A DNA stretch of 64,000 nucleotides from an uncultured Bacillota bacterium (GCA_963804645.1 CAWDRG010000009.1:672001-736000); one strand, 5' to 3'; positions 1 through 64,000 are shown, numbered from the stretch's first letter. The notes: generated from the letters alone by a model not told the origin. A program made the numbers and translations.

Positions 1-362
1 GAGTCTTCGATCACGTGCCGGAGTCCGAGATGGCGGAAGCGCGTCACGACGACCGAGGTCCCGCGGTCCTTGAACGCGCCGGTCGGCGCCTCGTACTCGA
101 CCTTGGCGTAGAGGCGGTCGGGTTCCCCGCCCACGGGGACGAGCGGAGAGCCGCCCTCGCCGAGCGAGACCGGCTCGACCCCGTCGGGCGCGGGCACGCT
201 GTCGCGGTACCGCCACAGGCCCTGGCCCGGGCCGGGCCCTGTGAACCGGACGGTGTGCGCCACGCTCAGGAGGCCGCCGCAGCGGCACCGCCACACGCAG
301 TCCTCGTAATGGTAGGTGGCGCCGCACGATTCGCACCGGCGGTCCCACCGTGCGTCACTCAT
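1..362 (-). CDS. thrC: Threonine synthase / PLP fold-type II enzyme, N-terminal part (runs off window edge)
   Basis: Not in the ORF track; translated by hand from ATG at 362 (GGAGGAG RBS): MSDARWDRRCESCGATY...WRCRCGG...LWRYR...SLGEGGSPLV...LYAKVEYEAPTGAFKDRG, which has the Zn-ribbon and PLP-lysine motifs. Confidence 0.85.
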   Translation of the reverse strand, partial: MSDARWDRRCESCGATYHYEDCVWRCRCGGLLSVAHTVRFTGPGPGQGLWRYRDSVPAPDGVEPVSLGEGGSPLVPVGGEPDRLYAKVEYEAPTGAFKDRGTSVVVTRFRHLGLRHVIED

Positions 363-491
363 GTGCTCCTCCACTCGGAACCTGCGCTGCTCCGCCCCGC
401 CCCGCTACTTTCGCAGGGACGGCGGGGTCTCCTTGGCGAAGCGCATCAGGCCAGCCCGCGGACTCGCGCCATCCTCGTGAGGTGATCGACC

Positions 492-1682
492 GTGGACGAC
501 CTCAACGCGCTCAAGGACCGCGTCTGCAAGGAAGTGGACGGACTCAGCGGCGATCTCGTCGCGCTCGGCAAGCGGATCTTCGAGCACCCCGAGTTTCAGT
601 TCGAGGAGCGCCAGGCCTGCGCGTGGCTGACCGAGTTCCTGAAGGCGGCCGGGTTCGCGATGGAGGGCAACATCGCCGGAATGGAGACCGCGTTTCGCGG
701 GACCGTCCGCGGCTCGCGGGCGCGCCCGCACGTGGCGCTGCTCGCGGAGTACGACGCGCTGCGCGGGCTCGGCCACGCGTGCGGCCACAACCTGATCTGC
801 ACCGCCAGCGTCGGCGCGGCGGTCGCGCTGCACCGCGCCGTGCCCTCGCTGCCCGGGACGCTGACGATCCTCGGCACCCCCGCCGAGGAGGGCGGCGGCG
901 GCAAGGTGATCATGGCCGAGGCGGGCATCTTCGAGGGCATGGACGCCGTGATGATGTTTCACCCGTCGCGCTCGAACTGGTGGGCGCGCGGCGCGCTCGC
1001 GTCGCAGCGCCTCACGGTCAAGTTCCACGGCAAGTCCTCGCACGCGGCCGCGATGCCGGAGCGCGGCATCAACGCGCTGAACGCCCTTCTCCTCACGTTT
1101 CACGCGATCGACTCCCTCCGCCAGCACGTGACGAGCGACGTGCGCATCCATGGGATCGTCACCAAGGGCGGCGACGCGCCGAACGTCGTGCCCGAGTACG
1201 CGGAAGGGCGGTTCAGCATACGCGCGGCGACGCGCAGCGCCCAGCGGGAGGTCATGGTGAAGGTGAAGCGGTGCGCGGAGGGTGCGGCGATCGCGACCGG
1301 CGCCCGGGTGGAGATGGAGACCGGCCACACCTACGCGGAGCGCAACAACAGCCCGGTGCTCGTCGGGTTCTTCGGGGAGAACCTCGCCCGGCTCGGCGTC
1401 GAGGGCGAGGAGCCGCCGAAGTCGGGCGGCATCGGGTCCTCGGACATCGGCAACGTCAGCATGATCTGCCCGACGATCCATCCGTACCTCTCGATCGTCG
1501 ACGGCGACGTGGCCGGCCACACTCCTGAGTTTCGAGAGGCGGCCGGCTCGGACCAGGGGTACCGCGCGATGCTGAACGCGGCGAAGGGGCTGGCGATGAC
1601 GACCCTCGACGTGATGTACCGGCCGGGCGCCGCCGACACCGCCTGGACGGCGTTTCGGGCGAGCGTCGGCGCGGCGACCTGA
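492..1682 (+). CDS. M20 family amidohydrolase (AbgB/PM20D2-like)
   Basis: HPEFQFEE, AEYDAL, GHACGHN, GTPAEEGGGGK, GSSDIGNVS motifs; GAGGTGA RBS. Confidence 0.9.
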   Translation: MDDLNALKDRVCKEVDGLSGDLVALGKRIFEHPEFQFEERQACAWLTEFLKAAGFAMEGNIAGMETAFRGTVRGSRARPHVALLAEYDALRGLGHACGHNLICTASVGAAVALHRAVPSLPGTLTILGTPAEEGGGGKVIMAEAGIFEGMDAVMMFHPSRSNWWARGALASQRLTVKFHGKSSHAAAMPERGINALNALLLTFHAIDSLRQHVTSDVRIHGIVTKGGDAPNVVPEYAEGRFSIRAATRSAQREVMVKVKRCAEGAAIATGARVEMETGHTYAERNNSPVLVGFFGENLARLGVEGEEPPKSGGIGSSDIGNVSMICPTIHPYLSIVDGDVAGHTPEFREAAGSDQGYRAMLNAAKGLAMTTLDVMYRPGAADTAWTAFRASVGAAT

Positions 1683-1701
1683 GTCCCGCGGAGCGCACCC
1701 G

Positions 1702-3168
1702 CTAGGCGGATCCGCGCGGCGCCGGCATCGGGGGGCGCCGGGTGTGCCAGTCCGTCGCGTCCTGGAACGCGCGGCCGAGATCGATCAGCGTCGCGTCCTC
1801 GAACGGTCCTCCCACCAACTGGACCGCGGCCGGCAGGCCCGAGGTGCTGAAGCCGCAGGGCAGCGACAGCCCCGGCAGCCCCGCCAGATTCCCCGCGGGG
1901 GTGAGCGCGGCGTTGCCGCGCGCCGGCGGGAACGCCGGACCGGTGCGGGGCCGTTTGCCCGCGCGCGCCGGCCGCCACTCCGGATCGATCGGCTCGTCGA
2001 CCCGCGGCGCGGGACCCGGACGGGCCGGGGCGAGCAGGACGTCGACCTCGGTGAAGATGTGGGCGAACGCCTCCTGCAGCAGCCGGCGGACGCGCATCGC
2101 GTTCAGGTAGTCCCGGGCGGACACCTCGAGGCCCGCGACGAGGCCGAGCGCCTGCCGCTGGTCGGCCAGGTCCTTGAGGCGCGGGCTGTCGATCAGGTCC
2201 TGGAAGATCGTCGATCCCTCGGCGCGGATGACGATCCTCGCCGCTGAATCGATCGGCAGCGGCGGGAGCGACACCTGGCGGAGACGCACCCCGAGCCGGC
2301 GGAACTCCCGGACCGCCCCGTTGAGCGCGTCCCGGATCGACGGGTGGGCGGTCTCGTCGAAGTCCACCGGCGCGTAGCCGACGCGCAGCTCCGACGGTTT
2401 GCGGGGTCGCCGGTGCATCTCGAACCCGCGTCCGGCCGTTCCCGGGTCGCGCGGGTCGCCGCCCGCGATCGCCTCGAGCACGAGCCCGCAGTCCTCCGCG
2501 GTGCGGCACATCGGGCCGATCTTGTCCATCGTCCAGGCAAGCGCCATCGCGCCGTAGCGGCTCACGAGGCCGTAGGTCGGGCGCAGGCCGGTCACGCCGC
2601 AACTCGACGACGGCGAGAGGATCGAGCCCGAGGTCTCCGAGCCGATGCCGAACGGGACCATGCCGCCGCCCACCGCGGCCCCGGTGCCGCTCGAGGAGCC
2701 GCCGGTCCAGTGGTCGCGATTCCACGGGTTGCGCGCCGGTCCCGTCAGCGACGCCGACGGCCACCGATAGCCCCCTCCGCCCGCCAGTTCGATCATCGCC
2801 AGCTTGGCAGCGAGCACGGCTCCGGCACGTCGAAGCGACGTAATCACCGCGGCGTCGTAGTCGAAGATCTGCCGGGCAAATGGCGGCGCCCCCCAGGTTG
2901 TCGGGACGCCGCGGAGCGCCAGCAGGTCCTTCGCGCCGTACGGAATGCCGGTGAGGGGGCCTGCGCCGCGGGCGGCCCGCAGCCGGCGGTCGGCGGCCCG
3001 GGCCTCGCGCAGCGCGTGCTCGGGGAGCATCCGCGCGACGGCGTGGTAGCTCCGTCCCACGGTAGACAGGCGGTCGAGCGCGAGCCGCGTCAGTTCCATG
3101 GAGGAGATGCGCCGGCGCCGGAGCGCGCGGTGGAGCTCGCCGATCGTGGCGTACAGCGGATCGTTCAC
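1702..3168 (-). CDS. Amidase signature family protein (GatA-like)
   Basis: GIPYGAKDL, GGSSSG, GSETSGSILSP, GLRPTYGLVSR; likely GTG start at 3168 overlapping the upstream stop (GTGA). Confidence 0.9.
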   Translation of the reverse strand: MNDPLYATIGELHRALRRRRISSMELTRLALDRLSTVGRSYHAVARMLPEHALREARAADRRLRAARGAGPLTGIPYGAKDLLALRGVPTTWGAPPFARQIFDYDAAVITSLRRAGAVLAAKLAMIELAGGGGYRWPSASLTGPARNPWNRDHWTGGSSSGTGAAVGGGMVPFGIGSETSGSILSPSSSCGVTGLRPTYGLVSRYGAMALAWTMDKIGPMCRTAEDCGLVLEAIAGGDPRDPGTAGRGFEMHRRPRKPSELRVGYAPVDFDETAHPSIRDALNGAVREFRRLGVRLRQVSLPPLPIDSAARIVIRAEGSTIFQDLIDSPRLKDLADQRQALGLVAGLEVSARDYLNAMRVRRLLQEAFAHIFTEVDVLLAPARPGPAPRVDEPIDPEWRPARAGKRPRTGPAFPPARGNAALTPAGNLAGLPGLSLPCGFSTSGLPAAVQLVGGPFEDATLIDLGRAFQDATDWHTRRPPMPAPRGSA

Positions 3169-3359
3169 GGCAGCGTCCTGAACACGGAGGCCGGTTCGAG
3201 CGCGACCGCGATCGGGGCCTCGCGCAGGGTCCGGCCGGATAGGCCCTGCAGGCGGATCACCTCGCGGAGTTCTCCGCCCGCGGCGGGCCGCGCGCGGCGC
3301 GCGGGTCTGCGCCTGCGGGTGAGGGGCTTCGGTGCGCGTGAGCGTCGGCGTGTCGTCAT
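3165..3359 (-). CDS. Small basic protein coupled to the amidase (GatC-like partner?)
   Basis: 64 aa ORF whose stop overlaps the amidase start; ends in LREAPIAVALEPASVF, like small amidase partner subunits. Confidence 0.5.
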   Translation of the reverse strand: MTTRRRSRAPKPLTRRRRPARRARPAAGGELREVIRLQGLSGRTLREAPIAVALEPASVFRTLP

Positions 3360-3653
3360 GCCGGTTCACTACTACGCCGCGGTGGCGTTGTCCTATGCCC
3401 GCGGCTCTGAGCGTCCTCGGGTGCCGGCGTTCGCGAGACCCTGCGCTATACTGAAGGGTGAATTGACAGCCACCGCGGAACTGTCGTCGTCGAGACCGCC
3501 CTCGCCCGCCACACGCGAGGCACCCTGCCGCGCTCGGCTGGGTTAGACCCCGTGCCGCTCGCGTCGGCCCACCGACGTCCTCGCGCGCCGCGGGGATCGC
3601 GGGGCGCGCCGGATCCGCCGTGGGCTGACGCCGGAGAGGAAGGATCCCGAGCC

Positions 3654-5273
3654 GTGGCCATCGCGTGGTACAGGACGAAGTGGTTCCGGGTCGGCGGCAT
3701 CGTCCTCCTGCTCGGGCTGCTCGGGGCCGCCGCGGTGCCGTTGCTCGTCCCGGTCGACCGCGTCAGGCCGATGCTGATCCGGACGCTCGAGGCCAAGATT
3801 CAACGCCCGGTCCAGATCGACGCGGTGCGGCTTCATGTGGTGCCGACGGTGTATCTGCAGGCCATCAACGTCCGGATCGGAAACCCGCCGGGATTCCCGC
3901 AGGGCGACACGGTCCTCGTGAAGTCCGTCGATCTCAACCTTGCGCTGCGCGCGCTGCTGTCGCGCGAGCTGGACATCACGTCCATGACCCTGAGCGGCGT
4001 GCGCATGAATGTGCTCCGAGACACGACCGGGCGAACGAACTTGGAGCTGCATCTCCGAGGGGGCCTGCTGAAGCTTGGTCGCGTGGGCGCGATCGCGGTG
4101 ACGAACGCGGAGATCGCCGTGGCCGGCTTCGACGCGCACACGGGGAAGGTCACACCCCTACTCACGGTGAGCGGAGTGAGCGCCAGCGCGCGTCCCATCG
4201 ATCTGACCGCGCCCGATCCGACGAAGCAGCTCGACGCGACCGCCGTCCTGCGGGGCGCGCAGATCACGACGCCGTTGCTGGCCGCCCCGGTGCGGTTCGA
4301 CGCGGGCACCCTCGTCATCAAGGACGGCGCGGCGCGCGCCACGTTCGCCGCCGCCCTCGGTCCGATGCGCATGACGGGAACGGTCGCGATCGCCGAGCTC
4401 GAGCCACTCTCGGTGATCATGTTCGACGTCGCGGTTCCCGAGCTCGATGTCGCCGGCATGAAGCGGCTCGTGATCCGCGGTGCGCGCGGTGCTTTCGCCG
4501 TCGCGCCGGCTCGGCGCCTCCTCGCGAGCGGTATGATCGCCATTGACCGGGTCGTCCTGTCTCCGCTCGAGGCGACCGGGGTGCGCGGTCGGGTGAGCGT
4601 CTACACGAACGAGATTCAAGTGGCTCCGTATGCGCTCTCCGCCTACGGCGGGACGATCCGGGGCGCGGCCTCGCTGCAGTATACCGCCGCGGGCCTGCCC
4701 GTGGTCGCGACCACGACGGTGCGCGGCCTCAACGTGGCACGGGCGGTGAGCGCCCTCTCGGCCGGGGACGCGAGGCTGACGGGGTCGCTCGACGCGGACC
4801 TCGGGCTGGCGACCGACGCCGGAGGGGATCCCGAGGCGGTCCTGACGGGGGCGGGGACGTTTGCCGTGCGCGACGGCTCGTTCCCGAGACTGGAACTCAA
4901 GGGTGCGATGGTGAAGTTCGCCACGGCGGTGCGCCTGATCACCGTGCCCGCGGGGCCCACGCGGTTCAGCTACCTCGGCGGAGACGTGCGCATCGCGCAC
5001 CGGCGAGTGTACAGCAACGCCATTCGCCTCGATGGGGACGGGCTCGAAGGCACGGTCCGGGGCAGCTTCGGCTTCGATCAGACCCTGGATTACTCGGGGA
5101 CGGGTGCCTTGAGCACTCCGCCATCGGCCCCGTCGAAGGGCGTCCTCTCGGCGGTGGGGCGGCTGCTGCGCAAGGTTGTGCCGGGGACGTCGGGCGCCGC
5201 CGGGAAGCAGGTCGCGTTCTCGGTGCGGGGGACGTTCGACGATCCCAAGTTCTCGCGGGGCGGCGGGCGGTAG
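3654..5273 (+). CDS. AsmA family protein
   Basis: N-terminal TM helix, IGNPPGF motif, beta-rich body, C-terminal SVRGTFDDPKF; GTG at 3654 after GGAAGGA. Confidence 0.85.
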   Translation: MAIAWYRTKWFRVGGIVLLLGLLGAAAVPLLVPVDRVRPMLIRTLEAKIQRPVQIDAVRLHVVPTVYLQAINVRIGNPPGFPQGDTVLVKSVDLNLALRALLSRELDITSMTLSGVRMNVLRDTTGRTNLELHLRGGLLKLGRVGAIAVTNAEIAVAGFDAHTGKVTPLLTVSGVSASARPIDLTAPDPTKQLDATAVLRGAQITTPLLAAPVRFDAGTLVIKDGAARATFAAALGPMRMTGTVAIAELEPLSVIMFDVAVPELDVAGMKRLVIRGARGAFAVAPARRLLASGMIAIDRVVLSPLEATGVRGRVSVYTNEIQVAPYALSAYGGTIRGAASLQYTAAGLPVVATTTVRGLNVARAVSALSAGDARLTGSLDADLGLATDAGGDPEAVLTGAGTFAVRDGSFPRLELKGAMVKFATAVRLITVPAGPTRFSYLGGDVRIAHRRVYSNAIRLDGDGLEGTVRGSFGFDQTLDYSGTGALSTPPSAPSKGVLSAVGRLLRKVVPGTSGAAGKQVAFSVRGTFDDPKFSRGGGR

Positions 5274-5393
5274 CCGAGCCGGGGCCGCGTCCCAGACGAT
5301 ATCCACATCCCCTCACGCGGGGGCGGCGGACACCACGTACAGACGGCGAGCCGATGTGCGAGACGCGGCGGCGCGGCGCGATGACTGGGGGCT

Positions 5394-7286
5394 GTGATGC
5401 CTGGCACAGGATCTGAGGCTCCCATTCCTTCTCCCCGCGGCGCGACCCTAAGGGCGATGAGCCTCGCCGCCCTGGGTGTCGTGTTCGGCGACATCGGCAC
5501 CAGCCCGCTCTACACCCTGAAGACGGTGCTGAACCTTACCGGCCCGCACCCCGATCCGCCCGTCATCCTCGGCGCCCTGTCGCTGATCATCTGGACCCTG
5601 ATCATCGTGACCAGTCTCAAGTATGTCTCCGTCGCCATGCGGTTCGACAACGAGGGCGAAGGCGGCATTCTCGCGCTCATGGCGCTGCTGGTGCGCAAAC
5701 GCAACCCCGGGCCGGTCGTGCTCGCGGTCGGGCTGCTGGGCGCCGCGCTGCTGTACGGCGACGGCGCGATTACGCCGGCGATCTCCGTCCTGTCCGCGGT
5801 CGAAGGGTTGAACATCATCGCGCCGTCGCTCGGCGCCTACGTCCTGCCGGCGTCCGTGGTGATTCTCGTCGCGCTGTTTTGCTTTCAGCCTCAGGGCACG
5901 GCGCGGATCGGCAGGGCGTTTGGCCCGATCATGCTGGTGTGGTTCGTGGCGATCGGCCTGCTCGGACTCTGGGGCGTCGCGCAGCATCCGTCGGTGATGC
6001 TCGCAATCAATCCGGCGTACGGCCTGTCTTATCTGTTCTCCCACGGGCGGGCCGGGTTTCTCGTGCTCGGCGGCGTGTTTCTCTGCGTGACGGGGGCTGA
6101 GGCGCTGTACGCGGACATGGGGCACTTCGGTGCCGCGCCCATCCGGCTGGCGTGGTCGGCGCTCGTCTTTCCGAGCCTGGTCCTCAACTACGCGGGGCAG
6201 ACCGCGGCCGTCCTCTCGGGCGCGCCCACGTCCGACAACATCTTCTACCGCCTCTGCCCGCCCGCGCTGCTCATCCCGCTCGTTGTCCTCGCGACGGTCG
6301 CGACGATCATCGCCAGCCAGTCGATCATCACCGGCGCCGCGTCGATGACGCGCCAGGCGATCCAGCTCGGGTGGCTGCCGAGGCTGCGCATCACGCAGAC
6401 GTCCGCGGAAGGGTACGGGCAGATCTACGTCGGGACCGTCAACTGGATGCTCATGATCGCCACGTGCGGGCTGGCCATCGGATTTGGCAAGTCGGACAAT
6501 CTCGCGGCCGCGTACGGGATCGCCGTATCGGCCACCATGCTGGCGACCGACGTACTCGTGTTTCTCGCGATGCAGGCGGTCTGGGACTGGAGCCTCGCGA
6601 AGGCGGGCGCCGTCGCCGGCGCGTTTGTCGTGGTGGATCTGTCGTATTTCACGGCCAACCTGGCCAAGGTCGCGTCCGGCGGATACGTGCCGCTCGTGCT
6701 GGCGCTGTTCGTGTACGGCGTCATGCTCATCTGGCATCGCGGCGCGCGGGAGGTGACGGCGCGGCTTGGGGAAGTGGTCATTCCCGTCGGCACGTTCTTG
6801 GAGAAGGTCGCAGAGGGTGGCGTCCCGCGCGTGCCGGGCACGGCCGTCTTCCTGACCCGCACCAGCTTGGATGTGCCGCCCGTCATGATCTGGCACGTTC
6901 GGCACGACCGGGCGCTGCACGAGCGGCTGCTGGTGCTGACGGTCAACACGGAGCCGGTTCCCTACATCCGGGACGCCGCGCGGCTGACGTTCGCGGAGAT
7001 CGCCCCCAACTTCTGGCGCGTCTCCGCCCGCTACGGCTTCATGGAGCGGCCGGATCTTCCGGGCCTCCTGGCGCAGGCCCGGGCCGAAGGGTGCGCGATC
7101 AATTTTTCCGACATCACGTACTACGCTGGGTTTGAGACCATCGTGGCGCGCGACGACGGCATGGGAGTCCCGAAGTGGCTTGAGATGCTGTTTGGCTTCA
7201 TGCAGCGCAACTCCGTCCACGTGAGCGACTACCTGCGGATCCCGTCGGATTCACTGGTCGAGATCGGCCGCCAGGTCGCGATCTAG
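5394..7286 (+). CDS. kup: KUP/HAK/KT potassium uptake transporter
   Basis: ALGVVFGDIGTSPLY, DNEGEGGILAL, TGAEALYADMGHFG, YGFME. Confidence 0.97.
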   Translation: MMPGTGSEAPIPSPRGATLRAMSLAALGVVFGDIGTSPLYTLKTVLNLTGPHPDPPVILGALSLIIWTLIIVTSLKYVSVAMRFDNEGEGGILALMALLVRKRNPGPVVLAVGLLGAALLYGDGAITPAISVLSAVEGLNIIAPSLGAYVLPASVVILVALFCFQPQGTARIGRAFGPIMLVWFVAIGLLGLWGVAQHPSVMLAINPAYGLSYLFSHGRAGFLVLGGVFLCVTGAEALYADMGHFGAAPIRLAWSALVFPSLVLNYAGQTAAVLSGAPTSDNIFYRLCPPALLIPLVVLATVATIIASQSIITGAASMTRQAIQLGWLPRLRITQTSAEGYGQIYVGTVNWMLMIATCGLAIGFGKSDNLAAAYGIAVSATMLATDVLVFLAMQAVWDWSLAKAGAVAGAFVVVDLSYFTANLAKVASGGYVPLVLALFVYGVMLIWHRGAREVTARLGEVVIPVGTFLEKVAEGGVPRVPGTAVFLTRTSLDVPPVMIWHVRHDRALHERLLVLTVNTEPVPYIRDAARLTFAEIAPNFWRVSARYGFMERPDLPGLLAQARAEGCAINFSDITYYAGFETIVARDDGMGVPKWLEMLFGFMQRNSVHVSDYLRIPSDSLVEIGRQVAI

Positions 7287-7400
7287 CCACCCCGGCGCGC
7301 CGGGCCGTCCACGCGCGCGCCACCCCGTCGACGAGGATCTGGCGCGCGCGGCGCGAAGAGCCTAGCGCGGCGGCGCGGTCGGCCAAGCGCCGGCGGGAGG

Positions 7401-9041
7401 GTGACGGCGATGCGTGAACGCAGTGCGCGACGCGAACGACACCGGTGGTTCGGCGGGGTGCTGGCCGCGGCGGCGATCCTGCTGCTCGGCGGCGCCGGCG
7501 TGGGCGCCGCGCCGGTCCCGGGCGGCACGCTCACGATCGGGCTCGATGTGGATCCGACGACCTTGGATCCCCACCAGTCCGCCGCGGCCGCCTCGTATCT
7601 CGTGGGCAGCCTCAACATCAACGAGAGCCTCCTGTACCAGGATCCCGCCGGCAAGCTCCTGCCGTGGCTCGCCACCCGGTACACCGTGTCGCCGGACGGA
7701 CGGACGTTCACGTTCGATCTCCGGACCGACGTGCGCTTTTCCGACGGCGCGCCGTTCGACGCGGACGCGGTCAAATGGAACCTCGACCGCATCGTGAACC
7801 CCAACTTCCGGGCGGGCGGATCCATTACCGCCCTGGTCGGCTACACGGGGACGACGGTCGTCGACTCCCACACCGTCGAGATCAGGTTCAAGGACCCGTA
7901 CGCGCCCTTCCTGTCGTACGCCGCCGCCGGCACGCTCGGCATGGTGTCGCCGAAGACGACCGCCACGCAGACGCCGGCCCAGACCGGCCGGGCGCCGGTC
8001 GGCACCGGCGCGTTCATGGCCTCGGAGTACGTGAGCGCCGACCACATCACGATGGTCCGGAACCCGTCGTTCACCCGGCGCGAGCCCTGGAGCGACCACG
8101 AGGGCCCAGCGTACCTCGATCGCGTGATCTGGAAGATCATCCCGGAGAGCATGACCCGCGCGATCACGCTGTCGTCGGGCGAGACGCAGATGATCTACAT
8201 CCTCGGCTACGGCACGACCACCGGGTCGATTTTGAGCCAGCTGCAGCGGGATCCGCAGATCAAGGTGGACTCGTACCCGTTTCCCGGATCCGCCTACCTG
8301 TGGCTGATCAACGTGCGCAAGCCGCCGACCGACGACGTGCGGGTCCGCCAGGCGATCCTGTACGGCATCAACCGCCGGGCGATCATCGCGGCGATCTACC
8401 GGGGGCTCGGCCAGCCGGCGTGCGGGTACGTCAGCCACATCCTGCTGCCCGACCCGGTGGCGTGCGCGTCGTATCCGTACGATCCGCAGAAGGCCGGCCA
8501 GCTGCTGGACGAAGCGGGATGGAAGATGGGACCCAACCACGTGCGCGTGAAGGACGGCAAGCCGCTGCAGGTGGTCATCAACTCGCTCAACTCGGGCGGC
8601 GGCGATCTGCCGGACATCCAGCCGGTCCAGGGCCAGCTGCTGGATCTCGGGTTCCAAGCGCAGATCAAGAGCCAGGCGTTCGGCGCCCGGACCCAGGACA
8701 ACTTCACCTGCGCGGACAACTTCGGCACGATCTTCCTGCGCGCGAACGATCCCGACACGCTCTACGCGCTGTTCGGATCGGCGAACATCGGCAGCAACTT
8801 CAACTGGTCCTGCTACTCGGACCCCGAGACCGATCGGATGCTGGCCGAGGGGCGCAGCACGCTCGATCCGGCCAAGCGCCGCGCCATTTATCTCCAGCTC
8901 GACCGGACGCTGCTCGACCGCGCGGTCGCGATTCCGATGATGGACGAGCTGGCGGTGTGGGTGCGCCGGCCGAACGTGCAGGGAGTCAAGTACAACTACC
9001 TCGTCTACCCCGCGTTCAGCGACGCCTACCTCGCGAAGTAG
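7401..9041 (+). CDS. ABC transporter substrate-binding protein, family 5 (peptide/nickel)
   Basis: Signal peptide, TLDPH, PWLATRYTVSPDGRTFTFDLR, FSDG, GTGAF; no permeases adjacent. Confidence 0.92.
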   Translation: MTAMRERSARRERHRWFGGVLAAAAILLLGGAGVGAAPVPGGTLTIGLDVDPTTLDPHQSAAAASYLVGSLNINESLLYQDPAGKLLPWLATRYTVSPDGRTFTFDLRTDVRFSDGAPFDADAVKWNLDRIVNPNFRAGGSITALVGYTGTTVVDSHTVEIRFKDPYAPFLSYAAAGTLGMVSPKTTATQTPAQTGRAPVGTGAFMASEYVSADHITMVRNPSFTRREPWSDHEGPAYLDRVIWKIIPESMTRAITLSSGETQMIYILGYGTTTGSILSQLQRDPQIKVDSYPFPGSAYLWLINVRKPPTDDVRVRQAILYGINRRAIIAAIYRGLGQPACGYVSHILLPDPVACASYPYDPQKAGQLLDEAGWKMGPNHVRVKDGKPLQVVINSLNSGGGDLPDIQPVQGQLLDLGFQAQIKSQAFGARTQDNFTCADNFGTIFLRANDPDTLYALFGSANIGSNFNWSCYSDPETDRMLAEGRSTLDPAKRRAIYLQLDRTLLDRAVAIPMMDELAVWVRRPNVQGVKYNYLVYPAFSDAYLAK

Positions 9042-9056
9042 GCGCGGGCGCGCCGC

Positions 9057-9683
9057 CTAGCGGCGCTCGACCGCGAGCCGCACGCCGAGGGCGACCATGA
9101 CGGTGCCGGCCGCGCCGTCGAGGGCGCGCCGCACCCGTGGGCCGAATCGCGCGGCCGCGCGGGCGACGACGGCGCCGTACAGCGTCAGCCAGGCCGTGAC
9201 CATGATCACGAAGGCCGCAGTCATCGCGGCGATGCGGAGCGGTCCGTCCGAGGGCTCGATAAACTGGGGCACGATCGCGATGAAGATGACGCCGGCCTTC
9301 GGATTCAAGAGATTCCCGAACAGCCCCTGCAGGTAGGCGTCCCGGGCGCCGAGCGGCGCCGGCCGCGCAGGGGCGGGGACCGCGGGCTCCTCGGATCTCC
9401 GGGCGGCCGCCCAGAGGCTGCGGAGACCGAGACACACGAGGAACAGCGCGCCCGCCAGCTTCAGTCCCGCGAACAGCGCCGCGGACGTCGCGAGCAGCGC
9501 CGCCAGCCCCAGGGCCGAGCACAGGCCCCAGCCGAGGATGCCGGTCCCGACGCCGAACGCGGTCGCCCGGGCCGCCCGCGCGCCGCCTTTGAACGCGTTG
9601 CGCGCGACGAGGGCCATATCTGGCCCTGGCGTCACGATCAGCACCGCCGCCACGGCGAGATAGGTCAGAAACCGCGCGTCCAT
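9057..9683 (-). CDS. LysE/RhtB family translocator
   Basis: TPGPDMALV, NLLNPKA, hydrophobic. Confidence 0.93.
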   Translation of the reverse strand: MDARFLTYLAVAAVLIVTPGPDMALVARNAFKGGARAARATAFGVGTGILGWGLCSALGLAALLATSAALFAGLKLAGALFLVCLGLRSLWAAARRSEEPAVPAPARPAPLGARDAYLQGLFGNLLNPKAGVIFIAIVPQFIEPSDGPLRIAAMTAAFVIMVTAWLTLYGAVVARAAARFGPRVRRALDGAAGTVMVALGVRLAVERR

Positions 9684-9799
9684 CGGACCTCCTCTGGGTC
9701 GACCCCGCTGGGCTCGGTGAGGCCAAGCATCGCAGGGCGGATGCGTCCTGTCAACGGCGGCGTCTTGCCCGCGGCCCGCGGGCCTGCCAGAATGAGCGG

Positions 9800-10612
9800 G
9801 TGAGCGGCGCCGCGCACGCCCCGGTCCTGATCGTACCGTTTCGCATCGGACAGCCGATGCCGGTGCCGCGCGTCGACGTCGAGCACGAGGTGCTGCGCCC
9901 GTCGCTCCCCGACGGGACGCCGCAGGAGCGACTCGGGGTACTCTGCGACGCGATCGCCGCGCGCACGGCCGCGAACCCTGTGCGCGCCGTCTACATCGGC
10001 GACTGCGTGCTGACGCTCGGCGTGCTTGCCGGACTGCAGCGGCGCGGCGTGGCGCCGGCGCTGATCTGGCTGGACGCGCACGGCGACTTCAACACGTGGG
10101 AGACCACGCCCTCGGGGTTTCTGGGAGGGATGCCGCTCGCCATGGCGGTGGGGCGCGGGGAGCAGACCATCGCGCGCGCGGTGGGCCTCCGGCCGATCCC
10201 GGAGGACCGGATCGTGCTGGTTGACGGTCGAGATCTGGATCCTGGCGAAGCGCGGGCGATCGCGGAGTCGCGGGTGGCTCACGTGACCGTGCCCCGGCTC
10301 CTCGAGATGCCGCTGCCCGCGGGGCCGCTGTACGTGCACCTGGATGTCGACGTCGTCGATCCGGGGGAAATGCCCGCGGTGAGCTATCGCGCCTCGGGCG
10401 GACCCTCGGCCGAGACGGTGCGCGACGCGGTCGCGCGGCTCGCCTCGGCGGGGGACATCGCCGCGTTCTCCATGACGCTCTGGGAGCCCGGGCTCGCCGG
10501 AGCGGACCGGTCGGAGGCCGCGGCGGCGGGGCTCGCGCGGCCGATGCTGGGGAGGGGCGCTACGTCTTCGGCTTCGCCGCCTTCGTCTGGCGCTCGTCCA
10601 GCAGGGCCTTGA
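9800..10612 (+). CDS. Arginase/ureohydrolase family protein
   Basis: GDC, WLDAHGDFNT, SGFLGGMPL, HLDVDVVDP. Confidence 0.9.
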   Translation: MSGAAHAPVLIVPFRIGQPMPVPRVDVEHEVLRPSLPDGTPQERLGVLCDAIAARTAANPVRAVYIGDCVLTLGVLAGLQRRGVAPALIWLDAHGDFNTWETTPSGFLGGMPLAMAVGRGEQTIARAVGLRPIPEDRIVLVDGRDLDPGEARAIAESRVAHVTVPRLLEMPLPAGPLYVHLDVDVVDPGEMPAVSYRASGGPSAETVRDAVARLASAGDIAAFSMTLWEPGLAGADRSEAAAAGLARPMLGRGATSSASPPSSGARPAGP

Positions 10613-10949
10613 GCGTCCCGAACGCGTCATTGACCACGGGATACCCGGCGTAGAGCGCGACCTGCTTAAACATCGCGATCAGTTCCGCGGGCGTGACGCC
10701 GATGTTGAGGGCGCCGCGGAGATGGTTCTCGGCGTTCCGCCCGAGTGCGATGAGCACCGCGCAGGTCATGAGGCTCCGGGTGCGCAGCTCGATGGTCTCG
10801 TCGCCGTACACCCCGCCGTAGGCGTGCTCGGTGATGAAGTCCGCATACCCCGGGTCAAGGGCGCGGAACACCGCGATGCCGCCCTCGCGGTCAGGCCAGA
10901 GGCGCCGACGTATCGCGCGTCCGCGCTCCAGCAGCTCCTGGTCCGTCAT
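10560..10949 (-). CDS. Carboxymuconolactone decarboxylase/AhpD family protein
   Basis: RTRSLMTCAVLIALG, HLRGALNIG, YAGYP. Confidence 0.9.
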   Translation of the reverse strand: MTDQELLERGRAIRRRLWPDREGGIAVFRALDPGYADFITEHAYGGVYGDETIELRTRSLMTCAVLIALGRNAENHLRGALNIGVTPAELIAMFKQVALYAGYPVVNDAFGTLKALLDERQTKAAKPKT

Positions 10950-11010
10950 CCCGCCCTCCTCCTGCCCCGGCTCGTCGCGACGCGCACGTGGGCGAGCGCG
11001 TGGCCGCCTC

Positions 11011-11472
11011 TCAGAACAACTGCCGCTTCCCGAGGAGCGCCCGCAGCGTGGTCATCTTGCCGATGTGGTACCCGCGGTGGACGCACGCGCTCACCATCAA
11101 CTCACCGACGTTGGAGTAGGAGCGTCCCTCGCTCGGGGTCGGCGTGTCGTAGTCCGCGGTGGCGGCCGCCTTGAGGAGCGCCTCGTGCGTCCGCTCGAAT
11201 GCCTGCCGCACCTCGGCGAGCGGCGGGTACTCGGCCCGACCGCCCGTGCCCCGCTTGAAGAGGGTCGCGTACGATCCCGGCAGCTCGACCGGGACCCCCG
11301 CGAGCGTGACCCACCCGGCCTCGGTCAGCGTGATGTGCCCGAGCTGCCAGATGACCGGCGTGAGCCCGGCGATCACCCGGCCCGCCTCCTCGTCGGTCAG
11401 ATCCGCCGTGCACAGCTGCACGCGCTCGTGCGTGCTGAGAATCCCTCGGGCGGGCATCGAATTGGCGTTCAT
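11011..11472 (-). CDS. DinB/YfiT family protein (copy 1)
   Basis: WQLGHI and HRGYHIG motifs; start after GGAAAGGA. Confidence 0.85.
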   Translation of the reverse strand: MNANSMPARGILSTHERVQLCTADLTDEEAGRVIAGLTPVIWQLGHITLTEAGWVTLAGVPVELPGSYATLFKRGTGGRAEYPPLAEVRQAFERTHEALLKAAATADYDTPTPSEGRSYSNVGELMVSACVHRGYHIGKMTTLRALLGKRQLF

Positions 11473-11527
11473 AGAGTCCCGTCCTTTCCGGCACACGGAT
11501 GGCCGTGCGTACAGCCCGGAGTGGAGT

Positions 11528-11989
11528 CTATCCGAACAGCCGCTTCTTCTCGAGGAGCGCCCGCAGCGTGGTCATCTTGCCGATGTGGTACGCGCGGTGG
11601 ACGCACGCGCCGACCAGCATCTCGCCCACGTTCGAGTAGCCGCGGCCTTCGACGGGGGTGGCCAGGTTTCCGGAGGCGGCGATCGTGAGGAGCGCCTGGT
11701 GCGTCGCCTCGAAGGCCGCCCGCACGTCGGCGAGCGGCGGGTACTTCGCCTGTCCGCCCGTGCCCATTTTGAAGAGAGCCTCGTACGACGACGGCACCTC
11801 GACCGGGACGCCGCCCCGTTTCGCGTAGCCTACCTCGGTCATCGCGACGTGCCCGACCTGCCAGATCATCGGCGTGAGTCCGACGACCACGCGCCCCGCT
11901 TCTTCGTCGCTCAGGTCGGCGGTGCACAACTGGACGCGCTCGTGCGTGTTGAGGAGGCCGCGCGTGAGCCCGGCTCTATAGTCGTCCAT
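11528..11989 (-). CDS. DinB/YfiT family protein (copy 2)
   Basis: WQVGHV and HRAYHIG motifs; close paralog of the neighbouring gene. Confidence 0.85.
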   Translation of the reverse strand: MDDYRAGLTRGLLNTHERVQLCTADLSDEEAGRVVVGLTPMIWQVGHVAMTEVGYAKRGGVPVEVPSSYEALFKMGTGGQAKYPPLADVRAAFEATHQALLTIAASGNLATPVEGRGYSNVGEMLVGACVHRAYHIGKMTTLRALLEKKRLFG

Positions 11990-12064
11990 CTGGGTCCGTC
12001 CTTTCCGGCACCCGGGGGTGCCCGTCGACGTGATCGGCGCGCCGAGGGCGGCGGCCGACCCGGC

Positions 12065-13174
12065 CTACTGGACCTGCGCGCGGGCCGCGACGGCCCACGT
12101 CTCCTGTACGACACCTCCGCGGGCGACGACAAGGCGTTCGGCGAGGTTGACGGTGGGGCAGACGTGCGCGGGCAGGACGTGGACCAGATCCCCGACCCTG
12201 AGGCGGCGCGCGTCCTCGGTCAGCTGCACGCGTCCGTGCTCCTCCCAGAGGCGGTCGATCTGACAGTCCGGGTAATCGAGCAGCATCCCATGGCTCGGGC
12301 CTAGGCTGCTGTAGGGTCCGAACTCGCTCGTCAGCACCTTGCTGCCCGCGTCCAGGACCGCGACGTCGCGGGAGGGACGGCTGATCACGCGGGCGAGCAC
12401 GGTGAGGGCGCACTCGTCAAGCGTGGCCGATCCCCACTGCACCTGCATCGCGTCGTTGAACACGTACGTGCCGGGGCGGATCTCCGTGACGCCCTGCACG
12501 CGCGCCGCCGGCCGGCCGGTCGGCGTGGAGCCGACGCTGACCTCCGCGATCGGAAACCCCGCGGCGCGGAGGCGCTCCGCCTCGCGCACCATGATCTCCC
12601 CTTCTTCGCGCCCCGCCGCGTCCAGATCGGGGAGATACCCGCGGTAGGTGAAGATGCCCGCGATGCGCAGGCCGCGGAGGCGCGCGATCCCGCGGGCCAG
12701 CTCCAGCAGCGGCGCTCCCGGCGCCGCGCCGCAGCGGCCCAGGCCCGAGTCGACCTCCAGCATCACTTCGAGCTCGAGCCCGGCGTGCGCGGCAGCGGCC
12801 GCGAGCGGCTCGGCGCTCTCCAGGCTGTCCACGCCCACGCGGACGCGGATGTCGCGGGCCAGCGCGATCAGGCGCGGCAGTTTGGGGCCGCCGATGATTT
12901 CGTAGGCGAGGAAGACGTCCCGGACGCCGGCGGCGGCCATCACCTCGACCTCCCCGGTCTTCGCGAGCGTGAGCCCGACGGCGCCCGCGTCGAGCTGCCG
13001 GCGCGCGATCTCCACGCACTTATGCGTCTTGCCGTGCGGACGCAGCTTGACGCCCGCGTCCCTGGCGTACGCCGCCCACCGGGCGATGTTGCGCTCGAGC
13101 CGGTCGAGGTCCACGACCAGCGACGGCGTGTCGAGCAGGTCTACGCCCCGCGAGGGGGCCGCGACCGCCGGCAT
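12065..13174 (-). CDS. DSD1/D-threonine aldolase-like PLP enzyme (alanine racemase fold)
   Basis: LDTPSLVVD, LRPHGKTHK, GSTPT, EIRPGTYVFND, LDAGSK, EEHG, PAHVCPTVNL; ATG overlaps the nitroreductase stop. Confidence 0.9.
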   Translation of the reverse strand: MPAVAAPSRGVDLLDTPSLVVDLDRLERNIARWAAYARDAGVKLRPHGKTHKCVEIARRQLDAGAVGLTLAKTGEVEVMAAAGVRDVFLAYEIIGGPKLPRLIALARDIRVRVGVDSLESAEPLAAAAAHAGLELEVMLEVDSGLGRCGAAPGAPLLELARGIARLRGLRIAGIFTYRGYLPDLDAAGREEGEIMVREAERLRAAGFPIAEVSVGSTPTGRPAARVQGVTEIRPGTYVFNDAMQVQWGSATLDECALTVLARVISRPSRDVAVLDAGSKVLTSEFGPYSSLGPSHGMLLDYPDCQIDRLWEEHGRVQLTEDARRLRVGDLVHVLPAHVCPTVNLAERLVVARGGVVQETWAVAARAQVQ

Positions 13175-13782
13175 CAGCGGGCGGCCCGCGCGCCTTCGGG
13201 GCCGGTCATCCAGACGGTCTTCGCCGCGCCCGGCGCGCGCTTCCGCTGCGGCACGTCGACCGGGTAGCCGACGTACAGCATGCCGATGATGCGCTGGTCC
13301 GGCGTCACGCCGAGGTACTCCCGGAGCGGGCCGTAGCTGCGAAACTCGCCGGAGCGGAAGTAGGTGCCCACCCCGTCGCTCCAGGCGGCGAGCATCACCG
13401 CGTACGCCGCGCCGAAGGTGGACCAGACGTCTTCTTCGCCGAGCTCCGGATCGCTCGACGGCTTGACGGCGAACACGATGATCGCCCCCACATCGGCGGC
13501 GCCCGCGTAGGCCTTGTCCAGTACGGCCTGCGCCTCCGGCGCGCCAGGGTTCGGGAGCTTCGTACGCTGAAAGTCGCGCCGGAGCTCGGCGAACCTCCGC
13601 TTGGCGTCGCCCTCCAGCACGTAGAACGTCCACGGCTCCGTGACGCGGTGGTTGGGGACCCACACCGCGGCATCGAGCCACTGCTCGATCATCGCGCGGG
13701 GCACCGGATCTGGCTTCATGCGTGAGACGCTCCGCCGGGTGCGGATTGCGTCCAAGACGGTCGCGCTAGCCTGTCGGTCCAT
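13174..13782 (-). CDS. Nitroreductase family protein (YdjA-like)
   Basis: IRTRRSV, PNHRVTEPWTF, LYVGYP; GGAGG RBS. Confidence 0.9.
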   Translation of the reverse strand: MDRQASATVLDAIRTRRSVSRMKPDPVPRAMIEQWLDAAVWVPNHRVTEPWTFYVLEGDAKRRFAELRRDFQRTKLPNPGAPEAQAVLDKAYAGAADVGAIIVFAVKPSSDPELGEEDVWSTFGAAYAVMLAAWSDGVGTYFRSGEFRSYGPLREYLGVTPDQRIIGMLYVGYPVDVPQRKRAPGAAKTVWMTGPEGARAAR

Positions 13783-13874
13783 GAGGGCATGACCTCCGTG
13801 TGAGGGCGGACGTGAGAGAGGTTTCGCTGCGGGGGCTCGGGGCGCCTTTCGGGCGCGGTCACGCGGTGGCGCGG

Positions 13875-15254
13875 CTACACGGATGCGGGGTCGCCGACCC
13901 CTCGGGCCGGCTGGTCGCCCGCGTCGATGACGCGGCGCTCGAGCGCGGCGATCGCGTCGGCGTCGAACCGCTCGTCGGCCTCGCGCTTCAGCAAGAAGAT
14001 CGCGGTGTCCGGCGGGACCTCCGCGCAGTAGGGCCGCCAGGACGTCATCGCCTCGAAGGTGTCCGCCACGGCCAGCACCCGCGCCTCGGCGCTGAGCTGC
14101 GGGCGGGTGAGCCGCCACGGATACCCGCTGCCGTCGAGCCGTTCGTGGTGCAGCGCGGCCAGCCGCGCGACTTCCTGGAATGCGTCGACACGGGACAGGA
14201 GTTCCCACGTCCGGGTCGCGTGCTCGACGATGGCCTGACGCTCGTTCGCGTTCAGCGGGCCGGGCTTCTCGAGGATGCGGTTCGACACGGCGAGCTTCCC
14301 GATGTCGTGCAGCAGGCCGGCCCGGTAGAGGCGCCGCTGGGCGTCCGCGTCCATGCCGAGCATCTCCGCGATCCCGCGGGCGTACGCGGCGACCCGCGAC
14401 GAGTGCCCGGACGTGAAGGCCGTCTTCGCGTCGACGATCTCGGCGAACGATTCGGCGACCCGGTCGAGCTGCGACTCGTCGACGCGCCGCACCGCCTCGG
14501 CGGGCTCCGTGTCGCGCACCATCTCGCGCGCCTCATCGCTCCACGCGCGCGTCCACCACTCGTCGTCCTCGCCCCACCCTGCCAGGGTCTCGACGAGCGC
14601 GGGGTCAAACCACGTGCCCGACAGCGCGCGGATCGTCTGGAGGGCGGACGGCACGCCGCGGTCCGTCACGATCACCTCCACCGTCTGGGCGAGCCCGACG
14701 ATGCGCGCGAGGAGCGGGATCGCCTCCCCCACGAGTCCTTCGGGATGGCCTCGGCCGTCCCAGTGCTCGTCGAGCGCGTGGATCGCCTGGGCCGTGGCCT
14801 CGGGAAGTTCGAGCCGCCGCGCGATCTCGGCGCCCCGCTGCGCGCGCAGCTGGACGAGCTCCCGCGTGTTCCGGGATCCGGTGAGCGCGATCCGGCTCAT
14901 GTGGCGCACCCGCTCCGGCAGCGGACGCCCGATGCCAGCCGAGCGAATGCCGGAGATGACGGCATCGGTCTTGCGGGGCCAGTTGAGGGCGCGGAGCCGG
15001 CGCTTCACGATATGGTCGTCCGATCCGAACAGCGCGGCCATCCGCTCCGCGTTGCTGGATCCGCCGGTATCCTTCAGCAGGACCGCGTAGTGCAGCGCGG
15101 AGCGCGTCTCCGCGTCGAGGCCGACGGCTCCGGCCAGCCGCATCGCGACCAGGCACGATCGGATTGCGTGTCCGGCCGTCTGGCCCTCCGTGAGGTCCAG
15201 CGCGTACGACAGCGAGGCCAGCACGTCTGACAGGCTCACCGCGGCGGTCAACAC
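13875..15254 (-). CDS. Tandem HD / HD-GYP domain protein (putative cyclic-dinucleotide phosphodiesterase)
   Basis: Degenerate N-terminal HD (LLKDTG, DEHWDGRGHP); canonical C-terminal GHSSRV, LLHDIGK, HHERLDGSGYP. Confidence 0.88.
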   Translation of the reverse strand: MLTAAVSLSDVLASLSYALDLTEGQTAGHAIRSCLVAMRLAGAVGLDAETRSALHYAVLLKDTGGSSNAERMAALFGSDDHIVKRRLRALNWPRKTDAVISGIRSAGIGRPLPERVRHMSRIALTGSRNTRELVQLRAQRGAEIARRLELPEATAQAIHALDEHWDGRGHPEGLVGEAIPLLARIVGLAQTVEVIVTDRGVPSALQTIRALSGTWFDPALVETLAGWGEDDEWWTRAWSDEAREMVRDTEPAEAVRRVDESQLDRVAESFAEIVDAKTAFTSGHSSRVAAYARGIAEMLGMDADAQRRLYRAGLLHDIGKLAVSNRILEKPGPLNANERQAIVEHATRTWELLSRVDAFQEVARLAALHHERLDGSGYPWRLTRPQLSAEARVLAVADTFEAMTSWRPYCAEVPPDTAIFLLKREADERFDADAIAALERRVIDAGDQPARGVGDPASV

Positions 15255-15433
15255 GCTCGCTCCTTTACTGCTGTTGTCCAGCGCGTGCCGGGATCACTCG
15301 GAGTTGCGATCCGGCACGCGCGGATCGCCGCGAGGGTTTCGCGATTACCATACCCCCGGGCGGACCGGCACAGACCTTTCGCGGTCATCAGTGCGGCCCC
15401 CGTCGGACGTCGGACCGTGGCACGCGGCCGCGG

Positions 15434-16768
15434 CTACGCTTTGGCCGGCTGGGGCCGAACGCGGATATGATCGAGATGCTGGCGCACGATCGGCTCCAGC
15501 TCCTCCCACTCGATCGCCGTCTGGCGGCCGCCGTCGAACTCGTGTTCCATCCAGGCGTGGATCTCGTGGAGTCCCGGGTCGTCCTTCGCCGGCTCGATGC
15601 CCATGTGCTGCTTGATCAGAAAGATCAGGCCGGCGATCCCCGAGTCTTTGGTCAGCGAGACCTCGAGCGGCCGGCCGAGCAGGGTCGGGACGTCAAACGG
15701 CGCGTACATCCACCAGAACTTGTTGAGTCCGTCGGCGTGGATGCCCGCCCGGGTCCGGTGCGCGTCGCGGCCGTACAGCGGATACTTGGCCGGCAGCGGC
15801 TCGCCCATCTCGGCGTAGAGCGCGGCGAGGTCGTTCAGCGCCGTGAAGTCGGGGCGCGCGGTCGGGAAGTATCCCATCCCGATGAGATGCAGGAGGACTT
15901 GCTCGAGCGGCGCGTTTCCGGTGCGCTCCCCTTTGCCGAGGCACGTGCCGTTGATCGCGCCGCATCCCTCGCGGATCGCGGCCAGACAGTTCGCGACCAC
16001 GAGGCCGGTGTCGTTGTGCGGGTGGAACTCCAGGTCCTCGGCCACGAGCCCGGCCTTGCGCATCGCGCGGAAGATCAGCGGGACGCTGCGGGGCAGCGCG
16101 ACGTCGTCGTACGGCAGTCCCAGTCCCATCGTGTCGCAGATCCGGAACTTCGGCCGCAGCGAGGGTCCATACGGCGCCGCGGTGTCCATGACGGTCTCGA
16201 TGAAGGCGAGCATGAAGTCCATCGACGCGCGGGTGGCGTCCTCGAGGTGCAGCCGCGGCCGGACGCCGGCCTCCAGGGAGATCTTCACCGCGTCGAGATA
16301 CGTCCCGGCGGCCTGCACGCGGCCGCCGGGCTTGAACTTGTGAAAGGTGTGGTAGTCGGAGGCGGACGCCAGCATGCCGGTCTCGCGCATCCCGAGGGTC
16401 TTGATCAGCTCGACGTCCTTCGGGGTCGCGCGGATCCATGTCGTCGGCTCGATCGGCGCGCCGCTGCGGAAGCGCTCGAGCGCGCCCTGCAGCGCGGCGC
16501 GGTCGGAGGCGCGGTAGACGAAGAACTCCGCCTGCCGGATCGCGCCCGAGGTGCCGGTAAAGCGGCACAAGAGGTCGTAGATCCGGAGACTCTGGCTGGT
16601 GGTCAGCGGCAGCCCGCCCTGCTGCCCGTCCCGGTGTGTCGTTTCGGTCGTCCACGCCTCCTGGGGCAGCGTCGCGGGGCGGTGCGTCCAGATGTACCGC
16701 GGGAAGTCATCCCGCGGGAAGCTCTCGAGGAAATATTCCGGGGCGCTCGGATCGGTGATCTTCGGCAC
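15434..16768 (-). CDS. DRE-TIM acyltransferase, Re-citrate synthase-like
   Basis: TETTHRDGQQG, HLEDATRA, CDTMG, HPHND, GERTGN, TRAGIHADGL; GTG at 16768 after GAGGAGG. Confidence 0.8.
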   Translation of the reverse strand: MPKITDPSAPEYFLESFPRDDFPRYIWTHRPATLPQEAWTTETTHRDGQQGGLPLTTSQSLRIYDLLCRFTGTSGAIRQAEFFVYRASDRAALQGALERFRSGAPIEPTTWIRATPKDVELIKTLGMRETGMLASASDYHTFHKFKPGGRVQAAGTYLDAVKISLEAGVRPRLHLEDATRASMDFMLAFIETVMDTAAPYGPSLRPKFRICDTMGLGLPYDDVALPRSVPLIFRAMRKAGLVAEDLEFHPHNDTGLVVANCLAAIREGCGAINGTCLGKGERTGNAPLEQVLLHLIGMGYFPTARPDFTALNDLAALYAEMGEPLPAKYPLYGRDAHRTRAGIHADGLNKFWWMYAPFDVPTLLGRPLEVSLTKDSGIAGLIFLIKQHMGIEPAKDDPGLHEIHAWMEHEFDGGRQTAIEWEELEPIVRQHLDHIRVRPQPAKA

Positions 16769-16895
16769 GACACCCTCCTCGCTGTCGATCAGCGTGTCCG
16801 GCCCCGTGCGACCGTCGGCCGCGCCCGGACCGGGCCCGCGTCGTGGGCCCAGCGTGTCTAGTATACTGCCGGCGCCGTCCGGCCGCCAGCACCCG

Positions 16896-18495
16896 TTACT
16901 CGGCGGATGCGACGTCCGACGCGGACACCCGCTGGCCCCGCCGCATGAACAGCACCAGCGGCAGGCACGCAAAAAACACGATGCCGATGACACCGAACGC
17001 GTAATCGTATGCGACCACGTAGGCCTGCTGGGTGATCCAGGCCTGGAGCGTCGCGAGCGCCTGCATGTGGGCGGTCGTGGCATCGCTGCCGTGCGCGATG
17101 AATCCCGCCTGCAGCAGCTTCCACCACTGCATGAACTGCTGATTGTAGATGGACGCGTACTTCATCAGATTGGCGCTCGCGGTCACGACCTTGTGGTCGA
17201 CCAGCGTGATCACGATCGCGGTGCCCAGGCTGCCTCCCAGCTGCCGGACCAGGTTGTACATCCCGGTGGCGTTCTGCATCTGCGGCCGCGGGATCGTGGA
17301 CAGCGACGAGGTGGACAGCGACACGAACATCAGCGAGAACCCGATCCCCTGTAAAAGTTGCGGCACGAGGATCTGCACTTCGCTCGTGTTCAGGTTGAAC
17401 TGCGCCATCATCAGCCCGGCGCCGCCGCTCAGCAGCAGGCCGCAGGGCAGCATGATGTACACGCCGAGTCGGTTGTAGAGCATGCCGGCGATCGGCATCA
17501 TCAGGAGCATGCTGAGCGATCGGGGGATCAGGGTCACGCCGGCCTGCGTCGCGCTGTAGCCGAGCAGCTGCTGGAAGAACAGCGGCATGAGAATCATGCC
17601 GCCCCACAGCGCCAAGCCGAGCACCCCGATCACGATCGTCCCGGAGGCAAACGACGCGTTCCGCAGCACGCGAAGGTCCACCACGGGGTCCTTCACGCGC
17701 AGCTCCCAGAGGACGAACACGGTCAGGGCCACGACCGAGACGATGACGAGCGTCGTGATGAACGGGCTCCCGAACCACCCGTCCGTTTCCCCCTGCTCGA
17801 GCAGGATCTGCAGCGAGGCGAGGCCGACCGCCATCAGGCCGATGCCGACGCCGTCGATGCGGCGGATGCCCTGCGCCCGCATGTACGGCGGGTCGATGAT
17901 GAACAGCGACGCCATGAACAGGCCGATGATCCCGATCGGGATATTGACGAAGAAGATGAACGGCCACGAGAGGTTGTCCGTGATCCAGCCCCCGAGGCTC
18001 GGCCCAAGCGCGGGGCCGAGCATGCCGATCATCGCAAACATCCCCATCGCCTGCGCCTGTTCGTTCGGCGGGAACGTCTCGCGCATGATCGCCTGGGAGA
18101 CGGGCTGGAGCGCTCCGCCGCCGATCCCCTGGAGGACCCGGAAGGCGATCAGCTCGCCGAGCGTGCGGGACATGCCGCAGAGGGCGGACGCGATCGTGAA
18201 GATGGTGATCGACAGCATGAACATGCGCTTGCGGCCGAGCACCGACGCCACCCACGCGGTGAGCGGCATGATGATCACGAGGGTGATCAGGTAGGAGGTG
18301 CTGACCCACGTCACTTCCTGGGTGGTGACCCCGTACGTCGCCTTAATATGGGCGAGCGACACGTTGACGACGCTCGTATCGATCGCGCCCATCATGCCCC
18401 CGAACAGGATGGAGGCGGAGACGACCCACTTGTTGGGCCGCGGCGGGAACGCCGCGTCCGCCGAGGGCCGCCGGGAGGGTCGCGGTCGCGGCCAT
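16896..18495 (-). CDS. emrB: DHA2 family MFS efflux permease (EmrB-like); 1-nt frameshift near the 5' end
   Basis: IDTSVVNV, TSYLI, GPALGPSLGGWITDNLSWPFIFFVNIPIG; the first TM (NKWVVSASILFGG) lies upstream of the called Met, and the only nearby ATG (18495) is one base out of frame. Confidence 0.85.
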
Positions 18496-18505
18496 TGCGC
18501 TCGGC

Positions 18506-19930
18506 CTACTTGTCCACCCGTCGCGTGTCGATCGCCACCTCGCAGGACAGGCCGACCTGCAGGAGCCGGCCGGGATCCGTGCCCTGAACCAGGGTGATCT
18601 TGACGGGGACCAATTGGACGACCTTCACGAAGTTGCCGGTCGCGTTATCGGGCGGCAGGAGCGCGACGGACGACCCCGTCGCCGCGCCCAGGCTTTGGAC
18701 GTGGCCCTGGAAGACGCGGCCGCGAAACGCGTCCACGGTGATCCGCACCGGATTCCCGACCTGCACGTTGCTGAGCTGCGTCTCCTTGAGGTTCGCGACG
18801 ACCCAGATGTCGTGGGCGATCGTCACCGACAACAGCGGCTCGTTCGGCTGCACGACCATCCCCAGCTCCGCCGTGCGGTTCGTGACCCATCCGTCGGCGG
18901 GCGCGCGGATCAGCGTCCGGTCGAGGTTGACTTGTGCCGTCGTGACCGCCTGCGCGGCCTGCGCGGCCTGCGCCTGGGCCTGGGCCAGCATCTGCGCCTT
19001 CTGCTGCACGAGCGTGTTGCCGGCCTCGGCCTGCGCCAGGGTGCCCCGCGCCTGCGCGATCTCCCCCTGATTCACCGTGATGTTCTGTTCCGCGATGGTG
19101 ACCTGCTGGAGGTTGGCCTTCGCCGACACCAGCGCGGATTGGGCCTGCCGCAGGGCATCCTGAGCCGAGAGATACGCCGCCTGCGCGGTCTCGTACGCCG
19201 CGTTGTCGGCGTCGACCTGGGCCTGGGCAATCGCCCCCTCGGAGAGGAGCTGATGGTCGCGGGCGAGCGTCTTTTGCGCCGCATCGGCGTTCGCCTTGGT
19301 CGAGGCGATGTTGGCTTGCGCCGTGGTGACCTGTTCCTGCGCCTGGGAGACCGCGGCGGCCGTCTGCTGCCGTTCCATGTTCAGCTGTGCCTGGGCTTGG
19401 GGCAGCTTGGGCGTGGTCGCCTGGAGCGCGCCGCGCGCGACGCTCAGGCCGGTGCTGTACTCCTCTTGCTGCGCGTTCAGCGCCGCCTGCCCGGCATTGA
19501 CCTGCGCCTGGGCGGCCGCGAGATTCGCCCGCGCGGACCCGAGCGCGAGACGGTAGTCCGTGGGATCGATCTGGACCAGGACCTGTCCCGCGCGCACCAG
19601 CTGGTTGTCGGTGATGTCGAGCTTGACGATCGTGCCCGTGATCAGGGCCGCGACGGGCGCGACATCGCCGGTGGTCTGGGCGTTGTCGGTCTTCACGATC
19701 CCGAGGTTCGACCGCCAGTACGCGAACGCCGCCGCCAGGATGATCAGGACGACCAGGGCGGCCACCGGAAGCGCGAGACTCCGTCGGGACCTGCGGGTCG
19801 CAGGAGGCGTCTGCGGCTCGGGCGCCGGGATGTCACCATCCCGCCCCGAGCCGGTGGGGCGCGTTTTCTCAGCGTCGGCGGCAATCGTCGGGCCAGCCTT
19901 CACGTCGACTGCGCTAGGTGCGTCGTTCAT
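18506..19930 (-). CDS. emrA: HlyD/EmrA family membrane fusion protein
   Basis: TM anchor, TDNA, long coiled coil, IRAPADG, ANLKETQL, LLPPDNATGNFVKVVQ. Confidence 0.92.
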   Translation of the reverse strand: MNDAPSAVDVKAGPTIAADAEKTRPTGSGRDGDIPAPEPQTPPATRRSRRSLALPVAALVVLIILAAAFAYWRSNLGIVKTDNAQTTGDVAPVAALITGTIVKLDITDNQLVRAGQVLVQIDPTDYRLALGSARANLAAAQAQVNAGQAALNAQQEEYSTGLSVARGALQATTPKLPQAQAQLNMERQQTAAAVSQAQEQVTTAQANIASTKANADAAQKTLARDHQLLSEGAIAQAQVDADNAAYETAQAAYLSAQDALRQAQSALVSAKANLQQVTIAEQNITVNQGEIAQARGTLAQAEAGNTLVQQKAQMLAQAQAQAAQAAQAVTTAQVNLDRTLIRAPADGWVTNRTAELGMVVQPNEPLLSVTIAHDIWVVANLKETQLSNVQVGNPVRITVDAFRGRVFQGHVQSLGAATGSSVALLPPDNATGNFVKVVQLVPVKITLVQGTDPGRLLQVGLSCEVAIDTRRVDK

Positions 19931-20454
19931 CGGGTCTCTCCCACTCCTTCGAGTGACGGTGCTCGGCCGGCCGCCTGCTCCTGCAATACCTGCTCGCGTA
20001 TTCCCCGGAGCCGAACCAGCCGTTCCTGCAGTTCCTTGTGAAGCTTCGCCAGCCGCGCCGTGCGCTCGTCAACGATGCGCATCTGAGACTGTGCCAGCGC
20101 CATGGCCTGATCGAGCAGCCCGAGGCGCGTCGCCGGATCCGTGGCCTGCTGGTACGCCTCGCGGATTTCCGCGCGCACCGCGTCCGCGTGGAGCGTTTCC
20201 TTGATCTCAGCGAGTGAAATGCCGAGGAGCGACTGCAACTCCTTGATCCTCAGCAGCAGGGCGATCTCCGCCTCGGTGAAGAGGCGAAACCCGCCGGCGG
20301 TTCTCCCTGAGGGGGACAGCAGACCCACTTCTTCGTAGTAGCGAATCGCGCGCGGAGTCAAGCTCGTCCGGCGGACAACTTCTTCCATGCGGTAGTTCGC
20401 TTGGGGTCCGGTGGGATCTTGCTCCTCTGAGATGGGTGCCTGACCGTCCGTCAT
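19927..20454 (-). CDS. MerR family transcriptional regulator
   Basis: RAIRYYEEVGLLSPSGRTAGGFRLF, LGISLAEIKE; stop overlaps the emrA start. Confidence 0.93.
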   Translation of the reverse strand: MTDGQAPISEEQDPTGPQANYRMEEVVRRTSLTPRAIRYYEEVGLLSPSGRTAGGFRLFTEAEIALLLRIKELQSLLGISLAEIKETLHADAVRAEIREAYQQATDPATRLGLLDQAMALAQSQMRIVDERTARLAKLHKELQERLVRLRGIREQVLQEQAAGRAPSLEGVGETR

Positions 20455-20499
20455 CCGCTCATTCTCCTACCCAAAGCTTAATCAAATAGCGCTTTAGGG

Positions 20500-20530
20500 A
20501 TTATAACATACTCTTCCGTTAACGTGACAT
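20500..20530 (-). promoter_or_regulatory. Putative sigma70 promoter of merR-emrAB with a MerR-type operator
   Basis: Minus strand ATGTCA-19 bp-TATAAT with extended TG; palindrome CGTTAACG in the spacer. Confidence 0.55.
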
Positions 20531-20823
20531 TGCCCAAATTACTTCCGTTGTTGCCGCCCGTTTTCGGGGCGCCGGGACCGTCGCCATCCCTTCCGTCACG
20601 TAAACGAGAGATTCTACTCCTGCTCGCCGCCTGCCTTGACTTGCCTAGAATGGTTCGACCTGCCCCCCGAGGCGGTGCTGCCTCGGAAGGCGCCTGGTGA
20701 CGCGGGTCGAGGCCGGCACTCACGGGGTGATTCGTCCGTTGAAACTGGCATCGCTTCTTGCTATGCGCCGGCCGGAGCAATCCTGTTCCGGATGCCTATA
20801 TGTATTCGTATTCGCCTTCGACG

Positions 20824-20843
20824 TATAATCGAACACCGGTTCG
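20824..20843 (+). promoter_or_regulatory. TATAAT -10 box followed directly by a LexA (SOS) box upstream of ku
   Basis: TATAAT (20824-20829) then CGAAC-ACCG-GTTCG (20830-20843). Confidence 0.7.
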
Positions 20844-20945
20844 CGTGGCGAAGGCGGCCGTTGCGCATGCGCGCCTGCGGGTATAAGATTCTCGTTGCCG
20901 CCCAAGGCGGCAGCGCGTGGGGGGCATAGCTGGGGGGATCGCGTC

Positions 20946-21809
20946 GTGCGACCGTCTTGGAGGGGCTACGTCAGCTTCGGGCTCGTGACGATTCCCGTTA
21001 AACTGTACACGGCGACCGAACAGAAAGACGTTCGGTTCCGACTGCTGCACACCGTCTGTCATACGCCCATCAAGAATCAGCGCTTCTGTCCTCACTGCGA
21101 CCGCGTGATCGAATGGGCCGACGTCGTCCGCGGGTACGAGGCGAGCAAGGGTCGCTTCGTGCTCGTGACCGACGAGGAGCTGGAGCAGATTCCGATCGAC
21201 ACCAGCGGCAACGTGAATATCGCCGGGTTCGTCGAACTCCAGGACATCGACCCGATCTACTACGAGCGGTCCTACTACGTCGCGCCGGACGAGGGCGGAG
21301 CCAAGGCGTTTCTCCTGCTCGAGGAGGCGCTGCGCGAGGCGAACCGGGTGGCGATCGGCAAAGTGGTGATTCGGGAGAAAGAGCAGCTCGTGTCGCTTCG
21401 CCCGTATCAAAAGGCGATGGTGCTGAGCACGCTGTTCTATGCCGACGAGGTGCGGTCGCTGTCCGGTCTGGAAGAACTGCCGGTGGAGGCCACGGTGCAT
21501 CCCAACGAGCGGAAGATGGCCGTGCAGCTCGTGGAGAATCTCGCGATGGAGTTCAATGTCGAGGAGTTCAAAGACGAGTACCGTGATGCCCTCATGGCGA
21601 TGATCAGTGCGAAGGGTAAGGGCGAGGAAGTCGCCGGGCCGAAAGAGGCGCCCGCCCCGGGCAAGGTCGTCGACCTGATGGAGGCGCTCAAGCGAAGTGT
21701 CGAGATGGCGAAGGGCAGCCATCGGCGGCCGGCGGCCGACGGCAAGAGCGCCCGCGCCGCGGGCCAGCAGCGGCGGGCGGCGGGCGGCATGCACGAGCGT
21801 CCGCGATAG
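20946..21809 (+). CDS. ku: Ku protein (NHEJ end-binding)
   Basis: WRGYVSFGLVTIPVKLY, IDPIYYERSYY, YADEVR, VVDLMEALKRS, basic C-terminal tail. Confidence 0.96.
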   Translation: MRPSWRGYVSFGLVTIPVKLYTATEQKDVRFRLLHTVCHTPIKNQRFCPHCDRVIEWADVVRGYEASKGRFVLVTDEELEQIPIDTSGNVNIAGFVELQDIDPIYYERSYYVAPDEGGAKAFLLLEEALREANRVAIGKVVIREKEQLVSLRPYQKAMVLSTLFYADEVRSLSGLEELPVEATVHPNERKMAVQLVENLAMEFNVEEFKDEYRDALMAMISAKGKGEEVAGPKEAPAPGKVVDLMEALKRSVEMAKGSHRRPAADGKSARAAGQQRRAAGGMHERPR

Positions 21810-21840
21810 CGATCGTCCCCAAGCGCACGCGCGTGACGCG

Positions 21841-21872
21841 CCGAACGGCGGCCCGGAAGGGCCGCCGTTCGG
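21841..21872. terminator. Hairpin between convergent ku and binding-protein genes
   Basis: CCGAACGGCGGCCC-GGAA-GGGCCGCCGTTCGG, a perfect 14-bp stem. Confidence 0.7.
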
Positions 21873-21899
21873 ACTATCGTCGGAACTGCGCCGGCGCGC

Positions 21900-23510
21900 T
21901 TACTTCCAGGTCGCGTAGATCGCGGCCCACTTCTCGTTTGGCGTCACGCTCACGCCCTGCAGATGGTTGGTCGCGACCATGTAGAAGTCCTGACTCCAGA
22001 GGAAGATCCACGGCGCGTCCTTCCAGATCATCTGCTGCGCTTCCTTATACATCGCCTCGCGCTTCGTTTGATCCGGGACCGTCTGGGCCTGCAGCAACAG
22101 GTTGTCGACGTCGGTGTCCTTGTAGAACGACGGCGCCAGCCCGGTGGGCGGCCACTGCCCCGAGTAGAACTGGCCGAACAGCTCGCCGTCGGCGTCCAGG
22201 TACTGCGTCGCCCACCCGAGGATGAAGATCTGAAGCGGGCTCTGCGCCAGCGGAGTCACCATCCACTTCACGTACGTCGGCCAGTCGGAGGTCTGGACGT
22301 TCGCCTGGATCCCGACGTTGCTGAGCTGCGCCGCGACCGCCTGGGCGAACTGATAGTCCTGGATGTACCGCCCCGTGGGGGTCCGGAAGTCGAGCTGGAA
22401 GCCCTGGGGGTAGCCGGCCTCCGAGAGCAGCTTCTTCGCCAGCGTCGGGTTGAACGGCCACCCGCCCGCCTGCAGCTTGGTGTATCCAAACAGCGCCGGG
22501 GTCGTCGGCGACTCGAGCACGTGCGCGAGGCCGAACAGCACGCTGTGGATGATCGCATCCTTGTTGATCGCGTAGTTGAGGGCCTGGCGTACCCGGACGT
22601 CCTTCAGCGGTCCGTATTGGTTGTTGAGCCCGATGAAGACGTCGCGGTCGCTCGCTCCGGAGATCACCGTGAGCGTGTTGTCCTTGCGGAGCGTGGGAAC
22701 GTCCGGGGCGGGCGGTTCGTATGCCATCTGGACGTCGCCCGCGCGCAGCATGGTCTCGCGCGTGCCGGCGTTCGGCACGACGCGGAAGATCACCGTGTCG
22801 AAATACGGCTTCTTCCCCCAATAGTTCGGGTTCTTGACGAGCGTGATGTGGTCGCCGTGCACCCACTCCTTGAACACGTAGGGACCCGTCCCGGCATCCG
22901 TCGGGCCGAGCACGATCTTGTCGTTGCCGATCTTCTTGACCGCGGTCGGCGAGAGGATCATCCCCGGCCCCGCGGCCATCCGCTCGAGCAGCGTCGGACT
23001 GGTCTGCTTGAGGTGCAGCACCACCGTATACGGATCCGGGGTGTCGATCCGGGTGGCGTCGATGTCGGTGAAGTAATACCGGTTCGGATTGCGCACGCTG
23101 GTGTCGAGCCACCGCTGGACGTTGAACTTCACCGCGTCCGCGTTGAAGTCGGTGCCGTCCTGGAACTTGACGCCCTGCCGCAGTTTAAACGTGTAGGTCA
23201 GCCCGTCGGGGCTCACCGTCCACGACGTCGCGAGCTGCGGCGTGAGCTTCGTATACTGGGGCTGGCCCGGTTCCACGCCCGAGCGCTCGTCGTTCGGCCA
23301 GATGAGCGAGTCGAACATGTATTCCACCATGTTGGACACGGTGGTGGTCGTCTGCCCTTCGGGGTCGAGCGTGTCGGCGTCGATGCCGACGGCGATCGTC
23401 AGGGTGGTCGGCGCGGCGGCGAATCCTCCCCGGGGGATCACGAGGAGCACCACCGCCACGACGCAGGCCACCAGCAGCGCGACGACGGGACGTACGGCCG
23501 ATCGGATCAT
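21900..23510 (-). CDS. ABC transporter substrate-binding protein, family 5 (GsiB/DppA-like)
   Basis: Signal peptide, TLDP, LATSWTVSPDGLTYTFKLRQGVKFQDG, GTGPY, DVRVRQALNYAI. Confidence 0.93.
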   Translation of the reverse strand: MIRSAVRPVVALLVACVVAVVLLVIPRGGFAAAPTTLTIAVGIDADTLDPEGQTTTTVSNMVEYMFDSLIWPNDERSGVEPGQPQYTKLTPQLATSWTVSPDGLTYTFKLRQGVKFQDGTDFNADAVKFNVQRWLDTSVRNPNRYYFTDIDATRIDTPDPYTVVLHLKQTSPTLLERMAAGPGMILSPTAVKKIGNDKIVLGPTDAGTGPYVFKEWVHGDHITLVKNPNYWGKKPYFDTVIFRVVPNAGTRETMLRAGDVQMAYEPPAPDVPTLRKDNTLTVISGASDRDVFIGLNNQYGPLKDVRVRQALNYAINKDAIIHSVLFGLAHVLESPTTPALFGYTKLQAGGWPFNPTLAKKLLSEAGYPQGFQLDFRTPTGRYIQDYQFAQAVAAQLSNVGIQANVQTSDWPTYVKWMVTPLAQSPLQIFILGWATQYLDADGELFGQFYSGQWPPTGLAPSFYKDTDVDNLLLQAQTVPDQTKREAMYKEAQQMIWKDAPWIFLWSQDFYMVATNHLQGVSVTPNEKWAAIYATWK

Positions 23511-23681
23511 GGCTCACATCCCTCCTTCTTGCGTATGAGGCTATGCGGCCGGAGCCGCCGATCTGGGCGCGGAGGGTCCCGCGCGACAGGGCTATCTACA
23601 GTACGCGCTGCCGGGGAGGAATTCCTTTGGACGAGGCTTGCGGACTAGGCAGACGACTGCCACCGAAGTAGAATATGCCCC

Positions 23682-23773
23682 GGAGGGGTGCGAGAGCTCG
23701 GCTGAATCGGGCGGTCTCGAAAACCGCTAGGCGGGCAACTGCCTCGGGGGTTCAAATCCCTCCCCCTCCGCCA
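23682..23773 (+). tRNA. tRNA-Ser(CGA)
   Basis: GGAGGGG/CCCCTCC acceptor stem, anticodon arm GCGGT-CTCGAAA-ACCGC, long variable arm, GGTTCAAATCC, encoded G-CCA. Confidence 0.95.
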
Positions 23774-23967
23774 ACGACCCATGAGTGCCATGGGTCGGCG
23801 CACAGGCTTATCGTCCGAGCTGAAGCGCGTCCCGCTGGAGAAATTGCCGCCGTGTACTACATTGTACTGCGTTGTACCATGTACTTTAGACGACGGAAGA
23901 ACCAACCCGTTTTATTATCAGGTCCGCCGTGTTCGTCCAGCGGAGTGCGTCGATGACTTGATCCTGA

Positions 23968-24378
23968 CTACCGCGGTTGTACGTCGATCGGGGGCCCACT
24001 CACGTGCATCTGATCGCGGATTCGGCCCGCAAACTCTGCCGCTCCGTAGCAGCGGAACTTGAACTCCGTGCCGTCGCGTAGCGCCACGGTCACGACGCGC
24101 GTGCCGATTCCGAAGCGATCAGTAACCGACGTAATGTCCGCCAGGGGTACGCGACGGCTCATATTGTCTTTGTGAACGAATCGGTTCATTGCATTCGGTC
24201 GGAAATCGAGACAATCTGGCAAGAGATACATGGTGCCACCGACCCATAAGCCCCTATAGTTTGCCTTGAAAAATTTAAGAGCGATCTTTACTTCCGCGTC
24301 CATTGGAAATCCCAACTCAGCGGATTTGATGAGAGCGTTTACTATCTTTTTGGCAACAATGTTTGCTGGCTCCTCCAT
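23968..24378 (-). CDS. Hypothetical protein, PH/GRAM-like
   Basis: GGAGGTGA RBS before ATG 24378; AT-richer than the backbone; GGTMYL...VPLADITSV pattern. Confidence 0.65.
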   Translation of the reverse strand: MEEPANIVAKKIVNALIKSAELGFPMDAEVKIALKFFKANYRGLWVGGTMYLLPDCLDFRPNAMNRFVHKDNMSRRVPLADITSVTDRFGIGTRVVTVALRDGTEFKFRCYGAAEFAGRIRDQMHVSGPPIDVQPR

Positions 24379-24490
24379 GAATTGTTCACCTCCGTCATCT
24401 ATGTTAGGCACACCATGATTTGCAAGCAATAGGCGCGGTGGAGGACCGGCTCGCGCCCTTGACCATGGAACGTATGCTTGCCGTGATGAG

Positions 24491-24740
24491 CTGCCTCGCG
24501 GAGTTCACATCCTTCCCCTTCGCCAAGAACCCATGAAAGACATGGGTGCGCACGCAGCGCCTCTTGTCCGACTCCGATCGCTTCTCGCGCGAACACTCCG
24601 ACCATGGTAACCGCTTGTACTACTCCGTTTCGCTATGGCAGGCCGCCGCGCGGACTCGGACGGATGCCCATTTCGTGACGCGGACGTGATCTGGACCGGC
24701 ATGGGGCGCGCGCCCGATATCCTGGTGGCTGTGGGGAGCG
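24491..24740 (+). repeat. Degenerate tRNA-Ser 3'-half plus downstream flank, copy A
   Basis: CTGCCTCGCGGAGTTCACATCCTTCCCCTTCGCCA, then the ACCCATG/CATGGGT hairpin, then about 200 bp shared with 26029-26243. Confidence 0.85.
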
Positions 24741-24761
24741 TATTCTTTGAATTGAGGAGAG

Positions 24762-25844
24762 ATGTCAAAACCTGCAGGGGGATGTGCCGTGTCGACTTAC
24801 GTCACCGTCCCGATCGACGAGAATGGCATCATTTCCGATTTATACCTCCCGTCAATTATCTCCGAGTCAACGCACGACCCGTTCCGATTTTCCGATGTGT
24901 TCGTCTACTCGCACGGTTGGTGGACCAATGCCGCGCAGGCCATGACGGACTATAACCACTTCGTCGTGGATCTCACAAGATGTCTCCTGCAGATAGCTCC
25001 GGCGCCGCCGTCCGATCTCGCCCTCCCCCGGTCGTCATTTCCGATTGCGCTCCATTGGCCGTCTATGATTAGCGAGGACCCAGGTTCTCTTGCGAACGCT
25101 GCGGAACTCGCGACCTTTTTCTCAATGGGGAAGCGCGCCGACGTTGTCGGCCAACATGGGGTATCATCGCTCGTGAGAATGCTCTACAACGACTGGAACC
25201 CGCCGACGTCGGACATGAAGTTGCGCCTCAACTTGATCGGGCACAGCTTTGGCTGCCGTGTGGTATGTTCCGGGTTGGCCACGGCGCTCACGACGATTGC
25301 TCAGGAGCAGCGCCGACTTCCCCAGTCAATCCAGTTGAGAGTGGTACTGCTTGCGCCGGCCTTCAACAGCGATGAGCTCCAACATGACCAGGATTACGCT
25401 GCGCTCACCGAACCGGAATTGGACCTGCGCATCCTGGCAACCCGTTCCGACGGGGACACATCGCTCTGCACGTGGTATCCGCGGGCCGAAGCGCTGAATT
25501 TCTTCGCAAAGGAGCCCGTGACGGCGTTGGGCGGCGCAGGTCCGAGCGCACAGACTCTTTCTGACTTTGCCTCAAGCGGTACCGGTATTTCGGTGGGCCC
25601 CGGGTTTACGTATAAAGGGGTCGTCACGAACACCGAGCGCCTCGTCGTCGCAGATCTCAGCGCATTGCATGCCGCGAACCCCGATCATGTGACGAGCAAG
25701 TTCGCCGGCCATCACTCCGACATTTACTACAACGAGATTTACGAGCTGATCGCGGGATTTCTGTTCACGCGTTATCCGTTGGGGGTCGCGCCGCCTCCGG
25801 AATCACGCACCCCTGTTTTAGAATCGCCGGTGACCGCTCGGTAA
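24762..25844 (+). CDS. Alpha/beta-hydrolase fold protein
   Basis: VYSHGWW, LIGHSFG nucleophile elbow, LLAPAF, HHSDIY; GAGGAG RBS. Confidence 0.75.
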   Translation: MSKPAGGCAVSTYVTVPIDENGIISDLYLPSIISESTHDPFRFSDVFVYSHGWWTNAAQAMTDYNHFVVDLTRCLLQIAPAPPSDLALPRSSFPIALHWPSMISEDPGSLANAAELATFFSMGKRADVVGQHGVSSLVRMLYNDWNPPTSDMKLRLNLIGHSFGCRVVCSGLATALTTIAQEQRRLPQSIQLRVVLLAPAFNSDELQHDQDYAALTEPELDLRILATRSDGDTSLCTWYPRAEALNFFAKEPVTALGGAGPSAQTLSDFASSGTGISVGPGFTYKGVVTNTERLVVADLSALHAANPDHVTSKFAGHHSDIYYNEIYELIAGFLFTRYPLGVAPPPESRTPVLESPVTAR

Positions 25845-25973
25845 GCGGGCGCGCCGACAAGCCCCGAGATGCTCGGCGAACGGGACGGCTCGAAGGTGTA
25901 AATTCAATCGCCGGGCCAGAATGTCGAGGACGTTCCGCGAGGTCAATCAAACTGGCACAGCTATGGCGGGCGC

Positions 25974-26243
25974 AAAACTGCTAGGAGGGTAACTGCCTCC
26001 GGGGGTTCAAATTCCTCCCCTTCCGCCAATGCCCCATCAACGACATGGGTCGGCACACAAGCGTGCCCGTTTGATTCGAACCGCGTCTTACCCGAGAACT
26101 GCGGCCATGGTAACCGCTTGTCCTGCTTCGCTTCGTTATGGCAGGCCGCCGCGCGGACTCGGACGGATGCCCCACTTCCTGACGCGGACGTGATCTGGAA
26201 CGGCATGGGGCGCGCGCCTGATACCCTGGCGGCTGTGGGGAGC
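25974..26243 (+). repeat. Degenerate tRNA-Ser 3'-half plus downstream flank, copy B
   Basis: AAAACTGCTAGGAGGGTAACTGCCTCCGGGGGTTCAAATTCCTCCCCTTCCGCCA aligns to tRNA 23720-23773; flank shared with copy A. Confidence 0.9.
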
Positions 26244-26357
26244 TATTATTTAACTTTTGCACGAAATCGATCAGTAGGTGAAAGGTACAGCCGCGGGACG
26301 AGAGCCGGAAAACGTCGAGGGGCGCATCGCAGTAGGCTTTGGGGAGGTGAACCTACA

Positions 26358-28164
26358 ATGGGCGAGCCGGGTGGAAGCTCAGGGGCACCTGATTACGTGA
26401 TCCGGCCGCCTGCTGCATTTCGGCCGGAATGTCCATCAAACTATTGGTGCGACGGAACCGTTAGATCTAACGCCTGCTGCGGGTAGTGGACTGCTCCTCT
26501 CGGTCGGTGCCCGCAGGGTGTGGGTCCGGGGAATATGTTCCTCTCGATCGGTGCCCTGCTTGTTTTGAGTGCGGGCATTGGGCTCGCCCTCTCGATTCTC
26601 ATTGCGGTGATCTTCCGCAAGTATGCGACGCCTGAGCATGCCGTCGCTGACAGCTTCAGTGAGTTTCACACACGCCTGAGCCAGCTGCAAGGTCAGTTCT
26701 CGAGCGATTGCGCCAATCCGGTGGTGCCAAGCGGTGGCTCAGCCGACGCGGCCCGGAGAGAGGTAGGCGAACACCTGCATAGCATCAACAAAGAGCTTCG
26801 TCGGAACGGGCTGCCGTGGGTAAGGGGGACAGGCTATATTAGCCTCTGGGAACGCCTGCACCGTGCCGAAGAAGCCCTCATCGAATTTCAGCCTTCGGGG
26901 GCGGTCGTCGCGGGGGCGATCCTGACGCGCAGCGGCTTCGCGGTTCAAAAATTCCACGCTGCGAAGACGTGATCAAGCAACTGGGGCAGGCTGTCGAGGC
27001 CATTGATCCGTCCGCTCGGAAATACCTTTTTGATCCTCCCACAGCGGCTCTGCCACTAGTCATCAAGAGCCAGCGCAGGCTGGACGACGCAATTGTCGGT
27101 GTCACGTGGTTTAGAAGCTCTCGCGGCGAGCGGGGGCACGCCCCCGTACCATTGGACGTCCGACGACGCGACGCTGCCGCAGTGGGCAATGCTGAGCGAT
27201 ACGGGCGTGGTGGGCGGCACGCCGCCACGGCAGACGGTGGGGCCATGCGGATTTACTGCTCGCGTGACGGATAGCGCCAGCGTGACGGCCACCAAAGATT
27301 TTGCTCTAACTGTCCGCGAGCTGGAGAATGCGACGCTGCTCGATGCGACGTTGGAAGGGCGTACAAGGGAGTCGGGAATCAGCAAGCGGCGTCCGCATAC
27401 ACGAGTGGTCTGATCAAAACTCCTTGCAAGGCGGAGTGGGACTTGCGCGAGAGGGCGTGCTGACCGGCGCGCCGGCGACTGCCGGGATGCTTCGCGTTTC
27501 GGCGCGGGTCGAAAGCGAAGGGCAAGAGATCACCGAAGATGTCACATTAGTTGTGAAGACTCCAGCGGATCGGATTGGTGACAGTGACGCAGATCGAGGC
27601 ACATTGGCGCGGGGTGTGTTGCGCACTGTTCGCCTCGTCATCGATGAGTTCGCGACCAAAACTGGAACGCGATCGTGCTCGCCCGCAATCGCCTCGCGGA
27701 ACTCATGTTTCTCACGGGACTGCTTGGGTACGCGTTACTCGCGATTGCCATCGGGGTGAAGGCGCAACGGAACTCGAAATTGGCTGCTGCAGCGGTTTTC
27801 TATCTGGCTGGTGCGACAACGGGGCTGCTCAGCCGACTGTACAGTGAGTCCCAAGGATAACGCGGTCGTCGGGAGCATTGATCGGACTATGGTCTTGTGC
27901 CGATGCGGGTCTGACATGCTGGTAGTGTCCGGTTTGGCGGCAATTTTCGGTGTGGTGTTGGTGGCGATGCTGCCGCAAGCTGTGAGTGCGTTCACGAGCG
28001 CGGTTGGGGCGGTGGTAACGCGACCCAGCATGCCGTCGTTGGCAGATATTCTCGATCTCGAAGGGCACCTCGCTTACATCATTGTGGCGGCGGTTTTTGG
28101 CCTGACTCCAGGCTGTTCTTTAACCGGCTCAGGGCCTGGCCGACACTTTTCAAGAAGGATTTGA
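26358..28164 (+). pseudogene. Multiply frameshifted membrane protein with a putative Ig (He_PIG-like) domain
   Basis: GGAGGTGA RBS before ATG 26358; consecutive fragments in different frames carry TM helices and ASGGTPPYHW...LP...GVVGGTP...FTARVTDS. Confidence 0.6.
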
Positions 28165-28797
28165 AATCCACCAGCGCCCATCAGAACGAGGCGTCGATGC
28201 GGCAGGGGCGTCGGTGTGGGGCGCCAGGGTTCAACGGCGGCCCTTCACCATCGCGGAATAGATTACGCGTTGATCCTTTCCGAGTGTAGGATGTGATTAT
28301 ATCGTTCAGTATGCCCCCCCACATAATATGGGATTTTGAATGCTCTGCCAAAAAAAGGATAGTTTTGAATTTTTCCGTCGAAGAAATGTTCGATCACCAA
28401 GCGGTAAGCGCTCGGTGCCTACCGCCATGTGCCGACGGTCCACACTGACACCCGCCGGACTGCGGCGGATGACGGTACTCGCTGCGCGGCTGTGCTTCCG
28501 GATCGAGGGAACGGGGGGCAGTCAAATGCGGCGTGGCTGGATGCTGACGGTGCTGATCCTCGGTTGCGTGTAAGGTGTCGACGGCACCATCGCTGGCTGA
28601 AATCACCGGCATGCTCCGCCTGATTAAAGCGTCCACGTTGGCGGATACTTTGGAAGAACAGGGATTTGATGGTCTGAAGATGAAGCCGCAGCGCGGCGGC
28701 GCTGCCATCTCGCGGCGAGGACAGGTGCAGCGTCGCAAGCGGGCGGCAGACAGTTGACGACGTAGTCAATGCAACCCTCCGCGAGGGGGGCGTGGAA

Positions 28798-29581
28798 ATG
28801 GGGACGCGGCTGCAAGGGAAGGTGGCCCTTATCACCCGGGCATCTCAGGGAATGGGACGCACCGCGGCGATCTGTTCGCGAAGAAGGGGCGCGTGTCGCG
28901 ATCGTCGACGTGGACGAGGCGCAGGGCGTCGAGGTCGCCGGCATCATCACCTCCGCCGGCGGGGAGGCGCTGTTGGTCCGCGCGGACGTCAGCGACGCCG
29001 GGCAGGCCCGCGCGGCCGCCGATGCGACCGTCGCCCGGTTCGGCCGCCTCGACGTGCTCTTCAACAACGCGGCCGTCCGCGCGAACGGCGCGCTCCACGA
29101 AATGTCCGAGGAAGACTGGGATCGCGTCGTCGCCGTCAACCTCCGAGGCGTGTTCCTAATGTCCAAGTTCGCCATCCCGTATATGATGAAGCAGGGAGGC
29201 GGCTCGATCATCAACATGTCGTCGGCTGTAGCGTTCGTCGCCATGGAGCGGCGGGCGGCGTATATTGCGACGAAAGGCGCCGTGCTGGCGCTCACGCGCG
29301 CGATGGCGACGGACTACGCGGACCACCACATCCCCGTGAACGCGTTGTGCCCCGGGACCGTGGCGACACCGCGTCTGGTCGCGTCCCTCCGGCCGCCGGG
29401 CGCCGGGGCGCAGGCAACATACTGCCGGTCATCTACACGTCAGGGGACGCTGGCCCGGCCGGATGAACTTGAGGCCGCGGCGCTGTTTCTGGCTTCCGAC
29501 GACTCCAGCTTCATGACGGGCGCCCCGCTGAACGTCGACGGCGGGTTCATCGCTGGCCGGCGGGCGTGGCCGGCCCAATGA
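28798..29581 (+). pseudogene. SDR family oxidoreductase, frameshifted near the 5' end
   Basis: MGTRLQGKVALITRASQGMG in one frame; LDVLFNNAA, YIATKGA, VDGG in another. Confidence 0.8.
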
Positions 29582-29636
29582 CCCGCAGACCACCGCGCCG
29601 CACCCACGGCGCGGTCGGGAAAGAGGCGTGAGAGCT

Positions 29637-29735
29637 GTGGCAACGGTGATCGAGGCTCCGGCGCAGGCACCTACCGCATCGCTGGCCCGGTTCATCGCCG
29701 GCCTCGGGGACAGCCGCTGCACGCATATCGATGAG
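29637..29735 (+). pseudogene. Possible N-terminal stub of an MmgE/PrpD family gene
   Basis: TASLARFIAGL resembles PrpD N-termini; no continuation. Confidence 0.3.
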
Positions 29736-29951
29736 GCCGCGTGCTGGGCGCCGTCCCCGAAAGCTCGCGGCCAGGAAGCCTGGGCGAGCTCGTCCCTGCG
29801 GAAGGCGCGGACGACGGATTCGAGCGGTGTGACGCCGCTCTTGAAGAGTCCGCCTCCTCCTAGAGGCCCTTCGCTCCTCCGGCATCAGGTTATGCCGTCA
29901 CGTGCGGCTTACCGTCCACTACCTCCCACTACCCGTCTGTTACAAGACGCT

Positions 29952-30587
29952 CTAGCCGTTCCAGCGTGAGGTCGCACAAGAATTAACAACCAGCGTCGCG
30001 GAGGAGAAATCATTGGTCCGTGTGTGCGCGGTTGGAACGGCGACCACTGGCATTCCAGCATCTCGGGCAGCTAGCACGCCTTTTTCCGCGTCCTCCAGCA
30101 CCACACATCTGGCAGGCTCCGCCCCGAGATGTTGAACGGTATGAAGAAACACATCGGGATAGGGTTTGGCGCGCGGGACACTTTCTCTGGTCGCAATCAC
30201 GTCAAACACACTTGCAGCACCGATCTTGCGAAGCACGGGGTCGACATCCACCCGAAACGCAGACGTGGCCAGCGCGAGGCGCACGTGTGACCGCAGGGCG
30301 TCAATCAGTTCGAGCGCACACGGCATCGGTTGCAGTTCGGCCTCCAGCAGCGTCGAATAGTAAATCAGCTTGCGTCCTCTCAGCACCTCTGGGTCGCGTC
30401 GGACGCCACGGGCGCGTAGGTAACTCGATGCCACCGGCGCTCGGATCGACAACGCATATCATCAACCGAGCGGCATGCCAATTTCTGCGAGCGTGTCTAG
30501 CCAAGACCGGTAACGCAGGCCTTCCGTGTCAACGAGAAGTCCGTCAAGGTCGAAAATAACGGCCTGCAGCGCTGCCGCGGATGGCAT
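29952..30587 (-). pseudogene. HAD family phosphatase (beta-PGM/CbbY-like), interrupted
   Basis: Hand translation from ATG 30587 gives AVIFDLDGLLVDTE then a premature TGA; downstream ORF has KPYPDVF, VLEDAEKG. Confidence 0.8.
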
Positions 30588-30592
30588 GATCG

Positions 30593-31334
30593 TTAGCGGT
30601 ACCCGCCGTAGATCGCGTGTCCGGCATACATCCAGAAACAGTCAACGATCTGGAATCCGACTTCGCGTAGCCAGTCCAACTGGTCGACGAGGCGAGACGG
30701 CTGATCCACCGGATCCGGCACATCCAGCCGGTAGTGGTTCCAGCGATCATCTCCAAACCCATCGCGCGCGCGCGCATCGCCGAACCTGCGCAGGCTCCGC
30801 TCTTGGACCGCCTCGTCCCACTGCGAAGCAAAGAGACGCGCCACATGAGGCGTCGCCGCCTCGACGAGATCAGCGACGAGGAGCGCGCCCCCGGGCTCCA
30901 AGCGCGCGGCCAAATCCGCGAACAGACGCCGTTTCTCAGGCCCAGGGATATGGTGAATCGCAAGCGAGGAGATCACACACCGCAACGATACCGGAAGAGT
31001 GGCCCGCCAATCGTCGGTACTGTGAGCAACATCTGCGTGCTGCACACGTCGCCGAAGATCCGAGCAACCGCCGCTCTCGCTCCAGCATCACGTCGGAACC
31101 GTCGAACGCGAGCACCTGGCACCGGGGAAATCGCTCGAGCATCTCCTTAGCAAACGTCCCATCGCCCGCAGCGAGCTCGACGATCGTGAACGTTTCGTCA
31201 GCGTCAGCCGGGATCAGGTCGAGAAGAACGCGCCGCTGCTCTTCGCGTGCAGGAACGTACCCGTCGCCGATCTCGGCGAATCGCTCAGAGTCGGCTTCAG
31301 TCCAGCGCGACGGATCGCCGGGATTGCGTAACAT
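30593..31334 (-). pseudogene. Class I SAM-dependent methyltransferase, frameshifted
   Basis: VELAAGDG and FDGSDVML in one frame; SSLAIHHI and LEPGGALLVAD in another. Confidence 0.8.
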
Positions 31335-31445
31335 GATCTCGGCAAAATTCGCGATTGTCAGTGATTGCTCCCGCTCTACCAACGGTAGAGGGTGCCACAC
31401 AAGTGTTTGCTGAAATGATACATGCCGTTCGCTGAACGTTCGCTG

Positions 31446-31838
31446 GCGTGCCCAGAGAACGGGACGCCATGAAAGGAGGTGGGTTTTCGGAACGAGGCGA
31501 TCTCGTGCAAGCTCGTGTTCGCCTACCGGTGGAAGTCCGGTCCGGGTAAGCGCCAGGGCGCCCGGTAGCAGGCTCCTGGTGCGAGGTGGAAACGCCTGGC
31601 ACTGAAGCGGAGCGTCGAAGGCCTGAAGTCGAGGAAGCGACCGCTCAGCCCGTAACATGACGTGAATCCTGCCGCCTCGTGAAGTTAACCCCGCAAGGGG
31701 ACCAGAGGGAGCCGAGTCGGGTAGTTCGCGACGAAGGCCATGGAAAGCGTGAAGCGCTTGGAGATGCAGCGCTGAAGGACCCTCCGGGGTATGGGGAGCG
31801 GGATGAGCGGAAGGTGGACACGGGAACTGGGGACACCC
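31446..31838 (+). mobile_element. Group II intron 5' fragment (domain I only, no RT ORF)
   Basis: GCGTG-CCC...GGG 5' end; GGTGGAAGTCCGGTCCGGGTAAG, CCGGTAGC, GAAGCG, GAGCCGAG, GAAGGC, GGGGTATGGGGAGCGG and GGAACTGGGGACACCC motifs in typical domain I order. Confidence 0.7.
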
Positions 31839-32487
31839 GCCCCCCGGGTGACGGACCGTTTCCGGCCGTTGTACTTCTCCCCGGCTGTGACGGGAGCTTC
31901 GACACGATCAACGAACACTACTTGGCGCTCTTTCAGCAACAAGGGTACGTCGTACTCGCGCTTGATGTGCACGGGTCGAGACACGTCTGCCCAAACTTGT
32001 CGGCGCTTCCTTCCTTTACCGTAGCGAAAGACGCGATCGGCGCGCACGTCTATCTGCGTTCGCTCCCCTATGTTGACGCGAACCGTATCGCGGTCGTGGG
32101 ATGGAGCCTGGGAGGCGAAGCCGCCTCGTCCGCGGGCAACAAGGGATCGATCGTCGGCGCGCTCACTGAGTGGTGCCGGCTGCCTTCGCGTTCTATCCGG
32201 ATTGCGAGTATCTTCTGCATTACGCGAAAGATGCTCGCGTCCCCACGCTCATCCTGATTGGGCAGGCGGACGACTGGGATTCGCCTAGCGAGTGCCAGGA
32301 CGCCGCGCAGGCCTCGCAGCAGAACGGGCAGCCGGTCACGATCCAGACGTTCCCCGGAGCGCCTCACGCGTTCGACGTGGCTCCGAAACCGATTGTGTAT
32401 CTGGGGCACAAGGAGGCGTACGATGCGGCGGCAGCAGCAGTGGCCCAGAGCGCGCTGCTGAGTTTTCTCGGGGACAATTTCAAATAG
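31839..32487 (+). pseudogene. Dienelactone hydrolase family, 5'-truncated and frameshifted
   Basis: GPFPAVVLLPGCDG, GWSLGG; second frame AFYPDC, PTLILIGQADDW, GAPHAFD. Confidence 0.8.
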
Positions 32488-32531
32488 CACGGCTATTTCA
32501 CCACCCAGGTCCTAGCGGCGGCGGTGGGGCC

Positions 32532-32645
32532 GGCAACTGCCCCGGGGGTTCAAATCCATCACCCTCCGCCAATGATCCAGGAACCACGTGGGCTGCGCAC
32601 GCCGTGTCCGACTCGAACCGCACCCCAGAATATTAGCCGCCGTGT
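32532..32645 (+). repeat. Degenerate tRNA-Ser 3'-half plus flank, copy C
   Basis: GGCAACTGCCCCGGGGGTTCAAATCCATCACCCTCCGCCA, then a decayed hairpin and GCGCAC...GTCCGACTCGAACCGC. Confidence 0.8.
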
Positions 32646-32684
32646 GATCTCGGGTGAGAATGCAGTGGCTGGCTTCTTTGGGGG

Positions 32685-32850
32685 GTGTTCGTCGTGCACC
32701 GATTCGAACTACAGGTTCTGCGGCGCCCAACGCGCAATGACGTCGCGGACCTGGACGATCAGATTGCGGCGTTCAACTGCGACGCAACCAACGCCCCGGG
32801 ACGACCTGGAACTCGGCATCTTCGTCCGCGGCGGCGATGGCAGCCTCAAT
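32685..32850 (+). pseudogene. Possible GNAT acetyltransferase N-terminal remnant
   Basis: LDDQIAAFN...(frameshift)...ELGIFVR. Confidence 0.3.
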
Positions 32851-33367
32851 GTCGACGGCGAACCTACTTCGTGAAAATCGCGTTCCCATCAACGACCGTC
32901 ACGAGCCGCCACCCCTGGGCGCTGAGTGCATTGAGATTGGATGCTGCGGCTGCGCACCTGGATGCGGCGAAATTTAATTGAGCGTTCACGTTGCTCGCCC
33001 GGCCCTGGGTGCGGAGGCTGCTTGGACACCCGTGATTTGACCCAGGGTGAACACGGTGTATTGAATGGACGTCGCGGCGTACGAGGCCGAGTGAGGCGTT
33101 CCGATGAGGAACCCAGCCCGAAGACGGCAAGAACAAATCCTAACAGTGTGCTCCGCACCAAATCACCCCCGGCCTCTGGACGGCACTCGCTTCGGACGGC
33201 TCTGGGCGCCCCTCGCTCGTGCCGTTTCGTCGGGACGATGTTGTTGAGGCCTTACATTGTGGGCGCAACTCTTAATCGTAATAATTGAGTCCACGCGCAG
33301 GGACCGGCTGCAGACACCGCAAATAAGCGGTTGAAACGAACACACAATGTGCAAAGAGGTGTGGATC

Positions 33368-33706
33368 ATGCGATTTCTTGTGACCGCGGAATACGTCGAA
33401 GTGGGCGCGTTGCTGCCGCCGGAGGCGATCGGCCCGCTGGCGCAGCACGTTATTCTCCCGAGTCTCGAAATGTTGGCGAAGTGGGAGCAGGACGGCAAGA
33501 TCCGTGGCGGCGTGCATGCCGGAGAGCGATCCGGCGCCTTCATTGTCGACGCCGCGTCCAACGAGGAAGTTGGAACGCTCCTCGCGAGCCTGCCATTTTG
33601 GGGGCTGGTGAAGTGGGACGTGACCCCGCTGCAGTCCTGGGCGTCCACCGTCGAGCGAGACCGAGGCGCCTTTCAAAGGGCCGCGTCCGGCGTCCCCAAG
33701 CGCTGA
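33368..33706 (+). CDS. Muconolactone isomerase/YciI-like dimeric alpha-beta barrel protein
   Basis: GAGGTG RBS; MRFLV, GAFIVDAASNEEV, LASLPFW, VTPL. Confidence 0.75.
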   Translation: MRFLVTAEYVEVGALLPPEAIGPLAQHVILPSLEMLAKWEQDGKIRGGVHAGERSGAFIVDAASNEEVGTLLASLPFWGLVKWDVTPLQSWASTVERDRGAFQRAASGVPKR

Positions 33707-33953
33707 CTCGGCTGTGTGAGATGAGCTCCGACCCCGTGCCGGGGCGCCCGTTGGCCCCCGGCGCGGGGGGCAGCGTGGCCAATAGGCCGGCAGGTCCCCT
33801 CGACGAACCCGTTCGGTTCCGCGGACTTTGAGAATCATGAGATCTTCATAGACTCTTGGCGAGTTCTTCTCCCGGCTGCGGGACCCTCAGAAGTGTCAGA
33901 ACCTTGCGGCCCGCGACGGCACGGGCACGCAGGGTAGATCCGAGCCTCTGGGG

Positions 33954-34250
33954 TTGATGGTCGTGCTGCGGGCACTGGCAAACGGTCGGGTGGCTCGGTT
34001 CGTGGTCTTGAGTGCGGCGTTTGTCGCGTTGAGCGGACTTCCGGCGTATGCCCAATCGGGCGGACACTACCGGCACAACCAGAGCAGCGAGTCGTGCCAG
34101 GCCGGCCGCTGGCAGCAGGCCAACACGTGTCGGGGTCAGCCTCAGCAGTATCGGGGGCCCGAGTATCAGGCGCCCGCGCAGCCTCAGCCGGATCGGGGCG
34201 GGCCCGCGCAGTCTCCCGCGCGTATTCCAGACGATGGAAGCAGCAAGTAG
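33954..34250 (+). CDS. Small secreted hypothetical protein
   Basis: Signal peptide ending AYA, then a Gln/Pro-rich chain with two Cys. Confidence 0.5.
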   Translation: MMVVLRALANGRVARFVVLSAAFVALSGLPAYAQSGGHYRHNQSSESCQAGRWQQANTCRGQPQQYRGPEYQAPAQPQPDRGGPAQSPARIPDDGSSK

Positions 34251-35157
34251 GCGCGCGAACAGGCCTACGGCTCACGCTGAATGAGACGCGGTTTCGCGGA
34301 CTCCCTCCCGGGCCGGGTACCCTGGAGGGAGTCCGTTTCCGTCCGCGCCGCGGCGGCGGGACCGATGCTCGGAGTATCGCCCCAGGAGAACACGAGCTGG
34401 TCGGTCCCGGCGACGTGATAAATCGTCACGAGACGGCCGCCCACGCAGCGCTCGCCCGCCTTCGTCATCGCGCACTTCTCGCTCGCAGGGCCCAAGAACT
34501 TCAGCAGTGCTGCTGACACTTCCCGTATTGATTCCAGAGCGCCGAATTCGAGAGACACTGCGGCTGCTGTGGAAATGCCGCGGCCACCGCATTGTAAACG
34601 GCATAACTGGGCGGCTCGCGGCGAGGACCCCGAACGAGCGCGTCCCCAAGGGGTCCGCCCGCAAAGCGGCACGAAGAAAGTCATCACGAGCGAGCGCATG
34701 TTCATCCACTTCCGCAGGGTCGCCGCGCCGTGTTCGACGCAGGGTGCCGCCGGCCAGCCCGGCCTTGATTCGCGCCCGGTCCGGCCTTTCGTGCGGGGCG
34801 GGTTTGGTCCTTCACTCTAAAACGTCGCGCCGCACGCGGCGACGGGCCCGAATGCACCGGCTCCTGGCGCCGACGCCCGCGGCACCGTGTCCCTTCGTGT
34901 TTGCTGAGTCGCCGGACTTGTCGATCGAACTGGCCGCGGGGTCCCGCCAGTCCGAATGGCGGCCGATCACGCGTGGTGGTTCAATCGTCAGGCCGGCAGT
35001 TCGAGGGGTTCCACGGTGCGGGGCGAAACATGGGGAATCTTGCGGGATTGGAGCGCCGCGCGGCGGCAAGGTGTGCGCCGTTCGTCTCCCCGCCGGCGGA
35101 GGGGATCCCGACGACGACGATCCCCTCCGGATCGGCTCATTCTATGATGGAGCGTGT

Positions 35158-35736
35158 ATGCCGGAACGTGCGTTCCGCATCTTGGGCATCCCGGGCAGCC
35201 TGAGGCGGTTTTCGTGGAATCGCGGGCTGCTCGTGGCGGCGCGAGAGGGCGCTCCCTCAGGAATCGAAATCCACATCGCCGATCTCTCCCCGATTCCACT
35301 GTTCAACGAGGATGTGGAGGCCGCCGGGGCGCCGCCGGCGGTCGAGGCGTTTCGGCAGGAGATCCGCGCGGCCGATGCGCTGCTGATCGCGGTGCCGGAA
35401 TACAACTATTCAATGCCGGGCGTGCTCAAGAATGCGATCGACTGGGCGGCCCGGCCTTCGCGAGAGAGTGCGCTGCGCCGTAAACCCGCGGCGCTCATGG
35501 GGGCGGGCGGCGCGAGCGGCACGGTGCGCTCCCAGCTCGCTCTTCGACAGGTGTTCGTGTTTACCGAGACCTACGTGCTGCCGAAACCGGAGCTGTACGT
35601 GCGGAACGCCGCCGCCAGTTTCGACGCCGAGGGCCGGTTGACCGACGCCCACGTGCGCGACCAACTGCCGCCGCTGCTGGCCGCGCTCGTCAAGTGGACG
35701 CGGGCGGTCGCCCACATGAGCGACGACGCGCGCTGA
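35158..35736 (+). CDS. NADPH-dependent FMN reductase (ChrR-like)
   Basis: GSLRRFSWN, PEYNYSMPGVLKNAIDW. Confidence 0.92.
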   Translation: MPERAFRILGIPGSLRRFSWNRGLLVAAREGAPSGIEIHIADLSPIPLFNEDVEAAGAPPAVEAFRQEIRAADALLIAVPEYNYSMPGVLKNAIDWAARPSRESALRRKPAALMGAGGASGTVRSQLALRQVFVFTETYVLPKPELYVRNAAASFDAEGRLTDAHVRDQLPPLLAALVKWTRAVAHMSDDAR

Positions 35737-35801
35737 CCCTGTAGGAGCGCCGCGGTCCCGCCGTGGCGCGGCGCCGCGGAGATACGGCGAGCGGCGTCGC
35801 G

Positions 35802-36266
35802 CTATCCCGGCGGCGGGGCGGGTGTCAGCCCGTGACGGCGCATGATCTCGACCATCTTTGCCCGATCGGGCGGACCCCCGGCCGCGGAGACCATCACCGC
35901 CGTCATCTCGCGAAAGTACTCGGGGCCGAGCACGCCGGGACTGATCACGCAGAGCTGCTTGACGTCCTCGGAGCCGCGATTGTCGAATCGATGGACCGCG
36001 CCGCGGGGGATGCACAGCGACTGTCCCGGCGCGACGTCAAACGGTGCGCCGTCGACCGTCCAGGTCAAGACGCCGGTGAGGCCATAGACCGTTTCTTCGT
36101 ACCGGTCATGACTGTGCGCCGGCGCGGTCAACCGCTCTCCCGCCGGAACGGTCAATTCGAAGAGCGCCGCGCTGCCGTTTGAGTCGGCGCCGGTGACCAA
36201 GAAGCGAATCCCCAACGGGCCGGCCTGGATCATTTCATCCGAGGCATTCACCCGGAGCGATGTCAT
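35802..36266 (-). CDS. Cupin domain protein
   Basis: HSHDRYEE and PRGAVHRF. Confidence 0.88.
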   Translation of the reverse strand: MTSLRVNASDEMIQAGPLGIRFLVTGADSNGSAALFELTVPAGERLTAPAHSHDRYEETVYGLTGVLTWTVDGAPFDVAPGQSLCIPRGAVHRFDNRGSEDVKQLCVISPGVLGPEYFREMTAVMVSAAGGPPDRAKMVEIMRRHGLTPAPPPG

Positions 36267-36477
36267 GCGAGCCCCCTTCTCGGCGCGGCCGCGGAGTCTC
36301 TCTGTAGCGCGGGGTGGAGATTCATCGGCACCGAATCGCGATCCTCCGACGCCGGGCGGCGGTCCGTCCGCCATGCCCGGCGTCGGCGAGCCCGGCTGCT
36401 CAACTCAAACCTGCCCTACTGCTCAGCATTTTCTTGACGCGTTCGACCCACCCGCGTATAGTCAAAATCAAACTTCA

Positions 36478-36678
36478 TACCGTGCTGGGTGGGTGCCCCC
36501 GGTTCGCCGGGGGTAAAAGGGAAGTCCGGTGCGCGGTCCGCGGGTACGACGCCCGCGGGTGCCGCAACGCCGGCGCGGTCCCGCCACTGTAACGGGGAGC
36601 TGTTCCGCAGCGCCACTGGTCATCTGGGAAGGCGCGGAGCGGCGATGATCCGGAGCCAGGAAACCTGCCCGTCCAGCT
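36478..36678 (+). promoter_or_regulatory. Cobalamin riboswitch
   Basis: GGTGC...AAAAGGGAAGTCCGGTG...CCGGCGCGGTCCCGCCACTGTAA...GCCACTG...GGGAAGGC...GAGCCAGGAAACCTGCC (B12 box). Confidence 0.95.
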
Positions 36679-36801
36679 GCGTACGGCGACCTTCGGCCGA
36701 AAGGTAAGTACGCCCGCGGCGCACCGCCGCTTTTGGTCCCCGTGCCTCGATCGTTGGGGCCATTTTATTTTGGGGCGCGTGCCGCGAACGGGGGGATTGG
36801 G

Positions 36802-38643
36802 ATGCGGTACCGCAGTGCACGTGTCTCCGTGTGCGTGTGCGCGTTCGTGGTCTGCCTCAACGGTGTCGCGGCCACCTCCGCTCGCGCGCAGGAGGCGCCG
36901 CCCGGTCCTCCGACGTTCGAACTCCCGGAGATCGACGTCGCGGGGCAGCGCCCGCAACTGCCGTCGACGACACCGGCGGCCGTCAGCGTCATTACCTCGG
37001 ACGAGATCGCCTCGATGGGAGCGCTGACCGTCGGCGACGTACTGCGCGTGCTGCCCGAACTGACAATCAAGTCGAGTGGGGGGCCGGGCTCGCTGACCAC
37101 CGTGAGCATTCGGGGATCGTCGTCGACGCAGGTGCTGATTCTCATCGACGGCGTCCCGATCAATCGTCCGGATCAGCCGTCGGTGGACCTCAGCTCGCTT
37201 CCCATCCAAGACGTGGACCACGTCGAGGTGCTGCGCGGCCCGTTCTCGGGGCAGTATGGCAGCAACACGCTGGGCGGCGTGATCAATATCGTGACCAAAT
37301 CGGCCCCGGAGACCACGGCCTCGGCGCGCGGCGGTTCCTACGGCGCGAACGCCGGCATCCTGTCGTACGGTGGGAAGACCGGCAACCTGACGTACCTTCT
37401 GCAGGGGATCTCGAACGGCGACTCGGGGTTCACCACCGACACCGGCTACAACAAGACCACCGAGACGGCAAAGCTCCAATTGGCCACGAGCGCCACTTCC
37501 GGGTGGACGCTTTCGGTCAACCAGTATTCCGGCATGGTGGGCACCCCCGGGCCGCTGCCGGTCGCGACGCAGGACCCGCTGGCGAACACGGTGGAGTCGC
37601 GGACGCTCGCGGATCTGACGTGGCAGAGCGGGCAGCCCGACGGGCCGGGAACGATGTTTCGCCTCTACAGCCTCGACGACGGGGTGGGGTTCAACTCGCC
37701 GGGGATCGCGTACCAATCGTTCGACGAGGCCGATCTGTGGGGGGCGCAGGCGCAGGCGGTGCTGGCGGCGGGCCACAACAACCTGGTCACGCTCGGTGCG
37801 CAGTTCCAGGGACAGAGCGTCGCGCACACCGACAACGCTCCCACGGAGTTCAACGACGTCGGCAACGACCTCGGTCTGTACATCGAGGACAACTGGCAGA
37901 TCGGATCGGCGGCGTTGATCACGGTCGGCCTGCGGGACGACATCTTTCAGCTGTACGGCACGCAGGCGGATCCCTGGGGCGGCGTGGTCATCCTTCTCAG
38001 CGACCGGGCGTCGCTGCGATTCGCGGCCGGCCGGTCGTTTCGGGCGCCGAGCTTCGATGAGGTGGCGCCCGCGTTCAATGGAAACCCCAATCTCCAGCCC
38101 GAGATCGCGTGGCAGTACGAGATGGGCTTCGATTATACGCTCTCGCCCAATCTGGCCGTACACCTCAGCGGGTATTACACGAACGCGGTCAACTTGATCA
38201 CGTCCGTGCCGCCCCTGTTTGTCCCCCAGAACGTCGGTCATGCGATCGTGACCGGCGGATCGATCGAGGTCGTGGGCCGGGTCACCGACCGCCTGTTCTT
38301 GCGCGCGAACTACACGGATCAGATCGCGACCGACGAGTCCACCGGGCTCAACGTGATCTACGTGCCGAAGCAGATGGCGAACTTCGAGGTGATCTACAGC
38401 CTGTCCCAGGCGACCCGCGTCGACGTCACGGTGAGCTACGTGGGGGACCAGTTCAACGACCCGGCAAACACGCAGCTGGTGCCCGGGTATTGGCTGACGT
38501 CGCTGACGGTCAATCAGGCACTCGCCGCTGGCTGGGGGCTGCAGGTCGGGATCGCCAACGTGTTCGATGTGCCGTATCAGGCGACGCTGAACTATCCCGA
38601 GCCCGGCAGGACCTTCTTCGCCACGGTGACAAAGAGTTTCTAA
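36802..38643 (+). CDS. btuB: TonB-dependent receptor, vitamin B12 (BtuB-like)
   Basis: Signal peptide, plug (IRG, LIDG, VEVLRGP, GGVINIVTK), FRAPSF, NPNLQPE, C-terminal Phe; downstream of a B12 riboswitch. Confidence 0.9.
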   Translation: MRYRSARVSVCVCAFVVCLNGVAATSARAQEAPPGPPTFELPEIDVAGQRPQLPSTTPAAVSVITSDEIASMGALTVGDVLRVLPELTIKSSGGPGSLTTVSIRGSSSTQVLILIDGVPINRPDQPSVDLSSLPIQDVDHVEVLRGPFSGQYGSNTLGGVINIVTKSAPETTASARGGSYGANAGILSYGGKTGNLTYLLQGISNGDSGFTTDTGYNKTTETAKLQLATSATSGWTLSVNQYSGMVGTPGPLPVATQDPLANTVESRTLADLTWQSGQPDGPGTMFRLYSLDDGVGFNSPGIAYQSFDEADLWGAQAQAVLAAGHNNLVTLGAQFQGQSVAHTDNAPTEFNDVGNDLGLYIEDNWQIGSAALITVGLRDDIFQLYGTQADPWGGVVILLSDRASLRFAAGRSFRAPSFDEVAPAFNGNPNLQPEIAWQYEMGFDYTLSPNLAVHLSGYYTNAVNLITSVPPLFVPQNVGHAIVTGGSIEVVGRVTDRLFLRANYTDQIATDESTGLNVIYVPKQMANFEVIYSLSQATRVDVTVSYVGDQFNDPANTQLVPGYWLTSLTVNQALAAGWGLQVGIANVFDVPYQATLNYPEPGRTFFATVTKSF

Positions 38644-38662
38644 CGGCGATTCGGAGCGGAGC

Positions 38663-39541
38663 GTGGCGGTGCGCGTAGTTCGGCTGCTCGTGATAGGATT
38701 GGCCGCTGCGGTGGCCCTCGGCGGCGCCGCGATGCTGTGGCGCCATCAGGCGGCTCCGGTCCCGCCGTCAGGGACACGCGTGCCCGCCGGCCTGTCCGGT
38801 CCGACCGCGCAGCAGGAGGGCGATGTGCTTTCCCAAGGGGCGCCGTCCGCCTCGCTTCCGGCGCCGCGGGTGCCGCGAGCCGCACCGCGCCCGGTCGTTC
38901 CCTCAACCGAGACGCCCGGCCCCGTTCCCCGGCCGCCGCGCGATGCGGCCGTGCCGCCCGACAGGGCGCGACTCGGCCAGGCTGCCCCGCCGCCGGCGGC
39001 ATCCCCACGCGACCGCGCGTCGCGTCCGGAGAGATCATCCGGCAGGTCGTCACCGGATGAGTCGGCCGCGTCGCAGGGATCGGCCGCGGCCGGGTCACCG
39101 CAGGCGCCCGCAGCGCCGCAGGGAGCCGCGGATGCCGCGGGCGGTGGAGCAGGCGGGACGACCGGGTCCGCGATCTCCGGCTCTGGTCCGCCGCTGGCCG
39201 CCGCGGCTCCGGCGCCCGTCCCTCCGGTCATCAGCCCGCCGCGCGTGCTGTCCACCGGGACCATGGAATATCCAGGAGATGCGCTTCAACTGACCCTCAA
39301 GCGTCAGGATCTGGGCGCCTCGCTCACGATCGTGGCGCCGGACGGTGTGGTGCGGCTTCGCGCGCTGGTGCTGGCCGACGGCAGCGTGCGCAGCGTGGAC
39401 GTGGTCGGGACGTCCGGCTCGAACACGCTGGACCGCTCGGCCGCGGACGCTGTGCGGCACTGGCAGTTTGCTCCGGCGACGCGGGATGGGACGCCGATCG
39501 ACGCGTACGTGACGCTGAGGATTCGCTACGTGGTTCGCTGA
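38663..39541 (+). CDS. tonB: Energy transducer TonB
   Basis: N-terminal TM, Pro/Ala-rich linker, YP, SGSNTLDRSAADAVRHWQFAPA. Confidence 0.88.
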   Translation: MAVRVVRLLVIGLAAAVALGGAAMLWRHQAAPVPPSGTRVPAGLSGPTAQQEGDVLSQGAPSASLPAPRVPRAAPRPVVPSTETPGPVPRPPRDAAVPPDRARLGQAAPPPAASPRDRASRPERSSGRSSPDESAASQGSAAAGSPQAPAAPQGAADAAGGGAGGTTGSAISGSGPPLAAAAPAPVPPVISPPRVLSTGTMEYPGDALQLTLKRQDLGASLTIVAPDGVVRLRALVLADGSVRSVDVVGTSGSNTLDRSAADAVRHWQFAPATRDGTPIDAYVTLRIRYVVR

Positions 39542-40074
39542 GCGGTTGCGGTCAGGGGACGGGCGAGGCGGGCGGCGGCGTCGTAGACGCCGAAAAATGC
39601 GAGCGAGTAGATGAGATCGCTCGCCACGGTGTTGCGGAAGAACGGGATCCCCGCGAGGTAGGACGCCCAGAGCCCGTTCAGGCCGTGCGGATACAGCGGT
39701 CCGAGCCACTCTCCGAAGTTCGTGACCAGGAAGAACAAGACCGACGCGGCGAGCGACGTGGCGATGATCCGAACCGGCGTCCGGCCGCGCCGCAGCGTGA
39801 GCCCCAGCAGCCCGATCAGAACGAAGCTGCCGTAGACCCACACGAACCCGGGATAAAAGCCGAGGACCGCGTCGGACAGGGCAAGCGCGGCGAGCGGCAC
39901 GACGAGTCCCATCCCCCGCGGCAGCACCGCCCCGCCGAACAGAGCCATGGCGCCGATCGGCGCGAAGTTCCACGGGTGCGGCACGACGCGCAGCACGGCC
40001 CCGATCCCGATCAGCGCGTACGGGATCGCGTCGAACCAGCCAGCGTCGTGGGCCCGGGGGCGTTCGCTCCTCAC
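39526..40074 (-). CDS. DUF6580 / BtuM-like solitary S-component membrane protein
   Basis: HPWNFAPIGAMALFGG, FFLVTNF, YLAGIPFFRN; start uncertain. Confidence 0.75.
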   Translation of the reverse strand: MRSERPRAHDAGWFDAIPYALIGIGAVLRVVPHPWNFAPIGAMALFGGAVLPRGMGLVVPLAALALSDAVLGFYPGFVWVYGSFVLIGLLGLTLRRGRTPVRIIATSLAASVLFFLVTNFGEWLGPLYPHGLNGLWASYLAGIPFFRNTVASDLIYSLAFFGVYDAAARLARPLTATAQRTT

Positions 40075-40181
40075 AACCGCGACCGTTCTCCGGGAGACGC
40101 GGAGATCCCTTGTGGGGATGGGCCCACGGGCCGTGCTCGGCGGGGCAGGAAGGCGCCGCGTTCGGGACAAACTCGTACCGC

Positions 40182-41177
40182 GTGCCGTTTATCTGCGTGG
40201 TCACGGATCACGACTATCTGACGTTCGAGCCCGAGGAGCGCGTACTGCGCCCCGTCGGCGTCGAGCTCGTGGTGGCGGGCCGAGAGCGCGCCGCGCTGCG
40301 CAAGGCGTTTGCCACGGCAGACGCGTTGCTGAGCCAGTACATCCCGATCGATGCCGAGACCGTCAAGATGTTGCCCCGGTGTCTCGTGATCGTGAGGTAC
40401 GGCGTGGGTTTTGACGCCGTCGATCTCGCGGCCGCGACGGAGGCTGGGATCTGCGTCTGCAACGTGCCCGACTACGGGACGCAAGAGGTCGCCCTCCACG
40501 CGATCACCCTGCTGCTGGGGGTGCACCGAAGGATCGCGCAGTACGACGCAGCCTTGCGGCAAGGTCGATGGCTGGCCGGTCCGGAGGTCGTCCCACCGAT
40601 CCACCGCCTGTCCGGGCGTACACTCGGCATCGTCGGGCTCGGCCGGATCGGCAAGGCCGTGGCTTCCTACGCGGCGCCGCTCGGCCTGCATCTGCTTGCG
40701 TACGATCCGTACATCACCAGAACCGCCGCCATCGAGGCGGGGGCGGTCCTGGTCGACTACGCGACGCTCTTGCGGCAGTCCGACTTCGTGACGTTCCACA
40801 CCCCATTGACCCCGGAAACCCGACACCTGCTGAGCGATGCGGAGCTGCGGCTGATGAAGCCGGACGCGCTGGTCGTCAACACCGCCCGCGGCGCGGTCAT
40901 CGAGACGGCGGCGCTCGCCAAGGCGCTGCGCGAGGGGCGTCTTGCTGGCGCGGGGATTGATGTGTTCGAGGGAGAACCGCTCGCGCAGAATCACCCGCTG
41001 CGGAGTACACCGAACACGCTGCTGACCCCGCACGTCGCCTGGTACAGCGAAGAGTCCCAGCAAGCGCTCAAGCGGATGGCCGCCGAGGAAGTCGCGCGGG
41101 TCGCGCGCGGCGAATGGCCGCGGTCCGTCGTTAACCCCGATGTACGCGCGAACGCGCGCCTCCAGGCCAAATCCTAG
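40182..41177 (+). CDS. D-isomer specific 2-hydroxyacid dehydrogenase (CtBP-like)
   Basis: RYGVGFD, NVPDYG, GLGRIG, NTARG, TPHVAWYS. Confidence 0.92.
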   Translation: MPFICVVTDHDYLTFEPEERVLRPVGVELVVAGRERAALRKAFATADALLSQYIPIDAETVKMLPRCLVIVRYGVGFDAVDLAAATEAGICVCNVPDYGTQEVALHAITLLLGVHRRIAQYDAALRQGRWLAGPEVVPPIHRLSGRTLGIVGLGRIGKAVASYAAPLGLHLLAYDPYITRTAAIEAGAVLVDYATLLRQSDFVTFHTPLTPETRHLLSDAELRLMKPDALVVNTARGAVIETAALAKALREGRLAGAGIDVFEGEPLAQNHPLRSTPNTLLTPHVAWYSEESQQALKRMAAEEVARVARGEWPRSVVNPDVRANARLQAKS

Positions 41178-41567
41178 CGCCGCGGTGACCCCGATTCTGA
41201 AGTAAGGTGCTGCCCTGCCGATTGTTCACGGATCGTGGTGCGGTGGCGGCCGGGTCATGGATGTGACGAGCGGCCAGCCGCGTTCCTCCGGCCCGCAGGG
41301 ATTCGCTGATGCGGGTGACGCGGGGCAGCGATGATACACACGCCCCGGCCGTGGGGAACATATGTTATAGGCCCGCGGGCGCCGCGGGCTGTCCCACAGC
41401 CGGGAGCACTGACGGAGCCGGGGCGACACCCGGCTCCGACGTTTCCGTCCAGGCCGGACGGAGAGCCCGATCGCGATCCACGCTCCTGCCCGCCGGCCGG
41501 GCGTCCCCCTGCGGCGTCCGGAGGGGACATCGCGCATCATGCTACAATAGGTTCGAGGTGATCGTGT

Positions 41568-41933
41568 GTGGCATTAGTGCTGACGTTTCCCTGCGGACGG
41601 TGCGGCAAGAAGTACAGCATCTACTATCCGAAGACGTTCGTGTATTCCGTCTACGGCACGGGGACACGGGCGCAGGGCGAGCGAGAAGACGCCGAGGAGA
41701 TCACCTCGGGCGCCGTCGAGGTAGCCCGGAACCACGCCGAGAAATCCGGAAACATGTGGATCGACGTGAGCCAGCAGGCGAAGATCACCTGTACCTGCGG
41801 CAAGAACCTCGATTTGAACCTGGCCAATCATCCGCGCGTCCCGGAGCGGAAGCGCGCCGCGCCCGTTCGTCAGACCGGCGTGATCGCGTTCCCGAGCGCC
41901 GCCCCGAAGAAGCCCCCGGCGTCGATCTCGTAG
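41568..41933 (+). CDS. Hypothetical protein with CxxC and CxC (putative Zn ribbon)
   Basis: GAGGTGA RBS; CGRCG and CTCG; high-GC3 codon usage. Confidence 0.7.
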   Translation: MALVLTFPCGRCGKKYSIYYPKTFVYSVYGTGTRAQGEREDAEEITSGAVEVARNHAEKSGNMWIDVSQQAKITCTCGKNLDLNLANHPRVPERKRAAPVRQTGVIAFPSAAPKKPPASIS

Positions 41934-41961
41934 TTCGCGGCGCCGGCACGCGGCGCGTGCA

Positions 41962-42189
41962 TCATTCCGGGGGCGCTGCGGGGGATCGCGCGGCGACCAC
42001 GAGGTGCGTCACTTTCATGCCGCGCGGCGTGCGTTCCGCTTCGTACTCAACCGGCTCTCCCGGCTCCAGCCGGCGGCGGCCGGCGCGCCGCACAATCCGG
42101 CGGTGGATGAACACGTCGTGACCGTCGGCATCCAAGAGGAAACCGTATCCCATCCGGCTGTCAAACCACTTGACGGTCCCGTGTTCCAC
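41962..42189 (-). CDS. Cold-shock domain protein
   Basis: GTVKWFD...GYGFL...DVFIH...L.PG..VEYE. Confidence 0.85.
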   Translation of the reverse strand: MEHGTVKWFDSRMGYGFLLDADGHDVFIHRRIVRRAGRRRLEPGEPVEYEAERTPRGMKVTHLVVAARSPAAPPE

Positions 42190-42199
42190 AGGCGGTTGA

Positions 42200-43243
42200 T
42201 TAGACGGGGCCGCCGCGCCCCCTGGACGGCGCACCCGGGCCGCCCGGCCGCCGCAGCTCCACCTGCGGGGTTAGCCCGGCGAGGATCAGATCCACCGACG
42301 ACGCGACGTTGGTGTGGACGAGCAGCAGATCGCGCTGTGAGACTTCGACGACGCTTTCGAACGTTGGAGGCTCCGTCCGCTCGAGCGCGGTGTGCCGCGC
42401 GCTTTCGCGCCGCTCGGCTTCTTCGGGCGAGAGTACGACCGGGCGCGGGCTGCCCACGAGGCACGCGAGGTCGGGGTTGAACACGACGTCGCGCAGCCGG
42501 TGGCCGTGGGCCGTCGCGACGAGTTGGACGCCGCGCCTCGCGACCGTCCGGACCACGCGCGCCTCGGCCTCGAACCCGATCTCATCCACGATGATCGCCT
42601 CAGCGCCGTGATTGACGACCGCCTGCAGAAGGATTCGAGCCTGGAGATCCTCCACCGCACCGGGGCGCGCGGTGTCGGGAAGCGGGATCTGGAGTCGCCT
42701 CGCGCGGCCGATCGCCGGGTGCGGGATTTGACCGTCCCCGCCGATCTCGTTGCTCGTATCCGCGATGACCGTGCGTCTGCCCAAGGCCCCCGAGAGAAGA
42801 TCGGCTGCGCTTCTCAGCAGGGTGGTCTTCCCCACTCCGGGTTTGCCGATCACGAGCACGCTCCCTCCGGCGCCCAACAGGTCCGCGATCGGCTGTGCCG
42901 CGCCGGGAACGGTCCGACCCGCCCGGAACGTAAACCCGACGATCTCATGGTAGCGGTCGCGGATGCAGGCGATGCGGTGCAGCGTGCGCTCGATGCCGGT
43001 GCGGTTGTCGTCCCGGAAACGGGTGACCCGCCCGAGCACGTACTGCAGGTCCTCGTGGCTGACCTCGCCGGCGAGGGTCTGGAAGCCTGTGCCGCCTCGG
43101 TACCGTACGGAGGGAGGCCTTCCGAGATCCGCTACGATCTCTTCCAGCGAGGCGGCGTCGATCGCGGGAATCTGCGCCACGATCCACCGGGGGACGAGCG
43201 CGAGCAGCCGCTCGATGTCCGCCTCATCCCGAGCTTCGCTCAC
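42200..43243 (-). CDS. AAA ATPase, Ycf45/SpoIIIAA-like
   Basis: DLGR, RTGIERTLHRI, GKPGVGKTT, DTSNEIGGDG, IIVDEIG, ATAHG. Confidence 0.88.
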   Translation of the reverse strand: MSEARDEADIERLLALVPRWIVAQIPAIDAASLEEIVADLGRPPSVRYRGGTGFQTLAGEVSHEDLQYVLGRVTRFRDDNRTGIERTLHRIACIRDRYHEIVGFTFRAGRTVPGAAQPIADLLGAGGSVLVIGKPGVGKTTLLRSAADLLSGALGRRTVIADTSNEIGGDGQIPHPAIGRARRLQIPLPDTARPGAVEDLQARILLQAVVNHGAEAIIVDEIGFEAEARVVRTVARRGVQLVATAHGHRLRDVVFNPDLACLVGSPRPVVLSPEEAERRESARHTALERTEPPTFESVVEVSQRDLLLVHTNVASSVDLILAGLTPQVELRRPGGPGAPSRGRGGPV

Positions 43244-44226
43244 GGTGCCGTGGCGGCGAGGCGGTTGACGTCCGAGAACAGCGGTTCGAAGGTGAACGGG
43301 ACCGCCGCCGCGGGATGATCGCCCGATGTCAGCGGGAACAGCGACAGCGTAACCTGCACGGAACGGGCGGTTCGAACGGACGCGTCGATCACGCCGTTCT
43401 CCGTCGCGCCGTGGGGCAGCAGCTCCGGGTGCGTGCGGTCGACACTGCCGCGCGCCATCGCGAACGGCACCAGCGTACCGTTGACGCGCACGAGCACGCC
43501 GACGGGCCGGAGCGCGACGTCAGCGTCGCCGTTGTTCGTGAGGCGATAGCGAATCGAGACGCTCACTATCGTCCGCGTCACGTCGAACACCGCCGCGATC
43601 GGCCCAACGGTCTGGGTCACTTCCAGGGACTCGGGAGCCGCCGGCCCGCCGGAAGCCGCGTCCGGATGCGCGCTCGCGTTCGCCGGCGCGGCTTGGTGTG
43701 GGCTCGACGGGGTGGCGATCGCCGCGCGCGCCGCGGTCCCCTGGCCCGCGGACGGTTGGGATGGGGCGGCGGCCGGACCTGGACGACCCGGCGCCGGTGC
43801 GCTCGCGCGCGCAGGCGGCGCTGAGCCGGCGGCATTCCCGGACCGGGTGACCACATAGACGACATCGGCGGTGCGCGGGCCCGCGGCGATCGTGAGATCC
43901 CACACCGAGGTGACGTCACCGAACCATACGACCATGTTGGTGACCCCCGCGTTCACCTGTGGCTGCAGAATCACGTCGAACACATCCTGCCCATGCTTGA
44001 CCGGGGTCGCCGTGACGAGGCGGGGATCGCCGATCGCGACCGCGTCGATCCGATGGTCGGCGCGGACGACGGTCGCGAATCCGGGCTGCAGGCGCAGCGA
44101 CGTCCGGGTGTCCGATCCGCTGACGTATACGGTTAAGGGCGGCGGGGAGGCACGGACCGTTCCTGCCGCCAGCGCGACGAGCGTCACGAGGAGCGTCCCG
44201 GCCGCGGCGCGGCGGAGCACTGTCAT
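43240..44226 (-). CDS. Secreted protein with a pilus-secretin N-terminal-like (CpaC/RcpA N) domain
   Basis: Signal peptide; VAIGDP...G.TNMVVW; Pro/Ala linker; C-terminal Ig-like beta domain. Confidence 0.6.
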   Translation of the reverse strand: MTVLRRAAAGTLLVTLVALAAGTVRASPPPLTVYVSGSDTRTSLRLQPGFATVVRADHRIDAVAIGDPRLVTATPVKHGQDVFDVILQPQVNAGVTNMVVWFGDVTSVWDLTIAAGPRTADVVYVVTRSGNAAGSAPPARASAPAPGRPGPAAAPSQPSAGQGTAARAAIATPSSPHQAAPANASAHPDAASGGPAAPESLEVTQTVGPIAAVFDVTRTIVSVSIRYRLTNNGDADVALRPVGVLVRVNGTLVPFAMARGSVDRTHPELLPHGATENGVIDASVRTARSVQVTLSLFPLTSGDHPAAAVPFTFEPLFSDVNRLAATAP

Positions 44227-44588
44227 CCGCGTTCCCTGAGGAATTGCTCCATCCGCTCGGTCCCCCACTGCGAGATGTTGCGTCCCTCCATCAGCAGCTT
44301 GCTCTTGAGGCGCCGGATCTTCTCCTGCTCGAGCGGCACGGCGATCGCCGCCAGGGTGCTGCGGTCGACCCCTTTGAAGAACCGCAGCCCGCCGGTCGCG
44401 GGCGGACGTACCCGGTGCGAGGCCACCTCATCATCGACCCAGGTCCGGATGACGTCCTGCATCAGGCGGCCCTCGAGCACGAGACGCGCTCGAAACTTGC
44501 GGTGCAATTCCTTCGGGACGTGGATGCCCATCTTCGCCTCGCCGCGCGCGTCCGACTCTCGCCGGCCGTCTCGACCTCTCTCACGCAT
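44223..44588 (-). CDS. Tandem ribbon-helix-helix (ParG-like) DNA-binding protein
   Basis: Two repeats: IHVPKELHRKFRARLVLEGRLMQDVI and IAVPLEQEKIRRLKSKLLMEGRNISQW. Confidence 0.7.
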   Translation of the reverse strand: MRERGRDGRRESDARGEAKMGIHVPKELHRKFRARLVLEGRLMQDVIRTWVDDEVASHRVRPPATGGLRFFKGVDRSTLAAIAVPLEQEKIRRLKSKLLMEGRNISQWGTERMEQFLRERG

Positions 44589-44608
44589 TTCGCCACCCCC
44601 ACCGTGAC

Positions 44609-44660
44609 GCATGCGTATATCCTAACATATAGACGTTTGAGCGTTCTAACAGTTTCATGT
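44609..44660. repeat. 8-bp periodic tetramer array (putative RHH operator)
   Basis: gcat/atat/acat/acgt/gcgt/acag/atgt at 44609, 44617, 44625, 44633, 44641, 44649, 44657. Confidence 0.5.
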
Positions 44661-44681
44661 CCCTTGGCGCGGGCCGCTGGC

Positions 44682-44978
44682 TCAGTGCAGTCCGTACGGG
44701 GATCGAACCTGAAGCTTGACGGCCACGTCGCGCAGCCGTCTCAACATGTGGTCGTGCAGCCGCGCGACCTGCGTGACGATCACCTCAGGATCCTCACCGT
44801 TTTCTGCCAGACACTCCATCATCGAACAGAAGAGCGCCTGGGGCAGACGCGTCGCGCAATCGAGCGCTTCCTCGACGGTCAGCTTCCCGGATCGTTCCGC
44901 GCCCTTGACCTGCGCCCAGAGCTTGTCGAAGAGCATGTACGCCACCTCGTCTGGGACGTCTGTGTGAGGGTTGCGCAT
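44682..44978 (-). CDS. Hypothetical protein
   Basis: 98 aa with a globular-looking helical composition; fills the gap between genes. Confidence 0.55.
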   Translation of the reverse strand: MRNPHTDVPDEVAYMLFDKLWAQVKGAERSGKLTVEEALDCATRLPQALFCSMMECLAENGEDPEVIVTQVARLHDHMLRRLRDVAVKLQVRSPYGLH

Positions 44979-45183
44979 GCGGCGGTCGCGCGTTGCGTCA
45001 TTATCCTAAGGGCGGAGGTCGGTTGCGGCAAGCCACGTCGCGAACATGCTCGGTTCACTCCGCTAACGTGCCGCACCATTCGCGCCGGCGGCGCCGATGT
45101 CGGCGGCGGCCGTGTAGTGTACTATTAGGCCGGGCCCCGCGTGGGGACGTTCGAGACAGACGTGATGTGAAAGAGGTGCTTGC

Positions 45184-46029
45184 ATGGATCACAGCCGCAA
45201 CCTTGTCACGCCAGCCTGGCTGGCCGCGCACGTGGCGGACCCGGCGGTCGTGATCATCGACTGCCGCTTCGACCTGACGAACCCGCGTGCCGGGCGCGAG
45301 GCGTATGACCACGCGCACATCCCCGGGGCCGTTCACTTGGACCTTGAGCGCGATCTTTCCGGACCGAAAGCGCCTCACGGCGGACGGCACCCGCTGCCGG
45401 AGATGTCCCGATTCGCCGAGAAGATCGGCCGCGTCGGCATCGACGAGCGGGTGGTGGTGGTGGCGTACGATGCGCAGAACGGGTCCTTCGCTGCGCGGCT
45501 GTGGTGGATGCTCCGCTATCTCGGGCACGATCGCGTCCAGGTGCTTAACGGTGGATGGCAGGCGTGGCAGCGGGGCGGCTTTCCGACGACCGCCGATGTC
45601 CCGACGACTATGTCGCGCAGGTTCGTGCCGAAGCTCAGGTCCGGCGTGCTGGTGGACATCGATGACCTGCGGGCTCGGCTGAAGCGTCCGGGCACGCGCC
45701 TCGTGGACTCGCGCACGCCCGAGCGCTACCGCGGGGACGTCGAACCGCTCGATCCGGTCGCCGGACACATTCCCGGGGCCGTCAACCTCCCGTGGACGGA
45801 CAACCAGGACGAGACGGGCGCGATGAAACCGGTGGAGGATCTGCGGCGGCGCTTCGCGGGCCTTCGAGAGGGAGACGCCCAGCCGATCGTCTACTGCGGA
45901 TCGGGCGTCACCGCCTGCGCGAACCTGCTCGCGATGGAGGAGGCGGGTCTTGCCGATGCCGTGCTCTATGTCGGCGGCTGGAGCGATTGGTGTTCCTATC
46001 CGGATAACCCGGTCGCGACGCGCGACTAG
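45184..46029 (+). CDS. sseA: Tandem rhodanese sulfurtransferase (SseA-like)
   Basis: HIPGAV, GRHPLP, ARLWWML, GHIPGA, YCGSGVTA, LYVGGWSDW. Confidence 0.93.
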   Translation: MDHSRNLVTPAWLAAHVADPAVVIIDCRFDLTNPRAGREAYDHAHIPGAVHLDLERDLSGPKAPHGGRHPLPEMSRFAEKIGRVGIDERVVVVAYDAQNGSFAARLWWMLRYLGHDRVQVLNGGWQAWQRGGFPTTADVPTTMSRRFVPKLRSGVLVDIDDLRARLKRPGTRLVDSRTPERYRGDVEPLDPVAGHIPGAVNLPWTDNQDETGAMKPVEDLRRRFAGLREGDAQPIVYCGSGVTACANLLAMEEAGLADAVLYVGGWSDWCSYPDNPVATRD

Positions 46030-46055
46030 CGCGGCACGCCGGCCCGCACCGCGCA

Positions 46056-46226
46056 GCGATGGGGGCGGGACCACTCGGTGGCCCCATCCCGGTGACTGAG
46101 TGTATTCTCTCCTGACTTCTTGCGCTCGGCCGAGAGGGGTTGTCTCCGTTGATTCCGGCGCTCCGCGCCTCGCGGCCCCGAGCTGTCGGGCCAGGTCCGG
46201 ATCTATTTAGTGGCGCTCGTTCGTTC
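46056..46226 (-). ncRNA. Candidate structured non-coding RNA (family not recognised)
   Basis: Nested helices CCTGGC/GTCAGG, CCG/CGG, GCTC/GAGC, GCC-GCGA-GGC; A-rich junctions; 3' hairpin; no credible ORF. Confidence 0.5.
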
Positions 46227-46247
46227 GACAGCAGAGTAAAGTTCTGT

Positions 46248-46276
46248 TTGACAACATGACCGGGTGAATATAAACT
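46248..46276 (+). promoter_or_regulatory. sigma70 promoter of the XRE-TPR gene
   Basis: TTGACA-17 bp-TAAACT. Confidence 0.75.
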
Positions 46277-46309
46277 CGTGCAAGAGTCTGAGCGCCGGGG
46301 GGCGCACCC

Positions 46310-47608
46310 GTGGTGTTGACGCTCGGGGAGAAGATCCGAACCGCGCGGCTCGATTGCAGGCTTACGCAGGAGCAACTGGCCGGCCGAGAGTTCACAAAAT
46401 CCTACGTCTCCGAACTTGAACGCGGCACCCGAACTCCTCGCTTGACGACTCTCAAGGTGCTTGCCAGGCGGCTCAATCGTCCCTTGTCCTATTTTCTCGA
46501 TGGCGTGCTCGAGGACCGCGAGCCTGAAGCGTTTCTTGAGATCGGCGTCGCCCACATGCACGCGGGAGCGCTGTCAGAGGCGCAGGCCTCCTTCGATCGA
46601 GCGCTCGAGCTCGCGGCGCAGCACGATGACGAGGTGCTCGAGATTCGGATCGAGCTCTCGATGACGGTTGTCGAGCGCCAGTTGGGACGCGCCGGGGCGG
46701 CATGGAAGCGGGTCAACCGGTGCATTCAGGCGCTCGGCCAGAGCGGCGACCGGGCCCTGCTGGCCCAGGCCCAGGCGCTCCTTGGGTGGCTGCGCCTCGA
46801 CGCCGGCGATGCATCCTCGGCGCTGTGGGCGTTCGAGGCGGCGCTCCAACTCGTGAAACTGCTGCCCCCCGACCCGGCCGTGCTGGCCGACCTTCACGCG
46901 GGACTCGGAGAAGCGCATCTGCAGCTCGGTCGCGGCGACGAATCCGAGCGAGCGTTCCGTGCCGCGCTCTCCACCGCGGAGCCGTACCGCGACCCGTCCC
47001 ACGTCGCATCATGGCATCTCGACCGCGCGGTCGTGGCGTCGCAGAGTGGTCACTTTGACGACGCGACCGAACAGGCCATGCGGGCCCTGGCCGTCTACCA
47101 CACGATGGCCCACAAGCGCCGTCTGGCTGGAATCCATCAAGCGCTAGGGCGGGCCGAGGCCGCGAGCGGGCGGTGGGCCGAGGCGGAACATCACTACAGG
47201 TCGAGCGTGGCGCTGCAGTGCGCGGCGGCGAACTGGCCAAAGGCGGCGGAGATTCTCGGCGTGATGGCGGAGACCGTGCTCGCCCGTACCTGGCCTGACG
47301 GCGCCCGGGCGATCGGAGAGACCGCGCTGGCGCTTCTGTCCTACGACGAAGGACACCGCGATCGGGCCGACTACCTGCGCGTGCGCGGGATGCTCTGTCG
47401 TTTGCTCGGGAAGGCCGATGAGGCGCGCACTGCGCTCGACGAGAGCCTGCGCTTGCTCGAAGCGACGGAGCGTGACCGCGAGATTGGAGTGATCCGGCTC
47501 GAGCTCGCGCTGCTGGCGATCGAGACGCGGGATCTTGACGCGGCGCGCCATCAGCTCAAGATGCTTCGCGACAGCGCGCCGCCGCACCACCCGTCGAGTG
47601 GGTTCTAA
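46310..47608 (+). CDS. XRE-family HTH plus TPR regulator (RRNPP-like architecture)
   Basis: LGEKIRTAR...LTQEQLA...SYVSELERG...P, followed by about 350 aa of helical TPR-like repeats. Confidence 0.88.
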   Translation: MVLTLGEKIRTARLDCRLTQEQLAGREFTKSYVSELERGTRTPRLTTLKVLARRLNRPLSYFLDGVLEDREPEAFLEIGVAHMHAGALSEAQASFDRALELAAQHDDEVLEIRIELSMTVVERQLGRAGAAWKRVNRCIQALGQSGDRALLAQAQALLGWLRLDAGDASSALWAFEAALQLVKLLPPDPAVLADLHAGLGEAHLQLGRGDESERAFRAALSTAEPYRDPSHVASWHLDRAVVASQSGHFDDATEQAMRALAVYHTMAHKRRLAGIHQALGRAEAASGRWAEAEHHYRSSVALQCAAANWPKAAEILGVMAETVLARTWPDGARAIGETALALLSYDEGHRDRADYLRVRGMLCRLLGKADEARTALDESLRLLEATERDREIGVIRLELALLAIETRDLDAARHQLKMLRDSAPPHHPSSGF

Positions 47609-47682
47609 CTTCCGCCGCCCCTTCGGGGCGGTGATCTCTCGCCCCGCGGCAGGTGCGCCGTCACGGCGCGCGCGCGGTCGTC

Positions 47683-47839
47683 TCAGAAGAACCTCCACTC
47701 CCCGTAGAGGAAGTAATAGGCGAGGACGCGAGTCAAATAGACGATCAGCCGCATGAGGACGTAGCTGATCGCCAGCAGTCCTAGAAAGAACCAAATCCGA
47801 AACTTCCACTCGGGCGCGGGGCGCCTGATCGACCGTCAC
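47683..47839 (-). CDS. Small membrane protein (about 51 aa) with an apparent 1-nt insertion near the start
   Basis: Hand translation: EWKFRIWFFLGLLAISYVLMRLIVYLTRVLAYYFLYGEWRFF*; GTG 47839 after AGAAAGG is one base out of frame across a CCCC run. Confidence 0.5.
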
Positions 47840-48159
47840 CCAACCTTTCTTCGCGCTGGTGCCCGTACGTCAGGGTGGGCCGCGTCTCTGCGTCCGGGTG
47901 CCGATCGTTCGCGGACCGGCCGCCGGGGCTCCACGACACGGCTCTTCTGGCTCTTCGCGCGCGTTCCTGTCCGGCGCGCTGCGCCCGAGACAGGGGCGGA
48001 CCTCCACAACTTCTTCGCAGGGTCCACGTGAGTTTTGCATGAGTTTGTCGCGGGAACTTCACGGGCAGTCGCTATCGTGGTGGGCGAGGCGCAGGAGACG
48101 GTTCGCCACAGTATCCGAGGCCGCAGCCGTCGACCCGCCCCCTGAAAGGAGATGGCGTC

Positions 48160-48345
48160 ATGTTGCGGGTACGCTGCCCTGAGTGCGGAGCTGAATCCGA
48201 GGTCATGCCACAGTATGGGCACGAAGTCGTGTCGGTGTACTGCCTCAAGCATACCGGCGGAGCCGAATGCCACACCCGCCCGGTGTACATGACGCCGATC
48301 CCCGCGGTCCAGGGGGCAGCCGCGCGCGAGCCGGTGGCCGCCTAA
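48160..48345 (+). CDS. Small Cys/His-rich (Zn-ribbon-like) protein
   Basis: GAAAGGAG RBS; CPECG, CLKH, CH. Confidence 0.65.
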   Translation: MLRVRCPECGAESEVMPQYGHEVVSVYCLKHTGGAECHTRPVYMTPIPAVQGAAAREPVAA

Positions 48346-48446
48346 CCCCGGATGCGGCGTCCGGGGCTTGGTGACGGCGCGACACGAATGCGAAGCGGCC
48401 GGCCGACCAGGTGCGCCCCGGTGGCCGGCCGCCGTGGGCGAGGACT

Positions 48447-48475
48447 TTGACAGGCGATGCTGATCTTGGGATAAT
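48447..48475 (+). promoter_or_regulatory. sigma70 promoter of tRNA-Val
   Basis: TTGACA-17 bp-GATAAT. Confidence 0.75.
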
Positions 48476-48503
48476 GTTGGGTGCTCGCGATCGCGGCGTC
48501 TGG

Positions 48504-48578
48504 GGGCGGTTAGCTCAGGGGTAGAGCGCATCCTTCACACGGATGAGGCCGCAGGTTCAAGACCTGCACCGCCCACCA
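48504..48578 (+). tRNA. tRNA-Val(CAC)
   Basis: GGGCGGT/ACCGCCC acceptor stem, CATCC-TTCACAC-GGATG anticodon arm, GCAGG-TTCAAGA-CCTGC, A-CCA. Confidence 0.95.
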
Positions 48579-48616
48579 CACACCTCTTTGCACCGGACAT
48601 GACACGTGGAGCGACA

Positions 48617-48832
48617 ATGATCGTCCGATACGATAGCGACGCCGATGTGCTTCTTGTCAAATTGCGAGACGAGCCTCCGACCGACACTGTCGAAGAAGAA
48701 GGCGGGGTCATCATCAGCTACGGGGACAAAGGGCTCCCTGTGAGCGTGGAGTTCCTTAACGCTTCGCGGCACGGCTTTGTTCAGCGCCGGGACCCAACTG
48801 TCACGTTGGCCGGTCTAAAGGCGTCAGCGTAG
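48617..48832 (+). CDS. DUF2283 family protein
   Basis: MIVRYDSDADVLLVKL...GVIISY...VSVEFLNAS. Confidence 0.8.
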   Translation: MIVRYDSDADVLLVKLRDEPPTDTVEEEGGVIISYGDKGLPVSVEFLNASRHGFVQRRDPTVTLAGLKASA

Positions 48833-48844
48833 GCAACTCTTGAT

Positions 48845-50517
48845 CTAATTTAGTTCGCCATGAAAAACGTGGGCGCAAACCCTTGTAAAATCTGGGTTTC
48901 CATGCGCGGTGCGAGCGCAAAATGATAGGATTCCCGACCCGAAGATCGAACTGATGCAACGGCCAAGCAACACCGATTCGACGCTCCTGGGAGGGAATCC
49001 CAATGCCGCTTCTTCGCGCTCCGGTTCCCGGCTCCTGCTCCCGAGGCCGGCCATGTTGAGGCTGCGGGACCCGCAAGGCTCGCTGTGGGATCAACTCCTC
49101 CCCGTCCAAGCGCGGACGCTGAGTGCCGAGTTGACCGCCGTGGATACGTGCTTGGCCGATGAGCGGTTCTTCGAGCCCTACCTGCAGCGCTTCAACACGC
49201 TGATCGGCCGGCCGACCGTCCGGTCGAGACGTACCTGCGCTTGATGTATCTGAAGCATCGGTACCGCCTCGGCTATGAGTCCCTGGTCAAGGAAGTCACG
49301 GACAGCCTGCACTGGCGCCGATTCTGCCATCTGGCGTTGGACGCGCCGGTGCCCGCACGCGACCACGCTGAGCAAGCTGACCCGGAAGTACGGGCCCGAC
49401 GTCGTGCACGACTTGAATCGGGCCCTGGTCCAGCGCGCTCGCGAGCACAAGCTCATGCGGTGCCGCAAACTGCGCATGGATACGACGGTGGTGCAAGCGC
49501 CCATCGACTATCCGACGGACATCGGGCTGCTGGCCGACAGTGCGCGGGTCGTGACGCGAACGGTGCGCCAGCTCCAGGCCGCGGGCGTGGCGGTGCGGAC
49601 GGGCTTGCGCTCCCGGGCCCGCAGCATCAAGCGCGCGCTGGCCACCGTCGGCCGCAGTTTGCGCATGCGGACGGACGAGGCGAAGCAGGCCGTGCTCAAG
49701 CAGACGGCCCGCGTGCTCACGGGCACGAAACAAATCGGCCGGCAGGCGGAGCGGGTGCTGCGCAACAGTCGGCACGTCGGGCAGCACATCGACGCGAAGA
49801 CGGCCGCGATGGTGAAGCGGACGCGCGTCCGGCTGCGGCGCCAACTCGAGTTGACGGCGCCGGGTCGTCACGCCAAACGCGGACGCGTCTCAAGGGGACG
49901 ACGACGATTCCGGATCGGATCGTCAGCGTGTTTGATCCCGAAGCCCGTCCCATCCGCCGCGGCAAGCTGAGCGCGAAGACGGAGTTCGGCTACAAGGCGC
50001 TGCTCACCGAGACCGAAGATCGGCTGATCACGCACTACGAAGTCCATATGCGAAATCCGGAAGACGGCAGTCTGCTGCCTGCGGCGTATGCGGGACACAC
50101 CGAGACGGTGCCGGGGACGCCACACGTCGTCGCCACCGATCGCGGGTTTGGCACCAAAGACAATGAGGCATTTCTTGAACAAGGCCGGCGTGAAGCAGCA
50201 TCAGCCTTCCCATAAAGGAAGGACGAGCGCGGCGCGCGCCGCGCATGAACGCCAACGATGGTTCCGTCGACAACAACGATGGCGCAGTGGGCAGGAAGCG
50301 ACGATCAGCCTGGGCAGCCGCAAGTATGGATGGCGATACAGTCGATTGCGCGGTCGCAGCTGGTGCCGATACGTGGATCGGGTTCGGAATTCTGGCCCAC
50401 AATCTGGACCGAATCGTGGTGTTGGGGACAACGACGATGAGCTTCAGCGCAAACGATCACTTCCACACTGGCCGCGCGAGCGCGTGCAGGCACGATCTCG
50501 TGTTCGCCACCATTTAA
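48845..50517 (+). mobile_element. Decayed IS (IS5/ISNCY-like DDE transposase, at least 4 frameshifts)
   Basis: From ATG 49053: GRPT, LMYLKHRYRLGYE, RMDTTVV...YPTD, RIVSVFDPEARPIRRGK...EFGYK, TDRGF, WRSGQEATIS; ends approximate. Confidence 0.85.
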
Positions 50518-50559
50518 GCCTCTCGGCAGAACCGTGTCGACCGGAGCACCCGAGCACGC

Positions 50560-51421
50560 GGGCGGATCACGTCAGCGGAATGGCTTCCGCAGTCACCGTT
50601 TGCTCGGATCCTAACATGCGGTGGAGCGGCAGCAGCTCGTTCACGCCGCGCAGGGTACGGATGTACTGGATACGCGGCGCAGTGGATCACGGCGCGTGAA
50701 CTCGCTGAACTGGAACCGGACATCGACCCAAACGTGATCGGCGACGGGCCCGTCATGTTTTTCCGCAACGAAGGGTGGCTTGACCCGGTTCCGCACACGC
50801 ACGCAATGCTCTCTGCGGCGATCCGTACGGGTGCTGCGCTCCATACTGGCTCGCGGGTGATCGAAACGCGCATTGAGTGCGGACGCGTGGTGCAGGTGAA
50901 GACCGCGTCTGGCGCGACCTTCAATACCGAGGTCGCAGTGCGCTACGCCGGACGGTGGGTCAGTGACGTGGCCCGTCTCGCCGGGGTGACGATCCCACTG
51001 GCACCGACCGTCGGGTTGCTCGTCACGACGACTCCGGCTCCCACGTGCCTCCGCCGCATCGTGCTCGTGCCCGATTGCGATCTTCGGCCCGACGGCGCCG
51101 GCCGGCTGAGGCTGCACATGGAAGACACAGACGCCGATGCTTCCGCCGGCTCAAGACCTCGTTCGCCGGGCCGCCCGGGTGCTGCAGGGGTTCGACGGAG
51201 TCAAGGCGGAAGCGGCCAGAAGCGGCATACGACCAATGCCGGTAGACCGTCACTCGGTGGTCGGGCCGATTCCGGGTGTCGACGGATACTATGTGGTGGT
51301 GACGCACAGCGCAGTGACACTGGCCGCCTTCCTCGGCCAAGCGGTGGCCGAGGAGATCGCGCATGGCCGTGTCGACGTTCACCTGACGCCCTTCCGACCG
51401 GCGAGGTTCTTTGTGGCGTAG
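50560..51421 (+). pseudogene. FAD-dependent oxidoreductase (DAO/DadA family), 5'-truncated by the IS and frameshifted
   Basis: EGWLDP, AGRW, GIRPMPVD, THSAVTLAAFLG, FRPARF spread over frames. Confidence 0.75.
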
Positions 51422-51662
51422 GAGGGACAGCGATCCGCTCGGAGCCGTGATCGTCGTTCGCAGTTTCAGAAGCGCAGGGACGTCACACCGCACGCGCGAA
51501 GGAACGCCTAGGCTGCCGTCCCCACCGGGACGTCCTTGCTCGTGGGGCTCGGTTGTGATTGGCGAGATGAGGAGCCCGTCGATATGACGTACGAACCTGT
51601 CCGGCCAAAGAGTTTTGCGGACCGACGTTCGATCGTCCCGGACCCGGGAGCCCACCGATCCC

Positions 51663-53402
51663 ATGGAATCTAATGAGTCTCATCCATCGACGAGTCTGGC
51701 ACCGACATTTCGAGTCCGCGCGCTGGAGATCCACAGTGACTACGCATGGAATTTCGAATGGGTGCAAAAGGCGCTCGCCTTCATGGAACGGCGGGCGCTC
51801 AACGCACTAATCCTCCATCGGAACGACATCGTGGACAATGTCGTGTATCCGGGGCGATATTTCGGGGCCGATCGTCGTCCCTACCGGAACATCGTGGAGC
51901 GCTACCAGGACAGCTTCAGGACATTGTACCGGTACACGCCGACGCGGCGAAGCCGGCCGCTTCAACATCGGGACTATCTGGTGCGGGTCATCGAGCAGGC
52001 CCGGCGGCGTGGCATCGACGTGTATCTCCAAAATAAGGAGCTGTGGTTTCCGGACATCCTGCTGGAACTCCACCCCGAAGTGTGGATCGACGGGACCGTC
52101 TGCGCCACGCACCCGTTTTGGTGGGAGTTCGTCGAGACGAAATACACCGAGCTGCTGGAGGACTTTCCGGGACTCGCCGGCATCATCACCTCGCCGGGCA
52201 CGGGGGAGAGCCGGGTGTCGATCGCCGCGAATCGCTGCGCGTGCGATCGTTGTCGAGCTACCGCACCGCGCGACTGGTATCGCCGGCTGCTGGACGCCAT
52301 GCGCGGCCCGATCGTACGCGCCGGGAAGCGCCTCGTGGTTCGAGACTTCGTATTCGACGCCGCGGCGCAGGGCGAATTGGCCGCGGCCATGGAAACGTTC
52401 CCACCAGACGTGGTCGTCTCCCTGAAGAACACGCCCCACGACTACTATCCAACGTTTCCCCACAATCCCCGCATCGGACGCGTTGGGGACCATGCGCAGT
52501 GGGTCGAGTTTGACGTGATGGGTCAATACTTCGGCTGGGGGCTGGGGATCAGCGTGATGACCGACGACCTGCGCGCGCGGATGCGCTACGGGCGCGCCCG
52601 TGGGGTCTCCGGTGTGATCTTTCGGACCGATTGGGAAGGGCTCGAAGCGCACACGGCGTTCCACACACCGAATCTCCTCAGCCTGTACGCGGGATCGGCC
52701 CTGGCGGTGAATCTCGACACGCCCGCCGCGACGATCGCCGGCGACTGGCTCGACGGAGAAGATCTCCTCCGCCCCGATTTGGACGCCGCCTCTCGTACCG
52801 CCACCGCCGCGCGGGTCGCCGATGCCTTCGGGCGTACCTGGGACATCGTCCGGCGCAGCCTCTATCTCAACGATTGCGTCTTTTCCGACTCCAGCCTGTA
52901 CCCCGTCAGCCTCGAACACGCGTGGTGGCTGGCGGAAGAGAAGAACAGTTTGCGCAACTGGGATCCGTCGAAATCGGACGCGCTCTCGGTCGTCGACGAG
53001 GCGCACGTTCGTGCGCTGCTCGAGGAGAAGGACGAGGCCGTCCGGTTGGTCGCCTGGCTGGCCGATGCGGTGGGCGAGCTTCAGGACGTGCTGACCGACG
53101 CCGCGTGGCGCGACCTCCAGTGGCGCGTTGATGTCTTTCGACGTTACGTCTTGGGATTTCGCACGATCGCGCACGCCTGCGTCCTGACGAAGTACCTCGC
53201 CGACGAGGCGGGGCGCGCCCGAGTCCCATTTGCCGACACGGCGGATGCGTTGTGGCAGGCGCGGCTCGGCGACCTCCGGGCGCTCGCCGCCGAATTCGAC
53301 GAGTTCGCGGCGGCGACGTCGCTGCCGTACACGGTCTATCTGGTTCTGAATCCCGAACGCCTGCGAGCGCTCGCGAACGACCTCGAGGCTCGGCGAAGGT
53401 AG
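51663..53402 (+). CDS. Uncharacterised TIM-barrel protein, GH67-like (paralog 1)
   Basis: Long clean ORF; CACDRC, VRDFVF, KNTPHDYYP, EFDVMGQYFGWG, FRTDWE. Confidence 0.8.
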   Translation: MESNESHPSTSLAPTFRVRALEIHSDYAWNFEWVQKALAFMERRALNALILHRNDIVDNVVYPGRYFGADRRPYRNIVERYQDSFRTLYRYTPTRRSRPLQHRDYLVRVIEQARRRGIDVYLQNKELWFPDILLELHPEVWIDGTVCATHPFWWEFVETKYTELLEDFPGLAGIITSPGTGESRVSIAANRCACDRCRATAPRDWYRRLLDAMRGPIVRAGKRLVVRDFVFDAAAQGELAAAMETFPPDVVVSLKNTPHDYYPTFPHNPRIGRVGDHAQWVEFDVMGQYFGWGLGISVMTDDLRARMRYGRARGVSGVIFRTDWEGLEAHTAFHTPNLLSLYAGSALAVNLDTPAATIAGDWLDGEDLLRPDLDAASRTATAARVADAFGRTWDIVRRSLYLNDCVFSDSSLYPVSLEHAWWLAEEKNSLRNWDPSKSDALSVVDEAHVRALLEEKDEAVRLVAWLADAVGELQDVLTDAAWRDLQWRVDVFRRYVLGFRTIAHACVLTKYLADEAGRARVPFADTADALWQARLGDLRALAAEFDEFAAATSLPYTVYLVLNPERLRALANDLEARRR

Positions 53403-53448
53403 GGGTCCCGCCGTCGCGGCGTTCGCGGCGCGCGGCGGCCGACGTATC

Positions 53449-55071
53449 CTATGGGGCGCGGTACACCGCGAGGCCGTCCTCCAACACGGTGCGGGCACGG
53501 CCCAGACTCAGCAACATCCTGAACTGATGCGGGTACTGGTGACGCTCGAGCGTTGGGGCCAGGCCCGTGAGATACTCGTCGAGGGCCCGCAGGCTCGCTG
53601 CCAGCGCGGTGTCCACGCTCGCGCGCGTCAGCGCTCCTTGACGCAACCCCTCGACGTAGAGGCTCACCTCCGTCAGCGCACGGAACCCGGCGATGTACTG
53701 GACATACCATCCGAAACACTCCCGCAGCCATGCGTGAAACTCGGCCGGAATCGCACCCGACGAATGCTCCACCTCGCGGCGGAGCGCCGTGATCTCCGAC
53801 ATGGCCTCGTCCTTCTCCGCCAACGCCGCGTCGATCCCGGAGGCATCCATTCGAAGATCGTTCGCTCTGGCCGGGTCCCAATCGACCAGCGAGTGCTTCC
53901 GCTCCATCGTCCACCATGCCTTACGCACGCTCAGCGGAAACTGACTGCTGTCGTGAAACACAAAATCTCGAAGGTAGATTCCTTTGCGGATCACCGCCCA
54001 GGTGCGGTCCCACACCCCGGCCACGAAGCTGGCGGTATCCGCGTCAGCGGGCCACCCAGCTTCCTCCAGCCACGTCCGCAGGATCGATGCCGCGGGGGCG
54101 TCGTCGCCGCCCGCCAGTCGTGCCGCGGCGATCAGGTTCGCGCGGTTGGGCGTCTCGAGACACCACCAGTCGTTGACGCGCTCCCATTCGGTGCGGAAGA
54201 GGGCGCCGCTCACGCCCCTGGACTGAGCGTGGCGGAGGCGCTGCGCGAGATCGTCGCGCATGAAGACCGGAAAGACCCCCCATCCGTAGAACTGCCCGTA
54301 CACATCGTATTCCACCCACTGCTCGCGGCGCAGGGCGCCGATCGCCGGGTTGTCGGGAAACGTCGGGTAGAAATCGTGCGGGGTCACCTTCATGCAGAAG
54401 ATGACGTCGGCGGGGGCACGATTGACCGCCTCCGTGAGGGGACGGTGATCGGCCGGTCGGTAGGCGAAGTCCCGCACCGCCAAGCGGAGCCCCGCGTGCG
54501 CCAACGGGGCGTACACGCTGGCGATGATCTGCTCATACCAATCCGCGAGGGTCGTGTGCTCGCAGAGCGGACATCGACACTTGTGCTGCGCTCTCGAGGC
54601 GCGCCCCTCCGGGGAGCCGGGGCTCATGATCACGCCCGCCAACTGCGGGAAGTCCTCGGCCAGCTCGGTGAACTTCGCCCCGAGAAACTCGAACCACACC
54701 GGCTCCGACGGGCAGATGCGTCCGTCTTTCAGCAGATGCGGGAAGCGCTCGAGCACCTCGTCGGGGAACGTCAGCTCCTTCAGTTCGAGCCACACCGGGA
54801 TGTCCTGGCGCGCCGCCAGTTCGAGAATCGACGTCAAGTAGGCGCGATTGTTGTGGATCGCGTTCTCGCCGCGACGCACTGGGGTGCTGTCCCATTCCGT
54901 GTACGGGTCGAAGTAGCGCTTCGGGAAGATAAGGCGTGGCCCGAGATCGGTATCGTGGAGGACGAGCGCGTTGAGATCGTGGCGCTTGGCGAAGGTGAGC
55001 GCTTCCACGATCCGCGGCCGCTCCCACATCCTCGTCCCGCAGAGCTCAAGACCCCGAAACTTCAGCGGCAC
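53449..55071 (-). CDS. Uncharacterised TIM-barrel protein, GH67-like (paralog 2, more divergent)
   Basis: CRCPLC, VRDFAY, KVTPHDFYP, EYDVYGQFYGWG, FRTEWE. Confidence 0.8.
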   Translation of the reverse strand: MPLKFRGLELCGTRMWERPRIVEALTFAKRHDLNALVLHDTDLGPRLIFPKRYFDPYTEWDSTPVRRGENAIHNNRAYLTSILELAARQDIPVWLELKELTFPDEVLERFPHLLKDGRICPSEPVWFEFLGAKFTELAEDFPQLAGVIMSPGSPEGRASRAQHKCRCPLCEHTTLADWYEQIIASVYAPLAHAGLRLAVRDFAYRPADHRPLTEAVNRAPADVIFCMKVTPHDFYPTFPDNPAIGALRREQWVEYDVYGQFYGWGVFPVFMRDDLAQRLRHAQSRGVSGALFRTEWERVNDWWCLETPNRANLIAAARLAGGDDAPAASILRTWLEEAGWPADADTASFVAGVWDRTWAVIRKGIYLRDFVFHDSSQFPLSVRKAWWTMERKHSLVDWDPARANDLRMDASGIDAALAEKDEAMSEITALRREVEHSSGAIPAEFHAWLRECFGWYVQYIAGFRALTEVSLYVEGLRQGALTRASVDTALAASLRALDEYLTGLAPTLERHQYPHQFRMLLSLGRARTVLEDGLAVYRAP

Positions 55072-55081
55072 ACCGCGCCTC

Positions 55082-55918
55082 CTATCTCAGCGTCCCGACG
55101 GTAAAGCCGTGCAGCATGTACCGGCGCAGCAGCAGGGCAAAGGTCAGGACCGGCAGGATGGTCAGGCACCCGGCGGCCGCGACGATGCCCCAATTGAGCT
55201 GCTCTTCCATCTCCATGAACGAGAGGATGGAGACCGGCGCGGTCACCGCGTTGAAGTTCGTCAGGACCAGCGCCGCGAGAAACGAGTTCCAGATGTCGAT
55301 GAACGACAGGATCGCCACCGCGACCAACCCCGGAGTGGCGAGGGGCATGACGATCCGGAAGAACGCGCCGATGAGGCCGCATCCGTCCACTTCGGCGGCG
55401 TCGATCAGTTCGCCGGGCACGGTCCGAAAGAACCCCAGCATGATCCAGATTACGAACGGGAGCCGCACCGCGACCTCGAACGCGGTCAGGGTCGAGACCC
55501 GGTCGATCAGGCCGAGCGCCCGCACGGCGAAATAGACCGGAATGATCGTGGCAACCGGCGGAAACCCATTCGGTATCAGTACCGCCAGCAGCAGCCACCA
55601 CCGTTTGCCCCGGAACGGCAGGCGGGCGAACGCGAAGGCGACCATCGCGCCCAGCACGACCGCGGCGGCCGTGCCCCACACGGAGACGTTGATGCTGTTC
55701 AGATAGTAGCGGCCGAACCCCGACTGGATCAGCTGCACGTAGTTCGTGAGCGTCGGCGGGAACCAGAACCGCGGCGGCTGCAGGAGGAGCACCCGGTCGG
55801 GTTTCAACGACGTGAGTAGCATGTAGTAGATCGGGAACAGCGTGACGAGGACCACGAGGACCACGAGCCCGATCACCCCGGCGCCACGGAACGTCCACCG
55901 CCGCCCGCGCCGCGTCAC
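55082..55918 (-). CDS. Carbohydrate ABC transporter permease (MalG-like)
   Basis: PTLTNY, YLNSI, ELIDAAEVDG (EAA loop), WNSF. Confidence 0.92.
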   Translation of the reverse strand: MTRRGRRWTFRGAGVIGLVVLVVLVTLFPIYYMLLTSLKPDRVLLLQPPRFWFPPTLTNYVQLIQSGFGRYYLNSINVSVWGTAAAVVLGAMVAFAFARLPFRGKRWWLLLAVLIPNGFPPVATIIPVYFAVRALGLIDRVSTLTAFEVAVRLPFVIWIMLGFFRTVPGELIDAAEVDGCGLIGAFFRIVMPLATPGLVAVAILSFIDIWNSFLAALVLTNFNAVTAPVSILSFMEMEEQLNWGIVAAAGCLTILPVLTFALLLRRYMLHGFTVGTLR

Positions 55919-55928
55919 CGCCGGACCC

Positions 55929-56813
55929 TCATTCGGCCTCGACCAGCCGCAGGTATAGAACATACAGCAGCACGAGCACGCCGAGCGATACCACGACCAT
56001 CGCCGCGGCGCTCCCCATCTGGAAGAACTGGAACGCCGCTTTGAAGATGTGCACGCTGAGCATGTCCGTCGCGTTTCCGGGCCCGCCCCCGGTCATCACA
56101 AAGGGCTCGGCGAACAGGCGAAACGCCTCCATCGCGCGCAACAGCGCGGCGACCAGCAGCGTGTCGAAGATCACCGGCACCGTCACGCGGGTAAAGCACC
56201 CCCACCGCGAGGCCCCGTCGAGCTGCGCCGCCTCGTAGAGTGCGCCCGGCACGGTTTCGAGCGCGGACAGGCTCAGCAGAAACGTGAACGGCGTCCAGTG
56301 CCAGACGTCCATCAGCATCACCGAAACGAGCGCCAGCCGCGTGCTGGTCAGCCAGGCCACGCCCGGCAGCCCGAGTAGCCGCAGGCCGGCGTTGATTGGA
56401 CCGAGGGTGTCGTTGAAGAGGATGTACCAGATGAGTCCGACCACTGCCGGCGTGATTACCATCGGGGAGATCACGACCGTCTTCAGCAGGTCGTTGGCGC
56501 GCGCGCCCCCGTGAACGAAGACGGCGAGCGCGAGCCCCAGGGTGACCTCGACCACCGTGACGACGACCATGAAGCCCAGCGTGCGGCCGATCGAGCCGAC
56601 AAACGCGGGATCGGCCGCCAGTTGGAGGTAGTTCTGCACGCCGGCGAACACCGGCGACGACTGCTCTTGCAGGTTCCAGGTCGTCAGGCTGAGGTAAATC
56701 GTGTACAGCGCCGGCAGGATGCGCCCAACGACCAGGTACGCCATCCCGGGTACGAGGAAAAACCACAGCGCGAGATCTCGCCGCCGCCGGACCGAGACCG
56801 CCGGCGCAATCAC
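55929..56813 (-). CDS. Carbohydrate ABC transporter permease (MalF-like)
   Basis: GVQNY, DVWHWTPF, LYEAAQLDGA, MTGGGPG. Confidence 0.92.
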   Translation of the reverse strand: MIAPAVSVRRRRDLALWFFLVPGMAYLVVGRILPALYTIYLSLTTWNLQEQSSPVFAGVQNYLQLAADPAFVGSIGRTLGFMVVVTVVEVTLGLALAVFVHGGARANDLLKTVVISPMVITPAVVGLIWYILFNDTLGPINAGLRLLGLPGVAWLTSTRLALVSVMLMDVWHWTPFTFLLSLSALETVPGALYEAAQLDGASRWGCFTRVTVPVIFDTLLVAALLRAMEAFRLFAEPFVMTGGGPGNATDMLSVHIFKAAFQFFQMGSAAAMVVVSLGVLVLLYVLYLRLVEAE

Positions 56814-58531
56814 CGAAGGCGCGCCCGCAGGTCGTCCGCCAGCGCCCGGAGGCGCTCCGGGCTGAGCAGGATGTAGACTACGTGGGACAAGGACGTGGAT
56901 TGCGCCAACGCGTCGAACTCGGCCGCGAGCGCCTCGAGGTCGCTGAGCCGCGCATCGAGGGTCTTCCGCGCCTCGTGGACCCACTGTACGCGGTCGCCGG
57001 CGCCGTCCTCAGTGACCGCCTTGGTCAGGACGCAGGCGTGTCCGGCGGCGCGAAACGCGGCCGTATACCGGCGGAACACGTCGAAGCGGGTCACGAGATC
57101 CCCGTGCGCGCTGTCGCTCAAGACGTCACCGAGGTCCGCGACCTCCGCGCAGAGCCTCTCAACCAGGCGCAGCGCGTCATCCTTCTCCTCGAGCAGGCGG
57201 CGGACGTTGTCGGGGTCGTCGACCCGGAGCGCGCCCGCCCGGGATGGATCCCAGTCCTTCAGGCTGTTCTTTTCTTCCGCCAGCCACCACGCGTGGTCCA
57301 GGCTGACCGGCAGGTTGCTGGAGTCCGAGAAGACGCAGTCGTTCATGTACAGGCTCCGCCGCACAATCTCCCAGGTTTGATCGAGCACGCGCGCGACGCG
57401 GTCCGCCGCGGCCAGCCGGACCGCGGGCGCCAGGCCCGGGCGCAGGAGGTTCTCCTGGTCGAGCCATTGCCCGACAACCGCGGCCCCGGGCGTTTCCAGA
57501 TCCTGGGCGAGCGCGGCACCGGCATAGAGGCTGACCACGTTCGGGCTATGAAACGTCGTGTGCGCTTCGAGCCCTTCCCAGTCGGTGCGGAACACCACGC
57601 CGCTGGCTCCGCAGGCGCGCGCATGGCGGAAGCGCACGCGGAGATCCTCCGTCATCACGGCGATCCCGATGCCCCAACCGAAATACTGACCCAACACGTC
57701 GAACTCGATCCACTGTTCGTGGGCGCCCACCCGTCCGATCCGGGGATTGTTGGGGAACGTCGGGTAGTAGTCGTGGGGTGTGTTCTTGAGTTCGATGACC
57801 ACGTCTGCCGGCAGCGCCTCCATGGCGGCTACGATCTCGGCCTGTGCCGCCGCGTCGAAGACGAAGTCCCGCACTACGAGGCGCTTGCCCACCCGCGCGA
57901 TCGGCTCGTACATCGCTTCGAGCAGCTGCCGATACCATTCCCGGGGCGTGGTGGAGCGGCACCGTGCGCAGGTGCACCGGTTCGCCGAGATCGAAACGCG
58001 GCTCTCCCCGGTTGCGGGCGAGGTAATGATCCCTGCCAGCCCGGGCAGGTCTTCAAACAACTCCGTGTACTTCGTCCGGACGAACTCCCACCAAAACGGG
58101 GCAGTCGCGCACACCGTGCCGTTCTTCCAGAGGTCCGAGTGCAGTTCGAGCAGGATCTCCGGGAACCATAACTCTTTATTCTGGAGATACACGTCGATGC
58201 CGTAGCGGTGGGCTTCGTGGACGACCCGCCGCAGATAGTCGCGCCGCTGCAACGGTCCACTGCGCCGCGTCGGCGTATACCGGTACAACGTGCGGTACAT
58301 GTCTTGATACCGCTCGAAGATGTTGCGATACGTCCGCCGGTCCGCGCCGAAATATCGCCCCGGGAACACCACCTGATCGATGATGTCGTTCCGCTGCAGG
58401 GCTAGCGCGTTGAGGCCGTGCGCCTGCGCGAATCGGAGTGCTCGCTGCACCCAGGGAAAATCCCATACGTACTCGCTGTTGATTTCGAGCAGCCGGGTAC
58501 GAAACACGGGCTCCGTTTCGCTGGTTTCCAT
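56810..58531 (-). CDS. Uncharacterised TIM-barrel protein, GH67-like (paralog 3)
   Basis: CTCARC, VRDFVF, KNTPHDYYP, EFDVLGQYFGWG; stop overlaps the permease start. Confidence 0.8.
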   Translation of the reverse strand: METSETEPVFRTRLLEINSEYVWDFPWVQRALRFAQAHGLNALALQRNDIIDQVVFPGRYFGADRRTYRNIFERYQDMYRTLYRYTPTRRSGPLQRRDYLRRVVHEAHRYGIDVYLQNKELWFPEILLELHSDLWKNGTVCATAPFWWEFVRTKYTELFEDLPGLAGIITSPATGESRVSISANRCTCARCRSTTPREWYRQLLEAMYEPIARVGKRLVVRDFVFDAAAQAEIVAAMEALPADVVIELKNTPHDYYPTFPNNPRIGRVGAHEQWIEFDVLGQYFGWGIGIAVMTEDLRVRFRHARACGASGVVFRTDWEGLEAHTTFHSPNVVSLYAGAALAQDLETPGAAVVGQWLDQENLLRPGLAPAVRLAAADRVARVLDQTWEIVRRSLYMNDCVFSDSSNLPVSLDHAWWLAEEKNSLKDWDPSRAGALRVDDPDNVRRLLEEKDDALRLVERLCAEVADLGDVLSDSAHGDLVTRFDVFRRYTAAFRAAGHACVLTKAVTEDGAGDRVQWVHEARKTLDARLSDLEALAAEFDALAQSTSLSHVVYILLSPERLRALADDLRARLR

Positions 58532-58559
58532 GTGCGTTCGACGCGCCAACCGCGCGTCC

Positions 58560-59996
58560 TTAGGAGAGCTTGATCGTATCCAGAGTGGTTTGAATCTGCC
58601 GCTGCGCGGTGCTCAAGGCGCTCTGGATGTTACCGCCGGTTAGCACCGACGAAATCGCCGTGCTGACCTGGTCGGCGATTTCCTGCGCGCGGAGGATGCT
58701 CGGATACGGCAGGACGCCCACGTCGGTTTGGGCGCCTGGATCGGCTTCCGCCCGGAGCACGTATCCGGCCGCAGGGTACTGCGCGATGGTCGCCTCGATC
58801 GCACGCGCGCGGCTCGGCATGTACCCGGGATGCTTCTTGGCCATGTCCACCTGTGCCTCCGTGGTCGAGGCCGCGATCAGCAGCTGCAGGGCGGCGGCTT
58901 TGTGCTCGGACCGCGACGACACGGCAATCACGCCCGGGCCGTCCCGGAAGGCATGCTTCCATCCCCGAGGGTGGTTCGGCTCCGCAGGGGGCAGCGCGTA
59001 GCCGATTTTCCCGTATACGGGCACGTCCGGCTTGATCGTGTTGAGCACCACGCGGTCAAAGTACTGCACGATCATCGCGGCGTGACCGCTCGCGAACAGG
59101 GCCGTGGATTCCGCGCTGCTGTCGTTGAGGTTGCTCGACGGCTGGATGGCCAGCAGGGCCTTGTACATCTGGGCGGCCGCGAGGCCGTTCGGCCCGTCAA
59201 ACTCAGCCTTGCGGGTGCGCGGATTGTACAGATTGATCCCGTACGCGAGGATCATGTTCTCGTAACTGTGCCACAGATATACGCCCTTCTTGTTCGGGAA
59301 CGCGCTCCCGTAGAAATCGGCATCGAGCGGCTTCCCCGCGAGCAGCTCGCCCCGCTTGCGGGTGAAGAACTGACCGATTTCCAGGAACTGCTGGTAGCTA
59401 TTGGGCGGGGCGAGATCGTACCCGAAGCGTGCTTTGAACGCGGCTCGTTCGCGGGGATCCTCAAACAGATCCAGCCGATACGCCACCGCCGGCGTGCTCG
59501 TGGTCGTCGGGATTCCCAGGGTCCTATTCTGGAATCTGACCGCTCGCTGCGCCGCCTGCGTGAATTCGGGCCACGCAAGCGTGCTTTGGCTCCCGGTGCT
59601 CGCGATCAGGCCGTCCAGCACGTCGATCATCCCGCGATTGTAGAACTCGTACATGTTCTGAACGCCGAGGGTATAGATCAGATCCCAGGTGTTCGCGCCG
59701 CTGACAAAGTCGAGGACCACCTTTTGCGTCAGTTCGTCGCCGTTGAGGAATCGGGCCTGCAGGATCATCCCCAAGGTCTTCGCAATCTCGCTCATCTTAT
59801 CGGCGAGCGCGACCTCGTGGACCTCAGGCGACGTGATGAAGTTGATCGTGACGCCTTGGAACTGTCCTTTCGGCTGTGCCGTAACCGGCCCAGGGGTCAC
59901 CCCTGCGACCACGGCGGCCCCGCTCGCGCCGACTGCAAGCTTCAAGAGCGTCCGTCGGTCCATTGTCCGCGTCGCCACTGCCTTCACCCCATTCAT
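58560..59996 (-). CDS. Sugar ABC transporter substrate-binding protein (Tat signal)
   Basis: DRRTLLK twin-arginine motif; YRLDLF, FKARFGYDLAPP, FFTR. Confidence 0.88.
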   Translation of the reverse strand: MNGVKAVATRTMDRRTLLKLAVGASGAAVVAGVTPGPVTAQPKGQFQGVTINFITSPEVHEVALADKMSEIAKTLGMILQARFLNGDELTQKVVLDFVSGANTWDLIYTLGVQNMYEFYNRGMIDVLDGLIASTGSQSTLAWPEFTQAAQRAVRFQNRTLGIPTTTSTPAVAYRLDLFEDPRERAAFKARFGYDLAPPNSYQQFLEIGQFFTRKRGELLAGKPLDADFYGSAFPNKKGVYLWHSYENMILAYGINLYNPRTRKAEFDGPNGLAAAQMYKALLAIQPSSNLNDSSAESTALFASGHAAMIVQYFDRVVLNTIKPDVPVYGKIGYALPPAEPNHPRGWKHAFRDGPGVIAVSSRSEHKAAALQLLIAASTTEAQVDMAKKHPGYMPSRARAIEATIAQYPAAGYVLRAEADPGAQTDVGVLPYPSILRAQEIADQVSTAISSVLTGGNIQSALSTAQRQIQTTLDTIKLS

Positions 59997-60371
59997 CGGC
60001 AGGTCTGCACGCCACTTAAAAACATGCTACCGGGTGCCGTTGGAACCTCATATCGGATCGCGACCTGATTTGCCCGTACGATGCCCGCCCCATGCCATGC
60101 TCGGCCGGGATCGTGTCCAATCGTGTCCATTAGAAGCGCCCACCGCAGGCCACAACGATTCCAGAGACCGAGGCAATCGTCGAGCGTGCCCGGCGGATCT
60201 TGCGGTGGCTACTCTGATGCTGATATTCTGAATTAGGAAGCTGCAAGATCAGCCCGGGGGGCCCGCCGCCATTTACCTGGATCTGCAGGTTCCTGCGTCG
60301 CACGTCAAGGCGTACTGCCGTACACGTCGGCTGGAGCTCGGTGACAATCGAGGACCTCGATTCGGTCACAG

Positions 60372-60870
60372 CTCACGTGGCGCAGGGACCGGTCCCGACG
60401 AGCTCGGTGAGGGGCTTCGCCCCGGCGCCGTCGACGAGCTCGTTGGGCATCATCGCGGAGGCCCCGGCCGGCGGCGGCATCAGCGACAGCAGCGGGGCGA
60501 ACGGTGTCTTGAGCTTCAGCACCACCGTGTCGCTGCCGGAGGCCGTGACCGACTCGACCGACTGCTACACGAACGTGCCGTACGAGTTGACCCGGCCCCA
60601 CCGATTCAGCGAGGCGATCACATCGTCCGGCCCCATCGTCTTGCCGTTGTGGAACGGGACGTTCCGCCGGAGCGTGAACGCGTACGTCAACCCGCCCTTG
60701 CTGACCTCGTAGCCGGAGACGAGCGAGGGCTGCACGCGCCAATTGGCATCGAACGCGAACAGTTCCTCGAATACGCCGAGCGTCATGTTCGCCGTGAGCG
60801 AGGCCGGCTGGACGATCACGTCGAGCGTGAGCGGTTCGCCGACCGCGTCGATGCCTCTCAGACTCACTCG
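60372..60870 (-). pseudogene. Family-5 substrate-binding protein remnant
   Basis: EPLTLD...FEELF...FTLRRNVPFHNG, an in-frame stop, then LKLKTPFAPLL...VGTGP; no signal peptide or C-terminal half. Confidence 0.75.
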
Positions 60871-60903
60871 GCGTCTGCCCGCCTCCGTTCGCGGTCGGCG
60901 CCA

Positions 60904-61638
60904 CTACAGATGCAGGGAGCGTTCCATGTTGAACTTGTAGCGGTCTCCCCGATACACCGCCTGGCGGTACTCGACTCTGTCGCCGTCGGGACCATAGATG
61001 AGCGACGTTACGTTGAAGACGGCCGTCGGCGCGACCAGGTCCAGCATGTCGGCCTCCTCCGCGGTCGCCATGCGGGCCTCAAACGTCTGCTCCGCTTTGA
61101 GCTCGCGCACGCCGGCCCGCAGCGCGTAGTGCTCCGACGGCGCCGCCACGTCGCAGAACGCGACCAAGACCTCGTGCATCTTCGGCGCGGAGAAATAACT
61201 CTTGTAGAGGACGAGCGGTTCGCGGTCGCCAAGCCCGAGCCACACGAGCCGAATGAGCATGGCATTTGGCGGCACCGAGAGCAGGCGGCCGAGCACGAAA
61301 TCGGCGGGCTCCTGCGTGCGCGCGATTACCCGCAGCGCGGGCGCCATGTCCTGGGCCGCCACCGTCTCGCGGAAGACGGTCGCATGCGCGAGCGGCTGAT
61401 TGATCGGTCCGTGCCCGGTGACGAAGGTGCCGCGTCCCTGGACCTTCTTCAACATCCCGACCCGGGCGAGTCCGTCGAGAGCTTGGCGGACCGTGGAGCG
61501 GCTCACGCCGAACTGCTCGGACAACTCCCGTTCCGAGGGCAGTTGAGCGCCCGTCTCCCAATCCCCCCGCTGGATCCGGGTATTGATCGACCCGACGAGC
61601 TGCCGGTAGAGCGGCTGCTGGTCTTTGCTGTCGATCAC
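60904..61638 (-). CDS. GntR family regulator (HutC/UTRA)
   Basis: PLYRQL, LPSERELSEQFGVSRSTVRQAL, QGRGTFV, YRGDRY. Confidence 0.94.
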   Translation of the reverse strand: MIDSKDQQPLYRQLVGSINTRIQRGDWETGAQLPSERELSEQFGVSRSTVRQALDGLARVGMLKKVQGRGTFVTGHGPINQPLAHATVFRETVAAQDMAPALRVIARTQEPADFVLGRLLSVPPNAMLIRLVWLGLGDREPLVLYKSYFSAPKMHEVLVAFCDVAAPSEHYALRAGVRELKAEQTFEARMATAEEADMLDLVAPTAVFNVTSLIYGPDGDRVEYRQAVYRGDRYKFNMERSLHL

Positions 61639-61681
61639 GATGGCAGGGGCACCTCGGGCAATGGGTTAAAAGTGGGTCATC

Positions 61682-61693
61682 TGGTACGTACCA
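61682..61693. promoter_or_regulatory. Putative HutC-type GntR operator
   Basis: Perfect palindrome TGGTACGTACCA about 45 bp upstream of gntR. Confidence 0.6.
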
Positions 61694-61764
61694 ATGGATA
61701 CCACGTATACAACAGACTTTTCTCGATTCCTTTTCTGCGCTCTGACAGCTGGTTTAAGCCGCGC

Positions 61765-61780
61765 TCGAACCTGTGTTCGA
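61765..61780. promoter_or_regulatory. LexA-type box
   Basis: TCGAAC-CTGT-GTTCGA in the cupin-gntR intergenic gap. Confidence 0.5.
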
Positions 61781-61820
61781 TATGTGTCCGCATGTTTCTC
61801 CGTCAAGTCACGATCCGCAC

Positions 61821-62210
61821 TTAGGACGGACTCTCCAGATGCTCCGGATCCTCGACGGGGACAAAATCGTTTCCGGCTGGCGCGAAAATTTCGACCAGAC
61901 ATAGAGTGTCTGATCCCGCAGCGCTGAGCGCATGGCGTGTGTGCGGAGGAATGAAGACGACATCGTCTTTGTCGACGAAGCGCTCCTCCCCCTCCACCGT
62001 GAGCCGGCCCCGACCTGATAGAATCCAGTAAATGTTCTCAGAGTGATCGTGCGAATGGTATGGTCCTGGAGGTCCGGAGGGTGCAAGGCGTACGATGCGC
62101 ACATCAACGTGCCGCGCCCCGATGGCGTCTGTCGCCAAGAGGATCGCCGTCCCGCGGTTGTTCCTCAGCGGCACCGTCCCGCACTGCGAAACGTTCATCA
62201 CCCGGTACAT
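61821..62210 (-). CDS. Cupin domain protein
   Basis: YHSHDHSENIYWILSGRG, IPPHTRH; GGGAGG RBS. Confidence 0.85.
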   Translation of the reverse strand: MYRVMNVSQCGTVPLRNNRGTAILLATDAIGARHVDVRIVRLAPSGPPGPYHSHDHSENIYWILSGRGRLTVEGEERFVDKDDVVFIPPHTRHALSAAGSDTLCLVEIFAPAGNDFVPVEDPEHLESPS

Positions 62211-62297
62211 GCTCGGCCTCCCCTGTTCATACACGCAGCGGGACCCGCGCGCAGCGTCGCGACGCGGACCGCGCTTCATGCCGGCGCGACGTCCGTC

Positions 62298-62987
62298 TCA
62301 ACCGGCGCTGATGAACTCGCATCCCTGCTCGCGCAGCCCGCGTTCGATGTTGGCAATATTGGTGACGTCGCCGCGTCGCAACACATCTTGGACGCCGGCA
62401 TAGTGTCCCAGCAACTTCTGCGTCTCCTCGGCGATCTGTGCCGCGTCGGCAGCCCGCACGGCCACGATGCCGTCGAGGTCGGCCACGATGATATCCCCGG
62501 GATGGACGACCACGTGTCCGCACGCGATCGGTACGTTCACCTCACCCGGACCGTCGATTGGTCCCATCATCGCCGACACGCCCCGGGCGAAGACTGGGAG
62601 TCCGTCCTCCTGAATTTCCGTGACGTCGCGCACGGCGCCGTCCATGACAACCCCGGCCAGCCCCCGGTGCAGTAATCCCCGGCAGACGTTCCCGCCGATG
62701 AGCGCTCCGCGAAGGCTTCCGCGGGCGTTGATGACAAGCACGTCGCCGCGGCGGGTCTGCTGCATTGCGGCTTTGATCACATTGAAGGCTCCGGTTGGCA
62801 CCGAGACCGTGACGGCGGACCCAATCACCCGCCCCATCGGGCGGTAGGCCGCTTGAATTCCGTTGTCCATGGTGCCAGCCCGATTCATCGCGTCCGAAAT
62901 ATCCGGCGTGCGCAGTCCGGCAAACTTCGCCAAGAGCGTCGGCTCGGCGCGCAGCGCGGTCGCGTACACACGAAATCCTACTGGCAT
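62298..62987 (-). CDS. RraA / HMG aldolase family protein
   Basis: ISDAM, GDVLVI, DGAVRD, PGDIIVADLDGIV. Confidence 0.9.
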   Translation of the reverse strand: MPVGFRVYATALRAEPTLLAKFAGLRTPDISDAMNRAGTMDNGIQAAYRPMGRVIGSAVTVSVPTGAFNVIKAAMQQTRRGDVLVINARGSLRGALIGGNVCRGLLHRGLAGVVMDGAVRDVTEIQEDGLPVFARGVSAMMGPIDGPGEVNVPIACGHVVVHPGDIIVADLDGIVAVRAADAAQIAEETQKLLGHYAGVQDVLRRGDVTNIANIERGLREQGCEFISAG

Positions 62988-63142
62988 CTCAGCCTCCTCT
63001 ACCTCGCAGTTTGGCTCCGTCCGATCCATGCTCGCTCGCGGTGTTGCGCGTCGGTGACGCTGAGGGAGCCTACGGGGGCCTGCAGCGCCGGGGCAGATTC
63101 CGGCGGCGTGGCGGAGTTGTACGACGAACACTCCGTTCCATG

Positions 63143-64000
63143 TCATCCACTCCGCTTCAAGCGCGGGTCTAGCGCGTCCCGAAGTCCGTCACCCATCAAG
63201 TTGAAGCTGACGGCCACCACGAGAATGGCGAGCCCCGGAAACGTGATCAGTAACGGTGCGCTCGTAATGAAATTCCTCGCCGTCGACAGCATCGCGCCCC
63301 ACTCCGGCGTGGGAGGCTGTGGACCGAGGCCGAGAAAGCTCAAACTCGAGGCCGTGAGCATTGCCGTGGCAAGCAACAGGGTGGTCTGGACGATTAAGGG
63401 AGGGACGATGTTCGGGGCCACGTGACGCAGCATAATGCGCCCGGGTCCCGCACCCATGGCCGTGGCGGCGAGCGTATACTCCTCTGCTTTGACGACCAAG
63501 GTAGAGCCGCGGGCAACCCGGGCGAACGCCGGAATCGAATACATGCCGACGGCGATCATGACGTTGGTCGTGCCGACGCCCAGCGCTGCGATGATGCCGA
63601 TGGCCAGCAGAAAGCCCGGGAGCGCCATGAGGATATCGAGCACGCGGGACAGCACCGCATCCACCGCGCGCCCGAAGTACCCGGCTGCAAGCCCCGCGAG
63701 TGCGCCGATCGGCAGGGCTAACGCCACGGCTCCAATGGTGATGAACAACGTCTCGCGAGACCCCACGATGATCCGCGAAAGAAGATCACGTCCCAATTCG
63801 TCGGTCCCGAGCCAATGGCTGCGCGAGGGCCACTGGAGCTGATGTCCGAGACTGATCGACGTCGTCGAGTAGGGAGCGAGCGAGGTGGCAAAGCATGCGG
63901 TCAGCAGAACCACTCCGATCACGATCATCCCGGCTGCGGCCGGGCGATGGCGCAGAAATTGCCGCGCTGCGATCCTCGCATACGAGGTGGGCGGCGCGGG
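63143..64000 (-). CDS. Peptide/nickel ABC permease (DppC-like), 5' end beyond the window
   Basis: HWLGTDELGRD, LSFLGLG.QPPTPEWG, NLMGDGLRDALDP. Confidence 0.93.
   Translation of the reverse strand, partial: PAPPTSYARIAARQFLRHRPAAAGMIVIGVVLLTACFATSLAPYSTTSISLGHQLQWPSRSHWLGTDELGRDLLSRIIVGSRETLFITIGAVALALPIGALAGLAAGYFGRAVDAVLSRVLDILMALPGFLLAIGIIAALGVGTTNVMIAVGMYSIPAFARVARGSTLVVKAEEYTLAATAMGAGPGRIMLRHVAPNIVPPLIVQTTLLLATAMLTASSLSFLGLGPQPPTPEWGAMLSTARNFITSAPLLITFPGLAILVVAVSFNLMGDGLRDALDPRLKRSG

Follow-up and report, generated by a model that had tools for sequence, protein, structure and literature searches.

The tRNA-Ser(CGA) locus

The window is a stretch of 64,000 nucleotides from an uncultured peat-soil bacterium, known as a metagenome-assembled genome that is 96.8% complete with 4.2% contamination. 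It contains a complete tRNA-Ser(CGA) gene followed by a row of units that are separated by copies of the 3' part of this gene (Table 1). A repeat search gives a direct family of four copies of 63 nt, starting at 23745, 24497, 26000, and 32543 and spaced by 752, 1503, and 6543 bp; copies 2, 3, and 4 show 67%, 84%, and 67% identity with the copy in the tRNA. These positions place the CCA ends of the fragments at 24525, 26028, and 32571, as given in the original prediction, with the extent of copy 3 now corrected back to the anticodon stem at ~25965. The similarity beyond the CCA that had been described holds for all copies: alignments show a common flank of 57 to 100 bp, and a profile built from the repeat and its flank matches 97 to 103 nt per site in the 5.3-Mb genome, with E values of 8e-20 to 3e-25. 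The stacking of tRNA-bounded units is thereby confirmed, and the interpretation first attached to it is partly supported.

Table 1. Positions of features at and behind tRNA-Ser(CGA), counted from the first letter of the window
Feature	Position	Strand	Remarks
Promoter-like site	23646-23674	+	8 bp upstream of tRNA; 9/12 consensus match; consensus match only
tRNA-Ser(CGA)	23682-23773	+	Complete (ARAGORN)
F1 arm, unit 1 left end	23774-23890	+	Homologous to tRNA-Ser(TGA) flank C9:195587-195679
Unit 1 cargo, 136-aa protein	23968-24378	-	Very small family
Copy 2, decayed tRNA 3' fragment	24485-24525	+	Variable-arm 3' strand to CCA; 41/58 match current 3' half
F2 arm, unit 2 left end	24526-24740	+	Alignment with arm of copy 3 and arm of L072
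Unit 2 cargo, DUF900-family alpha/beta-hydrolase	24762-25844	+	Pfam PF05990, E 1e-4; intact
Unit 2 right arm	25831-25964	+	Local alignment with arm upstream of fragment in metagenome contig L074
Copy 3, tRNA fragment	25965-26028	+	Anticodon stem to CCA; one inserted base; 51/58 match current 3' half
F2 arm, unit 3 left end	26029-26243	+	83-92% identical to 24526-24740
Unit 3 body, largely decayed	26244-32517	.	Pfam on six-frame ORFs; Rfam; low long-ORF cover
Unit 3 Ig-like fragment	27060-27410
Unit 3 SDR gene, intact	28769-29581
Unit 3 HAD gene, split over two frames	29955-30641	-
Unit 3 methyltransferase gene, split over two frames	30596-31190	-
Unit 3 group II intron D1-D4 piece	31523-31660		Rfam
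Unit 3 dienelactone hydrolase gene, split over two frames	31661-32484	+
Copy 4, tRNA fragment + 57-bp F-type flank	32518-32628	+	Variable arm to CCA at 32571; 46/58 match
Distal variable stretch	32629-35105	.	No closing repeat; ORF-poor
Muconolactone-isomerase-like ORF in distal variable stretch	33335-33703
Native DNA resumes	35106-36686	+	FMN-reductase gene, common to G002 and G005
Conserved promoter	~36440		Native DNA
Cobalamin riboswitch	36474-36686

The tRNA gene is functional and chimeric. Its 5' half is family typical, with 43 to 46 of 46 positions identical across 16 relatives and 43 to 44 of 46 matching in four genomes of the same genus. The 3' half is of a foreign type and matches at only 34 to 35 of 46 positions in all four same-genus genomes (11 to 12 positions differ); among the 16 relatives compared, a 46/46 match is found only in G011, a member of another genus. 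The flank behind the CCA is foreign to the lineage as well. Homology stops at the CCA of tRNA-Ser(CGA) in all eight relatives compared, none of which has the F1 arm behind the tRNA, and at the CCA of tRNA-Ser(TGA) in eight of eight compared for that gene; a tRNA-plus-flank query against 40 relatives gives, among the matches listed, none past query position 101. G011 is without the F flank despite its identical tRNA 3' half. The inserts differ from their surroundings in composition, with a GC content of 0.52 to 0.63 inside the array versus 0.65 to 0.70 outside. The repeat is not dispersed genome-wide: together with the flank it occurs in exactly five copies, all at two tRNA-Ser genes with a common anticodon stem-loop. 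Apart from the array, the F-type flank lies only behind tRNA-Ser(TGA), 500 kb away, whose anticodon stem and loop equal those of tRNA-Ser(CGA) except for the first anticodon base and whose flank shares 94% identity with the CCA-proximal flank of copy 2 across 32 nt. No repeat plus flank is present at tRNA-Ser(GGA) or tRNA-Ser(GCT).

The F1 arm contains the hairpin CCCATG-N5-CATGGG at 23778 to 23794, and the TGTACTRC motif is repeated in it, at 23853 and 23863. Copies 2 and 3 have ~245 bp in common, and the segments behind them (24570 to 24739 and 26073 to 26243) are 83 to 92% identical. The F2 arm of unit 2 carries GGTAACC and TGTACTAC. Its distal ~140 bp are >93% conserved across three copies (unit 2, unit 3, and contig L072), and only two full copies exist in the genome. 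Since the copies differ by one-base indels, the F2 arm is not coding; no RNA-structure signal was detected in it. The right arm of unit 2 aligns with the arm in L074 at a z score of 6.9, with none of 300 shuffles as good, while the right end of unit 3 resembles it marginally (20/300 shuffles as good) and no right-arm conservation is seen for unit 1. Unit 2 therefore shares its two ends with other units, which speaks for a complete mini-element rather than a random remnant.

The cargo agrees with what was originally described, one PH-like gene, one alpha/beta-hydrolase, and decayed genes; unit 3 also has one intact gene, that for the SDR. The unit 1 protein has 10 homologs of 63 to 96% identity in 5.8 billion clusters and no match in Pfam, NCBIfam, or PADLOC. 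Its neighbors in the ESM Atlas are GRAM/bPH clusters (scores of 0.93 to 0.96), and it is probably a GRAM- or bacterial-PH-like protein. Elsewhere in the phylum the gene occurs in 1 of 93 genomes, G017, on a low-GC island at tRNA-Gln; the match there (81% at the nucleotide level) is confined to the ORF and lies ~560 bp from an integrase fragment. As the unit 1 gene is reversed, gene orientation in the array is mixed. The unit 2 hydrolase has 292 homologs, the best with 96% and the next with ≤55% identity, and this one gene occupies the whole interval between the arms. Its true start may sit further in than 24762. Long-ORF cover is ~1.0 elsewhere in the window versus 0 to 0.5 between 26 and 34 kb, so that the decay of unit 3 is no habit of the assembly.

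The variable region does not end at 32645, as first proposed, but runs to ~35.1 kb. The distal stretch shows no homology in relatives, the profile finds no further repeat copy there, and the contigs from peat part from the window left of 35106. Homology with relatives restarts at ~35106 to 35146 (FMN reductase) and at 36440 to 36471 (promoter and cobalamin riboswitch). Empty sites are found in G011, where ~150 bp separate the tRNA from the sequence homologous to window position 36471 onward, and in G001 and G003, with a corresponding gap of ~670 bp. Copy 4 is followed by an F-type flank and is thus not the original attR. The genus-type 3' half, which was the original displaced one, is absent from the array, indicating that the distal end is truncated and the distal attR lost.

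Turnover of small units among strains

The content behind the tRNA differs among near-identical strains. Three haplotypes are found at the tRNA-proximal position, with the neighboring gene 97 to 99% identical between strains. Contig L075 shows the haplotype of the window (99.4% over 7.5 kb). In L072, 99.2% identical through SBP and the tRNA, unit 1 is absent and an F2-type arm adjoins the tRNA directly; in L174 (97.3% over 3.2 kb), this place is taken by an F3-type arm. Beyond an IS110, L072 matches a locus 350 kb away at 98% identity and is thus rearranged or chimeric, for which reason only its tRNA-arm junction is usable.

The F3 unit abuts the tRNA in L174, and in L074 and L079 it sits behind a tRNA fragment that shows 100% identity with the tRNA over the stretch between anticodon loop and CCA and is preceded by the right arm of another unit. 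The homology between L174 and L074/L079 (92.7% over 370 bp) begins exactly at the anticodon loop. These contigs show the states before and after one insertion, which has the anticodon loop as its breakpoint, and small units with common arms turn over from strain to strain at the tRNA. The pair documents a tRNA-proximal insertion. As a rule for the array, the claim that the newest unit lies nearest the tRNA is contradicted by the decay of the fragments, which match the current 3' half at 41, 51, and 46 of 58 positions (copies 2, 3, and 4) and so follow no positional order.

Recombinases and the origin of the array

The units contain no recombinase genes. Pfam searches (E ≤ 0.05) of 108 stop-to-stop ORFs of at least 55 aa reveal no recombinase domain, including remnants in any frame, and no relaxase or transfer genes among the ORFs scanned; the scan covered 108 of 127 listed ORFs, and three main ORFs among the 19 omitted were scanned separately. 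The absence of a recombinase ORF noted for the window extends to the 1.4-Mb contig C9, which has none of the 11 PF00589, 4 PF00239, and 5 PF07508 matches of the genome; its four large serine recombinase genes are all on other contigs. The repeats are supported as att-type scars of insertions into the tRNA because the tRNA is chimeric, the flank is foreign, the GC content is low, and the site is empty in relatives. Serial site-specific insertion of small nonautonomous units into tRNA-Ser(CGA), moved in trans, has a slightly better than even chance of being the correct explanation of the array. At least three small integrative units would have inserted successively, with the breakpoint at or within the anticodon loop. 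Each unit would supply a replacement tRNA 3' half and then the conserved left arm F (100 to 245 bp), marked by its post-CCA hairpin and by TGTACTRC and GGTAACC motifs, and unit 2, at least, also has a conserved right arm. Every insertion would preserve the tRNA and displace the earlier 3' half and F arm downstream. The units would be cargo only, comprising the GRAM-like gene, the DUF900 hydrolase, and a decayed metabolic set, and the same unit family would use tRNA-Ser(TGA).

Since the units encode no recombinase, they would have to be moved in trans by an enzyme outside the array. The data show the foreign origin of the inserts, the chimeric nature of the tRNA, the breakpoint position, the turnover between strains, and the absence of recombinase genes. 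From these we infer an arm-binding integrase of the tyrosine type as the enzyme, and small units that are mobile in their present form and are not leftovers. The original prediction of nonautonomous cargo served by an integrase in trans stands as regards the recombinase-less units, whereas the helper recombinase was found neither in the source genome at its 96.8% completeness, nor in signature-bearing GTDB representative genomes or IMG/VR, nor on five short signature-bearing metagenome contigs. No circular form or clean excision joint of the units was seen. Counting against serial insertion in trans are a right arm that is significant for unit 2 alone, the unordered fragment decay, and the missing distal attR.

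A serious rival, considered unlikely on balance, is that the units are decayed ordinary tandem islands of the CIME type: larger integrase-bearing islands at tRNA-Ser would have lost the integrase and most cargo through internal deletions and kept attL and attR, and the units would now be fixed or move only in cis once a complete element lands alongside. The literature describes this as the way in which att-flanked elements and tandems without an integrase come about, as outlined in a review of IMEs (PMC5704250), and 15 ssrA islands of Dehalococcoides are described as being without integration modules (PMC3146451). The visible decay of unit 3, which at 6.5 kb could once have held an integrase, points the same way, as do the lost distal attR, the integrase fragment beside the unit 1 homolog in G017, and fragment decay unrelated to position. 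However, not one integrase remnant is present in any frame of the units, units 1 and 2 each consist of one intact gene spanning the arm-to-arm interval, and unit 2 retains two arms common to other units. Decay would need two independent deletions, each sparing a single gene, and the population contains a number of distinct small units that have these arms in common.

Relatives hold differing ordinary accessory genes at this spot, without repeats or mobile genes, as would a recombination hot spot in which foreign segments enter by homologous recombination anchored in the tRNA and the downstream gene and repeats arise by unequal crossing-over. A crossover within the tRNA would likewise yield a chimeric tRNA. 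Such a process is nevertheless improbable here, as it leaves unexplained the direct tRNA 3' fragments with the same foreign flank each, the recurrence of this flank at a second tRNA-Ser gene, a break in homology that falls precisely at the anticodon loop, and the same 3' half without the flank in G011. Still less credit is given to the flank as what remains of the 3' end of a recombinase gene overlapping its own att site, comparable to dsiB of Dehalococcoides (a precedent given in PMC3146451), in which case every unit would formerly have carried a recombinase gene of its own, directed towards the tRNA. Minus-strand ORFs at 24508 to 24801 and 25984 to 26352 do extend across the F2 arms, with their stops falling within the tRNA fragments. 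Yet the three arm copies have one-base indels that break the frames at different places, the arm translations are Arg/Pro/Ser rich, the arm ORFs are without a Pfam match, and the 98-aa arm ORF, searched in one frame of one copy, has no relatives at E ≤ 0.001 in 1.84 billion representatives. With broken frames and no relatives of the one arm ORF searched, the conserved sequence next to the repeats was rejected as a DsiB-type recombinase gene end.

Relation to known integrative systems

As in Islander-type islands, including tandem arrays, the target tRNA-Ser(CGA) gene is restored by element-borne sequence, and three displaced tDNA fragments lie in direct orientation at the far ends of the units; the anticodon-loop breakpoint, foreign composition, and tandem stacking are shared as well. 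Anticodon-centered attP sites (2083/3919) and 3' displaced fragments (3760/3919) are reported as the commonest layout of tRNA islands (PMC4383910). In contrast to these islands, for each of which Islander demands an integrase (PMC4383910), no unit here has one, and two are single-gene units that measure 0.75 and 1.5 kb. In a survey of six species that counted only intervals of >2 kb, integrative elements were always >4 kb with one 2-kb exception (bioRxiv 10.64898/2026.01.13.699239).

CIMEs and tandem accretion are known from ICESt1-related elements of Streptococcus, as summarized in PMC5704250. The units resemble CIMEs in being att flanked (fragments flank each), without integration or transfer genes, in tandem at a tRNA-type site, and presumably reliant on the recombinase of another element. 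CIMEs are defined there as arising by decay of ICEs or IMEs, and they lie next to a complete element related to them (PMC5704250), whereas neither the array nor the genome here contains a complete element, the units have arms but not cargo in common, and two are single genes spanning the arm-to-arm interval. The ssrA arrays of Dehalococcoides are likewise tandem islands behind one small-RNA gene, bounded by its 3'-end repeats, with conserved repeat-adjacent sequence, strain-specific content, and about half of the islands without an integration module; they differ in that the responsible enzyme, the large serine recombinase DsiB, has been identified and occurs in 16 islands, that the repeat measures 20 bp and the site is the T-loop, and that the islands span many kilobases (all as described in PMC3146451).

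Integron cassettes, too, form rows of mostly single-gene, promoter-poor, recombinase-less units with their own recombination sites and strain-variable content. Unlike in integrons, a tRNA gene heads the array, neither IntI nor attI adjoins it (no tyrosine recombinase is on the contig), and the units end in tRNA fragments with long two-sided arms and have mixed gene orientation, unit 1 being reversed. An integron, with IntI, attI, and a promoter at the array head, was accordingly rejected as the identity of the locus, and the integron-like function first proposed reduces to an analogy. IMEX and Acinetobacter plasmid pdif modules use dif-like 28-bp XerC/D sites and a host-encoded tyrosine recombinase. 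They are also small tandem units without their own recombinase, but the site here is a tRNA gene, and no dif-like site was noticed.

The array may, rather tentatively, represent a tRNA-based gene-capture platform of sub-2-kb, often single-gene cassettes with a two-sided attachment module and a recombinase encoded elsewhere. The module would consist of the right arm, the tRNA-Ser 3' half from the anticodon loop, and the F arm, and the recombinase, of a helper element or the host, would insert, stack, and exchange cassettes at tRNA-Ser(CGA) and tRNA-Ser(TGA). If this is true, the platform would be a functional analogue of the integron, built on a tRNA gene.

The tRNA-Ser(CGA) repeat array and its arms

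The tRNA-Ser(CGA) gene heads a family of four direct repeats of 63 nt, placed by a repeat search of the window at 23745, 24497, 26000 and 32543, with spacings of 752, 1503 and 6543 bp. The three later copies are displaced 3' fragments with 67%, 84% and 67% identity to the tRNA copy, and their CCA ends lie at 24525, 26028 and 32571, exactly as the original prediction had placed them. Copies 2 and 3 have 170 further bases in common (83 to 92% identity). The source assembly is a MAG of 5.3 Mb in 22 contigs, 96.8% complete with 4.2% contamination, and the window spans C9:672001-736000. A profile built from the copies and their flank matches ~100 nt per site, with E values of 8e-20 to 3e-25 for the 5.3-Mb genome. 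It finds only one more place in the genome, immediately past the functional gene for tRNA-Ser(TGA) (contig C9, 195499 to 195586), and the next-best match genome-wide is the tRNA part of tRNA-Ser(GGA) without the flank. The repeat is real, far above chance and nondispersed; this search rules against a MITE- or SINE-like repeat, which would have undone the idea of a tRNA-bound array. The two flank-carrying genes, tRNA-Ser(CGA) and tRNA-Ser(TGA), are identical in anticodon stem and loop save for the first anticodon base. Neither tRNA-Ser(GGA) nor tRNA-Ser(GCT) has this stem and loop, and neither is followed by the flank.

Features of the region at tRNA-Ser(CGA), in window coordinates
Feature	Position	Strand	Description
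tRNA-Ser(CGA)	23682-23773		ARAGORN call
Unit 1	23774-24484		One ORF (24378-23968, minus strand, 136 aa) with ribosome-binding site
Unit 2	24526-25964		One intact DUF900-family alpha/beta-hydrolase gene
Unit 3	26029-32517		Intact SDR gene; HAD, methyltransferase and dienelactone-hydrolase genes each over two frames; Ig-like fragment; group II intron piece
Native DNA resumes	~35106-35146		FMN reductase, common to relatives G002 and G005
Cobalamin riboswitch (94.7 bits)	36474-36686	+	Behind conserved promoter (36440-36686 together); marks the return to native chromosome

Common to all copies are a hairpin just past the CCA, CCCATG-N5-CATGGG, and a further ~60 to 100 bp that follow the hairpin. 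The motif TGTACTRC occurs four times in the window versus 0.67 expected, with three of the four within the arms; GGTAACC is not enriched (2 versus 2.7 expected), and both occurrences lie in the F2 arms. The metagenome contig L072 has the F2 left arm of 215 bp in common with units 2 and 3, and the distal ~140 bp of this arm are >93% conserved with one-base indels. Folding of the F2 arm gives z values of +1.3 and +2.0, none of 47 predicted pairs covaries in three sequences, and Rfam finds nothing in the arms. The proposal that the flank is the tail of a recombinase gene found no support, and a search of 1.84 billion proteins gave no relative of the minus-strand ORF spanning the arm. On the right side, the 140 bp before copy 3 align with the stretch upstream of the tRNA fragment in the metagenome record L074 (z 6.9, 0/300 shuffles). 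The right end of unit 3 shows a marginal likeness (20/300 shuffles) and that of unit 1 none; a right-arm profile search returns its own members only.

Foreign flank, limits of the region and cargo

The upstream SBP gene and tRNA-Ser(CGA) keep their synteny across the genus and family. In relatives, the profile match stops at the CCA in 8/8 examined at tRNA-Ser(CGA) and likewise in 8/8 at tRNA-Ser(TGA). Some partial tRNA-Ser matches in relatives start at query positions 23 to 35; they are not counted as anticodon-loop fragments, since at least that on contig C22 of G017 is the tRNA-Ser(TGA) gene itself. Among 16 relatives, the 5' half of tRNA-Ser(CGA) is identical to that of the source MAG at 43 to 46 of 46 positions. 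In each of the four same-genus genomes, the 3' half agrees at 34 to 35 of 46 positions; agreement at 46/46 occurs only in G011, a member of another genus in which the flank is absent. The genus-type 3' half occurs nowhere in the window or the genome. This chimeric tRNA and the missing genus-type half indicate that the 3' half was replaced by inserted DNA and that the first displaced fragment was lost.

In G011, the tRNA is followed by ~150 bp and then by the homolog of window position 36471 onward; the corresponding gap in G001 and G003 is ~670 bp, and four relatives (G002, G005, G010 and G012) carry different, ordinary accessory genes at this site. None of their 37 PF00589 matches lies on a contig bearing the site. 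The unpublished genome G034 underlies none of the claims made here. The variable region extends over ~11.3 kb, and the end of the array originally set at 32645 is too short. The cobalamin riboswitch and promoter are conserved in G011, G001 and G003. In the same-genus MAGs G001 (contigs C104/C1) and G003 (C45/C133), the assembly breaks inside tRNA-Ser(CGA) at tRNA position 77, which may point to a mixture of haplotypes behind the tRNA in these populations as well.

GC content is 0.52 to 0.63 inside the region versus 0.65 to 0.70 around it. The 136-aa protein of unit 1 has no match in Pfam, NCBIfam or PADLOC and only 10 relatives (63 to 96% identity) among 5.8 billion clusters. Its ESM Atlas neighbors are GRAM and bacterial-PH clusters (0.93 to 0.96), and the AlphaFold model (mean pLDDT, 42.8) is too poor for a fold search. 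Among 93 other genomes of the phylum, only G017 has the gene, with 81% nucleotide identity confined to the ORF; its copy belongs to a low-GC tRNA-Gln island and has an integrase fragment ~560 bp away. Islands linked to tRNA genes thus carry this cargo, which does not decide between the readings weighed below. Units 1 and 2 are intact and the distal unit 3 is pseudogenized, as first described: three of its genes are frame-split, and long-ORF cover is 0 to 0.5 in the 26- to 34-kb interval versus ~1.0 in the rest of the window, so that this decay is not an assembly habit. Inside unit 3, positions 31523 to 31660 (plus strand, 138 nt) give a full-length match to the Rfam family group-II-D1D4-4 (90.9 bits). 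This is an intron fragment, since reverse transcriptase and domain V/VI are absent nearby. Its bin has the highest summed contig depth in four peat runs (12 to 49), which suggests a multicopy group II intron family in the peat community.

Population haplotypes and the search for a recombinase

Scanning 241 million metagenome records for the signature yielded 12 loci, of which 5 match the profile strongly; the other 7 are at chance level and lack tRNA-Ser. Record L075 shows 99.4% identity to window positions 17087 to 24584. L072 is 99.2% identical through the SBP gene and tRNA, and here the tRNA runs straight into an F2-type arm (91% to the unit 2 arm), next to which comes an IS110 transposase gene, with unit 1 absent. 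The DNA past IS110, a 98% match to C9 at 345 to 347 kb, is rearranged or chimeric and was not used as evidence. The IS110-family transposase (L072:1888-3607) lies precisely where the F2 arm ends and joins this arm to DNA that is 350 kb away in the source MAG, by either IS-mediated rearrangement or assembly chimerism. In L174, a 3.4-kb MAG record with 97.3% identity to the source MAG over 3.2 kb, an arm of a third type, F3, lies directly at the tRNA. Records L074 and L079 carry the F3 unit of L174 behind a tRNA fragment, with the right arm of another unit upstream. This fragment is identical to the tRNA from the first anticodon-loop base to the CCA, and L174 and L074 align at 92.7% over 370 bp, with homology starting exactly at the anticodon loop. 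L174 and L074/L079 correspond to the states expected before and after an insertion. At the read level, Logan contigs from four peat runs of two studies (depth, 3 to 8) cover units 1 and 2 at about 98 to 100% identity; unit 3 and the 32.6- to 35.1-kb interval have almost no cover in these shallow contigs, which are uninformative there. Contig joints with sides of 22 to 43 bases, or with the span between not given, were not taken as excision evidence.

A second insert of the F family lies outside the window behind tRNA-Ser(TGA) (C9:195499-205650; L022:5500-15650). Its F1-type arm is followed by low-GC DNA that encodes two DDE_Tnp_1_4 transposases and a LuxR-type response regulator. A search for a closing fragment at its distal boundary found none, and the distance from the tRNA to the conserved genes is ~5.5 kb greater than in G001 and G003. 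It has a 290-bp stretch in common with L070 (78%). Genus g5 harbors a different kind of insert at tRNA-Ser(CGA), one that gives a second copy of the tRNA's 5' 48 nt (L080, G021:C43:74500-81000; L081, G013:C176:1500-9500). In G021, the duplicate and the tRNA enclose a 397-aa tyrosine integrase; G013 retains just pieces of an integrase, on both sides of the tRNA.

No recombinase was found by Pfam (E ≤ 0.05) in 108 stop-to-stop ORFs of at least 55 aa from the array region. These are 108 of 127 listed ORFs; the other 19 overlap or fall inside the genes for the hydrolase, SDR and FMN reductase or are at the margin, and their three main ORFs were scanned by Pfam separately. The genome totals of 11 PF00589, 4 PF00239 and 5 PF07508 matches all fall on contigs other than C9. 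The absence of a recombinase ORF from the window is thereby confirmed, and the scanned ORFs hold no integrase remnant of the kind that ordinary tandem islands would have in each unit. No helper recombinase was found in this genome or, by way of the signature, in the GTDB representative genomes or IMG/VR. The signature of tRNA end and hairpin has six matches in the GTDB representatives, all by chance and without a tRNA, and none in IMG/VR; an arm 22-mer has no match in the former and a tRNA 3'-half 31-mer none in the latter. The source MAG contains no close homolog of the G021 integrase or the L072 IS110 transposase. Its C15 recombinase pair was rejected as a helper, being part of an element that splits a SRAP gene, and the adjoining L074-like ORF is core DNA. 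This ~5.5-kb element (L171; C15:9800-16320) carries a sulfatase gene along with two genes for tyrosine recombinases, and it stands between the N-terminal and the C-terminal half of the SRAP (SOS-response-associated peptidase) gene. The four genes for large serine recombinases (C15:461k, C4:172k, C11:14.5k and C15:241k) form two pairs with identical scores, suggesting two mobile elements present in two copies each; another fragment is at C15:442205, ~800 bp from tRNA-Ala(CGC).

Origin and significance of the units

Insertion would be site specific at the anticodon loop, with the tRNA regenerated by the incoming DNA. This part of the model is well supported and very probably correct, and the layout is the commonest for tRNA islands according to the Islander paper (PMC4383910). 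The whole statement preferred here, with confidence slightly better than even, is that the small units are complete nonautonomous elements moved in trans by a helper: single genes fill the space between the arms, the arms of unit 2 are conserved on both sides, and several such units coexist in one population. The main rival, less likely but serious, is that ordinary islands decayed to remnants resembling CIMEs (cis-mobilizable elements). Such decay is the route described in PMC5704250, and the ssrA arrays of Dehalococcoides provide a precedent (PMC3146451). The proposed order with the newest unit nearest the tRNA is unsupported, as copies 2, 3 and 4 keep 41, 51 and 46 of 58 positions. The comparison with an integron stands as an analogy and goes no further.

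Recombinase-less att-flanked elements and tandem stacks are already known. Unusual here are single-gene units of 0.75 and 1.5 kb, arms in common with unrelated cargo, and the lack of a complete sibling element. A six-species preprint (bioRxiv 10.64898/2026.01.13.699239) reports integrative elements as always >4 kb with one 2-kb exception, having counted only intervals of >2 kb. Islander demands an integrase in each island (PMC4383910), whereas units 1 to 3 have none. Units like 1 and 2 are therefore invisible to integrase-anchored finders and to surveys of >2-kb att intervals, as these sources describe them. For a test, the locus supplies a defined attB, formed by the anticodon stem-loop that two tRNA-Ser genes have in common, together with defined arms, a naturally occurring before/after pair and several haplotypes among public data from peat and soil. 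Should the units be decayed islands instead, they would be unusually clean CIME-like remnants outside Firmicutes. If single genes that bear only a two-sided att module do get inserted and exchanged at tRNA loci in nature, some of the "unexplained" turnover of genes between strains of uncultured soil bacteria would gain a mechanism, and the minimum size of integrative elements would fall well below the ~4 kb now assumed.
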